From assembly GCA_964433555.1 (NCBI GenBank), contig CAYSRG010000005.1:10141-74140 (forward strand): DNA of 64,000 nucleotides. Direction: 5' to 3'. The DNA is from an uncultured Atribacterota bacterium (GTDB taxonomy: Bacteria > Atribacterota > Phoenicimicrobiia > Phoenicimicrobiales > Stramentimicrobiaceae). Every line of letters begins with the position of its first letter. Positions within the stretch are counted from its first letter, which is position 1. The translations under genes were made by a program, and so were the position numbers. The notes below the pieces were generated by a model, which saw nothing but the letters and a program-made list of their open reading frames with translations, searched no databases and was not told where the DNA came from. Shown here piece by piece: positions 1-64,000 of the stretch.

Positions 1-129
1 TTAGTATATAGTCGTTGGTAAAAATTTTTTAGGTATGTTTATATTTTTCCCAAAAATAACTTTTTATAAAAACAAATTTAAATTATTAGTATAATTTAGT
101 CAGGGGAAATCTCCCCTGAAACCCCTTTA

Positions 130-460
130 TTATTAGTATTGAGTATATAGTATCGAATATCGAGTCCAAGAGAAGAGAAGAAGAGAAAATTAATTTCTTG
201 AATCTTGTCTTTCACTAAATACAAATAACTAACTACTAACACATTATCGAGCTAAGAGTAAAAAACCAAAGATAACAAAATAATATAATACTTTAATCTA
301 ATTTTTTAATTAATCTGGAAGCCATTTTGCAAATATATTGAATTTTCTCTACCATTTCCCCTTTTAGCTCTTCTCTTATATAACCTAACTCATGGGAAAT
401 AATTATTTGTACAAAATTATTTATATTTACTATATACTACATACTCGATACTCAATACAG
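130..460. repeat. ~330-bp non-coding element bounded by imperfect inverted repeats
   Basis: Outer inverted repeats gtattgagtat...cgagt (135-167) and actcgatactcaatac (443-458). Inner inverted repeats aagagaagag (171-190) and ctcttctctt (~370-385). No ORF. Confidence 0.4.
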
Positions 461-463
461 ATT

Positions 464-1195
464 TTATAAGGCAAAACGTTCACCAAGATAATATTTTCGG
501 GTTATTTCTGAACTGGCTACTTCAGAAGGATCACCAGAAGCCAATATTTTTCCATCATGCATAATATAAGTACGATCAGTAATCTTCATGGTCTCCCTAA
601 CATTGTGGTCAGTAATTAGAATACCCAGTCCCTTTTCTTTTAAGTAGCCAATAATTTCCTGAATATCATAAACCGCAATAGGATCTATGCCAGTAAAAGG
701 TTCATCCAGCAGTATAAAGGATGGTGAACTGGCCAGAGTACGTGCAATTTCTACTCTTCGTCTCTCACCACCGGAAAGCATATAGCCCTTATAATCAGCT
801 AAGTGTTTAATTTCTAACTCCTGTAACATTTTAGAACATCTTTTTTCTCTTTCGGTACGTTCTATACCAAGGGCTTCCAGAATTAACAAAATGTTTTCCT
901 CAACAGTTAATTTCCGAAAAATAGAAGGTTCCTGAGCGAGATACCCTAATCCCATCCGTGACCGTTGAAACATTGGTATGTGAGTAATATCTTTGCCTCT
1001 AAAAAACACCTTTCCCTTATCCGGACGAATTAATCCAGTTATCATATAAAAGGTAGTTGTTTTCCCGGCTCCATTAGAACCGAGTAAACCAACTACCTCT
1101 CCTCTATTGATTTCTATATTAACTTCATCAACAACTTTGCGTCTGCGATAAATCTTAACCAGTTGTTCGGTCCATATTTTTTCCAAATTTTCCAA
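464..1195 (-). CDS. lptB: LPS export ABC transporter ATP-binding protein LptB
   Basis: 243 aa. Walker A GSNGAGKTT, ABC signature LSGGERRRVEIAR. LptB-type GLGYLAQEPSIFRKLTVEEN motif. Confidence 0.85.
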   Translation of the reverse strand: MENLEKIWTEQLVKIYRRRKVVDEVNIEINRGEVVGLLGSNGAGKTTTFYMITGLIRPDKGKVFFRGKDITHIPMFQRSRMGLGYLAQEPSIFRKLTVEENILLILEALGIERTEREKRCSKMLQELEIKHLADYKGYMLSGGERRRVEIARTLASSPSFILLDEPFTGIDPIAVYDIQEIIGYLKEKGLGILITDHNVRETMKITDRTYIMHDGKILASGDPSEVASSEITRKYYLGERFAL

Positions 1196-1266
1196 ATGCT
1201 TCTCCCGAAAATTGATTGATAACTAACTGCAAGCTAATTAAATAAACCTTTATCTAAAATAATGAT

Positions 1267-1797
1267 TTATTTGCTGGAGGTAATCCTCTGAATTTCAGCA
1301 ATTACATCCTGCGTCAGATGCTCACCACCATATAAAATGACTGGGTATTCATTGAGGTCATTTCCGGTAAATACTGGAACTTCACTATTAATAATTACTT
1401 GATACTTACCTTTTTCCCCAACAGCCTTTATTGCTTGCAGGATATCTGAATTCCTTTCTGCCTGTAAAGCTTGCATCTGTGCTAATATCTTCTGTTTTAC
1501 CGGTTCCCATTCTGCATTAAATTTCTCCTCCAATTTTTTAAGTTCTGTCTCTTCCAGTCCTTTTCCTTCTTGATTGAGTTTTTCCTGCCTGGTCTGTAAT
1601 TCTGTTCTTAATTCTTGGTTTAACTGATTTATTTTTTCGGTATTAGGATGACTGGCAGTTACTTTAGCCAAACTAACATAACCAACATTCTGAGCTAAAG
1701 CACCTATGGTGAAAAAAGTTAATAAAAAAGCAATTGCTGTTAATAAAAAAGCTACTTTGTATCTGCCCACTATTCTTGCCTTCAAGTTAAAAGTCAT
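1267..1797 (-). CDS. skp: Skp/OmpH-family periplasmic chaperone
   Basis: 176 aa. N-terminal signal/TM segment, then Lys/Glu/Gln-rich coiled-coil typical of OmpH. Lies between bamA and lptB. Confidence 0.7.
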   Translation of the reverse strand: MTFNLKARIVGRYKVAFLLTAIAFLLTFFTIGALAQNVGYVSLAKVTASHPNTEKINQLNQELRTELQTRQEKLNQEGKGLEETELKKLEEKFNAEWEPVKQKILAQMQALQAERNSDILQAIKAVGEKGKYQVIINSEVPVFTGNDLNEYPVILYGGEHLTQDVIAEIQRITSSK

Positions 1798-1966
1798 ATG
1801 CTATCTTCCTCCTTAATTTATATGTTAAATACCATAGAATTTTTCAAATATAATTATTAATCAAGTATTTATACTAATACGGTTACGGTTTCTTAAAATA
1901 ACAAATAAAAACAAAAATAATTTATACTAGGTTATTCCTTAAAATTAAATATATACACATTATAAA

Positions 1967-3739
1967 TTAGAAAGTGTGACCAATGCTGAAATAAGCCTTA
2001 CCCTCCTCATCTTCTCCAAAACCATAATCAATACTGATTGGTCCCAGGAAGGTATCAAAGCGTATTCCCACTCCTTTACCAAACTTCAAATCACCTATAG
2101 TAATAGATTCACCAAAATCCCAGGCATTACCCCAATCAGCAAAGATAACTGCTTGTAAATTCTCCGCTAGAGGAAAACGATATTCAATGTTAAAAATAAG
2201 AGAAGTATCTCCTGAGAATTCTTTATAATCATAGCCCCTTATAGTGCCTAATCCTCCGACTTCGTATTTAGCAAAAGAGGGTAAAGAAGTATCACCAACG
2301 CCGACTACCATTCTCATCGCCAGTACACCCTGATTGATGGTACCGGTGATAGTGGTGTCATCTGCTCGGTCTTCTTCAAATATGTCAGTAGAAAGATAAG
2401 TACGCAAATCTAAATCATATTTACGGTAGTCATAATCTCCTCCCAGTATCCCACCAGCACTTTGAATAGAAGCAGTACCATACCATCCTTCTGTTGGATT
2501 AAATCTGTCATCTCGGGTATCGTAAATCAATATCGGTCGGAAACTATTGGTTAGTCCTTCCTGAATATTATCAGGTAACTTACCGGATATTAATTGATAA
2601 CTAGCATCCTCAGTCTTTAACTCCAAGCCAACTTTAAAGTGTTCTTTAAACTCTCGTCCAAAAGTGAGCTTACCGCCTATTCGTTCCATTTCATATTTTG
2701 AATCAATATCATCAATTTTTTTATTCACTTCCATGAAGGAATCATAAACATCTAAACCAAAAAAAGTAGGGGTATTTCCCAACCAGGGTTCATAGAAGGA
2801 AAAGCTATAAGTAGTCCTGGTACCCACTTCCAGCTTTGCCTCAATGCTCTGACCTCGTCCAAAAAGATTAGATTCTTTAATACTGGCATAGGCAAATAAT
2901 CCCTCACCTGTGCTATAACCTCCTCCACCTCCAAATAGACCGGTACTTTTTTCTTTCACCTCTATTACTACTACAATCAAGTGTTCCTGGCTGCCCGGCT
3001 CTAACCTCATGGCAACATCTTCAAAAAATCCAAGATTATAAACTTCCTGTAATGATTCTTTTACTTTACTAAAATCAAATAACTCTCCGGATTCAATATT
3101 TATTTCTCTCCTTATGACCTTATCAACTGTCTTCTCATTGCCGCTAATCTTTATTTCTTCTATTACCCCTTCAGCCAGTTTAATTAAAAGCACGCCAGTA
3201 TTCTGATTAAAATCAATTTCTTCCAGCTGAGCTAATATTAATCCTCTCTCTTTATATAATTGAGAAATTCTATCCAGGTCATTCTGTAATATCTTTTGAG
3301 AAAATACCTGTCCCTTGCTTAAGACCATAACATCTTTAATTTCCTGAACTGCTAAAATAGTACTTCCTTCAATGACAATATCATCTATAATTGCATTTTC
3401 CTTAACTTGAAAGACGACTCGATAACCATCTCGAAACGGTTCTAACTTAACCTGGACATCCTGGAAATAACCCAAATCAAAGATTGCTTTCATATCAGCC
3501 TGAACTTTATCTTTAGAAAACAGATCTCCAATATCGGAAGAAATTAGAGACACTATAAATTTGGTATCGATATGTTCATTATCGCGTACAACGATGGCAG
3601 TAATTTTCCCATTATTCTGAGCTAGTGCTATATTAAAAAATAGGAAAGGTAATAAAAAAGATATGATAAAAAATAAAAAACATTTATTTATTGTTCTATT
3701 TCTCAACTCTTTTTCCTCCTGGATATTTATTCCTCTCAA
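1967..3739 (-). CDS. bamA: outer membrane protein assembly factor BamA (Omp85)
   Basis: 590 aa. Signal peptide, POTRA-like N-terminus, C-terminal beta-barrel ending in aromatic HTF. Conserved bamA-skp arrangement. Confidence 0.8.
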   Translation of the reverse strand: MRGINIQEEKELRNRTINKCFLFFIISFLLPFLFFNIALAQNNGKITAIVVRDNEHIDTKFIVSLISSDIGDLFSKDKVQADMKAIFDLGYFQDVQVKLEPFRDGYRVVFQVKENAIIDDIVIEGSTILAVQEIKDVMVLSKGQVFSQKILQNDLDRISQLYKERGLILAQLEEIDFNQNTGVLLIKLAEGVIEEIKISGNEKTVDKVIRREINIESGELFDFSKVKESLQEVYNLGFFEDVAMRLEPGSQEHLIVVVIEVKEKSTGLFGGGGGYSTGEGLFAYASIKESNLFGRGQSIEAKLEVGTRTTYSFSFYEPWLGNTPTFFGLDVYDSFMEVNKKIDDIDSKYEMERIGGKLTFGREFKEHFKVGLELKTEDASYQLISGKLPDNIQEGLTNSFRPILIYDTRDDRFNPTEGWYGTASIQSAGGILGGDYDYRKYDLDLRTYLSTDIFEEDRADDTTITGTINQGVLAMRMVVGVGDTSLPSFAKYEVGGLGTIRGYDYKEFSGDTSLIFNIEYRFPLAENLQAVIFADWGNAWDFGESITIGDLKFGKGVGIRFDTFLGPISIDYGFGEDEEGKAYFSIGHTF

Positions 3740-3945
3740 TCATTCCTTTAATAAAAAGTTTTCACTTTTTCTATTATATAACATATCTTAAAATATCTAA
3801 ACCAATTCTAAGAAAATTATTTCAGAAAAATTATTAATTTTACCAAAATGAGATTCAGAATGGTCTATAAATATTTAAAATAGGTGGCAAGGTACCATAT
3901 AGCTTATGGCTTATGCTGCTAATTAGAATAATTCCCTCTGGTAAA

Positions 3946-6900
3946 CTAAAATTGAATATGTAATTTTTTTGCTAAATCATCAAGATAAGTATAAAAAATT
4001 GGTACCACAATAAGGGTTAAGAAAGTTGAAGATGTTAATCCTCCAATAATTGTTACAGCCATAGGGGCTCTCATTTCAGCGCCTTCCCCTGCAGCAATAG
4101 CCATCGGCAACATAGCTAAGACCGTTGTTAAAGTAGTCATTAATATTGGTCTTAAACGTATTTTTCCACCCTGAATAACCGCTTCATTACGTTCTAATCC
4201 TTTTTTCCTTAACTGATTGATATAATCTATTAGTACAATTGCATTATTTACCACAATACCAGCTAACATAATCAAACCGAGAAATGAAAGGACATTAAAG
4301 CTGATATCAGTAATTAATAGCGCCAAAATAACCCCAATCAGTGAAAAAGGAATAGAAAGAATGACTGCAAATGGAAATAATAATGATTCAAATTGGGCAG
4401 CAATAATCATATAAACTAAAAATATAGAAAGAATTAAGGCAAAGAAAAGGCTTTGGAATGACTCTATCATCTCCTCATTTTCACCCGCAAAAGTATAATT
4501 ATAACCTTCTGGTAACACAATTGCCTCCAATTTTTTCTGGGCATCCGGAATAACATGTCCCAGGAAACGACCGCTTATATTGCCTGTGACGGTAACCATT
4601 CTTTGCTGATTTTCTCTGTTTATTACCTGAGGACCGATTCCGGAGACTACTTTAGCAATTTCCTTTAGAGGAATCTGCAATCCATATCCTGAGCTTATAT
4701 ATAAATTTTCTAATTGCTGAATATTTTCTAAATCGCTTTTGTCCAAATTTACCCTGATATCAAACTGGTCTCCGCCTTCCTGATAATAACTAGCAACTTT
4801 TCCTAAAACGGCATCCTGGATATTAGTAGCAATTTGTCCAGCGCTTAAACCATATAAATTAGCCTTTTCTCTATCAATATTAATATGGAGTTCGGGTCGA
4901 ACCTCCTCAACACTACTTTTCAAATCATATATTCCCTCTACTTCACTTAATATGTCTATAATTATCTTTGCAGTATAATCTAACTCTTCAATTGAATCAC
5001 CAGTAATCTTTATAGAAAGAGGGGAGCTGGTAGAAAAAGACATTCCTTGTTCACCGATATTAATTTTTGTATCGGGATAATCACTTATTCGGCTGCGTAA
5101 ATCAGCAATAATTTCTTTGATTCCTCTTTCTCTTTCAGACTGGTCAGTTAAGCTAACCATTAGGGACCCGGAATTGTTACCACCTCCGCCCATACCCATT
5201 CCCATTCCTTCTCCACCAATACCAGTGAAGATATTTTTAACTTCAGGAATGCTCTGGGTAATTCTTTCAATATCTTCTACAACTTCCCTGGTAACCTCAA
5301 GATTCGTACCCACCGGTAAGGATATATTAATATTGAAAGAACCCTGGTCTACAGAAGGAAAAAATTCTGTCCCAATTATTGGCACGAGAAGAAAAGATAT
5401 TATTAATATTATAAAGGCAAATATGGTTACCATGCCACGATGACGTAAAGAACCTCGAATAAGATTTCCATAAATTCTATTTATAAAATTAAATAATCGG
5501 CCTCTCCCTTCAATATACTCGGTACCAACTGCACTATCAGCTTCATGATTATCATTAGCTGGATTATTATTCTTTTCCATAGACGAAGATAAAGATTTTG
5601 TCGGCTTCAGTGTTCTTCTTATCAATTTTGAAGAAAGCATGGGGATTAAAGTCAGTGCAACAAATAAAGACATAAGCAGTGAAAAGGTTATTGTTAAACC
5701 CATTGATTTAAACAATTCTCCGGCTATTCCAGAAACATAAGCTACTGGCAAAAAAACCGCGATGGTAGTCAGAGTGGAAGCTGTAATGGCTTGACTAACC
5801 TCGTTAGCACCTTCCTGAGATGCTAGTAACGCATTTTTCCCCATCTCCCGTTGTCGATAAATATTTTCCGAAACAACTATGCCATTATCAACCAGCATTC
5901 CTATTCCTAATGCCAGTCCACCGAGTGTCATCATGTTTAGCGTTAAATTGGAAAAATATAGTAGGGTAAAAGTAGAAATTACTGAAATAGGTATAGCTAA
6001 TCCGATAATAATTGTGCCACTTATGCTGCGTAAAAATAGATATAATACCAGAATAGCCAGAACAGCTCCAAAAAGGAGAGTATTGGTCACTTCAGAAATA
6101 GTTTTTTTAATGAAATCAGAAGAATCATATATATTTATAATCTGAATATCGCCCGGAAGCAGCTCTTCTATTCGTTTCAATTCATGGTTAATCCTGTTGG
6201 CAACAATTACCGTGTTTGCTCCAGATTCTTTCTGAATACTGAAGGCCACACTGGGCAATCCATTAATATAATTTATTGAATTTTTTTCTTTGAAGGTATC
6301 TGTTATTTGAGCAATATCCTTTAAATAGACTTGATTTCCCTGCAAATTAGTAATCACTACATTGCGAATATCTTCAATGCTTTCAAATCGTCCCAGGGTT
6401 CTAATTAACAAATCAATAGTACCATCACGAACAGTTCCAGCCGGTAAATTGATATTTTCACTTCTTAAAGACATAACAATTTGATCTAATGTCAACTGAT
6501 TCGCACGGATTTTTTCACTATTTAAGGAAACTAATATTTCTCTTTCTAATCCTCCACTTACTGAAGCCTGGGCTATTCCTTCCAATCTTTCCAGTCTTGG
6601 TTTAACAATATCCTGAGCAAATTTTTCCAATTCATTAAGTTCATATTGCTCTGAACCCATACCCAATATCATCATCGGCATCATAGACGGATCTGCTTTG
6701 AATATAATGGGATCACTAGCATCACTGGGGAGCATACTTTTTACCATATCTATTTTTTCTCTTATTTCCAAAGATGCAATGTCCATATCAGTTCCCCATT
6801 GAAAAGAAAGCAGTATTATTGAGCTCCCCTCCTGCGAATAGGAATTAACCGTATCAACCTGATTCATAGTACTTACGGCTTCTTCTAAGGGAATAGTAAT

Positions 6901-7086
6901 AAGCGTTTCTATTTCTTCCGGGGCAACACCTGGATAAGAAACTATAACTGCTGAAACAGGAAAGGATAAATCAGGAAGCAAATCAAGACCTAATCCCTGA
7001 TAAGAAATAATGCCAATCACAATGAGGGTAATAAACAACATTAATATAGTAACTGGTCTATTAACTGAAATTTTTGGCAAGTTCAC
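3946..7086 (-). CDS. RND (HAE1/AcrB-family) efflux transporter
   Basis: 1046 aa, 12-TM AcrB-like architecture with large periplasmic loops. Overlaps the MFP gene by 4 bp. Carries a Gly/Met-rich insertion GGEGMGMGMGGGGNNSGS. Confidence 0.85.
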   Translation of the reverse strand: MNLPKISVNRPVTILMLFITLIVIGIISYQGLGLDLLPDLSFPVSAVIVSYPGVAPEEIETLITIPLEEAVSTMNQVDTVNSYSQEGSSIILLSFQWGTDMDIASLEIREKIDMVKSMLPSDASDPIIFKADPSMMPMMILGMGSEQYELNELEKFAQDIVKPRLERLEGIAQASVSGGLEREILVSLNSEKIRANQLTLDQIVMSLRSENINLPAGTVRDGTIDLLIRTLGRFESIEDIRNVVITNLQGNQVYLKDIAQITDTFKEKNSINYINGLPSVAFSIQKESGANTVIVANRINHELKRIEELLPGDIQIINIYDSSDFIKKTISEVTNTLLFGAVLAILVLYLFLRSISGTIIIGLAIPISVISTFTLLYFSNLTLNMMTLGGLALGIGMLVDNGIVVSENIYRQREMGKNALLASQEGANEVSQAITASTLTTIAVFLPVAYVSGIAGELFKSMGLTITFSLLMSLFVALTLIPMLSSKLIRRTLKPTKSLSSSMEKNNNPANDNHEADSAVGTEYIEGRGRLFNFINRIYGNLIRGSLRHRGMVTIFAFIILIISFLLVPIIGTEFFPSVDQGSFNINISLPVGTNLEVTREVVEDIERITQSIPEVKNIFTGIGGEGMGMGMGGGGNNSGSLMVSLTDQSERERGIKEIIADLRSRISDYPDTKINIGEQGMSFSTSSPLSIKITGDSIEELDYTAKIIIDILSEVEGIYDLKSSVEEVRPELHINIDREKANLYGLSAGQIATNIQDAVLGKVASYYQEGGDQFDIRVNLDKSDLENIQQLENLYISSGYGLQIPLKEIAKVVSGIGPQVINRENQQRMVTVTGNISGRFLGHVIPDAQKKLEAIVLPEGYNYTFAGENEEMIESFQSLFFALILSIFLVYMIIAAQFESLLFPFAVILSIPFSLIGVILALLITDISFNVLSFLGLIMLAGIVVNNAIVLIDYINQLRKKGLERNEAVIQGGKIRLRPILMTTLTTVLAMLPMAIAAGEGAEMRAPMAVTIIGGLTSSTFLTLIVVPIFYTYLDDLAKKLHIQF

Positions 7087-8369
7087 TGCTGCATATCCTC
7101 CCGGTTGATAACCCTGATTTTCTCCCCACCTTGAAGTGTTATATTTCCGGAAATAACAATTTCTTCATCCTTATGCAGACCTTGTAGAATCTCAACCTGA
7201 TTACCCTGGCTAATTCCGGTAACAACTTCTCTTTGTTCAACAATATCTCCATTTAAGACAAATACATAAATCCCATCTTTTTTCCTAGTTAAAGCGGTAT
7301 CCGGAATAATAAGGGTATCCTTAATTTCCCTGATTGCTATATTAGCCCTGGCAAAAACGCCAGGTGGTATCTCTGTATCAGGGTTATTTAGTTTTATTTT
7401 AACTTCCATCGTTTTACTAGCAGGATCAACCATCACCCCTTTACTAGTAATTTCTCCGGAAAACACTTTTTGTGAGAAAGCATCAATAAATATTTCAGCT
7501 TTTTGTCCTAATTGTATGGAAGCAATATCTTTTTCAGATATTCCCGTTGTTACATACAATTCGCTGGTATCCACAATAGCTAAAAGAGGTATTGCGGAGG
7601 AAACCAGTTCTCCAATTTTGGCATTAATTGATGTCACTTTTCCACTGATGGGAGCTTTAACCACAGTATTATTTAGTTGAGATTGAGTCATTTCTAAAGC
7701 AGATTGAGCCTGTCTAACCTGTGCCTCTACCGATCTGAGATCCTGTTCAGAGGCACCTTCCATAACCAGCTTGTAACTCTCATTTGCTACCTGATACTGA
7801 GCTTCAGCAATCTCGAATTGATTTTTAGCCTGGTCATGCTGCTGTTCTGAAACAGCACCTTCAGAAAAAAGTTTTTGCATACGTAAATAATTTTCTTCTG
7901 CGCTATCTCTACTTATCTTGGCTTGACGAACTGCTGCTTCTGCTTGACTTATTTCCTGAGGCCTGGCACCGGTTTTGACCTTTTCTAAAGAAGCCTGAGC
8001 CGCATCAAGAGTAGCTTTGGCCTGAGCTACCTGTAATCTAATCTGTTCATCATCCAGACGCATTAATATATCATTTTTTTGTACAGTATCACCTTCCTTA
8101 ACCGATAATTCCTTTACCTGTCCAATACTCTTTGCGTATACTCTAACTATTTCTTTAGGTTCTACCAATCCACTTACAGTAAAGAATGATTTAATATCGC
8201 CCCCTTGAACCCTGGCAACCTGTACTGGCACTATCCTATCTGGTTGTGTCTGAGGGATTGTAGCTATTTCTTGCCTCTGCTGGTAAAAACGATTTGCTAT
8301 TGGTATGATAAGCAATCCCACAAATATGATAATAATTGCATAAAAAACTTTGCGTTTGGTAATTCTCAT
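7083..8369 (-). CDS. efflux RND periplasmic adaptor (membrane fusion protein, HlyD family)
   Basis: 428 aa. N-terminal TM, coiled-coil hairpin (AQAKATLDAAQASLEKVK...), beta-barrel/lipoyl-like segments. Operonic with the RND and TolC genes. Confidence 0.8.
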   Translation of the reverse strand: MRITKRKVFYAIIIIFVGLLIIPIANRFYQQRQEIATIPQTQPDRIVPVQVARVQGGDIKSFFTVSGLVEPKEIVRVYAKSIGQVKELSVKEGDTVQKNDILMRLDDEQIRLQVAQAKATLDAAQASLEKVKTGARPQEISQAEAAVRQAKISRDSAEENYLRMQKLFSEGAVSEQQHDQAKNQFEIAEAQYQVANESYKLVMEGASEQDLRSVEAQVRQAQSALEMTQSQLNNTVVKAPISGKVTSINAKIGELVSSAIPLLAIVDTSELYVTTGISEKDIASIQLGQKAEIFIDAFSQKVFSGEITSKGVMVDPASKTMEVKIKLNNPDTEIPPGVFARANIAIREIKDTLIIPDTALTRKKDGIYVFVLNGDIVEQREVVTGISQGNQVEILQGLHKDEEIVISGNITLQGGEKIRVINREDMQQ

Positions 8370-8666
8370 ATAATAAATTCCTCTCTTAGTCTTAATAGCA
8401 TAATTTTATTCAGTAAATTGTTACCACTTGCCATTATCTTTTAGTTATACAATGGAAATTCTTCCCCTTGAAAATCTCTAAAATTATTCTTCAGCTCGAT
8501 ATGAATTAATCCTTTTTTACTGAATATGTTTAAGCAATATAACTTCTTACTTTGCATATCTGTAAAATATTCAGTTATTATATCATAATCTTTCTGCTAA
8601 AACTATTTTGCTAGAGTATTAATAAATGCTAAATAAGTAATAAATATATAGTTAAACAATAATTTT

Positions 8667-10010
8667 TTAATAATTCCATAATCCCATAGCCTTTATCAAA
8701 GCTGCTCTGCTGGTATTATAATCATGCAAAGCGTTGAGATGGTTAGTTTCTGCTTCAATTAAAGCACTTTGAGCATCAATTACTTCGATATTGGTAGCAA
8801 TGCCCTCATTATATTTTACCTGGGCAATGCGAAAACTCTCCATAGAATCCTTAATACCCTGTTCGGTTACTTTAACTAATTTCTCTGCTTCCTTCATATT
8901 TAGAAAGGCAGAACGCGCTTCAAATTCTATTAACTGTTCAACCTGTTTTCTACTTTGCTCAACCTGGGATAAATTTATTTCAGCCTGTTTTATTTTTGAT
9001 TTATTTACTCCACCATCAAAGATAGGTACTTCTCCTATTACTGCTACCTGCCAGCCAGTTAATCCTGATTCCATATTCATAACTATCTGTGGTCTTCTAT
9101 TGCTTTTGGCTATATCTACCATTCCTTCCATTATAATTCTCTGTTGATTAATATTGTGTATTTCAGGTCGGCATTGCCAGGCTGTTTCCAATGCTTCCTC
9201 CAGGGTAATCTCGCAAGCTTCATAAGAAAGACTATCCTGTAATTGAATGATAGTCTCCAGGGCAATTCCCATAATGGAATTTAAATTATATACTGCCAGC
9301 ATATAACCATTTTCTGCTTTAATTAAATTATGTTCCAGGTGAGATAGCTGAGAATTAATCCGGTTTAAATCAATGGGAGCAATCATTCCTTCTGCCAGTA
9401 GTGACTGGGAGGTCTCCAGATGTGCCTTAATCTGGGTTAAAGCCTGCTCGCTTACTCTCTTTAGTCCTTCTGCCTGTAATACCCGATAATAAGCTTCGGT
9501 TACTCTATAAATAAGTTCCTGTTTATTTGCTTCCAGTTCATTAGCAGCAATAGATTGTTCCGCTTCAGCAAGTTCAACAAGAGTTTTTAGCTTACCACCA
9601 CTGTACAATACCTTGGAAACATTAACTGAGATAAGAGGAACTCCATAACCAGAGGAATAAAGATAACTAAAATCGCCTTCGGCAATACTTTCCATATCGG
9701 GAGCTTCATTCATTCTGATATAACCACCCTGAAATTTGGCACTTATTTTAGTAGCTCCTTTGGTTTCTTTTACCTGCTCCTCTTTTACTTCTACTTTACT
9801 CTGGGAAATACGATATCCCAGATTGTTCTCCAAAGCAATTCTAATACATTCTTCTATATCCAAGCTGAGACTTTCTGCCGAATGAGCCATTTCTAAAAAA
9901 ATTAAAAATATATATATTATTAATAAAATAAATATTGATAACCGGCATGATTTACCTCTTGTAAATGCTATTAACTTATTCATAAATAAACCTCCTTCAG
10001 AATTTAACAA
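8667..10010 (-). CDS. TolC-like outer membrane efflux protein
   Basis: 447 aa. Signal/TM N-terminus, two-repeat coiled-coil OEP architecture. First gene of the tolC-MFP-RND operon. Confidence 0.75.
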   Translation of the reverse strand: MLNSEGGLFMNKLIAFTRGKSCRLSIFILLIIYIFLIFLEMAHSAESLSLDIEECIRIALENNLGYRISQSKVEVKEEQVKETKGATKISAKFQGGYIRMNEAPDMESIAEGDFSYLYSSGYGVPLISVNVSKVLYSGGKLKTLVELAEAEQSIAANELEANKQELIYRVTEAYYRVLQAEGLKRVSEQALTQIKAHLETSQSLLAEGMIAPIDLNRINSQLSHLEHNLIKAENGYMLAVYNLNSIMGIALETIIQLQDSLSYEACEITLEEALETAWQCRPEIHNINQQRIIMEGMVDIAKSNRRPQIVMNMESGLTGWQVAVIGEVPIFDGGVNKSKIKQAEINLSQVEQSRKQVEQLIEFEARSAFLNMKEAEKLVKVTEQGIKDSMESFRIAQVKYNEGIATNIEVIDAQSALIEAETNHLNALHDYNTSRAALIKAMGLWNY

Positions 10011-10036
10011 TAAAAATGAAAGTGATCTTTTTTATA

Positions 10037-10435
10037 CTATTCATTGTTACTTTCTCTTTCCATCTGTTTCATCTTCTTCCAGACTGCAAGCGCCTCTTCA
10101 GCGCTATTAACTTGAACATTGCTAAAAACATGAGGGTGGCGACGGATAAATTTTTCTTTAGCACCATTTAATACCTGTTGATAATCAAATAGCCCTTCTT
10201 CTCTGGCTATCTGTATCTCCAGCAAAATATCCATTAACAAATCTCCCAGTTCCTCACATAAATTTTGAGAATTTTCATTCTCTACAGCTTCTTTTATTTC
10301 TTGCGCTTCCTCCAGGATATTAATCACCATGGAGCTCAGGGTTTGTTTTTTATCCCAGAGACAACCCTGGGGACCTCTGAGTTGAGTAACAATAGAAATT
10401 AATTCCGAAAATAATTCTTTCTCTTTCTGGAACAT
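10037..10435 (-). CDS. MazG-like nucleotide pyrophosphohydrolase (single domain)
   Basis: 132 aa. EEAQEIKEA...ELGDLLMDIL motifs of the MazG/NTP-PPase all-alpha family. Confidence 0.65.
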   Translation of the reverse strand: MFQKEKELFSELISIVTQLRGPQGCLWDKKQTLSSMVINILEEAQEIKEAVENENSQNLCEELGDLLMDILLEIQIAREEGLFDYQQVLNGAKEKFIRRHPHVFSNVQVNSAEEALAVWKKMKQMERESNNE

Positions 10436-10644
10436 TAAAAAAGGTTCTCCTTCCTGATCTGTCCAAACAGCCTTTTAATGTCTACCTATTATTTTATTTT
10501 AAGATAATTATAATTACATTATATTAAAAAAGTTTTAATAACATTTAAATTAAATATAAAATTTTTATAAAAATATTGGCAATATTCTCAATCATATTAT
10601 ATCAAGGATATTCAAGGGGAATCCTTCCCCTTGAGAACCCCGTT

Positions 10645-10760
10645 ACTCAGTATATAGTATATCGTAGTGAATTACTATAGATATAGTATACCGTACTAAG
10701 TATATTGTATATCGTCAATTTAGTCGTCAGTAGTTGGTAGTTAGCATTTGGTATCCAGTA
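10645..10760. repeat. three tandem imperfect ~20-bp AT-rich direct repeats (AGTATATAGTATAYCGTA) plus GTAGTT-rich tail
   Basis: Units at 10649-10666, 10676-10696 and 10699-10718. Same core recurs at 135-167, 428-458 (reverse complement), 19790-19830 and 63077-63100. Confidence 0.65.
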
Positions 10761-10814
10761 TTTAACTATTTAATTAACCAACATATAGGTAACACTTTTG
10801 ATTCAGGACATAGG

Positions 10815-13800
10815 TTACACTGTTTCAGGAATAACTGTCTTTAAAAAAGATAAATATTGATGGAGAATGCTATGGGAATGGACTAAATTATCAGTCTCCT
10901 GGAAAATCATTTTTAATTCATAATAACGACCTCTCTGAGAGTAGCTTATATTCTTTCTGGTTTCAATCTTTAGGGCATTTTTAATTTTACTCTCCAAAGG
11001 AAAACCTATTTGGTATTTAATAGAAACATAGCGATTAGTTATCCTGATGTTGGTCACTCCTTGATTTTTTAACTTTAATTTCAGTTGAACTAACAGTAAT
11101 AGATTTTCAACCTCTCCTGGATAAATGCCATAGACATCCTGTAGTTCCCTTCTTAAATCATTTAGTTCTTTCTCCGTTTTTATTTGACTTAGCCTTTGAT
11201 AATAACTTATTCTTAATTCAGGATTGGAAATATAATACTCTGGAATATAACTATCCAGCTTTGCTTCAATTTCTGGTTCTGGTTCCTGTTCTATAGTGCT
11301 GACAGTCTCAATCTGGCGAAGCTGATTAATACTCTCTTCCAGCAACTGGCAGTAATAATTGAAACCTACTTCACTTACAAAGCCATGCTGTTCTTTACCC
11401 AGTAAATTACCAGCTCCTCTTATCTCTAAATCACGCATTGCCAGTCGGAAACCTGAACCTAAATCACTAAATTCCTTAATAGCCTCTAACCGTTTTCTGG
11501 CATTATCGCTCAATATCTTTTGAGTGGGATAAAGCAGATAGGCATAAGCCCTTCGATTACTGCGACCAACTCTTCCTCTAAGTTGATATAGCTGGGATAA
11601 ACCAAACTGATGAGCATCATCAATAATGATAGTATTAACATTGGGTATATCCAGACCTATTTCAATAATTGTGGTACAGATTAAAACATCATAATATCGG
11701 TTTAGAAAATCTATCATTATATTTTCCAGTTTTTCTTCAGGCATTTGACCATGAGCAATGACTACTTTTGCCTCCGGGATGAGAAGATTTAACTTTTCAG
11801 CAATATAATCAATATCCTGAACCCGATTATAAACATAATATACCTGACCGCCTCTTTCTAGTTCTCGTCTAATTGCTTCTCTGATAGTGTCATCTGTCTT
11901 GGGTTTGAAAAAAGTAATTATTGGTAAACGCAACTCTGGTGGAGTATTAATAATACTCATCTCTCTAATTCCAGTTAATGATAAATATAGTGTTCTTGGA
12001 ATTGGGGTAGCTGTTAAAGTAAGAGAGTCAACCTGTTCTCTTATTTTTTTTATCCGTTCTTTATGAATTACCCCAAAACGTTGTTCTTCATCAACTACCA
12101 ATAAACCGAGATCTCTGAAGACTACATCTGGCTGAACAAGACGATGAGTTCCAATAATAATGTCAATATCACCTTTTTTTAAATCAACAACTATTTCTTG
12201 CTGTTCCTTTTTAGATTTAAATCTGGAAAGCATTTCGATTCTAACTGGGAAAGCCTTCATCCTTTCGGTAAAATTTTCCCAGTGTTGCTGTGCCAGAATA
12301 GTAGTAGGAGCCAGTACTGCCACCTGTTTGCTATCCATAACCGCTTTAAAAGCAGCCCTGATAGCTATTTCGGTTTTACCATAACCCACATCTCCACATA
12401 TCAGACGTTCCATAGGTTGAGCTGACTCCATATCCTTTTTGACATCCTGAAAGGCTTTTTCCTGATCAGGTGTCTCCTCAAAGGGGAAAGCCATCTCTAA
12501 TTCCTGTTGCCATACCGTATCGGAAGAAAAAGAGAAACCTTGAATACTCCTTCTCTTTCGGTATAACTCAAATAATTCTAGTGCCGCTTTTTGAATAGAC
12601 TCTCTCACTCTTCTTTTCGTTATTCTCCAGGTACTATCTCCCAAGCGATTAAGCCTGGGTGGATTTCCTCCCACCCCAATATATTTATGAACCATAGACA
12701 ATTGTTCAATTGGGACATAAAGTTCATCATCAGCAGCATATTTAATTAAAAGGTAATCCCGTCTGATACCATCTGTACTACGCGATTTAATTCCAGCATA
12801 TTGTCCAATGCCATGGTTTATATGAACTACAAAATCTCCTATTTTTAATTCATCTAATTGATAAAAAGGTTGGCCTTGAAATTTTCGTGGTTTATAGCTT
12901 TTATCTCTCTGCTTGCCAAAGATCTCCTGTTCAGTAATAACGGAAAGATTAAGAGCAGGGATGAAAAAACCATAATTAACCTGTCCATAACTCAAACATA
13001 CCTTTCCAGGATATAAATCTACTTCAGGCAAAGCCATTATTTGATAATCTCTAAATCCCCGGTCTTCAAATATTTCTACCAGCCGTAAAGCCCGGCCTTT
13101 ATTGCTGGCTAAAACCAGAATATTTTGCTTTTCCTCCTGACTTTTCTTTATATCTTTAAAAAAGAATTCCAGATTGCCAAAATAATTCTCAGCAGGTTTT
13201 GTTTCTATTGGAAAAAACGGATAATCCTTAAATATTTTTTGACCTGGAGTAGAATCCTTTTGCTCTAACCAAGATTCTATTGTTAACAATCTCTGTTTTT
13301 GATAAAGCAATTCATTGACCTGATTCCAGGTTAAGTAGTAATACTCCGGAGGTAATAGATCTTTACGATCATCCTTTTTAGCCAGAAAAGATTTCTCGCT
13401 TTCCTTTTCAAAATCCTGAACATTTTTTTCAAAATCCGAAAATTGATGAATAAAAATATCGGTTTGATGAGGTAAATAATCAAAAAAGGAATTCGTTTCT
13501 TTCTCTTTTTCATCTAATGCTGGACTTAGTTCTCTTTGGGGAAGCAGTAGAATTTCCTCAATCTTTTTAATAGATCGTTGTGATCCCGGATCAAAAAAAC
13601 GAAGGGAAGCAATTCTATCTCCGTCTAACTCTATTCTTAAAGGATTTTCCTCAGTAGGAGGGAATACATCAATAATTCCACCTCGTTGACTGAATTGCCC
13701 TTGTGTTTCAATCATACCTGAGGAGTGATAGCCCTGTTCTATAAGAAATTTTAGAAAGCATTCCACTTTTAGTTGACCTTCTCGCTGTAACTTAAGGTGC

Positions 13801-14264
13801 TGCTGGTAAAACTTGTTACAAGACATTATTTTAGGAAGAATAGCCCGATAAGTACTGATAATAATTAAGGGAAAGGGATAATTATCTTTTCCATCTTTAT
13901 TGGATTGGAATAGGTGCAGTAAGGTAGACAAAACCTTTATTCTCTGCTTTACAATCTGGAAATCATGAGACAGATCTTCATAAGGTAAAACCTCATGAGG
14001 TGGAAAGATAAAAACGGGATTATTCTCCTGCCAACCAGTAAAAGCTAACAAATCCTGATATAAACGCATTGCTTCAGTAATATTATCAGTTAAACAAAGT
14101 AATACGCGGTTTAACTCACCTTTTAAAGCCAGGGAAGAAATAAAGAAGGAAAGGGCACTACCATGCAATCCCTTGATACTTAAAGGTCTCTTATTCCTGG
14201 TTCGGAAATCTTCAAGAAATTGGCTATAGATAATATGTTGATCCCACAATTTGATTATTTTCAT
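10815..14264 (-). CDS. mfd: transcription-repair coupling factor Mfd
   Basis: 1149 aa. UvrB-homology N-terminus, RNAP-interacting domain, SF2 helicase motifs (GDVGYGKTE, DEEQRFGV, LTATPIPRTL), TRCF C-terminal domain. Confidence 0.95.
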   Translation of the reverse strand: MKIIKLWDQHIIYSQFLEDFRTRNKRPLSIKGLHGSALSFFISSLALKGELNRVLLCLTDNITEAMRLYQDLLAFTGWQENNPVFIFPPHEVLPYEDLSHDFQIVKQRIKVLSTLLHLFQSNKDGKDNYPFPLIIISTYRAILPKIMSCNKFYQQHLKLQREGQLKVECFLKFLIEQGYHSSGMIETQGQFSQRGGIIDVFPPTEENPLRIELDGDRIASLRFFDPGSQRSIKKIEEILLLPQRELSPALDEKEKETNSFFDYLPHQTDIFIHQFSDFEKNVQDFEKESEKSFLAKKDDRKDLLPPEYYYLTWNQVNELLYQKQRLLTIESWLEQKDSTPGQKIFKDYPFFPIETKPAENYFGNLEFFFKDIKKSQEEKQNILVLASNKGRALRLVEIFEDRGFRDYQIMALPEVDLYPGKVCLSYGQVNYGFFIPALNLSVITEQEIFGKQRDKSYKPRKFQGQPFYQLDELKIGDFVVHINHGIGQYAGIKSRSTDGIRRDYLLIKYAADDELYVPIEQLSMVHKYIGVGGNPPRLNRLGDSTWRITKRRVRESIQKAALELFELYRKRRSIQGFSFSSDTVWQQELEMAFPFEETPDQEKAFQDVKKDMESAQPMERLICGDVGYGKTEIAIRAAFKAVMDSKQVAVLAPTTILAQQHWENFTERMKAFPVRIEMLSRFKSKKEQQEIVVDLKKGDIDIIIGTHRLVQPDVVFRDLGLLVVDEEQRFGVIHKERIKKIREQVDSLTLTATPIPRTLYLSLTGIREMSIINTPPELRLPIITFFKPKTDDTIREAIRRELERGGQVYYVYNRVQDIDYIAEKLNLLIPEAKVVIAHGQMPEEKLENIMIDFLNRYYDVLICTTIIEIGLDIPNVNTIIIDDAHQFGLSQLYQLRGRVGRSNRRAYAYLLYPTQKILSDNARKRLEAIKEFSDLGSGFRLAMRDLEIRGAGNLLGKEQHGFVSEVGFNYYCQLLEESINQLRQIETVSTIEQEPEPEIEAKLDSYIPEYYISNPELRISYYQRLSQIKTEKELNDLRRELQDVYGIYPGEVENLLLLVQLKLKLKNQGVTNIRITNRYVSIKYQIGFPLESKIKNALKIETRKNISYSQRGRYYELKMIFQETDNLVHSHSILHQYLSFLKTVIPETV

Positions 14265-14275
14265 ATTATTTCACT

Positions 14276-14310
14276 CTGAAAAGAAAAGGCTTTGAACATA
14301 ATCAAAGCCT
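14276..14310 (-). terminator. putative intrinsic terminator downstream of pfkA
   Basis: 9-bp perfect stem aggctttga/tcaaagcct (14287-14310) with 6-nt loop. On the minus strand it is followed by TTTTCTTTTC. Confidence 0.5.
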
Positions 14311-14400
14311 AAATGGATTTTTCATTATATGGCTAATTTGTTAGAATAGCAACAAGAAAGAATTCCTAACTCACCTTTATTCTATTCAAATTGTTTAATA

Positions 14401-15396
14401 TTAGCGGGCTAAAACAGCAGCTAACTGGTATAGGGATTCGCGTAATTTCCTCTGGTTAGATAATACTTCTTCCAGAGCAATCACTCTAATATCATTGCCA
14501 GTTAAACCTACCATATGATGATACTGTTTTTTCAGTACTTGTTCTACTGCATCTGCTCCTAATCGGCTGCCTAAGATGCGGTCAAATGCTGAGGGAAAAC
14601 CACCTCTTTGTAAATAGCCAAGTACGGTTACTCTCATTTCAAAGCCAACCTTATCTTCCATGTATTTTCCGGTTTCATATGCGCTACCCGCTCCTTCAGC
14701 TACAATGACAATACAGTGAGTTTTACCTCTTTTATAACCCTGTCTTAACTTATTACTTATTTCCTCCAAATCAGCAGGAAATTCCGGAATAATTACTGCT
14801 TCAACACCACCAGCAATACCACCCATTAAAGCAAGGTATCCTGAATTTCTGCCCATCACCTCAATAATAAATGCCCGGCGATGAGATGAAGCGGTATCCT
14901 TTATTTTATCTATCGCAGAAATAACTGTATTTAATGCTGTATCAACACCAATAGACATATCAGTACCATAAAGGTCATTATCAATACTAGCCGGTATTCC
15001 AACTACAGCAATTCCCTCCTGTTGATATAGGTCCAGGGCACCAGCCAGTGAGCCATCACCACCGATAACTATCAGAGCATCTATCTTATTTTCTTTTAAA
15101 ATGCAGGCAGCTTTATTTACTCCGGATTCAGTTTTAAATTCTTCACTACGTGAAGTCATCAATAAAGTACCACCATGCTGCATAATGCCACCTACGCTTT
15201 TTAAGTTAAGGGGAAGAAATTTTTTATCTAATAATCCCTGATATCCGCATGGTATTCCCCAAACTTCCAATTCATAATATATTCCAGTGCGAACAACCGC
15301 CCGGATAGCTGCATTCATTCCTGGTGAATCTCCACCACTGGTTAAAACAGCGATCCTTTTAATCATCTCACCTACCTGTTTTATCTTTCTATTCAA
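14401..15396 (-). CDS. pfkA: ATP-dependent 6-phosphofructokinase
   Basis: 331 aa. N-terminal IAVLTSGGDSPGMNAAIRAVV and GGDGS motifs of PfkA. Confidence 0.9.
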   Translation of the reverse strand: MNRKIKQVGEMIKRIAVLTSGGDSPGMNAAIRAVVRTGIYYELEVWGIPCGYQGLLDKKFLPLNLKSVGGIMQHGGTLLMTSRSEEFKTESGVNKAACILKENKIDALIVIGGDGSLAGALDLYQQEGIAVVGIPASIDNDLYGTDMSIGVDTALNTVISAIDKIKDTASSHRRAFIIEVMGRNSGYLALMGGIAGGVEAVIIPEFPADLEEISNKLRQGYKRGKTHCIVIVAEGAGSAYETGKYMEDKVGFEMRVTVLGYLQRGGFPSAFDRILGSRLGADAVEQVLKKQYHHMVGLTGNDIRVIALEEVLSNQRKLRESLYQLAAVLAR

Positions 15397-15438
15397 GCAG
15401 ATTTAATTAGATTTTTTAAATCCTTGCTACTGAAGTTT

Positions 15439-16026
15439 TTAATTGTTTAAATCTGATCCGTTATATTCTCTCATAGCAAAATTATAACCTTTGTTCAAAA
15501 TATCTTCTACTGCCTGTACCGCATGGGTAATAGTATTCTCTACCAAATCTTTCTCTTCAGGTAAGAAATTAGATAATACAAAATCAGAATAATCTAAATT
15601 CTCTAACAGCTTATCATTTCTTATTCCAATTCTCAAACGCGGAATATCTTCTGATTCCAGACTATTTATTATAGAATCCATTCCGTTATGCCCACCTGAG
15701 CTTCCCCTTTTTCTAATCCTTATAATTCCCAGAGGAAGATGGAAATCATCATAGATAATTAGTAATTGATTATAGCTAATATTATAATAAGCTACAATTT
15801 CTCTTACCGATCTACCACTAAGATTCATAAAGGTTTGCGGTTTAACCAAAATAATTTCCTGCTCCAAAAATCTGTGATAGAGAATGTGTGCTAAAAATTT
15901 CTTTTTCCATTTCAGATTACGGTCAGTAAACCTAATGGCTAATCTTTTTAGAACTTGAAATCCAATATTATGTCTGGTGTTTTGATATTGAGTTCCTGGA
16001 TTACCCAAACCCACAATTATATTCAC
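15439..16026 (-). CDS. pth: peptidyl-tRNA hydrolase
   Basis: 195 aa. MNIIVGLGNPG...TRHNIGF signature. Confidence 0.9.
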   Translation of the reverse strand: MNIIVGLGNPGTQYQNTRHNIGFQVLKRLAIRFTDRNLKWKKKFLAHILYHRFLEQEIILVKPQTFMNLSGRSVREIVAYYNISYNQLLIIYDDFHLPLGIIRIRKRGSSGGHNGMDSIINSLESEDIPRLRIGIRNDKLLENLDYSDFVLSNFLPEEKDLVENTITHAVQAVEDILNKGYNFAMREYNGSDLNN

Positions 16027-16071
16027 GTCATTACAACCTTAGTTAAATTTTGTTTAAATCTGACAGTATAT

Positions 16072-16758
16072 CTATTCTTTTTCTTCCTTTTCTTCTTCTG
16101 CTTTTGCCTCTTTAGTTTTAATCTTTGCTTCAGGAGCTCCTTCTGTTACTTCTTCAGCCTCTTCTTCGGGTACTTTCTCCTCTACTTTACTGGGAGCAAC
16201 AACTGAGGCAATAGTCCGATTGATATCAGTTAACAGTTTAACACCTTTTGGTAAAACAACGTCTTGCAAAGTGATAACATCATTAAAACTCATTTCACTG
16301 ATATCAATAGTTATTGCTTCCGGTGCATCTACTGGCAGACATTCTACTTCTACCTCTCTCAAAGAGATATCCAGTATACCGCCTTCTTTAACTCCCTTAG
16401 GTTCTCCTTCCAGAATAATAGGAACTTCCAGGGTTACTTTTTCTTTCATGGTAACACCATAAAAATCAAAGTGATTGATTCTTTTCAGTAAAGAGTCATA
16501 CTGGAAATCCTTCATTAACGCTAAACGGGTTATTTCCTTCTCATCATCTGTTTTTATCTTTAAATCTATGATTCCATGTGCATGTTTTTTATCAGATAAA
16601 AATCGGAAAAGTTCTTTCTCTAGTATTTTTAATAAAATATTATTTTTATCATGAGGAGAATAAAAAATACCTGGAACATATCCTGTTTTTCTAAGTCTTT
16701 TACTATCCTCTTTTCCACTTTTCTTTCTGGTTTCTACTTGTAACTGAATTCGTTTCAT
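16072..16758 (-). CDS. ctc: 50S ribosomal protein L25 / general stress protein Ctc
   Basis: 228 aa. L25 N-domain and beta-barrel, acidic Glu/Lys-rich C-terminal tail. Position prs-ctc-pth as in Bacillus. Confidence 0.85.
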   Translation of the reverse strand: MKRIQLQVETRKKSGKEDSKRLRKTGYVPGIFYSPHDKNNILLKILEKELFRFLSDKKHAHGIIDLKIKTDDEKEITRLALMKDFQYDSLLKRINHFDFYGVTMKEKVTLEVPIILEGEPKGVKEGGILDISLREVEVECLPVDAPEAITIDISEMSFNDVITLQDVVLPKGVKLLTDINRTIASVVAPSKVEEKVPEEEAEEVTEGAPEAKIKTKEAKAEEEKEEKE

Positions 16759-16999
16759 AATCCGTTTACCTCCGCAGTAATTCTTTTTCTAAATTAATGA
16801 TTTTACTTAAGATTATCAGAGGAGTGAACTCCCCTGACTGCCTCTATCCCTTCTTTTGATACATATTGATTTTCTTTAAAATTAACATAATACCTGGTTA
16901 AAATATTTTTAAAATATTTATCTTAGAGAGCATCTGGTTTTTGTAATTCTGATACTCTAAAATATTATAAAATAATTATCCAGTTGACTTGTTCAGTTA

Positions 17000-17962
17000 T
17001 TATCTAAATAGTGCGCTTATAGATTGATTATAATGAATACGCTTAATTGCTTCTGAAAATAATTCTGAAACTGACAATACTTCGATACAGGGTAATTGTT
17101 TTTCGGGAGGGATAGGAATAGTATTGGTTACTACTACTTCCTTAAACAATTTTTCTTGCCAGTACTTTTCCAGACGTTCTCTGGCAGGATCAGCAAAAAT
17201 AGGATGAGTTGCACAAACAAAAATCTCTCTCGCTCCAGCATTTAGTACTGCCTGGCTTCCTTTAATAATAGAACCGGCAGTATCAATCATATCATCTACG
17301 ATAATTGCGGTCTTTCCCTGAACATTACCGACTATATGCATTATTTCAACATGAGTATCAGAAGCTCTGTATTTATCAATAATAGCAATCGGTTTATTTA
17401 AATAACCGGCAAAGTTTCTTGCTCTCGTTGTTCCCCCCACATCTGGAGAAACTACTACTGCATTAGACAAATCTTTCATTTTAAAATAATCTGCCAGAAT
17501 CGGGGCAGCCTCTAGGTGGTCAACTGGGATATCAAAAAATCCCTGAATCTGTCCGGCATGTAAATCCATAGTCAAAATACGATTGGCACCTGCTTCAACT
17601 AATAAATTAGCAACCAGCTTAGCAGTTATCGGTTCCCTTGGTCTGGTTTTTCTATCCTGTCTGGCATAGCTATAATATGGTATTACCGCTGTAATTCTTC
17701 CCGCAGAGGCTCGATGAAGTGCATCAATCATTACCAGAAGTTCCATCAGATGATCATGTACCGGATGACAGGTGGGTTGAATCACAAACACATCCTGTCC
17801 TCTGACATTTTCATCAATCTCCACATGTAATTCTCCATCGGGAAATCTTGACACTTCAGCTTTACCAAGTTGAGTTCCCAGATGAGCAACAATTTCTTTA
17901 GCTAATGCTGGATTAGCGTTTCCAGAAAATATCTGTAGTTCTCTATTATCACACGGAATCAC
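17000..17962 (-). CDS. prs: ribose-phosphate pyrophosphokinase
   Basis: 320 aa. PRPP synthase motifs (DLHAGQIQGFFDIPVDH, IVDDMIDTAGS). Confidence 0.95.
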   Translation of the reverse strand: MIPCDNRELQIFSGNANPALAKEIVAHLGTQLGKAEVSRFPDGELHVEIDENVRGQDVFVIQPTCHPVHDHLMELLVMIDALHRASAGRITAVIPYYSYARQDRKTRPREPITAKLVANLLVEAGANRILTMDLHAGQIQGFFDIPVDHLEAAPILADYFKMKDLSNAVVVSPDVGGTTRARNFAGYLNKPIAIIDKYRASDTHVEIMHIVGNVQGKTAIIVDDMIDTAGSIIKGSQAVLNAGAREIFVCATHPIFADPARERLEKYWQEKLFKEVVVTNTIPIPPEKQLPCIEVLSVSELFSEAIKRIHYNQSISALFR

Positions 17963-17985
17963 ATTATTGCCTCCTTATCTTTTCA

Positions 17986-19395
17986 TCATTTTTCTTTCTT
18001 CTTATTTTGCTTTTGCGCTGTTTTCTTTTTCTTATTAACCCAGCCAATAATATTTTTTTGCCTGGATCGGGCAATTCCTAAGCTTCGGGGAGGAACATTA
18101 CCGGTTATAGTAGAACCGGCAGCGGTATAGGAGCCTTTACTAATAATTACCGGGGCAACAAGGGAATTATTACTGCCAATAAAAACACCATCTTCAATAG
18201 TAGTGGGATTCTTTCTTATACCGTCAAAATTACAGGTTATAGTACCGGCACCGATGTTAACCTTTTTCCCCAAAGTGGCATCCCCCAGGTAAGTTAGATG
18301 TCCAACTTTACTACCTTTATCAATAAATGTTTTTTTAATCTCAACATAGTTACCAATTTTTACTTCATTTCCAATGATACTTTCCGGTCTAATATGGGCA
18401 TAAGGACCAATGTTAGTATTATTCCCAATTTGGCTTTCTTCAATTATAGAAGAAAAAACTCTGGTTTGGTCGCCAATGTAGCTTTGTACAACATGGGAAT
18501 AAGGACCGATATGACAGTTACTGCCTATCTGACTTCCAGCAGTTATAATAGTAAAAGGGTATATAATAGTTCCTTTACCTATTTTTACCTGGCTGTCAAT
18601 AAAAGTGTTACCAGGTGAAATAATAGTTACACCTTCTTCCATATGCTCCTTTGCATTCCTCTGATAAACTATTTGAGATGTATAGGCTAGGTCTTGTTGG
18701 GTATTTATTCCTGTTATTTCAATTGGATCCTCTACGGCAATACTTTCAATAGGACATCCCTTATCTTTCATTATTTTAACAACATCCGTTAAATAATATT
18801 CTTTTTGATAATTATTTTTTTTCACTACAGTTAAGGCTGTAAATAATTCTCTACTGTTAAAACAGTATATTCCCCCATTAATCTCCTTAATTTGCTTCTG
18901 CTCTTCATTTGCATCGCGTTGTTCTATAATCTTTATAACTTCTCCGGCTTCATTTCGTATTATTCTTCCATAACCTTCCGGATTTTTTAATTTTACCGTC
19001 AATAGAGTACAACAAGCTGAACTGTTGTGATGGAAAGTGATGATTTTCTGGATGGTAGTTTGCTTCAATAATGGAACATCAGCAGATAAAACTAAAATAA
19101 TACCACAAAAATCAGCTAAGTATGGTTCAACTTCCTGCAAAGCCTGAGCAGTACCTAATTGTTGTTTCTGGTGAACATAAATTGCCTCTTTATCAATATC
19201 TTTTACCGCTTCTTTGATTTTTTCCATCTGATGACCAAATACTATAATTCTCTTTTCAATTCCTAAAGACCTGGCTAGCTCTAAAGAATAAAATATCATA
19301 GGTTTTCCTGCTAAGGGATGCAAAACTTTGGGAAGTGTGGATTTCATTCTTTTTCCCTGACCAGCTGCCAATATAACCGATGTAATAGCTCTCAT
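17986..19395 (-). CDS. glmU: bifunctional UDP-GlcNAc pyrophosphorylase / GlcN-1-P acetyltransferase GlmU
   Basis: 469 aa. N-terminal nucleotidyltransferase (LAAGQGKRM), C-terminal left-handed beta-helix hexapeptide repeats, Lys-rich tail. Confidence 0.9.
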   Translation of the reverse strand: MRAITSVILAAGQGKRMKSTLPKVLHPLAGKPMIFYSLELARSLGIEKRIIVFGHQMEKIKEAVKDIDKEAIYVHQKQQLGTAQALQEVEPYLADFCGIILVLSADVPLLKQTTIQKIITFHHNSSACCTLLTVKLKNPEGYGRIIRNEAGEVIKIIEQRDANEEQKQIKEINGGIYCFNSRELFTALTVVKKNNYQKEYYLTDVVKIMKDKGCPIESIAVEDPIEITGINTQQDLAYTSQIVYQRNAKEHMEEGVTIISPGNTFIDSQVKIGKGTIIYPFTIITAGSQIGSNCHIGPYSHVVQSYIGDQTRVFSSIIEESQIGNNTNIGPYAHIRPESIIGNEVKIGNYVEIKKTFIDKGSKVGHLTYLGDATLGKKVNIGAGTITCNFDGIRKNPTTIEDGVFIGSNNSLVAPVIISKGSYTAAGSTITGNVPPRSLGIARSRQKNIIGWVNKKKKTAQKQNKKKEK

Positions 19396-19506
19396 AGCAT
19401 TATCCTGCCAAAATTTTTTTATGAAAATTCAGAAAAGAAATTATTTGGCTGAGGTAAAATAAATTTTTATATCAGAAAATTTGGATAAATAAAAATAGAC
19501 CATATC

Positions 19507-19580
19507 TGGCTGGGGTGGAAGGATTCGAACCTCCGATGAGGGAGCCAAAGTCCCTTGCCTTACCGCTTGGCTACACCCCA
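19507..19580 (-). tRNA. tRNA-Gln (anticodon TTG)
   Basis: Reverse complement folds as a 74-nt cloverleaf. Anticodon loop CUUUGGC gives UUG. Ends ACCCCAGCCA as in E. coli tRNA-Gln; CCA encoded. Confidence 0.85.
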
Positions 19581-19789
19581 TTCAATTAATGTTCAAAGGG
19601 AATGCTTCCCCTTGAGAATTTCTTAAATTAACCTCAAATTTAATATTGGTCAATCCTAAGACCTGTCTTTAATGTCTTTTCTTTGATAAATCTAATTTTT
19701 ACTTAAAGTGCAATAGTTATAACAATCACACTATCCTAAAATACAACGGAGCAACAGAGCATATATTATTTCTTGTTCAAAATATTTTT

Positions 19790-19830
19790 ATAGTAGTATC
19801 GAAATTAAAGAGTATTTCCGATACTACTAT
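19790..19830. repeat. long imperfect hairpin of the TATAGTA(G)TATCG repeat family
   Basis: atagtagtatcgaaat / atttccgatactactat inverted repeat with 8-nt loop. Shares the core with repeats at 135-167, 428-458, 10645-10718 and 63077-63100. Confidence 0.5.
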
Positions 19831-19972
19831 ATGCTCATTTCTTATTAGATTTTTTAGTCAGGAGAATCACTTATTGTTGCCCTTCTTATTCTCCTGACCA
19901 TTTTAAATTAAATTTAGCCTACTAATATTATAATAAACCAATCAATATTTTAAGCAAACTAAATCTAATTTC

Positions 19973-20320
19973 TTATTGTTCGGATGATTCAGAATCATCT
20001 GAAAGCTCAGCGCTACTGCTCTTTACTTCATCATCTTTTGGAGATTCACTGCTTGCCTTATCTTCCTGCTCAGTTGCTTCGTATTCTTTTAATACAGCGG
20101 TCTGAATCATTTCTCTGACTTCTGTATTTATAGGATGAGCTATATCCTTATGATTTCCATTAGGCAAGAGTTTACTGGGCATTGCAACAAACATTCCCTT
20201 TCTTCCATCAATAATTCTCAAATCATGAACTACAAAGGAGTCATCAAAAGTAATAGAAACATACGCTCTCAGTTTTCCATCAGTCTGTATTCTTCTAATT
20301 CTAACATCAGTAACTTGCAC
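19973..20320 (-). CDS. spoVG: septation/regulatory protein SpoVG
   Basis: 115 aa. [11 protein letters not shown]...[22 protein letters not shown]...DIAHPIN is near-identical in pattern to Bacillus SpoVG. Acidic C-terminal tail. Confidence 0.9.
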
Positions 20321-20619
20321 TTGCTTACACCGCCTTTTCGTTTTTTGTTTTTTCTGTTATCTAGTTACTATTTACAATACCACACTTTAAAATTCAGTTA
20401 ATATCTAAGCTGATTACAAATAATATTTATTATTTTCCAACTTTCAACAAAATAATCTCCCACTGCTACATATTTTCATTTACCTCCTGTTATATCGCAT
20501 TTTAGTATGTAATATATCATCAATCCTAAAGTTAATAGCGTTGGGTTTTCTTGTTCCTTCAGATTCCCAAGAAGAATTTTTCTCCTTGAGAAGTCCTAAA
20601 TAGATCAGGCCTTTCTGTT

Positions 20620-20768
20620 AAAAAATAAACACAGCAAAAAATAATTGCTGTGCTGAAATTAATTCATATAACCAGCTTAGGAACTCTCCTACTCTTATTG
20701 TTGCAATCAATAACCTTTGTGCCATCATAAACTTATTAACTTTTTAAAGTCATTCCTTTTTCAGAGCT
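20620..20768 (-). ncRNA. candidate small RNA (sigma-A promoter + intrinsic terminator) between ksgA and spoVG
   Basis: Minus-strand TTGACA (20799-20804), 18 bp, TG-n-TAAAAT (20775-20780). Hairpin cacagcaa/ttgctgtg (20630-20652) followed on the minus strand by TTTATTTTTT. No ORF of 60 aa or more. Confidence 0.3.
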
Positions 20769-20774
20769 TGTCAA

Positions 20775-20804
20775 ATTTTATCATGCAAAATAGTTATTTG
20801 TCAA
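20775..20804 (-). promoter_or_regulatory. sigma-70/sigma-A-like promoter (extended -10)
   Basis: Reverse complement reads TTGACA-aataactattttgca-TGaTAAAAT. A second TTGACA overlaps the -10. Confidence 0.35.
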
Positions 20805-21062
20805 AAACTTTTTATTTTTTACAAATATTTAACAATTATAACTGGATTAGTTGTCAGTCATTTGTATTCAGTCATCAGATAGTTATTTGGTTTCTGATAT
20901 TTCGTTATTGGTTTTTGGTTAAGAATAATGAAACTACATTTTAAATTGCCAATACTTACTATTTACTCATTATATAATTAAAGCCTGGCTAAAATAATTA
21001 AGCAAATGAGGTCTAATTTAAACTGCTTAACTATCATGCTTTATTGCAGATTTCAACAAAAA

Positions 21063-21956
21063 CTAATTTATAATGTTTTTTATAGCTTTGGTAAGTTCCG
21101 GATATTCTTCTAAAGATAGAGTTTCTCCTCTTTGATTTGGATTAATTCCTGCTTCTTCTAATATTTTTTCCAGCATATACTTTTCCAGGCTTTTTCCAAA
21201 ATATAATTTAAGAGCATTAGCAAGACTTTTTCTTCTATGCTGAAAAATAGCACGAACTATATCAAAAAATAGATCTTCGTCTATCACTTTAATATTCGGT
21301 TTCTGTAAAAAATGTATTTTAATCAGCAAGGATTCTACTTCTGGTTTGGGGAAAAAAACATTAGGCTTTACCAGATGTAATTTATCAATCCTGGTATAAT
21401 AATTTGACATCACTGATAGTAGACCATAATTCTTACTTCCAGGTTTTGCTAACATGCGCTCGGCTACTTCCTTCTGTACCATTACTACTGCAATTTTCAA
21501 TAGGCTCCTCATATCCATTATCTTTCTCAATAAAGGGAGGGAGATGGAATAAGGTAGGTTTCCAACTAATTTTTCGATGTGATAGCCTTCCTGTTTTTTT
21601 AGGCTCAGAAAGTGAGCTAAATCAAAAGTTAAAATATCCTGATATAATACCGTAACAGAATTACTATATGGAGAGAGTAGGTCATCTAATATTGGTTTAA
21701 GACGGGTGTCTTTTTCAAAGGAAAAAACGTGTTGCACGGCAGGAATTAAGGCTAAAGTTAACGCGCCTAAACCGGTACCAATTTCCAATACCGCTTCCTT
21801 TTTTTGTAAGCTTAAAGATTTAACAATAATAGTGGTAATATTATAATCTATAAGGAAATTTTGTCCAAACTTTTTTAGGGGTCGAAATTCATATTTTATC
21901 ATATATTCCCTTATTTTTTTAAGAGAAAGGAAGGAAGTAGGCGGCGATATGGACAT
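21063..21956 (-). CDS. rsmA: 16S rRNA (adenine1518/1519-N6)-dimethyltransferase RsmA/KsgA
   Basis: 297 aa. KKFGQNFL motif, SAM-binding EIGTGLGALT. True start probably the internal Met (MIKYEF...). Confidence 0.85.
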   Translation of the reverse strand: MSISPPTSFLSLKKIREYMIKYEFRPLKKFGQNFLIDYNITTIIVKSLSLQKKEAVLEIGTGLGALTLALIPAVQHVFSFEKDTRLKPILDDLLSPYSNSVTVLYQDILTFDLAHFLSLKKQEGYHIEKLVGNLPYSISLPLLRKIMDMRSLLKIAVVMVQKEVAERMLAKPGSKNYGLLSVMSNYYTRIDKLHLVKPNVFFPKPEVESLLIKIHFLQKPNIKVIDEDLFFDIVRAIFQHRRKSLANALKLYFGKSLEKYMLEKILEEAGINPNQRGETLSLEEYPELTKAIKNIIN

Positions 21957-22203
21957 GAACTTTTACCTCAAAATTATCAGGGGAGCAAGCTCCCTATAAA
22001 CCTCTCTATCTATTTCTTTCATCTATTTTTCCCTAATACTCTACCTGGAAATCTTGTATTTAATACTTTATCATAATCACAAATCTTTTGCCCTAAGGTA
22101 CAAAAAATTATAGTAAATATATACAATATCTTATAATCTAATCTAGCATATTTTGTTCCTTATCTAAAAACTTATGTTATAAATATCTTTGATGGAAAAT
22201 TAA

Positions 22204-22279
22204 TGGAGCCGGCGATCTGAGTCGAACAGACAACCTACGGATTACGATTCCGTTGCTCTGCCAATTGAGCTACGCCGGC
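22204..22279 (-). tRNA. tRNA-Thr (anticodon CGT)
   Basis: Reverse complement GCCGGCGTAGCTCAATTGGCAGAGCA...GATCGCCGGCTCCA. Anticodon loop AUCGUAA. CCA encoded. Confidence 0.8.
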
Positions 22280-22885
22280 TTAATAAGATTAGTTTTTATA
22301 TTAACAAATAAGACAGCCTTGCTCTTTTTCTAACACCATCTTACTACCAAAATATTATCCTGAAAACACCTAATCTCTTCCTTTCTTACTTAAGGAAAAT
22401 TTGCTTTATAGATAAGGTGATTCAGGAAATAGCCTGACCATATTTTTTCTCTACGGTATAATACTTTACCATAAAATCGCTTTTTCTTCCATCTCTTGTT
22501 TTTTGCTAATCCATAAAATCTTCCTTCTTTAATTTCACTAAACAAAATAAGTTAAGATTGAGGAATTGTTCTTCAAATTCACAAAATTCAAATCCTCCGA
22601 AAGGTGCAGCAAGTATATTATAACAATGAGCCAGACTATAACTTCTTATTTCATTTTTCTTAATTTTTCTTAGTTTAGCTATAGCAGAGAGGAAGATAGG
22701 CTGAACCAAAATTGACTTTATCTTTACTATGGTCTGAACATACGCTGTCATAAGCTATTATAAATAGCTAAGACAACTAAAACTTCTTATCACAATATTC
22801 GCAAAAAGAAAGCTTTTATTAGCTTCTCTTTTTAATTAGAGTATTTCTGATGTTATTATGGTAGAAATTCTGAAGAACAAAATAA

Positions 22886-22961
22886 TGGTAGGCGGAACAG
22901 GACTTGAACCTGTGACCCCCTACATGTGAAGCAGGTGCTCTGCCGACTGAGCTATCCGCCC
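22886..22961 (-). tRNA. tRNA-Val (anticodon CAC)
   Basis: Reverse complement GGGCGGATAGCTCAGTCGGCAGAGCACCTGCTTCACATGTAGGGGGTCACAGGTTCAAGTCCTGTTCCGCCTACCA. Resembles E. coli tRNA-Val. Confidence 0.8.
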
Positions 22962-22981
22962 ATTACTCTAAGATAAAAGGA

Positions 22982-23056
22982 GGTGCCTCCAAGGGGATTT
23001 GAACCCCTGTCGCCGCCGTGAAAGGGCGGTGTCCTGAACCCCTAGACGATGGAGGC
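22982..23056 (-). tRNA. tRNA-Glu (anticodon TTC)
   Basis: Reverse complement GCCTCCATCGTCTAGGGGTTCAGGACACCGCCCTTTCACGGCGG...TGGAGGCACC. Classic tRNA-Glu D-arm. Only CC of the CCA end is encoded. Confidence 0.85.
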
Positions 23057-23064
23057 ATAATACC

Positions 23065-23140
23065 TGGTAGGCCGTGCAGGCCTCGAACCTGCGACCCTCT
23101 GATTAAGAGTCAGATGCTCTACCAACTGAGCTAACGGCCC
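23065..23140 (-). tRNA. tRNA-Lys (anticodon CTT)
   Basis: Reverse complement GGGCCGTTAGCTCAGTTGGTAGAGCATCTGACTCTTAATCAGAGGGTCGCAGGTTCGAGGCCTGCACGGCCTACCA. Confidence 0.8.
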
Positions 23141-23257
23141 GCAAATAGGCTCCTTTATTACTTATTCTTTTTTATTGCTTTACAATGGTACTATATTTTA
23201 GAAAAAGTGTCAACGAAATTTCAAAAAATGCTTATTTCAAATACTAGTTCCTATTTC

Positions 23258-24595
23258 TTATTCAACTTCTTCTGGTATTCTGGCTAAGTTCTCAAAACGG
23301 GTATATTCTTTTAAGAAAGCTAATTCTACAGTCCCAGTAGGTCCATTTCTTTGCTTGCTGATAATCACCTCGGCAATTCCCTTTTTACTACTTTTTTGTT
23401 TATAATATTCTTCTCGATATATAAATGCTACAACATCAGCATCCTGTTCTAAAGCTCCGCTCTCCCTTAAATCCGAAAGACGGGGTCGTTGATTAGATCG
23501 TTGTTCTACAGCTCTTGATAATTGTGATACCGCTATTACCGGAACATTTAATTCCCGGGCAAGGCCTTTTAGAGATCGGGAAATTTGTGATATTTCTTGC
23601 TGACGGTTTTCAATTTTTAGTCCCGTCTGAATTAGCTGAAGATAATCAATAAGAATAAGACCCAATTCATGTTTAGCTTTTAATCTTCGGGCTTTTGCTT
23701 TAATTTCCAATGGTGATATTCCTGCAGTATCATCAACAAAGATAGGTGCAGCGGATAATCGGCCAGCAGCCAGAGATAATTTAGGCCAGTCTTCTTCCGG
23801 CATTATCCCCCTGCGCAAAGCATGGGTATCAATACGAGCCTCTGAGCATAACATTCTCTGTACTATTTGTGATTTAGACATTTCCAAACTAAAAATAGCC
23901 ACTGGAACCTTATGCTGCATAGCGGCAAATTGAGCAATATTCAGGCAAAAAGCTGTTTTTCCCATAGATGGTCTTCCGGCAACGATTATCAACTCTGAAG
24001 GTTGAAAACCAGTGGTTAATTCATCAAATTTTATAAAACCAGAAGGAACCCCGGTGATAAAATTTCCACTATGATATAAATCTTCAATCTTTTCAAAACT
24101 CTCTGTTAGCAAATCCTTAAGGGGGCTAAAAAAATTCTTAATTTTTTGTTGAGATACATCAAAAATAAGGTTTTCCGCCTTATCCAGTAATACCCGTGCC
24201 TCTTCCTGTTCTTCATAGCCCATAGTAACAATCTGGGTAGCATGATTAATTAATTTTCTTAAAATTGCCTTTTCTTCCACGATTTTGGCATAATAAACGA
24301 CATTGGCAGCAGTAGGGACACTGCTCATTAAAGTTGCCAGGTAAGAAGCGCCTCCCACTTCATCCAACTGCTTCATTTTTTTTAGCTCTTCCGTTAGAGT
24401 TACTAAATCTACTGCTTGGTTCTTTTCAAATAAATCAAGAGCACATTGATAAATTATTTGATGGGCGCTTTTATAAAAATCTTCCGGTTGTAAGATCTCA
24501 ATGCAATTTAATATGGAATCCTTTTCTAAAAGAATAGAGCCTAAAGTAGCTTGTTCCGCACTAATATTTTGGGGAACACTTCTGGTTAATTCCAT
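23258..24595 (-). CDS. dnaB: replicative DNA helicase DnaB
   Basis: 445 aa. N-terminal DnaG-interaction domain. RecA-like core with Walker A GRPSMGKT and Walker B LILIDYLQL. Confidence 0.95.
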   Translation of the reverse strand: MELTRSVPQNISAEQATLGSILLEKDSILNCIEILQPEDFYKSAHQIIYQCALDLFEKNQAVDLVTLTEELKKMKQLDEVGGASYLATLMSSVPTAANVVYYAKIVEEKAILRKLINHATQIVTMGYEEQEEARVLLDKAENLIFDVSQQKIKNFFSPLKDLLTESFEKIEDLYHSGNFITGVPSGFIKFDELTTGFQPSELIIVAGRPSMGKTAFCLNIAQFAAMQHKVPVAIFSLEMSKSQIVQRMLCSEARIDTHALRRGIMPEEDWPKLSLAAGRLSAAPIFVDDTAGISPLEIKAKARRLKAKHELGLILIDYLQLIQTGLKIENRQQEISQISRSLKGLARELNVPVIAVSQLSRAVEQRSNQRPRLSDLRESGALEQDADVVAFIYREEYYKQKSSKKGIAEVIISKQRNGPTGTVELAFLKEYTRFENLARIPEEVE

Positions 24596-24706
24596 CTTTT
24601 TTCTCCTATTTCTCTCTTATCTGTCTTATCTGTGTGGAAGTTTTTATTATTCCTTATCTTTCTGTTCTATTTTATCTTCCTCTTGTTTTTCCTCAGTGGG
24701 AACCTC

Positions 24707-25171
24707 TTATTCCTTCTTCATTTCCTCCTCAGGAATTATCTTAATACTTAACTGGGCATTTACTTCTTTATGTAAACGAACGCTCACCTGATAGTTTCCA
24801 ATTTTTTTCATAGGTTCATTATGCTCAATTTTTTTACGGTCAATCTCTATCTGACAATTATCTTCCAAATACTGGGCAATATCTTTATGGGTGATAGATC
24901 CAAATAATTTTCCATCTTTACCTGCTTTCACTGTAAAAACTATTTCCAGCTGATTAAGCTTCTCTGCTAATTCTTTTGCTTCCAATATTTCTCGATTTCT
25001 TTTTTCCCATTCTTTCTTCTTGAGATGTTCAATGGATTTCAAATTACCACTGGAATATTCAATGGCCAAACCTCTGGGAAATAAAAAATTTCGAGCATAC
25101 CCCCTATTAACCTCTACTACATCCCCAGTATACCCCAAATTATCAATATCTTCTTTTAATATAACCTTCAT
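24707..25171 (-). CDS. rplI: 50S ribosomal protein L9
   Basis: 154 aa. MKVILKEDIDNLGYTGDVVEVNRGYARNFL, the canonical L9 N-terminus. Confidence 0.9.
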   Translation of the reverse strand: MKVILKEDIDNLGYTGDVVEVNRGYARNFLFPRGLAIEYSSGNLKSIEHLKKKEWEKRNREILEAKELAEKLNQLEIVFTVKAGKDGKLFGSITHKDIAQYLEDNCQIEIDRKKIEHNEPMKKIGNYQVSVRLHKEVNAQLSIKIIPEEEMKKE

Positions 25172-25246
25172 AGACTGTACCTCCCTATGGTTCTCGGGAA
25201 AAATATTTCCCTAAACTTTTATTTTTCTTTCCTTATTATTTTTTCT

Positions 25247-26215
25247 TCAATCAGTTTTCTTCCCCGGAAATAATAATCTGCGAAAATCAAACCAAACATC
25301 GAGTATTCCTATCCAGGTAACCGCTAAAGATAGAAAGGGTAGAAAAAAGATCAAAAAACAGGTTACCCAGAAGAAAAAGGGTTTAATCTTGTAATAATAA
25401 AATATATAAGATACCAGGGCTAAACCAGTAATCAAAAAAATTATAGAGAATAATATTTGAATATTTACGCCCACCCTTTCCAATACAGGTAAATTATATC
25501 TAGCATTTATGATAAGCAGAAACATCCCCAGCATATAACTCCAAAAAAAGGAGTGCCCAACCCTCCATTGATGAAATGGGGTAAAGGGGTGGAGTAAATA
25601 TCCAAATCTCTTTAATATCTTCCCTGCTACCCAATAATTGATTATGGAATCAAACACTGATGCAAGTATTAGCATTGCTGGAAAAGCTATCTTTATCAAT
25701 TCTAATGACTGTAAAAGAGAATTTTTAAGAGTTTCTAACTGTTCAGGACTGATGTTAATATTTTGATAAAAAGATAGACTTTGATTGATGCTCTGATCGA
25801 GCTGTTCCACCCCAAGTAATAACGGATTAACTCCCACCAGCCATAATCCAATAAACATTAATAGTATTTTAGATATAAAAGAAGTAATACTCCCTATTAG
25901 AAGTATTTCAACTACTGAGAATTTTCTTTTTATAGCTATACCTAAAGCAATTCCCAGTATCCCAAAACCCAATACCGCAATCAAGCCCTGAAAGGGTCCA
26001 GCCATTAAAGTAACTAGAAAGAAAGAAATAAAAAGTGCAAGCAAAGCAACTTTTACATTATGTCGTAAACATAAAATAACTATCGGTAAAGGGCATAAGA
26101 AACTAATTAAAGTTCCCAGCAAAGGAATATAAAGGCTGGCTAAAAATAATAATGCTGTAATCGCTGAAAGAAAAGCACCTTCAACAATTGATTTAGTTGG
26201 CATATTATCTCTCAA
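25247..26215 (-). CDS. YybS-like multi-pass membrane protein (DUF2232)
   Basis: 322 aa, about 8 TM helices. Sits between rpsR and rplI as yybS does in Bacillus. No gdpP/yybT partner is present. Confidence 0.55.
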   Translation of the reverse strand: MRDNMPTKSIVEGAFLSAITALLFLASLYIPLLGTLISFLCPLPIVILCLRHNVKVALLALFISFFLVTLMAGPFQGLIAVLGFGILGIALGIAIKRKFSVVEILLIGSITSFISKILLMFIGLWLVGVNPLLLGVEQLDQSINQSLSFYQNINISPEQLETLKNSLLQSLELIKIAFPAMLILASVFDSIINYWVAGKILKRFGYLLHPFTPFHQWRVGHSFFWSYMLGMFLLIINARYNLPVLERVGVNIQILFSIIFLITGLALVSYIFYYYKIKPFFFWVTCFLIFFLPFLSLAVTWIGILDVWFDFRRLLFPGKKTD

Positions 26216-26267
26216 TAATCAAACAATCCCTTCTGTTTCTCCTCTACTGTCTGAATTAAAATGTTTT

Positions 26268-26504
26268 CTAACGATTAACAAAGGGGAGCAGGGCAACCTC
26301 TCTTGCTCTTTTTATTGCCGCAGCCAGGGTTCTCTGATGTTTAGCACAATTTCCAGTAACTCTACGTGGCAAAATCTTCCCCTGATCACTTATAAAACGA
26401 TTTAAAAGTTCGACATCTTTATAGTCTGCTTCTTTTTTTTCAGCACAAAAGTAGCAAATCTTTTTTCTTACTCGTAATCCTCTATAATTATTCCTTCTTA
26501 TCAT
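26268..26504 (-). CDS. rpsR: 30S ribosomal protein S18
   Basis: 78 aa. KKICYFC...[25 protein letters not shown]...KHQR signature. Confidence 0.9.
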
Positions 26505-26594
26505 TCACCATTTCCTTCCTGTTTTCCATATCTTGATATCTTAAATAATCTAAATGTTTACTATTAAAATTACCTTACTAAAGTAAATTAAGAC

Positions 26595-26924
26595 CTATTT
26601 TTCTACTTGCGGTTTTTCATTCTGGGGTTTAACCACTTTTTCTGAGCCAAGAACCAGAAGATACCTTAATATCTTTTCTTCAAATCTAATGCTGTTTTCA
26701 ATATTAGCTATAAGCTCTGGTTCCAATTCAAAATCAATGATTGCATAGAGGGCTTCCTGAAATTTTTTAATTTCATAAGCTAATTTTCTTTTGCCCCATT
26801 GATTTGTTTTGATTATTTTCCCTTGATTGGTAGTTATCGTTTGGCGGATTTTGTCAAGTAAAGCCTTTACGTCCTCTTCCTGCAGATTGGGATCAAATAA
26901 AATCATTAATTCGTAATTACGCAT
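26595..26924 (-). CDS. rpsF: 30S ribosomal protein S6
   Basis: 109 aa. MRNYELMILFDPNL... canonical S6 N-terminus. No ssb between rpsF and rpsR. Confidence 0.9.
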   Translation of the reverse strand: MRNYELMILFDPNLQEEDVKALLDKIRQTITTNQGKIIKTNQWGKRKLAYEIKKFQEALYAIIDFELEPELIANIENSIRFEEKILRYLLVLGSEKVVKPQNEKPQVEK

Positions 26925-27064
26925 TTACTCACCTCCTTCTGGTCATAATAGCCCCTCCCCGGTATTTCGGTTAGGAGCAAGGAAAAATGCTTTATCATTA
27001 TAACATTCAGTATTTTATATATCAAGATTTATATTACAATAAATTTTCTAAAATAATCTTTTAC

Positions 27065-27253
27065 TCAATCTCTTTTAATTATCAGTCTAATCCTTCTTTC
27101 AATCTTTGCTCTGGGAACCAATACCTTTCTACCACAACAAAGACATCTTAATCCAATATCAATTCCAGTCCTGGTTATCTCCCAATGATATCCTCCACAG
27201 GGATGTTTCTTTTTTAATTTAACTATATCTCCTACTCTTAAATCCAGCGGCAT
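27065..27253 (-). CDS. small CxxC zinc-ribbon protein (DUF951-like)
   Basis: 62 aa. Motif DIVKLKKKHPCGG...W.I.R.G.D....C..CGR. A DUF951 gene precedes rpsF in Bacillus. Confidence 0.5.
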   Translation of the reverse strand: MPLDLRVGDIVKLKKKHPCGGYHWEITRTGIDIGLRCLCCGRKVLVPRAKIERRIRLIIKRD

Positions 27254-27269
27254 TGATTGCTCCTACTTT

Positions 27270-28553
27270 TTATACTTTTAAGATGGCGAGCAAACTGTCC
27301 TTTCTGATTTTCATTTCACTGGGTGAAAAGATGACCAGTTTTATCTTATGGTTTTGAAATATATTTTCCGCTAATTTTCTGATATCCTCTGCCTGGACAC
27401 TTTCTATACGGTCAATGATCTCCTGGTAGTTATATTCTTTATCGTATAATAGAGCATAACTTCCCAAGCGAAAAGCAAAGCTTAATGTATTTTCCAGTCC
27501 CATCAAAATGCTTCCCTTATACATTTCCTGGGCTATTTTTAATTCAGTATGAGAAATATGCTTTTCTTTAATTTTTTTTAGCTCATCTAAGATTTTTTGA
27601 ATACTATGCGTTAATCCATCAGCAATTACTCCAGCGTAGATATTAAATGAACCTGTTTGATCAAAATATTGGGGATAGGAATGTATATCATAAGCAAGTC
27701 CTTCTTTAACACGAACCTCCTGAAATAACCTGGAACTCAAGCCAGCTCCCAAAATTATATTTAGCAAATCCATAGCAATTTTATCACGATGAAACCGGGA
27801 AATGCCTTCAAAACCAAAGCAGAGATGGGCTTGTTTGACCCTTTTGTTTATTAGTTTTAACTCAGGAATTTGAGATACTGCTCCACCAATGGTGGAAACT
27901 ATTCTGGGCATGCCTTTCCTGGCAAGAAAAGGAAATTTTTCTAGCATAATAGTAATTGCCTTTGGAGAAATATTGCCGGTAATACTAATTACCATATTTC
28001 GAGGCTGATACATTTCTTGAAAATATAGTAATAATAATTTACGGTTAAATCTTTTGATAGTCCCCTTCTCTCCTAAAACATTTTGTCCCAATGCTGTATC
28101 CTTCCACATTAAACTATTAATTAAAAATACGATCCAATCCTCTGGAATATCCTGATATTTATTAATCTCTTCAATGACTACTTTTTTTTCCTGGCGAATA
28201 TCCTCTGCTCTAAAAAGTGAATTATTCAATATGTCGACCAACACTTCAAAGGCATCAGCAAAATTCCTATGTAATACCTTACTGTAAATAAAGGTGCATT
28301 CCTCCGAAGTAGAAGCATTAATTTCTCCACCTAACTGCTCAATAGCCTGAGATATTTCTAAGGTATTCTTTCTCTTCTCAGTACCTTTAAAAAGCATATG
28401 TTCAATGAAATGAGAAATACCCTGTTGATGTTTTGTTTCATAGATAGAACCGGATTTAATCCCTACTACAATTGAGACAGACTGCATATGTGGCATCAAA
28501 CAGGAAATTATTTGAAGACCATTATCCATTTTTATTGACTCAACCATACCCAT
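27270..28553 (-). CDS. M16-family (pitrilysin/insulinase-like) zinc peptidase
   Basis: 427 aa. Inverted zinc motif HFIEHMLFKGT (HxxEH). Confidence 0.8.
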   Translation of the reverse strand: MGMVESIKMDNGLQIISCLMPHMQSVSIVVGIKSGSIYETKHQQGISHFIEHMLFKGTEKRKNTLEISQAIEQLGGEINASTSEECTFIYSKVLHRNFADAFEVLVDILNNSLFRAEDIRQEKKVVIEEINKYQDIPEDWIVFLINSLMWKDTALGQNVLGEKGTIKRFNRKLLLLYFQEMYQPRNMVISITGNISPKAITIMLEKFPFLARKGMPRIVSTIGGAVSQIPELKLINKRVKQAHLCFGFEGISRFHRDKIAMDLLNIILGAGLSSRLFQEVRVKEGLAYDIHSYPQYFDQTGSFNIYAGVIADGLTHSIQKILDELKKIKEKHISHTELKIAQEMYKGSILMGLENTLSFAFRLGSYALLYDKEYNYQEIIDRIESVQAEDIRKLAENIFQNHKIKLVIFSPSEMKIRKDSLLAILKV

Positions 28554-28578
28554 GCCTTATAAATTATCTCCACCTTTG

Positions 28579-29406
28579 TTATTCATATTCCGGAAGTTTT
28601 ACTATATAAACTTCTTCCAATTTATTAAAGTCAACTTCTGGTTTGATTAAAATTCTTTGAAAAAGGTCGTGTTTTTCCTTTCTCACAGCTACAATCCGAC
28701 CAATGATAATTCCCTTTGGCACTGAACTGCCCATACCAGAGGTAACTACAATATCATTAATCTGAACATCCGCATCGTGAGCAATATAATCAAGATAACA
28801 ATAGGCGCTTTCAGTCCCTCCTTTTATTACTCCAATTTCTCTGGTCCTTTGAATCAGAGCACCCATTGAACAACCTTGATCTATCAATAAAATTACCTCT
28901 GAGGTGTTGTGTCCTACCTGAATCACTTTACCTACCAAACCCCTATAGGTAGCAACTCCCATATCTATCTCAACTCCATCTTTACTCCCCATATCAATAA
29001 TTACACTGTGAAACCAGTTACTCGGTTCTCTGCCAATCACCTGAGCTGGAATCATTTCATAATTATAATATTCCTTAAATTGCACCATTTTTGCTATTTG
29101 CTCATAGGCAGCCAATTTTTCTTTCAAAATGGCGTTCTCATGTAAAATCTCCCGGTTTTCCTGCTGTAATTGCCAATTTTTTTGATGTATACTCTCAGTT
29201 TGAGTAAATATTTGAAAATACTTTTCGAATCGGTTTACTACATTCTGAACAGTATAATTAACTGGCTTCAGGACTAAAAATCCTATATCTTTTAATAATC
29301 CCAAAACCCCCTTACCATGATAGTCAACAGTGATAAGCAGAGCTGATAATAACGAAAGGCATAAAAACAAGATAAATGCCCTTCTCTCTTTAGAAAGCTT
29401 TCTCAA
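28579..29406 (-). CDS. mreC: rod shape-determining protein MreC
   Basis: 275 aa. N-terminal TM, coiled coil, C-terminal beta domain. Immediately downstream of mreB. Confidence 0.8.
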   Translation of the reverse strand: MRKLSKERRAFILFLCLSLLSALLITVDYHGKGVLGLLKDIGFLVLKPVNYTVQNVVNRFEKYFQIFTQTESIHQKNWQLQQENREILHENAILKEKLAAYEQIAKMVQFKEYYNYEMIPAQVIGREPSNWFHSVIIDMGSKDGVEIDMGVATYRGLVGKVIQVGHNTSEVILLIDQGCSMGALIQRTREIGVIKGGTESAYCYLDYIAHDADVQINDIVVTSGMGSSVPKGIIIGRIVAVRKEKHDLFQRILIKPEVDFNKLEEVYIVKLPEYE

Positions 29407-29505
29407 TGAAAAATACTCCTATTTATTCTACCCTTTTTATATGAAAGTGAATAGCACACCCTTTTTATAGGTGACTTTAAAAGCATAAACCATCTGATTT
29501 AGTAA

Positions 29506-30546
29506 TCATTTACTCCTGGAGGTTCTTATGAGAATCCTATTATATCTGTCAAAATTTTCTAACGCTTCTCCAGTTCCTTTTACCACACAATACAGTGGTT
29601 CCTTGGATATAAAAACGGGAATTTTTATTTGTTCCTGAAGGATTTTATCTAAATCAGATAATAAAGCTCCCCCTCCGGTCATAATTAATCCTTTATTTAT
29701 GATATCAGAAACAAGTTCTGGAGGTGTTTTTTCTAAAGCCATCTTCACTGTATTGGCTATTACTTCGACTGAATCATAGAGAGCCTCTCTTAATTCATCC
29801 TTGGTTAATCTGATTCTAATAGGTAAACCACTGAGACGATCTCTGCCTCTTACCTCAAAATAATCTTGTTCTTTCTGAGCGTTGTTTTTGGAAAGTGCAA
29901 TTTTTAAATCCTCAGCAGTTAAATCTCCTATGAAAAGCCCATGGTTATCTTTAATATACTTGATTATTTGTTGATTTAAATAATCGCCAGCAACTTTGGT
30001 TATTTCGTTTACCACAATCCCTCCCAAAGAAATTACCGCTACCTCTGAAGTACCACCACCCATATCAATAATTAAGTTACCCATGGGTTCAAAAATAGGT
30101 AATCCCGCACCAATAGCCGCGGCAATAGGCTCTTCAATTAAAAATACTCTTCGTGAACCACATTCATAAGCAACCTCCGACACTGCTCTTTTTTCAACTT
30201 CAGTAACACCAGAGGGAACACAGATAGTAATAGAAGGCTTGATAAATTGATAACGGGCGAATATTTTTTCAATGAAATAGCGCAGCATTTCAGCAGTTAC
30301 TTCAAAATTAGCAATCACGCCATGCTGTAAAGGGCGAATAGTATAAATACCTCTCGGTGTTCTCCCAATCATAGACTTCGCTTCTTTCCCCACTTTCAAA
30401 ATACGATTGCTATTTTTTTGATAAGCCACTACGGAAGGTTCTTCCAGAATAATCCCCTTTCCCTTTACATATACTAAGGTGGTACTGGTACCCAAATCAA
30501 TACCAATGTTTCGGGAAAGAGTAAGAGAAAGAGAAAGGTTGAACAT
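29506..30546 (-). CDS. mreB: rod shape-determining protein MreB (actin-like ATPase)
   Basis: 346 aa. Actin-fold motifs GIDLGTSTT, DMGGGTSEVA. Confidence 0.9.
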   Translation of the reverse strand: MFNLSLSLTLSRNIGIDLGTSTTLVYVKGKGIILEEPSVVAYQKNSNRILKVGKEAKSMIGRTPRGIYTIRPLQHGVIANFEVTAEMLRYFIEKIFARYQFIKPSITICVPSGVTEVEKRAVSEVAYECGSRRVFLIEEPIAAAIGAGLPIFEPMGNLIIDMGGGTSEVAVISLGGIVVNEITKVAGDYLNQQIIKYIKDNHGLFIGDLTAEDLKIALSKNNAQKEQDYFEVRGRDRLSGLPIRIRLTKDELREALYDSVEVIANTVKMALEKTPPELVSDIINKGLIMTGGGALLSDLDKILQEQIKIPVFISKEPLYCVVKGTGEALENFDRYNRILIRTSRSK

Positions 30547-30890
30547 GTATAGAGCCTCTTTTAGTTAAGATTTTATTATAATAATATATAATTAATTTTC
30601 TGCTTTTCAGGAATATAAATTAACAGACATTCACCTGTATAACAGGTGATTTAAGATACTTAAACCGTTTTATTTAGTCATGAACACCTTAAAAGAAGGT
30701 AATCTTCAATACTGAAATAAATTATTTCCTTTGAGGTGTATCAGGGGTACCTTCCCTGAATACCTTGTCTTAAAAATATTATATGATAAATTCCATTTAT
30801 ACCTGAGTTATAATAATTTTAGAAATTATATACCCTTAGAATCAAATATAGCATTATTGTACCTTATTTAGTTTATTTAAAAAAGATTAT

Positions 30891-30931
30891 TTCATAGTAG
30901 GGGAAATTCAAAAAATTTCCCCTACTATGAA
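30891..30931. repeat. perfect 18-bp-stem hairpin / palindrome with GGGGA core
   Basis: ttcatagtaggggaaatt-caaaa-aatttcccctactatgaa. Lies in the 730-bp divergent intergenic region between mreB and the permease gene. Confidence 0.7.
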
Positions 30932-31276
30932 ATAATGATAACATGTTTTCTAAAATACAAAAAAATAATATTTCTTTCTACCGTAAATGATTTTTTATGT
31001 TATTATATTTTTAGACTATATTTCAAAGCCTCAAATGGATCTGGCGTAATTATATAATACATTCCATTTGTTTAGCAATCCAACTTTGACAATTTCATGA
31101 TTTTTTCCAGGCAAAAAATACCAGAACCATTATTTGCCTGATATTTTTAGTAAATATTTATTTTGAAAATAATAGCTAATAAGGCAAACTTATTAATAAA
31201 AATTATCTCAGATCAAGAGAGCAAGGTAAGATTCTATGGTCGAACCACAATCGATTCTCAGGTGGTGTTCTGATTC

Positions 31277-32560
31277 ATGAATCAACTAATTTTAACCATT
31301 ATAATTATCAGTATAGTCTATTTCTTTATTTTTACCAATCGACGAATACGAACCACTTCATCTTTTTTTGGGGCAATTTTAGTAATTCTTGTCGGCCTCA
31401 TCTCTTTTGAAAAAGCCATTAGTTATATTGATTTTAATAAATTAGGTATTATTATTGGAGTAATAATTTTTACCAACATTGCTAAAGATAGCGGGATGTT
31501 TCAATTTTTAGCAATCAAAGTAATGCGACATAGTCATGGGAATCCCTGGCTATTGCTTATTTTATTATCCCTCTTAACTGGAATCCTGTCTTCCTTCTTT
31601 GATGAAATCACCACAGTCTTATTTATGGCTAATATTACTATAGCATTGACCTCTATCCTGGGAATATCTCCACTACCTTTCTTGATATCTGAAATTATTT
31701 CTGCCAATATAGGTGGTATGGCTACTTACTTAGGAACACCAACAAATATCATGATTGGCTCAGCAGCTCACTTTTCTTATCTTGATTTTATTTACCATGC
31801 TCTTCCGGTAGCAGTAATTCTCACCATAGTAAATATCTATTACTTCAAAATCATTTTTAGTAAAAAACTATTAGAAAGTAAAATACCGGAACATCTATTA
31901 TCTCGCTTAAATGAAGTTAAGGAGAGTGAATGTATTACCGATCATATTCTGTTCAAAAAAATCGTAATCCTGGTAATTATCGGTATTATTCTAATGCTTT
32001 TTTCTCATAGAATAGCAGCTGATCTGGCAGTTATTATTCTTTTTATTTCCCTTATACTATTCTTTTTAACACCTGAAAAATCTACTGATTTTATTCTCTC
32101 TCAGATAGATTGGGGAATTATATTTTTTCTGATTGGATTAAATGTATTGGCTGGTACCATGGAAGAACATGGAATAATAGATATATTAACAAATAAAATT
32201 ATTCAGTTAAGTAGAGCTGATTTTCAATACCTTCATTATTTATTTCTAATATCAACTACTTTTCTCTCTTCATTTCTAGATAATATACCTATTGTTAATA
32301 TTGCTATTCCTATCATTGAACATATCGTCAAAGAATTTCCTGCTACCGCTCCGGTTATCTGGATTACTATAGCCCTGGGTGCAAATATTGGCGCTAATGG
32401 CACCCTAATCGGGACAGCTTCAAATTTAATTGTGGCTAAAATTGCAGAGAAGAACAATCAACCTATTTACTTCTGGCATTTTTTTAAGATTTCCTTCCCT
32501 TTAGTCATTATTGACCTGTTTGTAGTTTCAATCTATTTCTACTTTAGATATCTTTACTGA
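31277..32560 (+). CDS. ArsB/NhaD-superfamily anion/cation permease
   Basis: 427 aa, about 11-12 TM helices with an internal hydrophilic loop. The only long plus-strand gene in the first half of the window. Confidence 0.6.
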   Translation: MNQLILTIIIISIVYFFIFTNRRIRTTSSFFGAILVILVGLISFEKAISYIDFNKLGIIIGVIIFTNIAKDSGMFQFLAIKVMRHSHGNPWLLLILLSLLTGILSSFFDEITTVLFMANITIALTSILGISPLPFLISEIISANIGGMATYLGTPTNIMIGSAAHFSYLDFIYHALPVAVILTIVNIYYFKIIFSKKLLESKIPEHLLSRLNEVKESECITDHILFKKIVILVIIGIILMLFSHRIAADLAVIILFISLILFFLTPEKSTDFILSQIDWGIIFFLIGLNVLAGTMEEHGIIDILTNKIIQLSRADFQYLHYLFLISTTFLSSFLDNIPIVNIAIPIIEHIVKEFPATAPVIWITIALGANIGANGTLIGTASNLIVAKIAEKNNQPIYFWHFFKISFPLVIIDLFVVSIYFYFRYLY

Positions 32561-32738
32561 TTCGCATCAGAAAGCAGGTTTTAAAAAAGGAATGCATAAT
32601 AATTCCAACATGAAAAAATAAGGAAATCTTCTAAAAGGTTAGTGTTATAACTCTTGTTTTACTTCTTATTTTTTAATTTATAAATGAATCTCATAAAATT
32701 GACTGAATAGTAATATAAGACTAAATGCAATTGGCAGT

Positions 32739-33263
32739 TTAATAGTATCTTTTTACCTCAAACCTTTCAATTGTAAAATCTTCACCCACATATATTCCTG
32801 CTTTTTGTCTGGCAATATCAATTTGCTGCTCTACAGTATCTACTCCTTCCAAATCTGGTAATAAAAGGCCTTTTTTAAATCCACAACTGACTATAACACC
32901 ATATTTTTTAGGATTTAGCTGTTTTATATCTTTTACTTCTTCTGGATTGGAAAGAATATCTACTGAAATTGATAATTTATCTACTTCATCTGGAGTGACA
33001 GGAGAAAATCTGGGATCATGCATAGCGGCACTTACTGCATTTTCAATAATCTCTAAAGCAATATTACTTTTTGTAGCAAGAAAAGTACCAATACAACCTC
33101 TTAACCTTTCCTCTTTTTTTAATGAAATAAAAACTCCTGCCTGCTTCTCCATTAGCTCTCGAGGCAGATCATCAGGTGAAATCATTTTTTTTCTGTTTTG
33201 CAAGTAATAAATAATGCTTTTCCTGGCTAATGCTACTGGGGCACTCTCATTTTTTTGGCCCAT
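32739..33263 (-). CDS. AMMECR1-domain protein
   Basis: 174 aa. LRGCIGTF motif characteristic of AMMECR1. Lies immediately downstream of hypE. Confidence 0.6.
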   Translation of the reverse strand: MGQKNESAPVALARKSIIYYLQNRKKMISPDDLPRELMEKQAGVFISLKKEERLRGCIGTFLATKSNIALEIIENAVSAAMHDPRFSPVTPDEVDKLSISVDILSNPEEVKDIKQLNPKKYGVIVSCGFKKGLLLPDLEGVDTVEQQIDIARQKAGIYVGEDFTIERFEVKRYY

Positions 33264-33374
33264 TATAGTTCAGCTCCTTTTTTATACTAGTAATTACTAA
33301 AAAATTATTAGTGAAAACATAATAGTCATATATGAAAATTTACCAAAACCTTTTTATCTTTGTTATATAAAGCT

Positions 33375-34385
33375 TTAGCAAATTCTGGGGAGTTGTTCTC
33401 CACTAAGCATCCCCACTATTCTTTTTCCACCAATATCAGTTTTTAGAGACACTTCTGATCTTCCCTGAGCAATTACTCTACCGATAATAGCCGATTGCTT
33501 TCCATGCCTGCTGGTCTTAATCTTCTGTACTACTTCTTCGGCAAATTGCTCTGGTAAAAAGGCAATTAACTTTCCCTCATTGGCTAAATAAAGAGGATCA
33601 TAACCCAGAATTTTACAGGTATCTTTTACTGTTTCCTCAATAGGAATTTGCTCTTCTTCAATTTCTATTTCCACCTGAGAAGATTGGGCAATTTCATTTA
33701 AAGCAGTAGCCAGTCCGCCTCTGGTAGGATCACGTAATACATGTATTTCCTTGGTTATAGATAGCATCTCTTGTACTAAATCAGCCAGGGGAGCTGTGTC
33801 GCTTATGATACTCTCTTCAAGCTGAAGGTTTTCTCGAGAAGCCAGAATGCTAATACCATGATTTCCGATAGGTCCATTGATAATAATTACATCATTAATC
33901 TGTGCTCTCCCGGGATGAATGTGAACATCTGAATCAATATAACCTATTCCTGTGGTATTTATAAATATACCATCAACATCTCCTTTATTGACAACCTTGG
34001 TATCTCCGGTAACTATCTGAATGCCTGTTTTTTTTGCCGATTCAGCCATGCTACGGGTTATTTGTTCCAGAATTTGCATTGAAATACCCTCTTCAATAAT
34101 AAAAGATACACTGAGGTATTTTGGGATAGCTCCACACATGGCTATATCATTTATGGTCCCATGTATTGCTAGATGTCCGATATTCCCACCTTTAAAAAAT
34201 ATGGGGCTCACAGTGTAAGAGTCTGTAGAAAAGGCTATTTTTTTATTGGTTGGTGGTAAAACTGCTCCATCGTGCAGTTTATTCAAGATTGGATTATTAA
34301 AATATTTTAAAAATAGAGAACGAATTAACTGGTTAGTTAATTTACCTCCACTACCATAATCCAGAGTTATTATTTGGTCGGTCAT
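33375..34385 (-). CDS. hypE: [NiFe]-hydrogenase maturation carbamoyl dehydratase HypE
   Basis: 336 aa. PurM-like fold, N-terminal DYGSGG, C-terminal ...PRIC ending in the catalytic Cys. Confidence 0.9.
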   Translation of the reverse strand: MTDQIITLDYGSGGKLTNQLIRSLFLKYFNNPILNKLHDGAVLPPTNKKIAFSTDSYTVSPIFFKGGNIGHLAIHGTINDIAMCGAIPKYLSVSFIIEEGISMQILEQITRSMAESAKKTGIQIVTGDTKVVNKGDVDGIFINTTGIGYIDSDVHIHPGRAQINDVIIINGPIGNHGISILASRENLQLEESIISDTAPLADLVQEMLSITKEIHVLRDPTRGGLATALNEIAQSSQVEIEIEEEQIPIEETVKDTCKILGYDPLYLANEGKLIAFLPEQFAEEVVQKIKTSRHGKQSAIIGRVIAQGRSEVSLKTDIGGKRIVGMLSGEQLPRIC

Positions 34386-34644
34386 CGTTTATCCTTTCTT
34401 TAGAGAACATGGCAAACTCTTTTAGTTTATCACTATATTTTACCGAATTGGTTTACAGTTTTTAGTTTTTAGTTTCAGAACCGGATAAATAAGCAAGAAA
34501 AATAATATTCCATATTTCACTATTTTTTATTATTGCCGCAGTGTTCTAATAAATTAGAAACACATCAGTGAATATTACTGGTATTGATTTATTTAAACTG
34601 ACTACTGTAATTAAACTTTTTTAATTATTCCTATATTTATAATA

Positions 34645-35727
34645 TTATACTGAACTATATTTGTAATATGCTGCACAAACTCCCTCACTGGAGACCATAC
34701 AGGCGCCCACCGGATGCTCAGGTGTACATAATTTCTGGAAAAGTGGGCATTGTAAGGGTGTAGCCACACCTCTCAAGACATCTCCACATCTACATTGATT
34801 ATTTTCTTTGGTTGTTTCTACTTTAACTAAAAAATTACGGGCATTTAGATCAGAATATTCGGATTTTAAATCTAAACCGCTGTCAGCTACAATTCCTATG
34901 CCTCTCCATTCACTATCGACAGTAGAAAAAACCTGAGTTATTAAATTAAGGGCAATCAGATTACCTTCTTCCCTCACCGCTCTCCGGTATTTATTTTCTA
35001 CCTGCGGTATACCTTTAATCTTCTGCAGGATGAGATGATAGATTGCTATTAAAATATCGATTGGTTCAAAGCCAGCAATTACACAGGCAATATGGTAACA
35101 GTCTGGAATAAATTGATAGGGTTTAGCCCCAATAATAGTGCTGACATGACCGGGACAGAGCATCCCATCAATTTTTACCTCCTGACTCTGTAAAAGTGCT
35201 CTTATAATAGGAGGCATAAGCTTGGTTAGACTTAGGAGATAAAAATTGGTAATCGCTTTCTTTTTTGCTTCCAGAACAATACTGGCTAGCAAAGGTATAG
35301 TTGTCTCAAATCCAATTCCAACTAAAATAATCTGTCTCTGTGGAAATTCCCGGGCAATTTCCAGTGCTTGGAGGGGTGAATAAATCACTCTGACATCAGC
35401 TCCGTCTGCTTTTTCCCTCTTCAAGCTGGAAGAACTACCAGGTACATTAATCATATCTCCAAAAGTTGCTATTATTGCTCGATCCATTCTAGCCAGAGCA
35501 ATCATATGATTGATATCAGATATGGGAGTGACACATACCGGACAACCAGGACCTGAAATTAAATGAATATTTTCCGGCAAAAGGTCTTTTATGCCAGAAC
35601 GAAAAATAGACATAGTATGAGTGCCGCAAACTTCCATTATATTAATATCTTCTGTTGTCAGTTCCTTCATTCTTTCTATTATTGATTGGCAAAGCCTTTT
35701 ATCCCTATATTCATCGAAATACTTCAA
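34645..35727 (-). CDS. hypD: [NiFe]-hydrogenase maturation factor HypD
   Basis: 360 aa. CGTHTM, GPGCPVCV and C-terminal CPVC-type Cys motifs. Overlaps hypC by 4 bp. Confidence 0.9.
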   Translation of the reverse strand: MKYFDEYRDKRLCQSIIERMKELTTEDINIMEVCGTHTMSIFRSGIKDLLPENIHLISGPGCPVCVTPISDINHMIALARMDRAIIATFGDMINVPGSSSSLKREKADGADVRVIYSPLQALEIAREFPQRQIILVGIGFETTIPLLASIVLEAKKKAITNFYLLSLTKLMPPIIRALLQSQEVKIDGMLCPGHVSTIIGAKPYQFIPDCYHIACVIAGFEPIDILIAIYHLILQKIKGIPQVENKYRRAVREEGNLIALNLITQVFSTVDSEWRGIGIVADSGLDLKSEYSDLNARNFLVKVETTKENNQCRCGDVLRGVATPLQCPLFQKLCTPEHPVGACMVSSEGVCAAYYKYSSV

Positions 35728-35939
35728 GACTGTATTTCCTCCCAGATTTGATTTATCTCATTTGCCTCCCGGGAGTTGATTTTAGTAATGGCATATCCAG
35801 CATGAATAAGCACATAATCTCCTTCTTCAATTTCAGGTAAAAGGTCAATCCTAACCGACTTTTTTATATTCCCTAACAGAACCTCTGCCTCTTCACAATT
35901 TATTTTTTTTATTATCTTACCAGGGATAGCCAGACACAT
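35724..35939 (-). CDS. hypC: [NiFe]-hydrogenase maturation chaperone HypC
   Basis: 71 aa beginning MCLAIPGKII (conserved Cys2). Confidence 0.9.
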   Translation of the reverse strand: MCLAIPGKIIKKINCEEAEVLLGNIKKSVRIDLLPEIEEGDYVLIHAGYAITKINSREANEINQIWEEIQS

Positions 35940-35969
35940 ACAAATACCTCTTTTACTTTCTCAAAGATC

Positions 35970-38285
35970 TCATTTACACTCTTGAAAACCACATATCATT
36001 TTACCAGACTTGATACGCGCATTAACGACTACCGCCTGCCCCAGGGCAATACAGGCATCGTTAGGCGGTAATTTTTTATGTATTAATACTTTAAAGTTTT
36101 CCTTTTTTAATTTTTTCATAGTTTGAGTTAAAAGAAAGCTATTCTGAAAAACTCCTCCGCTTAAAGCGACATAATTGATATTAAATTCCTTTTTTATTTT
36201 AACACATAAGGAAAGAATAATATCAGCAACTGTGTTATGGAACTGAGTGGCAATTCTGGGTAAAGGAATTTTTCTTTCTAAATCATTAATTATCTGTAGA
36301 AACATTTCTCCAGTATCTACCACCAAGCCGGTAATTTCTCTGGTAATTTTATAATTATAATTATCCTTGTATTTAGTCTGACATAAAGCTTCCAGCTCCA
36401 TAGCAGCTTGCCCTTCAAAATCCACCTCATCTCTTAGTCCAATTAGAGAGGCCACTGCATCAAACAACCTGCCGCAGCTGGAGGTAAGAGGTGAATTAAT
36501 CCTTTTATCTATCATCTGCTTCAGCAACTGAAATTCTTTTTTCTCTCTTCCTTCCCCTAATATTGAGTGAATAGAATCAGCCTCTTGTCCGAAAAGGGGG
36601 TAAAGATAACTAAAAGCCATCCTCCAGGGTTGATGTATAGCCTGCTCTCCCCCGGGCATAGCAATATATTTTAGATGACCCACTCTCAAGCAATCCTTCG
36701 GTGAAACCACCAGGAATTCACCTCCCCAGATAGCACCGTCCAGACCAAAACCGGTACCATCCAAGGCTACTCCAATCACCTTTTCAGATATATGGTTTTC
36801 AGCTGTACAGCTGGCAATATGGGCATGATGATGTTGAATCTTCAACAAAGGCACTCTGAATTGCTGAGATAACTCCTCAGCATAATGAGTAGAAAGATAA
36901 TCAGGATGTAAATCACAGGCAATAACCTTCGGTTTAAATTGAAATACCCGAATCAGACGTTTGATGGCTTCCTGATATGCCTGGAAGCTATCCCTGTTTT
37001 TCAAATCACCCAGATGCTGACTGGGAAAGGCATAACGATCACGAGTAAGACATACTGTATTCTTTTCTTCTGGACCTAAGGCCAGTATAGATTCGGTCTC
37101 CTCCGGGAGCACAATGGGGAATGGGGCATAACCTCTTGACCTTCTAATAAAGATAGAATGATGAGCAGTTATCTTTAAAACAGAATCATCACAGCGATTG
37201 TAAATCTGTCGATTATGAAGAAGTAAAAAGTCAACCTGCTGTACCAATTTCTGAAATGCTTCTTCATTTTGAATGATAATTGGTTCATCGCTGAAATTAG
37301 CACTGGTCATAACCAGGACCAGGCTACTCTTTTGTAATAATAAAATATGTAAGGGGGTATAAGGTAACATAAAGCCAAGATAGGCATTGCCAGGAGCAAT
37401 ATCTGGTGATAAATGGCAACTTCTTTTCTTTTTTAAAAGTACGATGGGCTTCTCCTTACTCTCTAAATATTTCCGAGCCAGCTCTGATACATAACAAAAA
37501 TTTGTTATTTTGGATATACTTTCAGCCATCAAAGCAAAAGGTTTTTGGTCTCTTTTCTTTATTTCTCTAATTCTGGATACGGCTTCCTTATTCTGAGCAT
37601 CACAGCTCAGATGAAACCCTCCTAGTCCTTTTATTACGCCCACTTCTCCTCCTCTCAATCTCTTTTGCGCCTCTTGGATAGGGTCCTGCGTAACAACTTT
37701 CTGGTTACCCGTATAAAGAGAAACTTGTGGGCCACAAACTGGACAGGCATTGGGTTGGGCATGATAGCGACGGTTTTCTAAATCATGATACTCGTTATAA
37801 CAATCAGTACACATAACAAAATTTTTCATAGTAGTCTTATCCCTATCGTAAGGCATATCTTCAATAATAGTAAAACGGGGACCACAATTGGTACAATTAA
37901 TAAAAGGGTAATGATAACGTCGGTTAGAAGGATCATTCAGTTCTGTTATACAATCCTCACAAATAGAAATATCGGGAGGCATAAGAATAACAGGATGTCT
38001 ATGGTTGGATTTGCTCTTCTTTATGACAAATTTGGAATATCCAATAGGGGATAACCTTTCAATTCTGATATCATCAATAAGGGCTAAGGGAGGGAGATGA
38101 TTTTTTAATTCTTTTAAAAATTTCCTACCATCAGATTCCTCTCCTTCAATTTCCATTTCTACTCCCTGATTGGAGTTACAAATCCATCCATATAAATTAT
38201 ATTTTTTTACCAATTTATGAATAAAGGGACGAAAACCTACTCCCTGAACAATGCCATATATAGTAAGCTTGTATCTTATTTTCAT
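35970..38285 (-). CDS. hypF: carbamoyltransferase HypF
   Basis: 771 aa. Acylphosphatase domain, two Cys4 zinc fingers (CxxC..CxxC x2), YrdC and Kae1/HypF carbamoyltransferase domains. Confidence 0.9.
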   Translation of the reverse strand: MKIRYKLTIYGIVQGVGFRPFIHKLVKKYNLYGWICNSNQGVEMEIEGEESDGRKFLKELKNHLPPLALIDDIRIERLSPIGYSKFVIKKSKSNHRHPVILMPPDISICEDCITELNDPSNRRYHYPFINCTNCGPRFTIIEDMPYDRDKTTMKNFVMCTDCYNEYHDLENRRYHAQPNACPVCGPQVSLYTGNQKVVTQDPIQEAQKRLRGGEVGVIKGLGGFHLSCDAQNKEAVSRIREIKKRDQKPFALMAESISKITNFCYVSELARKYLESKEKPIVLLKKKRSCHLSPDIAPGNAYLGFMLPYTPLHILLLQKSSLVLVMTSANFSDEPIIIQNEEAFQKLVQQVDFLLLHNRQIYNRCDDSVLKITAHHSIFIRRSRGYAPFPIVLPEETESILALGPEEKNTVCLTRDRYAFPSQHLGDLKNRDSFQAYQEAIKRLIRVFQFKPKVIACDLHPDYLSTHYAEELSQQFRVPLLKIQHHHAHIASCTAENHISEKVIGVALDGTGFGLDGAIWGGEFLVVSPKDCLRVGHLKYIAMPGGEQAIHQPWRMAFSYLYPLFGQEADSIHSILGEGREKKEFQLLKQMIDKRINSPLTSSCGRLFDAVASLIGLRDEVDFEGQAAMELEALCQTKYKDNYNYKITREITGLVVDTGEMFLQIINDLERKIPLPRIATQFHNTVADIILSLCVKIKKEFNINYVALSGGVFQNSFLLTQTMKKLKKENFKVLIHKKLPPNDACIALGQAVVVNARIKSGKMICGFQECK

Positions 38286-38477
38286 CTTTTCCCCGAAATA
38301 TATTTAAGTACAATGGTTTTTGGTTAAAGGTTTTTGGTTAAAATAGTTAGCATTTAATATTTTTTGTCTTTGATACCCATTATTACTTTTAGTTCTATTT
38401 TATTAAATATTAAAATCTGATACTATATTTTTCTTACACTATACATTATACGATATGAAGTTGATTAAAGAATGGCA

Positions 38478-38915
38478 TTAAGCCTTATTATTATGTTGAT
38501 AATCAGAGAAAAATCTTCTGGCAATTACATAGGCAGCAAAATCGTCATAAGGCCGAGGAGGTATGCGAAGAGAAATAGGAATAAGTTTTAACCAGCCGGT
38601 TGGCGGATTATATTCAAAGAAATATCTCCTTGCTAATCTGGTAGTATCTTCTTCTGTTATTACAGTGATAAATAACTCCGGAAAATTTTTCTTGATAACT
38701 GCAATAATATTTTCTGAATTTGTTCCACTTCCCACTACTATGCTTTTAATCTGGTATTTCCCTAAATAATTTTTTACCCGGCCCATCAATCCCTCATTGT
38801 TTACAACCTCACCTGCTACATATCTTAATTTGTAATCCACCAGTGCTATACCGCACTTTTTTCTACCTGGATCAATGGATAGTATGAATTTATTCACTTT
38901 TAATCCCTTTATCAA
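38478..38915 (-). CDS. RNase H-fold (YqgF/RuvC-like) nuclease-domain protein
   Basis: 145 aa. FILSIDPGRKKCGIALVD resembles the first catalytic-Asp motif of YqgF/RuvC resolvase-like proteins. Assignment is tentative. Confidence 0.35.
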   Translation of the reverse strand: MIKGLKVNKFILSIDPGRKKCGIALVDYKLRYVAGEVVNNEGLMGRVKNYLGKYQIKSIVVGSGTNSENIIAVIKKNFPELFITVITEEDTTRLARRYFFEYNPPTGWLKLIPISLRIPPRPYDDFAAYVIARRFFSDYQHNNKA

Positions 38916-38962
38916 TTCATTGTACTGTTTACCAACAGCATAGATAAATCTTCAAACTGACC

Positions 38963-39733
38963 TTAATTATTAATTCGTTCAGGATAGGTATAAATATTCA
39001 TTCTTTCCCCACGAGCAAATCCAATAAGAGTGACTCCTTGCTTATCCGCCAGTTGAATAGCATAATCAGTAGGAGCAGATCGGGAAATAACAATAGGAAT
39101 ATTTCCCTTTATAATTTTCTGCATAATTCCAGAAGTAATACGACAGGAAGTTAAAATTATCTTATCATCTGTATTAATATTCTTTAAGAGAGCCTCTCCT
39201 AAAATTCTGTCTATTGTATTATAACGGCTTATATCTTCGCAAAATAGAACAATACAACCATTATGATCAGCCAAACCACAACTATGTACGCCGCCACTTA
39301 ACTTAAAAAATTCAGCTTTTTCCTGCATAAGAGTGATGAGCAAATAAATAGTGCTGATATTGAGTTTGCTACTATTATCAACAGAAAGGGGTTCTCTTTT
39401 TCCTGATACTGTCTGCTTAATTTGATTAATAAGATTAGCACTGTATATTTTATCCGGCAAAAATAAAGAATTATTAATCTGGAAATATATTCCTTTCTTT
39501 CCTGTTTTAGTTGAAATTATTTCACGCTTATCCTTCACAATGCCTGCACTGTATAGAAATCCTGTTGCTAAATATTTCAAATTACCCGGACTGCAATTTA
39601 AGGTAACAATGTATTTCTGATTAACATAAACATTTAAAGTTTCCTCTTTAGCTACTAAATCAATAACCTTATTTCTCTCATATTTGTTAACCTGGATTAT
39701 TTCAGTTTCAGCACCCTTATTATTTGTTAACAT
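38963..39733 (-). CDS. fdhD: formate dehydrogenase accessory sulfurtransferase FdhD
   Basis: 256 aa. FdhD-like two-domain architecture with conserved Cys in the SCR..SGIM region. Overlaps mobA. Confidence 0.75.
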   Translation of the reverse strand: MLTNNKGAETEIIQVNKYERNKVIDLVAKEETLNVYVNQKYIVTLNCSPGNLKYLATGFLYSAGIVKDKREIISTKTGKKGIYFQINNSLFLPDKIYSANLINQIKQTVSGKREPLSVDNSSKLNISTIYLLITLMQEKAEFFKLSGGVHSCGLADHNGCIVLFCEDISRYNTIDRILGEALLKNINTDDKIILTSCRITSGIMQKIIKGNIPIVISRSAPTDYAIQLADKQGVTLIGFARGERMNIYTYPERINN

Positions 39734-40379
39734 TCTTTTTTCTCCGGTCTATTTCCAATTTCTCTGCTTCAATAAAATCACCTTGAAAGTTAATATTAAA
39801 AAAAGAATGTAATTCTGGATCACATCTTCTGATTTCCATTTCGGTAATCCGGCGAATTTTTAAAAAGGGAAAAATATCTCTTATCGCCAGTGTACCCTTT
39901 TTTAGATTCTGTTTAATTATTTTCAGGCAATTTTTACTATAAATGGCACATAAAGGTTCGAATAATTCCTTGCCATGAGTGGGAATTACTATATCATAAC
40001 CTTCCATATTTTCTATCATATATTCCACCAATCTTTTCTCAATAAAGGGCATATCATATCCTATAACTAGATTATAAAATGTTTTGGAATATTGTAAACC
40101 TGAAAAAATCCCTCCTAATGGCCCTTTTTGGGGGTAGATATCCTCTACAGTTAACTTATATTGGGGAAATCTATCTCTGGGTCCCACAATAATAATATCT
40201 TGCTCAGTAATTCCTTCTAGAGAAAGAATATTTAAAATAACTCGCTTTATAAGGATGGTACCCCTAAATTTTAGATAGCCTTTATCTTTACCTAAACCTA
40301 TTCTACTGCTTCTACCGCCTGCTAATACTATAACTGAAATAGCAGTATATTTTTTCTCTGTATCCATTATTATACTCAC
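39720..40379 (-). CDS. mobA: molybdenum cofactor guanylyltransferase MobA
   Basis: 219 aa. N-terminal VLAGGRSSRIG..DKG nucleotidyltransferase motif. Confidence 0.75.
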   Translation of the reverse strand: MSIIMDTEKKYTAISVIVLAGGRSSRIGLGKDKGYLKFRGTILIKRVILNILSLEGITEQDIIIVGPRDRFPQYKLTVEDIYPQKGPLGGIFSGLQYSKTFYNLVIGYDMPFIEKRLVEYMIENMEGYDIVIPTHGKELFEPLCAIYSKNCLKIIKQNLKKGTLAIRDIFPFLKIRRITEMEIRRCDPELHSFFNINFQGDFIEAEKLEIDRRKKNVNK

Positions 40380-40433
40380 TAATCTAAATCAATAATAAGG
40401 AATAAAATCAGCATGAGTGCATATTATAACTAA

Positions 40434-40474
40434 GTTAAAAAGGGCTATACCTATTCTTACCAGTATAGCCCTGA
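40434..40474 (-). terminator. intrinsic terminator downstream of focA
   Basis: 10-bp perfect stem agggctatac/gtatagccct (40441-40472) with 12-nt loop. On the minus strand it is followed by TTTTT. Confidence 0.6.
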
Positions 40475-40511
40475 ATTCATTTAATTATTTCTGTTCTATA
40501 TGTTTTATATG

Positions 40512-41384
40512 TTATTTATTCTCTCTTAAATAAACATACCAATATATAGTAGCTACAAAGAAAGCTCCGCCAATTATATTGCCTATAGTTACTGGTAATA
40601 AATTATTAAATAAAAAACTCCCCCAATTCAATCGGCTAAGCTGATCCGTTAATCCTGCTGCTGCTACTACTGAAGTATTGTTTTTTAGCATAATACCCAT
40701 AGGTACAAAATACATATTGGCAATACTATGCTCAAAACCACTGGCTACAAAAGCCATAATGGGGAAATAGATACCAAGAATTTTACCAGGAACATCCTTA
40801 GCTGCTACTGCCATCCATACTGCCAGACATACCAGCCAGTTACAGAGAATTCCTCGTGCTATGGCTGCACTCCAGGTTAGATTAACCTTACCATTGGCTA
40901 TGGCCAAAGCCTTTGCCCCTACAGCAAAATTTCCGGTCTGCCAGAGCTGAGCATTATACATTAGCCATACTACCAGAAGAGAACCAATAAAGTTTGCTAT
41001 ATATACCCAGACCCAGCTGTTTAACAATTTTCCTACTGAAACATTCTTGTTTAAAGTGCCCACCACTATTAAATTATTTCCGGTAAATAATTCTGCCCCG
41101 GCAATAACAACCAGCATAAGACCAACTGAAAAGACACTACCAAATAGAAATTTGGTAATCCCATCACCTACATATTTTACTGCATCATAAGTAACCATAG
41201 TAGCCAGTTGCGCACCAAAACTGATATAAGCACCAGCTAGAATACCCAAGATAATCATTTTACTCCATGATAGACCAGCCTTGTTCTTACCAATAGTGCA
41301 AAAAGCATTAGCAATTGCACCTGGTGGGTTACATGGTGTTGTTACATCTTGCACTGATTGAATTTTATCTTTCTCTGTACTCAA
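40512..41384 (-). CDS. focA: formate/nitrite transporter family protein (FocA-like)
   Basis: 290 aa, 6-TM FNT fold with conserved GAELFTGN and half-helix motifs. Immediately downstream of fdhA. Confidence 0.85.
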   Translation of the reverse strand: MSTEKDKIQSVQDVTTPCNPPGAIANAFCTIGKNKAGLSWSKMIILGILAGAYISFGAQLATMVTYDAVKYVGDGITKFLFGSVFSVGLMLVVIAGAELFTGNNLIVVGTLNKNVSVGKLLNSWVWVYIANFIGSLLVVWLMYNAQLWQTGNFAVGAKALAIANGKVNLTWSAAIARGILCNWLVCLAVWMAVAAKDVPGKILGIYFPIMAFVASGFEHSIANMYFVPMGIMLKNNTSVVAAAGLTDQLSRLNWGSFLFNNLLPVTIGNIIGGAFFVATIYWYVYLRENK

Positions 41385-41417
41385 CTTAGTATCCTCCTTT
41401 TTTGATAATATTTATTT

Positions 41418-44192
41418 TCAGGATATCTTTTTAATCTTAACAGCACACACTTTATATTCTGGTATCTTAGAAACTGGATCAAGGGCTGCAATGGTTAATA
41501 AATTAGCAGCAGCTTCATGGAAATGGAAACTCATGAATACTACACCATTATCAGATTTTTCAGTAACCTTAGCCTTTGCCTGAATCTTTCCTCTTCGAGA
41601 GGCAACTTCAACCATTTCACCATCTTTTATACTCAATTGGCTGGCATCCTGAGGACTAATCTCAACTAATGCTTCTTTATATACTTCGCTTAGACCCTTA
41701 GATTTTCGGGTAACTGTACCGGTATGGAAGTGATATAATACTCTTCCAGTAGTAAAGATTAAAGGATATTCTTCATCAGGAAGTTCGGCAGCCTCTCTAA
41801 ATTCAACTGGGAAGAATTTTCCCTTTCCTCTAGTAAACTTATCCTCATGCAGGAACCTTGTCCCAGGATGGTTGGCATCTGGACAAGGCCATTGTAAACT
41901 TCCCTTTTCCAATCTTGGGTAGAGTATCCCTCTATAAATTGGAGTGAGTTGAGCAATTTCTTCCATAATTTCAGCAGGGCTATTGTAGCTCATATTATTA
42001 TATCCCATTTTCTGGGCTAGTTCACAGATTATCTGCCATTCCGGTTTTGATTCCCCTATGGGTTCAATAGCTTTATGGAATCTTTGTACTCTTCTCTCAG
42101 TATTAGTAATAGTGCCATCTTTCTCAGCAAAACTAGCACCGGGTAATACTACATCAGCTATTTCAGCTGTTTCAGTCATAAACATATCTGATACGACTAA
42201 AAAATCAACTTTCTTTAAAGCTTCACGGGCATGGTTTAAATCAGGATCTGACATAGCTGGATTTTCTGCCATGACCAATATCCCTCTAACTTTGCCTTCA
42301 TAAGCAGCGTTGAGTATTTCAACAACTGTCAATCCAACCTTGTTAGATAAATCTGCCTGCCAGGCTTTAGAAAACTTCTCTTGAACTGCGGGATCCACTA
42401 CGGCCTGATAACCGGAATACACATTGGGCAAAGCTCCCATATCACAAGCACCCTGAACATTGCTTTGTCCCCTTAAGGGATTTACTCCTGAACTCTCCTT
42501 CCCTATATTACCAGTTAACATCGCTATATTGGCAGTTGAAAGAACATTATCAGTGCCGCTAGTATGTTGGGTAATCCCCATGGAATAAATTAAAGAAGTA
42601 TTAGGACCTTTAGCATAAATTCTTGCTGCTTTTCTAATATCTTCAGCAGGTACTCCGGTAATCTTCGCTACTATTTCTGGATTATACTTAAGAACCACTT
42701 CCTTCATTTTTTCATAATCTTCGGTTCTTTCTTTAATAAATTCCTTATCTTCCAATCCCTCAGTAATTATGACATTCATCAAACCATTAAATAGAGCTAC
42801 ATCTGTTCCTGGTCTATGCCTTAACCAGAGAGTAGCATATTTAGCTAATTCTATTTCTCTAGGATCAGCTAAAATTAATTTTGCTCCATTTTTAGTTACC
42901 GCTTTTTTTATTTCCAGAGCAATGATAGGATGGTTCTCAGTAGTGTTGGAACCAGTTAAATAGATAACCGAGGCATGGGCAATTTCCTTAATAGAATTAG
43001 TCATGGCACCACTGCCAAAGGATTGAGCCAAGCCAGCAACGGTGGCTGAATGGCAAAGTCGGGCACAATGGTCAACATTATTGGTTCCCAGGACTGCCCT
43101 GGCAAATTTCATTAGTAGATAGTTTTCTTCATTAGTACATTTGGCTGAAGAAAGAACCGCTAAGCTATCTTGTCCGCTTTCTTTTTTAATCTCTTGAAAT
43201 TTATCACTGATTAACTGCAGTGCTTCATCCCAGGAAGCTGGTTCTAATTTACCATTTTTCCTGATTAAGGGAGTTTTTAAGCGATCTTCTCTATGAATAT
43301 AATCATTTCCAAAACGCCCTTTCACACAGAGATTAATGCCATTTACAACACTATCAGGATTGGAAGTAACCTTAACTACCTTGCCATCTTTAATATTCAG
43401 GTCAAATCCGCATCCGCATCCGCAGTAATTACAGGTAGTATGAACTTTTTCAAATTCCCAGGCTCTTCCTTTTCCTATAGCTGCCTTATCAGTTAATGCT
43501 CCAACAGGGCATACAGCAACGCACTGTCCACAAGAAACACAATTAGAATAATCGGGATTTTCTTCTGAACCAATAGTAATTTTTGTTTCATGTCCTAATT
43601 TATTGCCCAATCCGGCAATGACTTCTGTTTTTGTACCACGATATCCAAATCCAATAGCTCTTGATTGCTGAATCTCGTTACATATCTCTACACATCTTCG
43701 ACAAAGAATGCATTTATTCAAATCTCTTAAAATAAAAGGATTGCTTTCATCGATAGGAAGATTTCTTTCACTTCTGCCAAAACCGGATTCTTTAATCCCC
43801 ATTTCATAAGCTAAGTCCTGCAAATCACATTCACCATTCTTCTCACAGGTCATGCAATCCAGGGGATGCGTAGTTAATAATAATTCTAATACAGCTCGGC
43901 GAGCGTTTATTACTCTTTCACTATGAGTATATACAACCATACCTTCCTGTACCGGATATACGCATGAGGCAACCAGACAGGGATGACCTTTAACCTCTAC
44001 CACACATATACGACAGGAGCCTGGATAATGATTGATTTCTGGCATAGCACATAATGTGGGAATTATTATGCCTGCCTTAGTTGCTGCATCCAGGATTGTT
44101 GAATCAGGATCTGCCATAATTTTTTTGTCATTTATCGTTACCTGTACCAACGGCATCGCTATTTTTTCCTTTTTTACTCCTGTATCTTTCAT
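41418..44192 (-). CDS. fdhA: formate dehydrogenase catalytic subunit (Mo/W-bisPGD), FdsA/FdhA-like with NuoG-like N-terminus
   Basis: 924 aa. N-terminal 2Fe-2S ferredoxin plus His-ligated and two 4Fe-4S motifs. CNYCGCGCG cluster. MGD domain with active-site ...ARLCHSATVAGL..., Cys rather than Sec, and no in-frame stop. Confidence 0.9.
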   Translation of the reverse strand: MKDTGVKKEKIAMPLVQVTINDKKIMADPDSTILDAATKAGIIIPTLCAMPEINHYPGSCRICVVEVKGHPCLVASCVYPVQEGMVVYTHSERVINARRAVLELLLTTHPLDCMTCEKNGECDLQDLAYEMGIKESGFGRSERNLPIDESNPFILRDLNKCILCRRCVEICNEIQQSRAIGFGYRGTKTEVIAGLGNKLGHETKITIGSEENPDYSNCVSCGQCVAVCPVGALTDKAAIGKGRAWEFEKVHTTCNYCGCGCGFDLNIKDGKVVKVTSNPDSVVNGINLCVKGRFGNDYIHREDRLKTPLIRKNGKLEPASWDEALQLISDKFQEIKKESGQDSLAVLSSAKCTNEENYLLMKFARAVLGTNNVDHCARLCHSATVAGLAQSFGSGAMTNSIKEIAHASVIYLTGSNTTENHPIIALEIKKAVTKNGAKLILADPREIELAKYATLWLRHRPGTDVALFNGLMNVIITEGLEDKEFIKERTEDYEKMKEVVLKYNPEIVAKITGVPAEDIRKAARIYAKGPNTSLIYSMGITQHTSGTDNVLSTANIAMLTGNIGKESSGVNPLRGQSNVQGACDMGALPNVYSGYQAVVDPAVQEKFSKAWQADLSNKVGLTVVEILNAAYEGKVRGILVMAENPAMSDPDLNHAREALKKVDFLVVSDMFMTETAEIADVVLPGASFAEKDGTITNTERRVQRFHKAIEPIGESKPEWQIICELAQKMGYNNMSYNSPAEIMEEIAQLTPIYRGILYPRLEKGSLQWPCPDANHPGTRFLHEDKFTRGKGKFFPVEFREAAELPDEEYPLIFTTGRVLYHFHTGTVTRKSKGLSEVYKEALVEISPQDASQLSIKDGEMVEVASRRGKIQAKAKVTEKSDNGVVFMSFHFHEAAANLLTIAALDPVSKIPEYKVCAVKIKKIS

Positions 44193-44223
44193 TTTAATTT
44201 TATTTCAATCCTTTCTTTCAATA

Positions 44224-47200
44224 TTAGTCCTCTCGATATTCACAACGTAAGCACCTGCTGCTTTCTCGACAGGTTATCTCTTTATTCCATGTTTTCTCTA
44301 CCTCGTTATGAACTCCTCTATCTTGAATCGGAAGGAGATGGACTTGAGAACGTGCATAATCTACTGGATCTGCTTCGGGATCAAAATCTACGTTAATTGG
44401 ATCTTTTATTCTCCAGGGATAAGCTCTTTTCTTACCAGTTAAATAAAAATCAATAGCTTCAGCAGCATTCTGTGCTTCTCCTATTGCCTCAACTACAGTA
44501 GCAGGACCTAATGCCACATCACCACCGGCAAAAACATCTTGTATTTTGGTTACTCCTTTTTCAGTGGGAATAGTTTGATCGCGATTAATAATAATTTCTT
44601 CATTATGGAATAAATCTGAAATAGCAGGTTTTTGTCCAATAGATAAGATTAAACAATCGACTTTCTTGATAAAAGTAGATTCTTTAATTTCAATGGGTCT
44701 ACGCCGACCAGAAGCATCATAATTGCCTAATTTCATATTCACTAACTCTACTTCCAGGGAATCTTTGTTTGATTTCACTGACTTTATATTTTGTAGTAAA
44801 GAAATATTTATACCTTCTCTTTCAGCTTCATTAACTTCAGCTTCATCAGCAGGCATTTCTTCTCTGGTTCTTCGATAAACAATGGTAACCTTTGCTCCAA
44901 GCCTTTTAGCAGTTCTAGCGGCATCAATGGCAGAATTACCACCACCAATTACTATTACCTCTTTGCCAATATCAAGCTTTTCCTTTCTATTAAACTTAGA
45001 TAAGAATTCCAAACCGCTAAAAATCCTGGAATCGTCTAGGTTGTCCATCTCAGGCATAATGCAGTCCCAGGCACCAGCAGAAATATAGAATGCCTGGTAA
45101 CCTTCTTTTCTCAGCTGATCTAAAGTTATATCCTCTCCAATCCTGGTATTTGTTCGTATCTTAACTCCATAATCTACCAGGGCTTGGATCTCTTTTTCCA
45201 CAATATTCTTTGGTAAACGATAAGATGGGATAGCATAGGTTAACATTCCACCTGCTTTGGGCTGTGCTTCAAATACTGTTGTTTCATATCCTAACATAGT
45301 TAGAAAATAAGCATTGGAAAGTCCAGAAGGACCGCCACCGATAATGGCAACTTTTTTACCATTTTTATTATTTTTTTCTGGGAAACAATCCAGATAATTA
45401 TCAACCTGATCGGCCATAAATCGTTTAACAGCACGAATATTTATGGCATCATCGATATCCTTTCTTCGACATCTGGATTCACAGAAAGCAGGGCACACTC
45501 TTCCGCATACCGCTGGAAAAGGATTTGTTCTTAAGTGTGCCTGCATTGCTTTTTTATATTGACCCTCTTTGGTATAAGCCAGATATGCCGGTACATTAAC
45601 TGAAGCAGGACAGGAATTATTACAAGGTGCATATACTAATTCTGCACATACTCCTGCTCTACATTTCTTATCTCTAATATGCTCGATATACTCATGCCTG
45701 AAGTATCTTAATGTGGATAAAATCGGATTGGGGGCAGTTTGCCCTAATCCACAAAGAGCTGTATCTTTAATTCGATAAGATAATTCTTCCAGCGTATCTA
45801 AATCTTCCATCTTGCCTTTACCTTCACAAATCCTGGTCAATATCTCCAGCATCACCCTGGTACCTTCACGACAAGGAGTGCATTTACCACAAGATTCATC
45901 CTGAATAAACTCCATGAAATAACGGGCTATATCGACCATACAGGTATCTTCATCCATTACTATCAATCCACCTGAGCCCATAATGGCACCCAGTTCTTTT
46001 AATGTTTCATAATCAACTATGGTATTTAGATGTTGTGCCGGAATGCAACCACCAGACGGACCGCCAATTTGAACAGCTTTAAATTTTTTATTTCCCGGAA
46101 TCCCTCCACCGATATTATAAACAATTTCACCTAGGGTAATACCTATAGGAACTTCGATTAAACCGGTATTGTTAATATTTCCAGCCAGAGCAAATATCTT
46201 AGTTCCTTTACTCTTTTCAGTTCCAACAGAAGCAAAATTTTCAGCTCCATATAAAATTATATAAGGTATATTAGCCAATGTTTCTACATTATTTAAAACA
46301 GTAGGGGATTCAAATAATCCTTTATTAGCAGGGAAGGGGGGTCTTGGCCTGGGTTCTCCCCTCTTGCCTTCAATAGAGCGCATTAAAGCAGTTTCCTCAC
46401 CACAAACAAATGCTCCTGCACCCATTCTAATTTCTACATCAAAATCAAAACCAGTCCCCAGGATATTCTTGCCCAGTAGCTGATGGTTCCTCATCTCTTT
46501 GATGGCAATTTTTAGCCTTTCAATAGCTAAGGGATATTCAGCCCGCACATAAATATATCCCTGGTTAGCTCCAATAGCATAACCGCCAATCATCATAGCT
46601 TCTAATACACTATAGGAGTCTCCTTCCAGCATACTACGATCCATAAATGCACCGGGATCACCTTCGTCTGCATTACATAAAATATATTTTTGTTTACCAG
46701 AAGCTCTTGCCGCAAATTCCCACTTCAATCCAGTTGGAAAACCGGCACCGCCTCTACCTCTCAACCCGGATTTTTTAATCTCATCAATTACTTGCTGGGG
46801 AGTCATCTCTGTCAAAGCCTTCCCCAAAGCCATAAAACCATCGGCACCGATATAATCATCAATGGTATTAACATCAATAATTCCACAGTTTCGGCGAGCA
46901 ATTTTTCTCTGTAATTTAAAGAAATCAATATCTTCTATCATAGCTACTAATTCTTCTGTTTTTGGCTTTTTATAAAAAAGCCGCTGCACTACTCTGCCTT
47001 TTAAGATATGTTCCTGTACAATTTCCCGGGCATCCTCTGGTTTTAATTGTTGATAAAACACTCCATCAGGATAAACAACCATAATGGGTCCCAGTTCACA
47101 TATACCCATACATCCAGTGGTAATAATTTCTACCTCTTTTTCCAGATTAGCCTCTTTTAATGCCACTTCCAACGCTTCTCTAACCCTTACTGAACCATTA

Positions 47201-47253
47201 GACATACAAGAAGTACCATGACATAGAAGAAGCTGGATTCTTATATTATTCAT
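44224..47253 (-). CDS. fusion protein: Trx-like [2Fe-2S] domain + NuoF/HydB-like flavoprotein + GltD/NfnB-like NAD(P)H oxidoreductase
   Basis: 1009 aa. N-terminal Cx4C..Cx3C. NuoF motifs (GRGGAGFPTGLKWE, FMN/NADH site). Cys-rich 4Fe-4S region. C-terminal two Rossmann GxGxxG (IIGGGPSGL, VIGGGNSAID) as in glutamate synthase small subunit. Confidence 0.8.
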   Translation of the reverse strand: MNNIRIQLLLCHGTSCMSNGSVRVREALEVALKEANLEKEVEIITTGCMGICELGPIMVVYPDGVFYQQLKPEDAREIVQEHILKGRVVQRLFYKKPKTEELVAMIEDIDFFKLQRKIARRNCGIIDVNTIDDYIGADGFMALGKALTEMTPQQVIDEIKKSGLRGRGGAGFPTGLKWEFAARASGKQKYILCNADEGDPGAFMDRSMLEGDSYSVLEAMMIGGYAIGANQGYIYVRAEYPLAIERLKIAIKEMRNHQLLGKNILGTGFDFDVEIRMGAGAFVCGEETALMRSIEGKRGEPRPRPPFPANKGLFESPTVLNNVETLANIPYIILYGAENFASVGTEKSKGTKIFALAGNINNTGLIEVPIGITLGEIVYNIGGGIPGNKKFKAVQIGGPSGGCIPAQHLNTIVDYETLKELGAIMGSGGLIVMDEDTCMVDIARYFMEFIQDESCGKCTPCREGTRVMLEILTRICEGKGKMEDLDTLEELSYRIKDTALCGLGQTAPNPILSTLRYFRHEYIEHIRDKKCRAGVCAELVYAPCNNSCPASVNVPAYLAYTKEGQYKKAMQAHLRTNPFPAVCGRVCPAFCESRCRRKDIDDAINIRAVKRFMADQVDNYLDCFPEKNNKNGKKVAIIGGGPSGLSNAYFLTMLGYETTVFEAQPKAGGMLTYAIPSYRLPKNIVEKEIQALVDYGVKIRTNTRIGEDITLDQLRKEGYQAFYISAGAWDCIMPEMDNLDDSRIFSGLEFLSKFNRKEKLDIGKEVIVIGGGNSAIDAARTAKRLGAKVTIVYRRTREEMPADEAEVNEAEREGINISLLQNIKSVKSNKDSLEVELVNMKLGNYDASGRRRPIEIKESTFIKKVDCLILSIGQKPAISDLFHNEEIIINRDQTIPTEKGVTKIQDVFAGGDVALGPATVVEAIGEAQNAAEAIDFYLTGKKRAYPWRIKDPINVDFDPEADPVDYARSQVHLLPIQDRGVHNEVEKTWNKEITCRESSRCLRCEYRED

Positions 47254-47275
47254 AATTAATCTACTCCTTATTAAA

Positions 47276-47773
47276 CTATTTGTATCTCTCTAAAATTGCG
47301 TCTAATTTACTGGGAGTTAACCGACCATGAACTTCATTGTCAACCATAATAACTGGAGCCATTCCGCATGACCCAAAACAACGTTGTTCTCCTAAAGTAA
47401 ATCTCAGATCTTCTGTTGTTTCGCCTATCTTTATACCCAATTTATTTTCTAATGCCTCCAGAATCTTTTTAGCACCTCTGACATAACAAGCTGTTCCCAT
47501 ACAGATTGTAATAGTGTGCCGACCTACAGGCTGTGTTTTGAAATAAGAATAAAATGTAACTACTCCAAATACTTCACTAACAGAAATATTCATCTCCTCA
47601 GCAACGAATTCTTGGACTTCTGAAGGTAAATAACCAAACAAGGATTGTGCTTTATACAAGACTGGGATTAAATAGCCCTTTTTCTCTTTATTATCTCTAA
47701 TAAAACTCCCTAATTCCTGGTACTTTTCTTCAACAGTGCATTCATCATTTTTAATGATAGCTGTTTCACTCAT
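47276..47773 (-). CDS. NuoE/HydC-like thioredoxin-fold [2Fe-2S] subunit
   Basis: 165 aa. Cx4C (ICMGTAC) and Cx3C (CFGSC). Confidence 0.8.
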   Translation of the reverse strand: MSETAIIKNDECTVEEKYQELGSFIRDNKEKKGYLIPVLYKAQSLFGYLPSEVQEFVAEEMNISVSEVFGVVTFYSYFKTQPVGRHTITICMGTACYVRGAKKILEALENKLGIKIGETTEDLRFTLGEQRCFGSCGMAPVIMVDNEVHGRLTPSKLDAILERYK

Positions 47774-48141
47774 TATTTTTTCCCCTTTGAAAATAAATAT
47801 TTTTCTACTACTCTATTATTTAAAACATGTTCATTAAAAATTATCCTTGCTGCCTCTACATCAACATTGCGATAAGTTACCGGTCTATCTTCTTCTACAT
47901 ATACATGAATCATAGGTTCTTGGGCGCAAAAACCAAAACATCCTGAAGCAGTAATAATAATATCCGTTTTTTTGCTTTTTTCAATCAATTCCAAGAATTC
48001 ATTCATTGTTTCTCTAGCCCCAGCAGCTATTCCACAACTACCCATTCCTACTACTATCTTGACACGATGCTTTCCCGATCTAAGCTTTAAATCTTTCTTT
48101 ACCTTCTCCCGCATTATCTTTAGTTCTTCAAAATTTTTCAT
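47773..48141 (-). CDS. small thioredoxin-like ferredoxin-fold protein (HydD-like; only 3 Cys)
   Basis: 122 aa. GSCG ... GCFGFC. Resembles the N-terminal domain of HydB. Confidence 0.5.
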   Translation of the reverse strand: MKNFEELKIMREKVKKDLKLRSGKHRVKIVVGMGSCGIAAGARETMNEFLELIEKSKKTDIIITASGCFGFCAQEPMIHVYVEEDRPVTYRNVDVEAARIIFNEHVLNNRVVEKYLFSKGKK

Positions 48142-48199
48142 AGCTCCTCCTCTCCAAACATTAATTTATATTGAATAATATTAATACCTTAAAAATAAG

Positions 48200-48736
48200 T
48201 TACCTAATATCTATTTTTTTAAATTCTTTTTGTGATACCTCATAAATATGTTTTCTTATATTTATATAATTTTTTAATCCCTTAGCAATTTCATTTCGTA
48301 ATTCCAGGAAATCTAAAATCAGTTCCTCTCTATCCTCTTTGGTAATAAATAATTTAAGATTAATCTCCGGCCAGGCAAAAAATATATCTGTAAAAGTCCA
48401 GGCCAAATCACCAAAGGGTTTGGCATCAATATGAGACATGTCTATCTTAAATTGAAGAGCAGTCCCTCCTTTTTTATTTATCCTTCTTATCTTTAAATAT
48501 CCGCCGGTATCCTCTGCCGTTCTTTTTAATAAGGGGAGACCCAATCCAACCCTTCTGGTCTTCCTGGAAGTTATAAAAGGATCTAATACTTCCTGCCCAA
48601 TAATTCCTTTCCCATTATCGGAAATGCTACAAAAAAAAATACTTTTAGTATAAGTTATTTTCACAATAACTTCATTAGCCCCGGCATTAACTGAATTTTC
48701 TATAATATCAAAGAAATGGTCCGCTATATTTTTCAT
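48200..48736 (-). CDS. GHKL/histidine-kinase-like ATPase domain protein
   Basis: 178 aa. N-box ENSVNAG, G1 DNGKGI, G2 GLGLPL. Confidence 0.65.
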   Translation of the reverse strand: MKNIADHFFDIIENSVNAGANEVIVKITYTKSIFFCSISDNGKGIIGQEVLDPFITSRKTRRVGLGLPLLKRTAEDTGGYLKIRRINKKGGTALQFKIDMSHIDAKPFGDLAWTFTDIFFAWPEINLKLFITKEDREELILDFLELRNEIAKGLKNYINIRKHIYEVSQKEFKKIDIR

Positions 48737-49487
48737 TTCCGGTCTTCCTTAGAAAATCTTGCAATGAGCTAAAATCTATTATATGATTATCATCTTTTAC
48801 TTCCAAAAAAAATGTTCCAATATCTTCCAAAAAGTGGCTATCTGAACCGCTAATTACTGGGAATCCTTCCAGTAAGTCTCCAATTTCATATTTCTTATTT
48901 ATCCATTCAAATCTTGATACTTCTACTGCATCAAAATTACTAGTAGGATCTAAAAAACCTATCTGGCTCATTAAACTGCAATAATCTCTATTAATATGAG
49001 CCGGTATTGCTATTCCACCCAGAAAATGAATGTAGTCAATTAACTCATCTAAGCTGATTTGTAAAGCATTTTGCCTTAACATATAATCTATTTCAACTAT
49101 CTCTCCTTTTTCATCATAGATTAGCTGGTCACCAAAAAAAGAAGGTTTATTTTTCATTTTTGGCAGACAATCACTTATCTTCTTCTCCATCTCTCTCATA
49201 CTATATTCATCTGGGAAATAACCCAATATATGAATCTCTTCCCGGGTAGTCAGCTCAATCCCGAGAATAATATTAACTGAGCTTATTTTATTAATTTTTC
49301 TAATTAAAATCGAATGGGCAACCGCATTGTGATCAGTAATAGCAATTAAGTTTAGTCCGCTTTTTTCTGCCTTTTTCAATATGTTTTGTGGTGACATAAT
49401 ATTTTCCGCGCACGCTGAAAGAGAAGAGTGAATATGTAAATCAATCTTGATCAGATTTGCCTCCCAGCATCTGGTACAATAGACCAC
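48708..49487 (-). CDS. PHP-domain metal-dependent phosphoesterase
   Basis: 259 aa. IDLHIHSSLS...ITDHN His motifs of the PHP family. Confidence 0.75.
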   Translation of the reverse strand: MVYCTRCWEANLIKIDLHIHSSLSACAENIMSPQNILKKAEKSGLNLIAITDHNAVAHSILIRKINKISSVNIILGIELTTREEIHILGYFPDEYSMREMEKKISDCLPKMKNKPSFFGDQLIYDEKGEIVEIDYMLRQNALQISLDELIDYIHFLGGIAIPAHINRDYCSLMSQIGFLDPTSNFDAVEVSRFEWINKKYEIGDLLEGFPVISGSDSHFLEDIGTFFLEVKDDNHIIDFSSLQDFLRKTGNEKYSGPFL

Positions 49488-49785
49488 ATATTTGAAAAGA
49501 ATTTTTTTCAGTTCTCAATAGATTAATCTGTTCTTCCCTGGCTTTTTCTATCAATTCCTGGTTTATTTCTACATTATTGGTAAAGATAATTGCCCTTATA
49601 TCCTTGATCAGCGCTACAGCTATACTATTTTTATGTGCTTGGATAGTAATCCATACACTATCATTGCTGGCATGGGCAATAACATCTGACATTAAATCTC
49701 CACAATAACCTGTTTTGATTTCCTCATCTGAACAGAATACAATCTTCTCTAAGGAACATCTATTAATAATCTGGCTTAATTTCAT
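49441..49785 (-). CDS. DRTGG-domain protein
   Basis: 114 aa, DRTGG-like fold (GDLMSDV...). Paired with the CBS gene. Confidence 0.55.
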   Translation of the reverse strand: MKLSQIINRCSLEKIVFCSDEEIKTGYCGDLMSDVIAHASNDSVWITIQAHKNSIAVALIKDIRAIIFTNNVEINQELIEKAREEQINLLRTEKNSFQICGLLYQMLGGKSDQD

Positions 49786-49787
49786 CT

Positions 49788-50720
49788 CTATCCTCCTATA
49801 TGGATAACTGCTTTTAAAATAGTACCGGTTTCCATAGAAGATTCTAATTCTAGATGATCAGCGCATTTTTTTATATTGGGTAAACCCATGCCTGCACCAA
49901 ATCCTAAAGCCCTGATCTGTTCAGAAGCAGTTGTAAAACCCGGTTTCATTGCTTCTTCTATATCCGGAATACCTGGACCATAATCAACGGCAGTAATAAT
50001 AATACTATTCTGTTCCAATTCTACTGAAATATATCCCCCTAAGGAATGGATACTGATATTCATCTCTGCCTCATAGCAAATAATGGCAACTCTTCGCATA
50101 ATCTGTTTATCTATGGTCATTTTTTGTAAATAAGTTCTTATGATACTGGCTACTCTGCCAGCATTATCAAAGTCAGCTTTTTTGACTTCAAAACGAAGTG
50201 GCTTCTGTGGAGTATTCTTAATTAAGGTATCGGATAGCTGATAATTTCTGTTTTCTTTTTGTTCCACTTTCTCGGCAATGGTTTGAATAGTTAGCAGCAG
50301 TCTATTTAAAATATCTCCCATAGTTATGATACCAACTATTTTACGGGAATGGACATTCCCTGTTACCGGCAAACGACCAAATTTATATCTTTCAAACTTT
50401 TTTATAGCTGAAACCAAAGAATAATTTTGAGGAATGGTTATCACATCTTTAGTCATATAATCTTTTACCGTATCGTTCACATAATCTTCATCCAGAGCAG
50501 TAATTACATTATCAATACTGACAATACCAATAATATTTTTCTGTTCATCCAGGATGGGAACTCCTGAAATTCTATTTTGTTTCAAAGATAATTGAATCTC
50601 ACGAAAGGTAGCCTGCTCACCAAAAAATATTACCTTACTGGTCATAGCATCTTTCACTTTTAACTCATAAACCAGCTCATTGGCTAAAGTTAATTTTTCT
50701 CTGGAATGTAAAATTGTCAT
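49788..50720 (-). CDS. CBS-pair + GHKL ATPase domain protein
   Basis: 310 aa. Two CBS motifs, C-terminal HATPase-like G-boxes (GPGIPD, GFGAGMGL). Confidence 0.7.
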   Translation of the reverse strand: MTILHSREKLTLANELVYELKVKDAMTSKVIFFGEQATFREIQLSLKQNRISGVPILDEQKNIIGIVSIDNVITALDEDYVNDTVKDYMTKDVITIPQNYSLVSAIKKFERYKFGRLPVTGNVHSRKIVGIITMGDILNRLLLTIQTIAEKVEQKENRNYQLSDTLIKNTPQKPLRFEVKKADFDNAGRVASIIRTYLQKMTIDKQIMRRVAIICYEAEMNISIHSLGGYISVELEQNSIIITAVDYGPGIPDIEEAMKPGFTTASEQIRALGFGAGMGLPNIKKCADHLELESSMETGTILKAVIHIGG

Positions 50721-51064
50721 TTCTTCTCTTCACTAATAATTGCCTCAACAATTGCTCGACAGGCATCAAACATTGTTTTGGAGGTCATTAGAAGTGGGAT
50801 ACGGTGGGAACGGGCTAGACCAATTGCTTCCTGTTCAGGAGCTTTCCCCCTCACAAAAACCACACCTACCCCTCCGGCAATCTCAGCGGTTCTTACCACC
50901 TGCTGAGAGGTTAATCCAGTTAATAATAAAAAATCGTCCTTGCTTAAAGCAAGAACATCACTTAATAAATCACTGGCTGCAAATTCCTCAATATTCTGGT
51001 CTAGCAAGTTTTCTCCAGTCAAGACCTCAGCATCTAATATGTTGACAATATCTTTTATTTTCAT
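50717..51064 (-). CDS. DRTGG-domain protein
   Basis: 115 aa, second DRTGG paralog. First gene of the FDH operon. Confidence 0.55.
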   Translation of the reverse strand: MKIKDIVNILDAEVLTGENLLDQNIEEFAASDLLSDVLALSKDDFLLLTGLTSQQVVRTAEIAGGVGVVFVRGKAPEQEAIGLARSHRIPLLMTSKTMFDACRAIVEAIISEEKK

Positions 51065-51163
51065 AATATACTCTCATGAATATAAAGTTTAAATAAATAG
51101 AAAAGGTAATAACTAAAATAAATAAAAATTAATTCTTATATTACTTTCTACCAAAAGATAAAT

Positions 51164-51181
51164 TTGTGAAAAATATCACAA
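51164..51181. promoter_or_regulatory. Rex operator (Rex box)
   Basis: TTGTGAA-AAAT-ATCACAA, one mismatch to the Firmicutes Rex consensus TTGTGAAnnnnTTCACAA. Lies between rex and the first gene of the FDH operon. Confidence 0.6.
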
Positions 51182-51317
51182 AGCACACCAAGTCATTTTA
51201 TCACATGCCCTTAATATATGTCAAACTCGTCCTTAAATTTTTGGCCATAAATTATTTCGCCCTCTAGTTTTATTTTAAATACATCACTCCTGTTGGCAAA
51301 TAATAATTTTACAAAAT

Positions 51318-51911
51318 TTAAGATAAGTAATAGACCAGCTTTTCAAGTTCAATAGCAATATCAATATGTTTAATTGATATTCTCCGGGGATGTTTAATAC
51401 TAATGGGAGCAAAATTAAGTATTGACCTGACTCCTCCAGCTATCATCTGGTCAGCTACTTCCTGAGCCGATTGGGAAGGTACTGTAATAATACCAATTCG
51501 TATTTTCTGCTCTTTGAGAAATTTTTCCATGTCCTGGATATGTCTTATCCTGATATGGCCAATTTTTTTACCTACTTTAGCCATATCATTATCAAATACT
51601 GCTTTTATGATGAAGCCTCTTTTGGAGAATCCTTTATAACGAAGGAAGGCAGTCCCTAAATTGCCAGCACCAGCGAGCACTAAATTCCATTTTTGATTTG
51701 ATTTCAATATCTCCTTTAATTTATTAAATAATTCCAGGACAGGATAACCAATTCCCCTTTTCCCAAATTCACCAAAATAAGAAAAGTCTTTTCTAATTTG
51801 ATGGGGATTAATACCAGTTATATCTGACAGTCTGGACGAGGAAATTGTGGAAAACTCATTAACTCTCTTTGCTTCAATCAAAGATTCTAAGGTTCTATGA
51901 TAAATTGACAA
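51318..51911 (-). CDS. rex: redox-sensing transcriptional repressor Rex
   Basis: 197 aa. Winged-helix ISS..L....G....QIRKDFSYFGEFG, Rossmann GAGNLG NADH-binding domain. Confidence 0.85.
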   Translation of the reverse strand: MSIYHRTLESLIEAKRVNEFSTISSSRLSDITGINPHQIRKDFSYFGEFGKRGIGYPVLELFNKLKEILKSNQKWNLVLAGAGNLGTAFLRYKGFSKRGFIIKAVFDNDMAKVGKKIGHIRIRHIQDMEKFLKEQKIRIGIITVPSQSAQEVADQMIAGGVRSILNFAPISIKHPRRISIKHIDIAIELEKLVYYLS

Positions 51912-52014
51912 TCGATCGATAGTAGCTTGCGGAATGTACTTTTTACTAATCTTAATAAGACATTATCCTTTCTAAATGTTGTATCTCTGAAAGACTGTCT
52001 GAATACTCTTATTG

Positions 52015-52659
52015 TTATCTCTGGGTAATCCAGGTTTCATAACCCAATTTCTTTAATTGCTGAGAAGCTTCTTCAGCTTGTGCTCGCAAGGGGTAGGCAC
52101 CTATCTGCACTTTAAAAGCTTTATTATGTTCTATAACAAAGGTCTGAAATCCATGATTTTCGATTTCTCTGGCTAAACCCCTGGCATTGCTCTCAATGGA
52201 AAAGTAACCTACCTGAATGGTATAAACTGTACCTGATGGAGTTACTGTCTCAGTCTGACTGACAGAAACTTCTTGTTTTGGCGGTGTTGGTGTAGTCACA
52301 GTCTGTCGGGGTACTGAATTACTTTCCTTCTGAGCCATTTGCTCCGTTGTTTGGCTTGAAACTTCTCTTTCTACTGGCTTTTGTGCTATAGATGTGTCAG
52401 ATTCAGTCGGTCTTTCACCAGTAGGGATATCCTGAGTAATTAACTGATCAATTTCCCTTTGCTCTTCTTCACCAACTTTAACCATTTCCTCTCTAGAAAT
52501 AGTTTGCTGTTCTGATTCTAATTCCTCTGGAGGCAAGAAACTCTTTTCCCTTGCCATATAAAAGGCAACGGATAAGATAACTATCGCTCCAACTAAGATA
52601 ATGAGGGTTTCCAGATTACTCCTGGTTTTTCTTTTATAAATACGTCTGGTTCTTCTCAA
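52015..52659 (-). CDS. SPOR-domain protein (TTG start)
   Basis: 214 aa. N-terminal TM, low-complexity Pro/Thr/Gln linker, C-terminal SPOR domain. Confidence 0.6.
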   Translation of the reverse strand: MRRTRRIYKRKTRSNLETLIILVGAIVILSVAFYMAREKSFLPPEELESEQQTISREEMVKVGEEEQREIDQLITQDIPTGERPTESDTSIAQKPVEREVSSQTTEQMAQKESNSVPRQTVTTPTPPKQEVSVSQTETVTPSGTVYTIQVGYFSIESNARGLAREIENHGFQTFVIEHNKAFKVQIGAYPLRAQAEEASQQLKKLGYETWITQR

Positions 52660-53160
52660 AGATATGCCCCTCCTTTAATTAAAATAGTCAGGGAGTATTC
52701 CCCTACCATCCTTCTGTCTATTTTTTAAATCCATATTGATTTTTTGTCAAACTTTACCCGATAATCTTGTTAAAAATTCTGTTTTGAAAACATTCAGGAT
52801 AAATCATTCAAACAACAAAAGGAAATTATATCTTTATTATAATATAATATTACAATCCTTTGTACTTTACTGCAACTTTTTATAATCTTTGCTCCAATAG
52901 CAAATATTATTGTTTAATTCGACCCCAATATTATGTTATTTCAATATCCTATTTGAGTTATGTTCTATAAAACATTCTTCAATTACACCAATGATGTACT
53001 TTTTTACAGCTTTATTCATACAGGACTACATAGTACAATAACCATGATCTACATGCCCTTATTTTTATGATATTATATTAGCATAGACTCGATGATCATA
53101 TGAGTTAAGAACTTAATTATAAAATATTTAAATTTTTAAAGATTAAGGAATGCATTTTCA

Positions 53161-53607
53161 GTGTCCAAAAATTGTCTATTAGGGATAGGTAACTCTTTAA
53201 GGTCTGATGATGGTGCTGGTTCTTTTCTTGCCCAACATTTCAATCATCATAACTGGATGGTGATAGACGGAAAATCGGCTCCAGAAAACTACACTTCAGT
53301 TATTAAAAACATTCATCCTGAACTGTTGGTAATTATCGATGCTGTTGAAATGAATCTTATTGCAGGTAGTATTAGAATAATCCCCGTAGAAAAAATTATT
53401 TCCCTGCAACTTTCCACTCATTACCTGTCACTGTCCTATCTCATAGAATACTTGGCTCCTGATTGCCATAAAATCATACTTATTGGTATTCAACCTCTTT
53501 CCACTGAAATGAGTGAAAATTTAAGTAAACCAGTGCTAAAGGCTTGCTATCAACTTATAAACTTACTGAAAAAGAATCAACTTAAGGCTATTCCAATTTT
53601 CACCTAA
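53161..53607 (+). CDS. [NiFe]-hydrogenase maturation endopeptidase (HycI/HyaD family)
   Basis: 148 aa. LLGIGNSLRSDDGAGSFLAQHF...IDA motifs of hydrogenase maturation proteases. Convergent with the Mbh operon. Confidence 0.8.
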   Translation: MSKNCLLGIGNSLRSDDGAGSFLAQHFNHHNWMVIDGKSAPENYTSVIKNIHPELLVIIDAVEMNLIAGSIRIIPVEKIISLQLSTHYLSLSYLIEYLAPDCHKIILIGIQPLSTEMSENLSKPVLKACYQLINLLKKNQLKAIPIFT

Positions 53608-53932
53608 TCCTTTCTCCTTTTACTCTCCTATTGACTAGAAAGAATTATAAATCTCAAACTGACTTAATGTATAGGCAAGCACATACCTATATCACTGATT
53701 GCTTTAAGAACTACTATACTAGACTAAACTTTTATGAAATTGCTTTTTATTCTCCTCTTTTCTTTTTTTGCAATATTTTATTTAATCTTAATAATCTAAG
53801 TAACACAACTTACCACTTTGAACATAGAGTATAAAATAGTCAATTAATCTATACCAATTTTTGTGGTAAAGTCATTTCATCTAACCATAAGACAGTCTTT
53901 CAAGATGTTAGTAATGGCTATATAAAAATCAA

Positions 53933-53975
53933 ATACTAAGATACTTCATAAAAATGTAGCATCTTAGTATTTTAT
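53933..53975 (-). terminator. putative intrinsic terminator of the Mbh operon
   Basis: 12-bp stem aaatactaagat/atcttagtattt with 18-nt loop. On the minus strand it is followed by GATTTTTATAT. Confidence 0.45.
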
Positions 53976-54016
53976 AAAACAATCATTATACTTCATCTTA
54001 TCTTATTTAATTTAAA

Positions 54017-54424
54017 TTATTGGACAATCATCTCTGAATCAAAACGATCTTCATTTGCTAGAAGAAAATTTTCCGACATACTCAGACAATTGACCGGACA
54101 AACATCATTACACTGTGCACAAAATATACAGCGGTCAATTCTGATTTTAATCTTTTTTTCTTCCGGAAGAAATTCAATCGCCCTGGAAGGACATACTCTA
54201 ACACATAAGCGACATCCGATACATTTTTCCCTATCATATACTATTTTCCCTCTAAATTTCTCCGGTACTGTTACCGGTGAGTTTATTTTCACCTGGCCAT
54301 CCTGGACTTTTTTAATAAGATCAGTAACAGTTGTTTGGCTGGGATAATATTTCACCGGGAAACAATTTGTTGCAGGTCTATGAAAAAGTTGTTTGATTAA
54401 CTCAAACACTATTGGTGTCGGCAT
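54017..54424 (-). CDS. mbhN: Mbh subunit N: NuoI-like 2x[4Fe-4S] ferredoxin
   Basis: 135 aa. CIGCRLCVRVCP and CIFCAQCNDVCP motifs. Confidence 0.85.
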   Translation of the reverse strand: MPTPIVFELIKQLFHRPATNCFPVKYYPSQTTVTDLIKKVQDGQVKINSPVTVPEKFRGKIVYDREKCIGCRLCVRVCPSRAIEFLPEEKKIKIRIDRCIFCAQCNDVCPVNCLSMSENFLLANEDRFDSEMIVQ

Positions 54425-54638
54425 TCTTTTTCACCTCATTTCATTTATATTACCCGTAATCAGGGGAGATAGACCTTGAAACCACTTAAGTAAATATGTT
54501 TAAAAAAATTTCTTTCATCTTATAATCAGTATATCCAGGGAAATTATTCCCCTTAGGAATATCTGAACACTTCTTCTATATGGATTATGTAAATAAATTC
54601 GCTTTAGCAAATATCAAAACTTCAAAGAAATTTCGATA

Positions 54639-55646
54639 TTAGATAATATAATCAACGGCTATCAATAATAAACCCATCAGACCAACTATAGAAAGAAATA
54701 CTAAATAAGCAACTGAAGCTTGGTCAATTTTTAAACGTGCTATAGCAACTCTAATAAGGGTTGCTTCAAAAAATATGACAATGAATAATTTAAAGAAAAA
54801 GAATAACGTATCGACAATATAGGCAAAAAAACCACTTAATGAAAATAAATGGGCAATATTATATGGGAAAAATAAAACAACAGTCAAGGCTCCCATTATT
54901 ATCATTTTTACTGCATTAGCCAGTTCAAATAAGGCTAAGTTCCGACCAGAATACTCCACCAAGATGCCTCCTGCCAGTTCGGTTTCTGCCTCAGGAATAT
55001 CAAAAGGAACAATGGATAACTCTGCCGGGGTTACAATAGCTAAGGTAAAGAGCAACAATATGGCGCCGATGAAACCCAGCGGGCCAACTAAACTCCAGAT
55101 AGGATTAGCACTTAAAACTGCTAAGGAAAAAACCTTTAATCCGGGGTAGGCTAAATTTAATCTCCACCCTAAAACAACAATGGTAGTAACCAGAGGGAGT
55201 TCATAACTCATCATCAAAACCATCTCTCTTTGTGCTCCAATACTGGCATAAGTAGATCCTGAAGAAAAACCACCAGCTACCAGGGCAATTGCTGGAATAG
55301 CCAGCAGATAGGCAATTAATATCAAATCACCAGAATTTCCAAACAATGCTGGCAGGGAACCATAAGGAATATAAAATAAAATGGTAATTGTGGAAACCAG
55401 AGCCAGCATTGGCGCACCATTAAAAATCCAGGGAATAGCATTCTCGGGAACGATATTTTCCTTTATCATTAGCTTAAAAAAATCAAGAAAAGGCTGTCTA
55501 ACTGGGGGCCCTACCCGGGATTGCATCATAGCAGCTAATTTACGATCAATGCCCTTATAAAATAAACCTACCAATATACCAATTACGGCAATTATTAGAG
55601 CGCCAACAATTTTGAGAATAAAGATTAAAATACTGCTCCCACTCAT
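54639..55646 (-). CDS. mbhM: Mbh subunit M: NuoH/HycD-like membrane subunit
   Basis: 335 aa, 8 TM. Complex I subunit H-like. Overlaps mbhL by 4 bp. Confidence 0.85.
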   Translation of the reverse strand: MSGSSILIFILKIVGALIIAVIGILVGLFYKGIDRKLAAMMQSRVGPPVRQPFLDFFKLMIKENIVPENAIPWIFNGAPMLALVSTITILFYIPYGSLPALFGNSGDLILIAYLLAIPAIALVAGGFSSGSTYASIGAQREMVLMMSYELPLVTTIVVLGWRLNLAYPGLKVFSLAVLSANPIWSLVGPLGFIGAILLLFTLAIVTPAELSIVPFDIPEAETELAGGILVEYSGRNLALFELANAVKMIIMGALTVVLFFPYNIAHLFSLSGFFAYIVDTLFFFFKLFIVIFFEATLIRVAIARLKIDQASVAYLVFLSIVGLMGLLLIAVDYII

Positions 55647-56866
55647 CTTAACATCCTCCTGGTTTTTTCGATACTTAACTTTCTTAATTCTTCTCTAGTT
55701 AACACCTGTTTTTTATAGGTATTAGAATCAACCAGTGTTACTCTATCCATACAACCAATGCAGGGATCAATGGAAGCTATTACAATAGGAATATCTGCTA
55801 CTTCCTGCCTCTGTAACATTGGCATCCAGGACATTAGATTATTATAAGTCGGTGCCCTTGCTTTCCACACCTCTGGATTTTCCGATTCATTTAATTTTAC
55901 ATAGTGAATAACTTCACCACGTGGAGCTTCGTGTCTGCCCACACCTTCTCCCTTTGCTTTTTTCAAAACACCTAATAACTTGGCAATTTTTGGCTCTGAT
56001 AATATTTCTCCATCGGGTAAGTTGTTGATACAATATTCTATGATTTGAACAGACTGAAAAACCTCTAATATTCGAACAATAATACGGTCAAAAACATCTC
56101 CATTTACTTCACCGGAATAACTATCCGGTGTGATAGCTTGAACATCAAAATCAGCATAAGCCGAATATGGCTGATCCTGCCTGATATCTTTTTTTACTCC
56201 TGAAGCTCTGGTGGTAGGGCCAACACTGGCTAAATTGAGTGCTTCCTCATAGGTTAAAACACCAACATTCTTAGTCCTTAAGGCGATACTGGGATCTTTG
56301 AGAAAAACATCTTCTAGTTTCTGATAAACATCCTTATAATATTGTAAAGTTTTTCTAATCTGAGGAATTTGTTGCTCTGTAATGTCCCTTCTGACTCCAC
56401 CAATCATAAACATCCCATAATTTACCCGGTTACCAGTAAGCATTTCCAGTAGATCCATTACCTCTTCTCTCACTTTCCAGGAAAGGAATAAGACTGAATC
56501 AAAACCTAACTCATGTGCGGCTACTCCTGCCCATAAAATATGAGAATGAATTCTTTCTAACTCAGAAATAATAACCCTAATATATTCTGCTCTGGGCGGT
56601 ACCTCTATACCGGCAGCGTTTTCAACAGCACGACAAAAAGCAAAGGGATGAGAAGCTGAACATATCCCACAAATTCTTTCTGCTAGATATATTATTTGAA
56701 TAATATTTCTATTTCTACCCATAAATTCGATACCCCGATGATTATCACCCGGTGCTAAATCTACCGACTGAATTCTTTCGCCGGATATCTCAAAATTGAA
56801 GGTCATTGGTTCTTCCAATGACGGATGAATAGGCCCGATAGGTACCTTATAAGTAGATTTACTCAA
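55643..56866 (-). CDS. mbhL: group-4 [NiFe] hydrogenase large subunit (NuoD-like)
   Basis: 407 aa. N-terminal Ni-Fe ligands RICGICSASH. C-terminal DPCIGCMDR followed by a ~33-aa extension, a protease substrate. Confidence 0.9.
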   Translation of the reverse strand: MSKSTYKVPIGPIHPSLEEPMTFNFEISGERIQSVDLAPGDNHRGIEFMGRNRNIIQIIYLAERICGICSASHPFAFCRAVENAAGIEVPPRAEYIRVIISELERIHSHILWAGVAAHELGFDSVLFLSWKVREEVMDLLEMLTGNRVNYGMFMIGGVRRDITEQQIPQIRKTLQYYKDVYQKLEDVFLKDPSIALRTKNVGVLTYEEALNLASVGPTTRASGVKKDIRQDQPYSAYADFDVQAITPDSYSGEVNGDVFDRIIVRILEVFQSVQIIEYCINNLPDGEILSEPKIAKLLGVLKKAKGEGVGRHEAPRGEVIHYVKLNESENPEVWKARAPTYNNLMSWMPMLQRQEVADIPIVIASIDPCIGCMDRVTLVDSNTYKKQVLTREELRKLSIEKTRRMLR

Positions 56867-56877
56867 CTGTAGTCACC

Positions 56878-57393
56878 TCAACTTTCCTTTGGAACGAGTT
56901 CGTCCAAGCCTTTTTGATCTTTTCGGAAGGGAAAAACATTTTTAGGAAAATCGTATGGTAAAAAGATATTTCGCATATCCGGAAGTCCTATGAATTCTAC
57001 TCCCAGCATCTCTTTAATTTCCCTTTCGGTTGTTTGAGCTCCAGGAATTAGATCAGTTATACTCTCGATAGCTGGATTCTTTCTCTCTAATCTCACCTTG
57101 ATATTAATTGAAATTTCTTTAAATTTCTCTCCATAAAAGAGGGAAAAAAGATAAACCAGTTCAATGGTTTCACCGGTATCATGGCCGGAAATAATAGCAA
57201 TGTGAGGATATTGTAAGCTCATTAATAGCTTTACAGTATCCCTGAATTTTTCTCTTTTCACCTCTAACCAGATATTATGAAACTCTTCCTGCTTGATGCC
57301 TGCCTTTCTGGATTCAAGGCGAATTCCTAAAATGTTTTCTTTCAAATTTTCTTCTAAAAATGATAATAACTCTTGGGCATTATAATATTCCAT
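56878..57393 (-). CDS. mbhK: Mbh subunit K: NuoC-like
   Basis: 171 aa. Complex I 30-kDa subunit fold. Confidence 0.8.
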   Translation of the reverse strand: MEYYNAQELLSFLEENLKENILGIRLESRKAGIKQEEFHNIWLEVKREKFRDTVKLLMSLQYPHIAIISGHDTGETIELVYLFSLFYGEKFKEISINIKVRLERKNPAIESITDLIPGAQTTEREIKEMLGVEFIGLPDMRNIFLPYDFPKNVFPFRKDQKGLDELVPKES

Positions 57394-57421
57394 ATTATCA
57401 CCTGAACCTTCTCATTTTATT

Positions 57422-57892
57422 TTAAGCACTAACCTCTTCTATTTTCTTTTCAATCTCTGCACCAGAGGAGCCTCTTAATCTCTCTAATTTTAACCAGGCT
57501 TTCAAGACCCCATTAATTATTGCTTCTGGCCTTATTGGACATCCAGGTACATATACATCCACAGGAATATGCTTGTCCACTGGTCCCACTATATTATAAG
57601 AATCATAAAATACGCCGCCACTTGTACCACAGGTGCCAACTACAATAACAGCTTTGGGATCAGGAGTCTGTTCATATATCAGTTTCAACCTTGGTAGCAT
57701 CTTTCGATTGACAGGACCAGTCACTAATAGTATATCGGCATGCTTTGGGCTTCCCACTAGTTTTATACCAAATCTTTCCACATCATATCTTGGTGTTAAT
57801 AAGGCCACAATTTCAATATCACAACCATTACAAGAACCTGTATTTAAATGAAATACCCATAAAGAACGATCTAAATACTTATCTAATTTCAT
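57422..57892 (-). CDS. mbhJ: [NiFe] hydrogenase small subunit (NuoB-like)
   Basis: 156 aa. CNGCDIE ... GTCGTSGG ... PGCP proximal-cluster Cys. Confidence 0.85.
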   Translation of the reverse strand: MKLDKYLDRSLWVFHLNTGSCNGCDIEIVALLTPRYDVERFGIKLVGSPKHADILLVTGPVNRKMLPRLKLIYEQTPDPKAVIVVGTCGTSGGVFYDSYNIVGPVDKHIPVDVYVPGCPIRPEAIINGVLKAWLKLERLRGSSGAEIEKKIEEVSA

Positions 57893-57896
57893 TGTG

Positions 57897-58238
57897 CTAA
57901 CTCACCCCAACTATAATAAATATAATAGCCATTACTAAAACAATCCATCCACTATAATCATTAATGTCCCCGGTATGTAGTTTAATCAGGGGCTCATAAT
58001 AATTCTTTAAAGCCTCAGTGAATCCCCAGTAGATATGGCTTGCTCCGACATGAGAGTCTTCTTTACTTACTTCTGGATTGCCAGAAAGGAAAGGTTTTGT
58101 TTGATTGGTATCTTTTTTATAGCTTCCTTCACCTTTATTTCTTAGCCATAAAACACCAATTCCAACTATAATAGTAACTAAGACCCATATTATCGCATTC
58201 CAGTAACCACTTCCTGTTTCTAATAAACCAATATTCAT
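57897..58238 (-). CDS. mbhI: Mbh subunit I: small membrane protein
   Basis: 113 aa, 2 TM. At the Pyrococcus MbhI position. Confidence 0.5.
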   Translation of the reverse strand: MNIGLLETGSGYWNAIIWVLVTIIVGIGVLWLRNKGEGSYKKDTNQTKPFLSGNPEVSKEDSHVGASHIYWGFTEALKNYYEPLIKLHTGDINDYSGWIVLVMAIIFIIVGVS

Positions 58239-58239
58239 A

Positions 58240-59808
58240 CTATATTCCTCCCAATATTGTTGCGGTATAGTGAGTCTGATTAATCAAAGCCATTACTGCA
58301 GGATGAACAATATGTTTAACAATGAGATCGGGAAATAATCCAAAAAATACAATGATGCAGGCTAAGGTAGCCATTGCCACTACCATACTTTTAGGAACCT
58401 CCTGTACTGACTTATATTGTTCCAGTTTAGGACCTAAAAAGGCACTATGAAATACTTTCACAAAAGAAGCCAGGGTTAAAATACTAACCAGCATAGCAAT
58501 AATTGATAATAAAGGATTAAATTGATAGACTGACTCATAGATAATTAACTTGGAGGCAAAACCATTAAAGGGTGGTATTCCAGCAATAGCTGCTGCACCG
58601 ATTATAAAGAAGATAGTAGTGTACATCATGTTATTAGCTAAACCACCCATCTTATTTAAATCTCTGGTACCTGTCCTATAGAATAAGGCACCAGCAGTTA
58701 AAAATAATAAACCTTTATACATAGCATGGTTCATAATATGAAAGATTCCACCTTCCATTGCTTTTATTCCAAAATTTTCTAAAGCTACCGGATTTGCTAA
58801 AACAGCCAGGCCTACTCCCACTCCTAAAAGCATATAACCAGTCTGAGAAATGGCGTGATAAGCCATTAAACGCTTGATATCCTTCTGAATAATAGCCATA
58901 GTAACACCGATAAACATAGAAAGTATACCCAGAATAATAATAATCCAACCAACTGTTACCGTATTTAAAGTCACATTATAGAGAGAAAATGTGGTTCTAA
59001 AAAGAGCATAAAGGCTAGCTTGACTGGCAGCAACCAGAACCATAGTAATCGCTGCAGGGGCTTCCGAATAAGCATCTGGTGTCCACATATGCATGGGCAC
59101 TGAACCTGCCTTCATTGCCAAAACAGATACTAAAAGTACTAAAGCTATTTTATCAAGCTGGGTAAATTGCATAACACTGGCAATGGTTGCCATATTCAAA
59201 ACATCATATTGACCATAAAATAATCCAATAGCAAATAGTACCATTAAGGCAGATATGGAACTAACTACCATATATTTAAATCCTGCCTCAGCAGGTTCAC
59301 CTGCAAGAGTACTCCGAAAGGAAATCAGCGCTACTGAAGCAATAGAAGCGATCTCTAAAAAAACAAAAAAGTTGAAAATATCTCCGGTTAATTCCATACC
59401 AAACATCCCGGTTGCCAATAAGAGTAATAGTGTGTAATACTTTTCTAACCCACTATGTTGTTCCATAAAAGAAATTGAATAAATAGCAGCTAAAAAAGAT
59501 ACAACAGCGGTTATCAATCCCATAAATATTCCCATTCCGTCAATATGGAAAATAATTCTGATGGGTACCGTATATCCAGATGGTAATGTTAAACCTGCCT
59601 CAGTTCCCCCAAAAACATAAATCAAAGCGCCATTAGTTAAGACCTGATTAGCTATAAATATAATCAATAATAACGTTAGTCCTAATATAAAGGATACAAA
59701 CCAACTTATTGTTTTACGATTAAAACGACCTATAACAGGAGTAACAAAAGCTGTTAATAGAGGCAAGGCAATTACTAAAGCAGGTGCATGCATCAAAATG
59801 CTACTCAT
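58240..59808 (-). CDS. mbhH: Mbh subunit H: MrpD/NuoL-like antiporter subunit
   Basis: 522 aa, about 14 TM. Complex I L/M/N antiporter-family motifs. Confidence 0.85.
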   Translation of the reverse strand: MSSILMHAPALVIALPLLTAFVTPVIGRFNRKTISWFVSFILGLTLLLIIFIANQVLTNGALIYVFGGTEAGLTLPSGYTVPIRIIFHIDGMGIFMGLITAVVSFLAAIYSISFMEQHSGLEKYYTLLLLLATGMFGMELTGDIFNFFVFLEIASIASVALISFRSTLAGEPAEAGFKYMVVSSISALMVLFAIGLFYGQYDVLNMATIASVMQFTQLDKIALVLLVSVLAMKAGSVPMHMWTPDAYSEAPAAITMVLVAASQASLYALFRTTFSLYNVTLNTVTVGWIIIILGILSMFIGVTMAIIQKDIKRLMAYHAISQTGYMLLGVGVGLAVLANPVALENFGIKAMEGGIFHIMNHAMYKGLLFLTAGALFYRTGTRDLNKMGGLANNMMYTTIFFIIGAAAIAGIPPFNGFASKLIIYESVYQFNPLLSIIAMLVSILTLASFVKVFHSAFLGPKLEQYKSVQEVPKSMVVAMATLACIIVFFGLFPDLIVKHIVHPAVMALINQTHYTATILGGI

Positions 59809-60152
59809 CCTCTTAACCTCCTTATCTCATCTGTATTTAATGTGCCATATTTTTGGTAAAGAATCATGGCAATAGAAAGAATCAACGCAGTTGTAGCAAC
59901 TCCTATAACAATACTGGTCAAGGTTAAGGCTTGAGGTGTAGGAAGAACCATTTTGACTCCTTCTGGCGCCTGTGTATAAATTGGCGCTATGGCTCCCTTT
60001 CGGTATCCTAAAGTAATTAAAAATAAATTGGTACCATTTTCAATTAGTGTTATTCCGATAGCAATCTTAATTAGATTTTTCTTAAAAATCAGGGTATAAA
60101 TTCCTAATCCAATCAAAATTACCACTGCCACAAAGGGAAAATTTCCAATCAT
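59805..60152 (-). CDS. mbhG: Mbh subunit G: MrpC/NuoK-like
   Basis: About 115 aa from internal Met MIGNF. The ORF-track start at 60209 overlaps mbhF. Confidence 0.65.
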   Translation of the reverse strand: MIGNFPFVAVVILIGLGIYTLIFKKNLIKIAIGITLIENGTNLFLITLGYRKGAIAPIYTQAPEGVKMVLPTPQALTLTSIVIGVATTALILSIAMILYQKYGTLNTDEIRRLRG

Positions 60153-60153
60153 T

Positions 60154-60633
60154 TCACGGCTTCTCCTTCTTCTGTATAGTTTCAGCGGCAACAGACATGG
60201 TAAGAACAATTACTCCTAATGCTGCCAGCACTTCTAAACCCACTGCCATATTCATCAGCGTTATAGTACCACCTGTATTTAGATCACCTGGATTGACACC
60301 GATTGTAGCTGGTGAACCGAATAATCCGCCACTGTTGGAAAGAAAATTATAAAAAAAGGTTGCACCTAATCCAAAAAATGCAAACGTGATAAAAAGAACC
60401 AAACCGGTACTTTCCAGCAAAGAAAGAATATCTTTTGCTAAAAAGCTTTGAGTATTTTTATTGCCATAGGTTACTAACAATAAAGCAAAAGCTGATGCTA
60501 CTATCGCTCCTCCCTGAAAACCTCCTCCAGGAGTGAGATGGCCATGTATTATGACATAAAATCCATAAACAGCGATAAAACCATAAATCAATGTAGTTAT
60601 GGTTCTAACAATACGAGACATTTCTTCTATCAT
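60154..60633 (-). CDS. mbhF: Mbh subunit F: MrpB-like
   Basis: 159 aa, 4 TM. GGGFQGGAIVAS motif of MnhB. Confidence 0.7.
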   Translation of the reverse strand: MIEEMSRIVRTITTLIYGFIAVYGFYVIIHGHLTPGGGFQGGAIVASAFALLLVTYGNKNTQSFLAKDILSLLESTGLVLFITFAFFGLGATFFYNFLSNSGGLFGSPATIGVNPGDLNTGGTITLMNMAVGLEVLAALGVIVLTMSVAAETIQKKEKP

Positions 60634-60896
60634 TTTGCCACCTCCCTAAATAATGCCACAATACCTACCACTGCTGTAAATAAAACAGTTGCCTCTCCCA
60701 GGGTATCAAAACCACGGTAATCGAAAACTATGGTAGTTACTACATTATTAGCTCCTGTTTCAGCCTGAGCATTTTCTATATAATAGTCATCCATTTCACT
60801 AAAAGCTGGCTCCCCAAAAGGTCTCATACCAAAGGCTGCTAGAATCATAAAAGCCACAAATAATATAAAAGCAATACCAAATATTGATTTTTTCAT
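60630..60896 (-). CDS. mbhE: Mbh subunit E: small membrane protein
   Basis: 88 aa. Confidence 0.5.
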   Translation of the reverse strand: MKKSIFGIAFILFVAFMILAAFGMRPFGEPAFSEMDDYYIENAQAETGANNVVTTIVFDYRGFDTLGEATVLFTAVVGIVALFREVAK

Positions 60897-60907
60897 AATC
60901 TCACCTC

Positions 60908-61150
60908 TTACTTCTTTGTTGCCCTGATGGCAAAAATATAAATTGCCATAGTCAAAGCTGCCCCAATTCCTGCTTCTGCTATTGCTACATCAGGAGCATG
61001 CAGAAGATAAAATTCTAAGGACAAAAGCAAACTGGCTGCAGCCAGGGCAATAACTGAAGGTAATAAATCCCTTAGTACTACAGCTAAAATTGATGCAATA
61101 ATCATAACAACCAGTACGGCAATATGAGCAATACTTACTAATGGGCTCAT
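60908..61150 (-). CDS. mbhD: Mbh subunit D: small membrane protein
   Basis: 80 aa, 3 TM. Confidence 0.5.
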   Translation of the reverse strand: MSPLVSIAHIAVLVVMIIASILAVVLRDLLPSVIALAAASLLLSLEFYLLHAPDVAIAEAGIGAALTMAIYIFAIRATKK

Positions 61151-61509
61151 TTCAGCTTTGCCTCCTTTAATTGATCAATCACTGCCTGTTTAGGCATCAC
61201 TCCACTGCGGTAAGCTGCCCGAGCAATAGCATGAGCTCCAGTAGGATTGGTTATAATCAAACAAACCAAAGCTATTATGGTATGCAATGCCAGAACTCCG
61301 AATTTAGAATCACCGTTTACTTTCCAAAAATAAAAACCAAAAATGATAACAGACAATGATGTGAATATAGAACCAAACGTAGTGCATTTTGTAGCAGCAT
61401 GCAATCTGGTGTAAACATCAGGAAATCTCATTAAACCAATGGAACCCAATCCATTGAAAAATATTCCTATTAATAAAAATAAAAATAAAATAATCGATAA
61501 AATGGTCAC
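61147..61509 (-). CDS. mbhC: Mbh subunit C: MrpG-like
   Basis: 120 aa. MnhG-like N-terminal motif (GLMRFPDVYTRLHA). Confidence 0.7.
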   Translation of the reverse strand: MTILSIILFLFLLIGIFFNGLGSIGLMRFPDVYTRLHAATKCTTFGSIFTSLSVIIFGFYFWKVNGDSKFGVLALHTIIALVCLIITNPTGAHAIARAAYRSGVMPKQAVIDQLKEAKLK

Positions 61510-61781
61510 TTATCTTTTGCCCTCCTCTCAAGATATTTAGCAATATACAGAGTAGCAATATATGATAATAAGGCATATACTATTGCCACATCGATATAAA
61601 TAACTTCTTCAAAAGCTGCACCAAATAGAATCATTCCTGCTACAATTAAAGTATTAATGGTATCCATAGCCACAACACGATCAGGTACAGTGGGACCGGA
61701 AATCAAACGAAACAGAGATATTAGAATAAATACTGTTAACAATACTCCTGTAATTAAAAAATAGTTCAACAATTGAGTCAT
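61506..61781 (-). CDS. mbhB: Mbh subunit B: MrpF-like
   Basis: About 91 aa from MTQLL. ATGA overlap with the mbhA stop. The ORF-track start at 61820 is probably too long. Confidence 0.65.
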
Positions 61782-62287
61782 TCTGCTATCCTCCTCGCCC
61801 ATTCGGGAAAAGTACCGCAAATATCTTCAATAGAAGGTTTCAAATTAGTGACATTAATCCAATGGATATAAAGATCATTATTCTTTTCATCTATATCCAC
61901 ACTTAGTGTTCCAGGAGTAAGGGTAATAGAGTTTGCCAGTAAGGTTATGGCAGCATCGCTCTTTAATTTGGGAGATATTTTTACAATACCTGGGTTGATT
62001 TTACCTGTAATTACGCGGTAAGCAACATCAATATTTGCTTTGGCCATAGCATAAAAAAAGGGGCCGACCAGATAAAACAAAAAAATAACCCATTTTAATG
62101 GGTTTAAAAGGTGGTAACGTTTTTTCTGAAATAATACTCTGGCAGAGATAATAGTTACAATAAGACCAACAATTAGGGCGGCTATTATTTCATTTTGACT
62201 CCATAATCCCAAAACTTCTCCTTGACTGGCAGTTAAAAATAGATAAGCGAAAAAACTCAAAACAAAAGTGATAATAAAACTTATCAT
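61778..62287 (-). CDS. mbhA: Mbh subunit A: MrpE-like
   Basis: 169 aa. LTPGTLSVD motif typical of MnhE. Confidence 0.7.
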
Positions 62288-62727
62288 TACATCACCTCGC
62301 TATAGGTCTGTATTTATTGATTGACTATAATGGGTAAGGTTTACTAAAAAAAATCTTTGATTTATTGTTGTTTTACTATTTCTTATTATCAAAATAGATT
62401 TGTTAAAGAACTTACCAAAATATATCATTCTTACAATTTTATGATTCATTTCTATTTTACAAAACACTGGCAAAAGTATAGCACATTTTTACCGGATGAT
62501 GCAATTTCTTTAGCAAAATTTTTTATTCTCTTTTTCTCTAGATTCCTGTTTATCCTGTACCGCATCTCTCCACTCATTATTTTCTCTTTCTTCTTACTTA
62601 CAGTAAAAATTATGACCTTATCTATCTTAAATCTTTAATAGTAAAACAAAAAAATAAAAAGGGCACCAACGTCCCCTTCATAACTATCATTATAATAAAA
62701 TTTTAATTTCTCTTAAAATAGAATCTA

Positions 62728-62815
62728 TGGTGCCGGGAGGGGGATTTGAACCCCCACAAGCAATATGCCTACCAGCCCCTCAAGCTGGCGCGTCTACCTA
62801 TTCCGCCATCCCGGC
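62728..62815 (-). tRNA. tRNA-Leu (anticodon GAG)
   Basis: 88-nt class-II tRNA on the minus strand. Anticodon loop UUGAGGG, long variable arm, CCA encoded. Confidence 0.8.
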
Positions 62816-63095
62816 AATTAATTAAAAGATGGCATTGTGTATATTGTTTTTAAGCGAAACCATTAGTTTAAAATCATCAATATAAAACTGAGTACTAAAT
62901 ATCTAAAATAGCTTATAGATTTTTTGTGTTTTTACATATTCAATGTAACTTCTGATTTTGTAGTTTTATTCTATCATTACAGTCATGCTTACATTATTTA
63001 TTATCTCACGTTTTATGGTATACGATTTTTACTTAATACGCGATACTCACGACACACGACTATTTTATTTTATACCTCATACGGTATATGTTATA

Positions 63096-64000
63096 CTATA
63101 TTAATTTCACAAGTTTTTTATTTTCTATTTTGCCAGGTATCCGCCCTCTTTTGGCAATTGGCTTTCCTTCAACTTCCTTAATATCAAGAGTCATATCAAT
63201 GGGTGAGGCATCGCTAATGTAACTACCCACTCCAAAGGCATCAACAGCTTCCTTGCTTAATAAAACAATTCTCTCTGGTGTTACTCCTCCTGAAACAAAA
63301 ATCTTAACATGAGCATATCCTGCCTGATCTAATCGTGCTCGTACCTCTTTAACCAAATCAGGGGATACTCCTCCTCTTTCACTTGGAGTGTCAAGACGGA
63401 CACCCAGAAGGTTCTTGCCCAACGCATTAGCAACCCTAATTGATTCTTCAGCCTCATCCTTGAAAGTATCTATCAAAATTACTCTGGGTATATCCGGAGA
63501 AAAACAGTCATGATAAGTTTTTGCTGCTTTCACTGTATCCCCGGTAATTATTATTACAGTATGTGGAATAGTACCTTGAGGTTCTTGCCCCATCAATTTT
63601 GCTCCCAGTACACAACTTGCTCCATCCACTCCTCCAATAAGTGCTGCTCTTTCCATAACAGGAGCAACAGCTGGATGAATATGCCGCGAGCCAAAACAGA
63701 TAATTTTTTTACCATTGGCGACCTCACGGCATTCCCATGCTGCAGTTGCCCAGGCAGAACTACTGGCTAATATCCCTAATATAATTGTTTCATACACTCC
63801 AAATTCATTATAGGGACCCTGGATTCTCATTACTGTCTCTTTGGATTGAAATGAATCTCCTTCTTGTAGTGACCAAAGTTTGATCTTTTTATCTTTGAGC
63901 AAATTATATACTTCCTGTACACCAGCAAAAATTCCTGCTCGCCTGGCAAATATTTCTGCAGTAACCTCTTTATCATCCAGTTTCAAGAAATTAAGGAGCT
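63096..64000 (-). CDS. nicotinate phosphoribosyltransferase-family protein (PncB/NadC-like), N-terminally truncated by the window edge
   Basis: GVRLDTPSERGG resembles the NAPRTase GVRLDSGD motif. The ORF stays open upstream of the TTG at 63986 to the window end. Confidence 0.55.
   Translation of the reverse strand, partial: LLNFLKLDDKEVTAEIFARRAGIFAGVQEVYNLLKDKKIKLWSLQEGDSFQSKETVMRIQGPYNEFGVYETIILGILASSSAWATAAWECREVANGKKIICFGSRHIHPAVAPVMERAALIGGVDGASCVLGAKLMGQEPQGTIPHTVIIITGDTVKAAKTYHDCFSPDIPRVILIDTFKDEAEESIRVANALGKNLLGVRLDTPSERGGVSPDLVKEVRARLDQAGYAHVKIFVSGGVTPERIVLLSKEAVDAFGVGSYISDASPIDMTLDIKEVEGKPIAKRGRIPGKIENKKLVKLI

Follow-up and report, generated by a model that had tools for sequence, protein, structure and literature searches.

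The locus raises two questions: what a set of genes resembling the 14-subunit membrane-bound [NiFe]-hydrogenase (Mbh) of Pyrococcus furiosus would do in a bacterium, and how it came to be there. We conclude, with a probability of roughly 0.8, that the window (the whole stretch of 64,000 nucleotides that was analysed) carries the chromosomal mbhA-N operon of a JS1 member of the Atribacterota, and that this operon encodes a 14-subunit, Mrp-linked group 4 [NiFe]-hydrogenase of the P. furiosus Mbh architecture.

Organization of the mbh operon

The operon comprises 14 intact, co-directional ORFs, all on the minus strand, running from 62287 to 54017. These and the adjoining features are as follows.

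62449-62527, minus: conserved block upstream of mbhA, holding a candidate extended -10 promoter
61778-62287, minus: mbhA, MrpE-like, 169 aa (Pfam MNHE 3e-36; 68-86% identity across Atribacterota loci)
61506-61781, minus: mbhB, MrpF-like, 91 aa (Pfam MrpF_PhaF 2e-20; 6cfw_B 1.9e-24)
61147-61509, minus: mbhC, MrpG-like, 120 aa (Pfam PhaG_MnhG 4e-26; 6cfw_C 1.5e-35)
60908-61150, minus: mbhD, 80 aa (Pfam MbhD 5e-17; 6cfw_D 8e-18)
60630-60896, minus: mbhE, 88 aa (Pfam MbhE 2e-13)
60154-60633, minus: mbhF, MrpB-like, 159 aa (Pfam MnhB 3.5e-25)
59805-60152, minus: mbhG, MrpC/NuoK-like, 115 aa (Pfam Oxidored_q2 9e-26; 6u8y_G 1e-32; 6cfw_G 2.8e-25)
58240-59808, minus: mbhH, single MrpD/NuoL-like antiporter subunit, 522 aa (6cfw_H 7e-112; NCBIfam NF006240 732 bits, cutoff 662)
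57897-58238, minus: mbhI, Mbh-specific membrane subunit, 113 aa (NCBIfam equivalog NF053600 122 bits, cutoff 95; 6cfw_I 6.5e-7)
57422-57892, minus: mbhJ, NuoB-like small subunit, 156 aa (Pfam Oxidored_q6 5e-35)
56878-57393, minus: mbhK, NuoC-like, 171 aa, unfused to the large subunit (Pfam Complex1_30kDa 1e-26)
55643-56866, minus: mbhL, [NiFe] large subunit, 407 aa (6cfw_L 3.7e-120; 7z0s_E, HycE, 1e-80; 6u8y_L, MBS, 1e-40)
54639-55646, minus: mbhM, NuoH-like, 335 aa (Pfam NADHdh 3e-63; 6cfw_M 1.4e-56)
54425-54638, minus: mbhM-mbhN spacer, 214 bp, atypical, with a strong Shine-Dalgarno sequence (GAGGUGA) at its end, before mbhN
54017-54424, minus: mbhN, NuoI-like subunit with two [4Fe-4S] clusters, 135 aa (Pfam Fer4 families; NCBIfam NF006221 155 bits, cutoff 124)
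53928-53975, minus: probable intrinsic terminator of the operon, in which a U-tract follows a long perfect hairpin
53161-53607, plus: hycI-type maturation endopeptidase, 148 aa (Pfam HycI PF01750 4e-18; TIGR00142 equivalog 122.2 bits, cutoff 119.1)

The initial annotation had read these as 14 co-directional genes in the P. furiosus MbhA-N order, and the Pfam, NCBIfam and 6CFW chain matches agree with it subunit by subunit. The Pfam families of the first seven genes (MNHE, MrpF_PhaF, PhaG_MnhG, MbhD, MbhE, MnhB and Oxidored_q2) follow the MbhA-G order, and those of genes eight to fourteen are Proton_antipo_M, none, Oxidored_q6, Complex1_30kDa, Complex1_49kDa with NiFeSe_Hases, NADHdh and Fer4, the gene to which no Pfam family is assigned being the ninth, mbhI. 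For 12 of the 14 subunits a comparison with solved structures was made, and the counterpart chain of 6CFW is the best match in 11 cases, the exception being MbhG.

Neighbouring genes overlap by 4 nt or lie no more than 28 nt apart, except at the mbhM-mbhN spacer. The likeliest start of mbhB is the ATG at 61781, which forms an ATGA overlap with the mbhA stop codon; a longer ORF reaches a TTG at 61820, and the public gene call of 91 aa agrees with the ATG. Similarly, mbhG probably starts at the ATG at 60152, as in public gene calls, within a longer ORF that reaches a TTG at 60209. In place of the 214-bp spacer most Atribacterota loci have one of 12-20 bp, and four relatives have longer ones (30, 90, 201 and 520 bp); the sequence of the 214-bp spacer is unique and not repeated, with no significant fold (z -0.77) and no Rfam match. 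The hairpin beyond mbhN is a self-complementary match (-27.9 kcal/mol, z -4.88, 0 of 200 shuffles as stable) and, with its U-tract, is the probable terminator of the operon. At the other end, 62449-62527 is the only stretch of the 440-bp region upstream of mbhA that is kept in several relatives (L001, L002, L003 and L011, at 76-93% identity), and it contains TTGCAT (62504-62499) and TGcTATACT (62483-62475) separated by an 18-nt spacer; judged by its sequence, it might be the mbhA promoter.

Catalytic subunits, maturation and predicted function

The large subunit has both Ni-Fe cysteine motifs exactly as quoted in the initial annotation, RICGICSASH at residues 64-73 (nt 56648-56677) and DPCIGCMDR at residues 367-375 (nt 55742-55768), the latter followed by a 32-residue C-terminal extension that aligns with that of HycE. 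All four Ni-Fe cysteines (Cys66/69 and Cys369/372) are kept, and the equivalents of Glu21, His75 and Arg320 are conserved. MbhL is 50% identical to P. furiosus MbhL, and among solved structures it is nearest to P. furiosus Mbh, then to HycE, with MBS and complex I far behind (405 bits against Mbh, 143 against MBS). MbhJ has four cysteines (Cys21, 24, 88 and 118) for the proximal [4Fe-4S] cluster, and eight of the ten cysteines of MbhN fall within two CxxCxxCxxxCP motifs (Cys68-78 and Cys99-109); MbhN is likely to be the ferredoxin entry point.

The annotated maturation endopeptidase is likewise confirmed by its PF01750 and TIGR00142 matches, and carries the HycI motifs GNSLRSDDGAG, IIDAV and STHYL. 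Its gene is convergent with mbhN, an arrangement kept in 26 of 33 Atribacterota-type loci (L002-L032). Further maturation genes, identified by Pfam family among the publicly annotated genes of the identical contig, lie elsewhere in the window, from which hypA and hypB are absent.

35970-38285, minus: hypF
35724-35939, minus: hypC
34645-35727, minus: hypD
33375-34385, minus: hypE

The cysteines for the Ni-Fe site and, in MbhJ and MbhN, for the Fe-S clusters, together with the extension, HycI and hypFCDE, uphold the view that this is a true hydrogenase and not an Mbx or complex I relative.

Most residues to which roles in the Mbh ion pathways have been assigned (PMC8679088) are present: E143, K225, H346, H350, K354 and K409 of MbhH, the equivalents of MbhM E141 and MbhD E69, D35, N38, T39 and S68 of MbhB, and T42, T86, N87 and P88 of MbhC. 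Two sites differ. The TM8 lysine of MbhH (P. furiosus K256), proposed to be central for proton pumping (PMC8679088), is replaced within the sequence VAASQASLY, where an S/T-Q motif occurs and 2 residues are deleted, and in MbhG, E38 and N42 stand where P. furiosus has D37 and H41, a proposed Na+/H+ coupling site. The absence of the MbhH lysine is clade-wide and a small departure from the archaeal archetype.

The most likely function, by analogy with P. furiosus, from which the electron donor, catalytic direction and ion specificity are extrapolated, would be ferredoxin-driven H2 evolution coupled to Na+/H+ translocation. Reduced ferredoxin derived from fermentation, and probably also supplied by the neighbouring NuoEF-FdhA formate dehydrogenase, would deliver electrons to MbhN, at its two [4Fe-4S] clusters; from there they would travel via the MbhJ cluster to MbhL, whose Ni-Fe site would reduce protons to H2. 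By way of MbhM, MbhI and MbhH the free energy would reach MbhA-G, the Mrp-like module, which would move H+ and Na+ across the membrane, and H2 evolution is therefore proposed to conserve energy. The Ni-Fe site of the MbhL precursor would be assembled by HypCDEF, encoded 16 kb away, before HycI cleaves off the 32-residue C-terminal peptide.

The neighbouring formate dehydrogenase might instead be the direct electron donor, making the complex a HydDB 4b-like formate-respiring one, in effect an Mrp-linked formate hydrogenlyase, independent of free ferredoxin. The JS1 enzyme is named 'NiFe Group 4b' (a formate/CO-respiring class, not 4d) in the phylogeny of PMC11227167, and Fdh and Mbh have been suggested to turn formate into H2 and CO2 (PMC6281690, PMC10826368); fdhA, focA, mobA and fdhD share the strand of mbh and follow it downstream at a distance of about 10-15 kb, and in most of the Atribacterota loci whose flanks are long enough, nuoE and nuoF, which begin the fdh operon, are likewise linked to mbh. 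We nevertheless consider this unlikely. FdhA (924 aa, with NuoG-like N-terminal Fe-S domains) is encoded in an operon of its own alongside NuoE and a NuoF-GltD-like fusion of 1009 aa, an arrangement characteristic of soluble NAD(P)/ferredoxin-linked enzymes. Between that operon and mbh lie the convergently oriented hycI, a SPOR gene, rex and a Rex operator. The mbh operon has no HycB/CooF-type connector and no FDH or CODH subunit, its K and L subunits are unfused, and its A-N order is that of P. furiosus Mbh; the linkage is explained equally well by indirect coupling through ferredoxin.

Slightly less probable still is that the enzyme works mainly in reverse, like Ech, taking up H2 and using the ion gradient to reduce ferredoxin for CO2 or formate assimilation by the reductive glycine pathway. 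Atribacterial hydrogenases have been treated as a source of reducing power for that pathway (PMC11227167), the HydDB table gives physiological reversibility for the Ech-type class 4e, though not for 4b or 4d, and the clade-specific changes in MbhH and MbhG could alter coupling. Against this, the characterized archetype evolves H2, JS1 bacteria are inferred in the literature to live by fermentation or syntrophy and to require a sink for reduced ferredoxin, and direction is not indicated by sequence.

Host and inheritance of the locus

The initial annotation had envisaged a Firmicutes-like bacterium that acquired a Thermococcales-typical module horizontally, and this is the part that does not stand. 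The strings spoVG-glmU-prs-L25-pth-mfd and rpsF-rpsR-rplI-dnaB in the window do resemble the Firmicutes order, but the host is a member of the Atribacterota, class Phoenicimicrobiia (JS1). Nearly all of the nearest loci (MbhL 73-90% identical) carry an Atribacterota label, the nearest of them being Ca. Oleihabitans of the same class, an identical MbhL protein is already in public databases as 'Atribacterota bacterium', and the window also encodes the diderm proteins BamA, OmpH, TolC and an RND pump.

The locus and its surroundings are stable across the class. Genes A-N and hycI are kept in every Atribacterota locus with enough flank; the neighbourhood consists of an NAD-salvage gene, mbh, hycI, SPOR, rex and a bifurcating formate-dehydrogenase operon, and the segment between the NAD-salvage gene and nuoF, rex included, is kept in most such loci, in both subclades. 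A large-subunit tree and a comparison of composition, both suggested with the initial annotation, point the same way. The MbhL sequences of Atribacterota group in a single clade (100/100 bootstraps); its sister is the Mbh of Bipolaricaulota and Thermotogae, and P. furiosus MbhL falls outside the grouping of Atribacterota and other bacterial Mbh. GC (0.364 for mbh, host 0.357 +/- 0.027) and GC3 (0.281, host 0.274 +/- 0.023) match the host, and the codon-usage distance is in the range given by random host gene sets, of which 12% are more distant than mbh. Since locus and neighbourhood are conserved, MbhL is monophyletic and composition is host-like, there is no sign of recent transfer from Thermococcales, and we regard such an acquisition as very improbable; judged from these sequence comparisons, the operon is ancient in the class and has been inherited vertically.

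Thermoplasmata and other archaeal sequences do lie close by in the large-subunit tree, and an ancient inter-domain transfer somewhere within the Mbh family is therefore likely. A Synergistales large subunit is also a close relative of the window's MbhL. The 14-gene order is not restricted to Thermococcales, occurring also in Thermotogae, Bipolaricaulota, Marinimicrobia, Lentisphaerae and Dehalococcoidales loci.

Comparison with known systems

The Mbx operon order differs from the window's layout of a single H subunit and M between L and N. A non-hydrogenase identity (Mbx/MBS-type sulfane reductase, complex I-like relative or the atribacterial 'Hun' complex) is hardly credible and is contradicted by the sequence, for although MbhG matches the MBS chain 6u8y_G better than 6cfw_G, its E38/N42 pair is MBS-like and Hun has been described in Atribacteria (bioRxiv 10.1101/536078), the four Ni-Fe cysteines, HycI and hyp genes, the MbhL scores and the gene order all oppose it. 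Hun resembles the window's system as an Mrp-linked group 4 [NiFe]-hydrogenase (group 4g) from JS1 Atribacteria, but has CYCC at L2 and AsrAB-like HunAB subunits, whereas the window has CIGC, the MbhA-N set and no HunAB-like genes.

The E. coli formate hydrogenlyase gene cluster includes HycB and FdhF and has no Mrp module, and the window's architecture is unlike it. The large subunit of that complex, HycE (PDB 7Z0S; group 4a), is the second-best structural match (1e-80), with a very similar, equally long C-terminal extension and a HycI-type protease, but is a NuoC-D fusion.

P. furiosus Mbh (PDB 6CFW; the HydDB group 4d archetype) shares the 14 subunits and their order, unfused K and L, a single MbhH, MbhI, all metal ligands, most proposed proton and Na+ pathway residues, and a large-subunit extension removed by a protease. 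It differs in that the window's host is bacterial and its MbhL only 50% identical, in the MbhH and MbhG substitutions described above, in the spacer before mbhN, and in the convergent protease gene adjoining the operon. The MbhA-N systems of Bipolaricaulota/Acetothermia (e.g. Ran1, PMC6092417) and Thermotogae, the sister clade, have the 14-gene order, the MbhH S/T-Q and MbhG E/N signatures, and the same predicted role in H2 evolution driven by reduced ferredoxin with ion translocation, but their MbhL is 61-66% identical and the hycI, rex and fdh neighbourhood is not conserved.

The closest counterpart is the MbhA-N of JS1 itself, described since 2016 (Nobu et al. 2016, as cited in PMC6776118) and also in PMC6281690, PMC10826368 and PMC11227167; it is the same system, with only species-level differences. 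The JS1 MAG of PMC11227167 (Supplement 2) has the same operon with hycI, non-zero per-gene values for all 14 genes, and flanks shared with the window (nicotinate/quinolinate phosphoribosyltransferase, TIM, GAPDH and sigma-54), and according to the main text, transcripts mapped to hydrogenases. There, hypA lies upstream of mbhA, where the window has a tRNA-Leu, and the mbhM-mbhN and mbhN-hycI spacers are longer in the window. The identification of the operon is thus correct yet ordinary: it is a conserved, inherited and already published JS1 trait, and 14-gene Mbh systems are common in bacteria.

Gene content and hydrogenase identity

The mbh operon is a correctly recognised and already known system in a host that had been wrongly guessed. 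Fourteen tightly packed ORFs run along the minus strand from 62287 to 54017, and the observation, coordinates and motifs of the initial annotation all hold when the ORF layout, the Pfam and NCBIfam families and the motifs are read again. Most adjacent genes overlap by 4 nt (ATGA or GTGA) or lie 1-28 nt apart, the sole exception being the 214 bp gap between the thirteenth and fourteenth genes (mbhM and mbhN). The Pfam families of genes 1-8 are, in order, MNHE (MrpE), MrpF_PhaF, PhaG_MnhG, MbhD, MbhE, MnhB, Oxidored_q2 (MrpC/NuoK) and Proton_antipo_M (MrpD/NuoL); gene 9 has no Pfam family, and genes 10-14 belong to Oxidored_q6 (NuoB), Complex1_30kDa (NuoC), Complex1_49kDa plus NiFeSe_Hases (NuoD/large subunit), NADHdh (NuoH) and Fer4 (NuoI). 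This succession of MrpE/F/G-like genes, MbhD, MbhE, MrpB/C/D-like genes, MbhI and NuoB/C/D/H/I-like genes is the Mbh architecture, and the MbhA-N order is confirmed by Pfam, NCBIfam and the public gene calls on an identical contig, which give the same 14-gene order; this ENA metagenome contig measures 110.6 kb and contains the window in reverse complement. The ninth gene encodes the Mbh-specific subunit MbhI, scoring 122.4 bits (cutoff 95) with the NCBIfam equivalog NF053600 'MbhI' and a match to chain I of the Pyrococcus furiosus Mbh structure (6cfw_I, 6.5e-7). Other features of the locus, including the convergent maturation endopeptidase gene that had been proposed and is substantiated here, are as follows.

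33375-38285, hypF, hypC, hypD and hypE
53161-53607 (+), hycI, convergent with the last mbh gene (mbhN); HycI equivalog TIGR00142, above cutoff
53608-54016, mbhN-hycI spacer, about 410 bp (17-253 bp in most Atribacterota relatives)
53928-53975, terminator candidate 40 nt after mbhN; a long perfect hairpin, then a U-tract (z = -4.88)
54425-54638, mbhM-mbhN spacer, 214 bp (12-20 bp in most Atribacterota relatives)
60152 (-), ATG, likely true start of mbhG, internal to the mechanical ORF, in agreement with the public gene call
61781 (-), ATG, likely true start of mbhB, internal to the mechanical ORF, in agreement with the public gene call
62728-62815 (-), tRNA-Leu(GAG), then a terminator-like hairpin, between a phosphoribosyltransferase gene and mbhA

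The hypA and hypB genes are absent from the window. The hairpin and U-tract after mbhN are likely to be the operon terminator. The mbhM-mbhN spacer, which measures 30, 90, 201 and 520 bp in four related species, is not a repeat, a MITE or a structured element here, since it is unique in sequence, has no significant fold and is not conserved in relatives, and we treat it as a lineage-specific intergenic expansion. Upstream of the operon, the only part conserved in several relatives is 62449-62527, which may hold a candidate extended -10 promoter. A sigma-54 promoter upstream of mbhA was rejected by eye, the TTGCA element there having no GG at -24, with rpoN located nearby on the contig. Apart from the tRNA-Leu gene, no riboswitch or other RNA was found in the 440 bp leader, the mbhM-mbhN spacer or the mbhN-hycI spacer.

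The large subunit, MbhL, retains all four Ni-Fe cysteines: Cys66 and Cys69 of the L1 motif RICGICSASH align with P. furiosus Cys68 and Cys71, and Cys369 and Cys372 of the L2 motif DPCIGCMDR with Cys374 and Cys377. Exactly 32 residues follow DPCIGCMDR and align with the extension of E. coli HycE that is cleaved by HycI; the cognate endopeptidase gene is present and its position is conserved. In MbhJ all four proximal-cluster cysteines are present, and MbhN has two CxxCxxCxxxCP motifs. Among solved structures the closest to MbhL is P. furiosus MbhL (6cfw_L, 405 bits, 3.7e-120, 50 % identity), ahead of HycE (275 bits, 1e-80), and MbhH matches 6cfw_H at 378 bits and the MBS H chain at 180 bits. 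The best structural match of MbhH, M, C, B, D and I is in each case the corresponding 6CFW chain, MbhG being an exception with a slightly better score against the MBS chain. The catalytic and antiporter subunits are thus nearer to Mbh than to Hyc, MBS, Mrp or complex I, a closeness relative to the solved structures present, as the matches include no structure of group 4b, 4c, 4e or 4g.

Other identities were considered for the complex. Formate hydrogenlyases of the Hyc-Hyf type (HydDB subgroup 4a) have a fused NuoC-D large subunit and a HycB plus formate dehydrogenase partner in the operon and are without the MrpE/F/G module, whereas here the 171-aa K and the 407-aa L are encoded by separate genes, MrpE/F/G-like genes occur and the operon has no formate dehydrogenase gene. 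The sulfane-sulfur reductases Mbx/MBS have lost the Ni-Fe cysteine ligands, have a duplicated H subunit and carry M ahead of J; in this operon all four cysteines are kept, H occurs only once, M is located between L and N, and the MBS large subunit matches at 143 bits (1e-40). The atribacterial Hun complex (4g) is characterized by an L2 motif of CYCC and by AsrAB-like HunAB subunits (bioRxiv 10.1101/536078), and is rejected on the CIGC of this L2 motif and the lack of HunAB-like genes in the operon. A complex I-like relative is dismissed by the Ni-Fe cysteines, hycI and the hyp genes, and by a NuoD match of about 1e-56 as against 3.7e-120 for Mbh. The enzyme is therefore a true Mbh hydrogenase rather than an Mbx or complex I relative, as had been argued, on the strength of the Ni-Fe ligands, the 32-residue extension, HycI, the hyp genes and the best match to P. 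furiosus MbhL.

Host and inheritance of the locus

The host, for which the initial annotation saw Firmicutes-like core synteny, is here reassigned from Firmicutes to Atribacterota. The gene strings spoVG-glmU-prs-L25-pth-mfd and rpsF-rpsR-rplI-dnaB are real but not diagnostic of a phylum, and the relatives of MbhL are atribacterial. With one genome per species and the best 80 matches taken, the loci in which MbhL is 73-90 % identical all come from Atribacterota save L017 (deposited as 'bacterium') and L026 ('Methanomicrobiales'). Ca. Oleihabitans, Oleincola and Stramentimicrobium, of the class Phoenicimicrobiia (JS1), family Stramentimicrobiaceae, provide the nearest loci, and the public proteins include one identical (100 %) large subunit and one 99 % identical, named by NCBI 'nickel-dependent hydrogenase large subunit [Atribacterota bacterium]'. 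The window also encodes, at 464-10010 (-), BamA (POTRA/Omp85), OmpH/Skp, a TolC-like OEP and an RND pump with its adaptor. We note an SLH-domain protein encoded on the same contig just outside the window. Together these envelope genes fit the diderm, unusual envelope described for Atribacterota.

By tblastn, genes A through N occur in order in every Atribacterota locus with enough flank, and a convergent hycI accompanies them in 26 of the 33 Atribacterota-type loci. The neighbourhood, comprising the phosphoribosyltransferase gene, mbhA-N, hycI, a SPOR-domain gene, rex, DRTGG, CBS-HATPase, further small genes, nuoE and a nuoF-like gene, is kept in most loci with enough flank in both atribacterial subclades, and was seen in none of the non-atribacterial loci examined. 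A neighbour-joining tree of 83 large subunits, rooted on HycE and drawn from the best 80 matches, makes the Atribacterota MbhL monophyletic in 100 of 100 bootstraps; its sister is a bacterial group of Bipolaricaulota, Thermotogae and Marinimicrobia, followed by Thermoplasmata and other archaea, with P. furiosus outside, a deep branching order that is indicative only. The comparison of GC and codon usage that had been suggested finds the mbh genes host-like: GC is 0.364 and GC3 0.281, against 0.357 +/- 0.027 and 0.274 +/- 0.023 in 36 other genes of the window, and synonymous codon usage is indistinguishable from that of the same 36 genes. Composition gives no sign of horizontal transfer. The acquisition from Thermococcales that had been put forward is unsupported as a recent event, given the monophyly of MbhL among bacterial Mbh, the kept flanks and the host-like composition. 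Because the locus is conserved, monophyletic and host-like in composition, the operon with its neighbourhood is an old trait, vertically inherited across the class. An inter-domain transfer of ancient date is likely somewhere in the Mbh family.

The two exceptions noted among the deposited records, L017 and the Methanomicrobiales archaeon MAG L026, carry Mbh subunits and a convergent hycI of the Atribacterota type, with MbhL nested in the Atribacterota clade; both records probably reflect mistakes in binning or labelling. Many of the nearest archaeal relatives (mostly Thermoplasmata, MbhL 61-64 % identical) have only J-K-L-N, with MbhM, MbhH and Mrp-like genes undetectable within 10 kb (L058 at 7878-13806, L036, L037, L039, L040, L044, L046-L049, L051-L056, L059, L060, L065, L066, L072, L073, L075, L077, L079 and L080). 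In L058 the four genes lie between hypE and hypF. These loci look like a four-subunit Mbh-like hydrogenase module, apparently without a membrane anchor.

Electron donor and adjoining redox genes

On the model of the homologous P. furiosus Mbh, reduced ferredoxin would deliver electrons to MbhN, from which they would travel by way of MbhJ to the Ni-Fe site of MbhL with release of H2, and the energy would drive H+ and Na+ movement via MbhM, MbhI and MbhH and the Mrp-like MbhA-G. From this homology and from published metabolic models we infer ferredoxin-dependent H2 evolution coupled to Na+/H+ translocation, so that donor, catalytic direction and ion specificity are all predicted. HydDB divides Mrp-linked enzymes into ferredoxin-coupled 4d and formate- or CO-respiring 4b, and 'Group 4b' is the label given to the JS1 enzyme in a 2024 paper (PMC11227167), which would favour a formate-coupled enzyme; our literature search found no paper linking an Atribacteria hydrogenase with group 4d. 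The operon, however, has no formate dehydrogenase, CODH or HycB gene, and its unfused K and L, its MbhI and its A-N order are those of the 4d archetype, which is also the best structural match. Since the architecture is that of the 4d archetype, ferredoxin is kept as the most likely donor, with formate coupling as the rival reading. Downstream of mbh are the following genes.

51318-51911 (-), rex, on the same strand as mbh and 2 kb from it
51164-51181, near-consensus Rex operator TTGTGAAAAATATCACAA, 1 mismatch, downstream of rex and ahead of the DRTGG/fdh operon
38963-51911 (-), whole region, with rex, the operator and then an operon that encodes DRTGG, CBS-HATPase and DRTGG, two unknown products, HATPase, NuoE, NuoF-GltD-like, FdhA, FocA, MobA and FdhD
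47276-47773 (-), NuoE
44224-47253 (-), NuoF-GltD-like fusion, 1009 aa
41418-44192 (-), FdhA, 924 aa

The products of the NuoE, NuoF-GltD-like and FdhA genes probably form a soluble, electron-bifurcating formate dehydrogenase under Rex control, and in most Atribacterota loci with enough flank mbh is linked to the first part of this operon, as far as nuoF. Control of mbh itself by Rex is rejected: the only good operator lies downstream of rex before the DRTGG/fdh operon, none was found upstream of mbhA, and the total number of operator matches shows no excess over chance. The separate layout of the two operons suggests that Mbh and the formate dehydrogenase are linked through the ferredoxin pool rather than physically. 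In JS1 Atribacterota, Mbh is probably the main outlet for reduced ferredoxin as H2, with a gain in ion gradient, and such an outlet would underpin their life as syntrophs and fermenters in oil reservoirs, digesters and subseafloor sediments.

Comparison with known Mbh systems

MbhA-N was proposed for JS1 lineages by Nobu et al. 2016, according to PMC6776118, is present in most of the new JS1 MAGs of PMC6776118, and is repeated as a proposal in PMC6281690 and PMC10826368. With a role in metabolic models of JS1 that have been in print since 2016, the operon itself adds no new biology. PMC11227167 concludes that hydrogenases are vertically inherited within each atribacterial class and reports, in its main text, transcripts mapping to them. 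A JS1 MAG listed in its Supplement 2 shares the operon, hycI and the flanking genes, and each of the 14 mbh genes has a non-zero entry in a column of per-gene values there; that MAG has hypA and oligopeptide-transporter genes where the window has tRNA-Leu(GAG). The cultured OP9-class isolate Atribacter laminatus is without NiFe hydrogenases, in keeping with a trait specific to one class. An Mbh of the same 14 genes has been described from Acetothermia (PMC6092417), and the loci from Thermotogae, Marinimicrobia, Lentisphaerae and Dehalococcoidales have it as well; a large subunit from Synergistales is closely related.

Where the enzymes of this clade differ from the structurally characterized archaeal Mbh is at two proposed ion-coupling positions. 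Residue roles in proton and Na+ transfer have been proposed by a molecular-dynamics study of archaeal Mbh (PMC8679088), and 17 of the 20 charged or polar residues that it lists are conserved, the exceptions being MbhH K256 and MbhG D37 and H41. Conserved here and in at least 40 related loci are MbhL Glu21, His75 and Arg320; MbhH Glu143, Lys225, His346, His350, Lys354 and Lys409; MbhM Glu141; MbhD Glu69; MbhB Asp35, Asn38, Thr39 and Ser68; and MbhC Thr42, Thr86, Asn87 and Pro88. The two genes with replacements are these.

58240-59808 (-), mbhH, TM8 lysine replacement
59805-60152 (-), mbhG, Glu/Asn pair at residues 38 and 42

In place of the TM8 lysine K256 of P. furiosus, MbhH has S263/Q264 within an invariant S/T-Q-A-S-L-Y motif (residues 260-267), together with a 2-residue deletion, and the Asp37/His41 of P. 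furiosus MbhG, at the proposed Na+/H+ coupling site, is replaced by Glu38/Asn42, as in MBS. Both changes are found in every 14-subunit Mbh locus sampled (among L001-L078, from Atribacterota, Bipolaricaulota, Thermotogae, Marinimicrobia, Lentisphaerae and Thermoplasmata). Coupling may differ because the lysine is missing from the only antiporter-like subunit and the MbhG pair is MBS-like. A larger proposal, which we hold to be rather improbable, is that the bacterial/Thermoplasmata 14-subunit clade couples H2 evolution to ions unlike P. furiosus, with another H+/Na+ stoichiometry or as a pure Na+ pump, and that in JS1 it would form, with the adjoining rex and bifurcating formate dehydrogenase, one formate/H2/ferredoxin redox-balancing unit. 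The clade-wide loss of the MbhH lysine and the MbhG pair are the one point that specialists might pursue, the Mbh of P. furiosus being the only structurally characterized enzyme.
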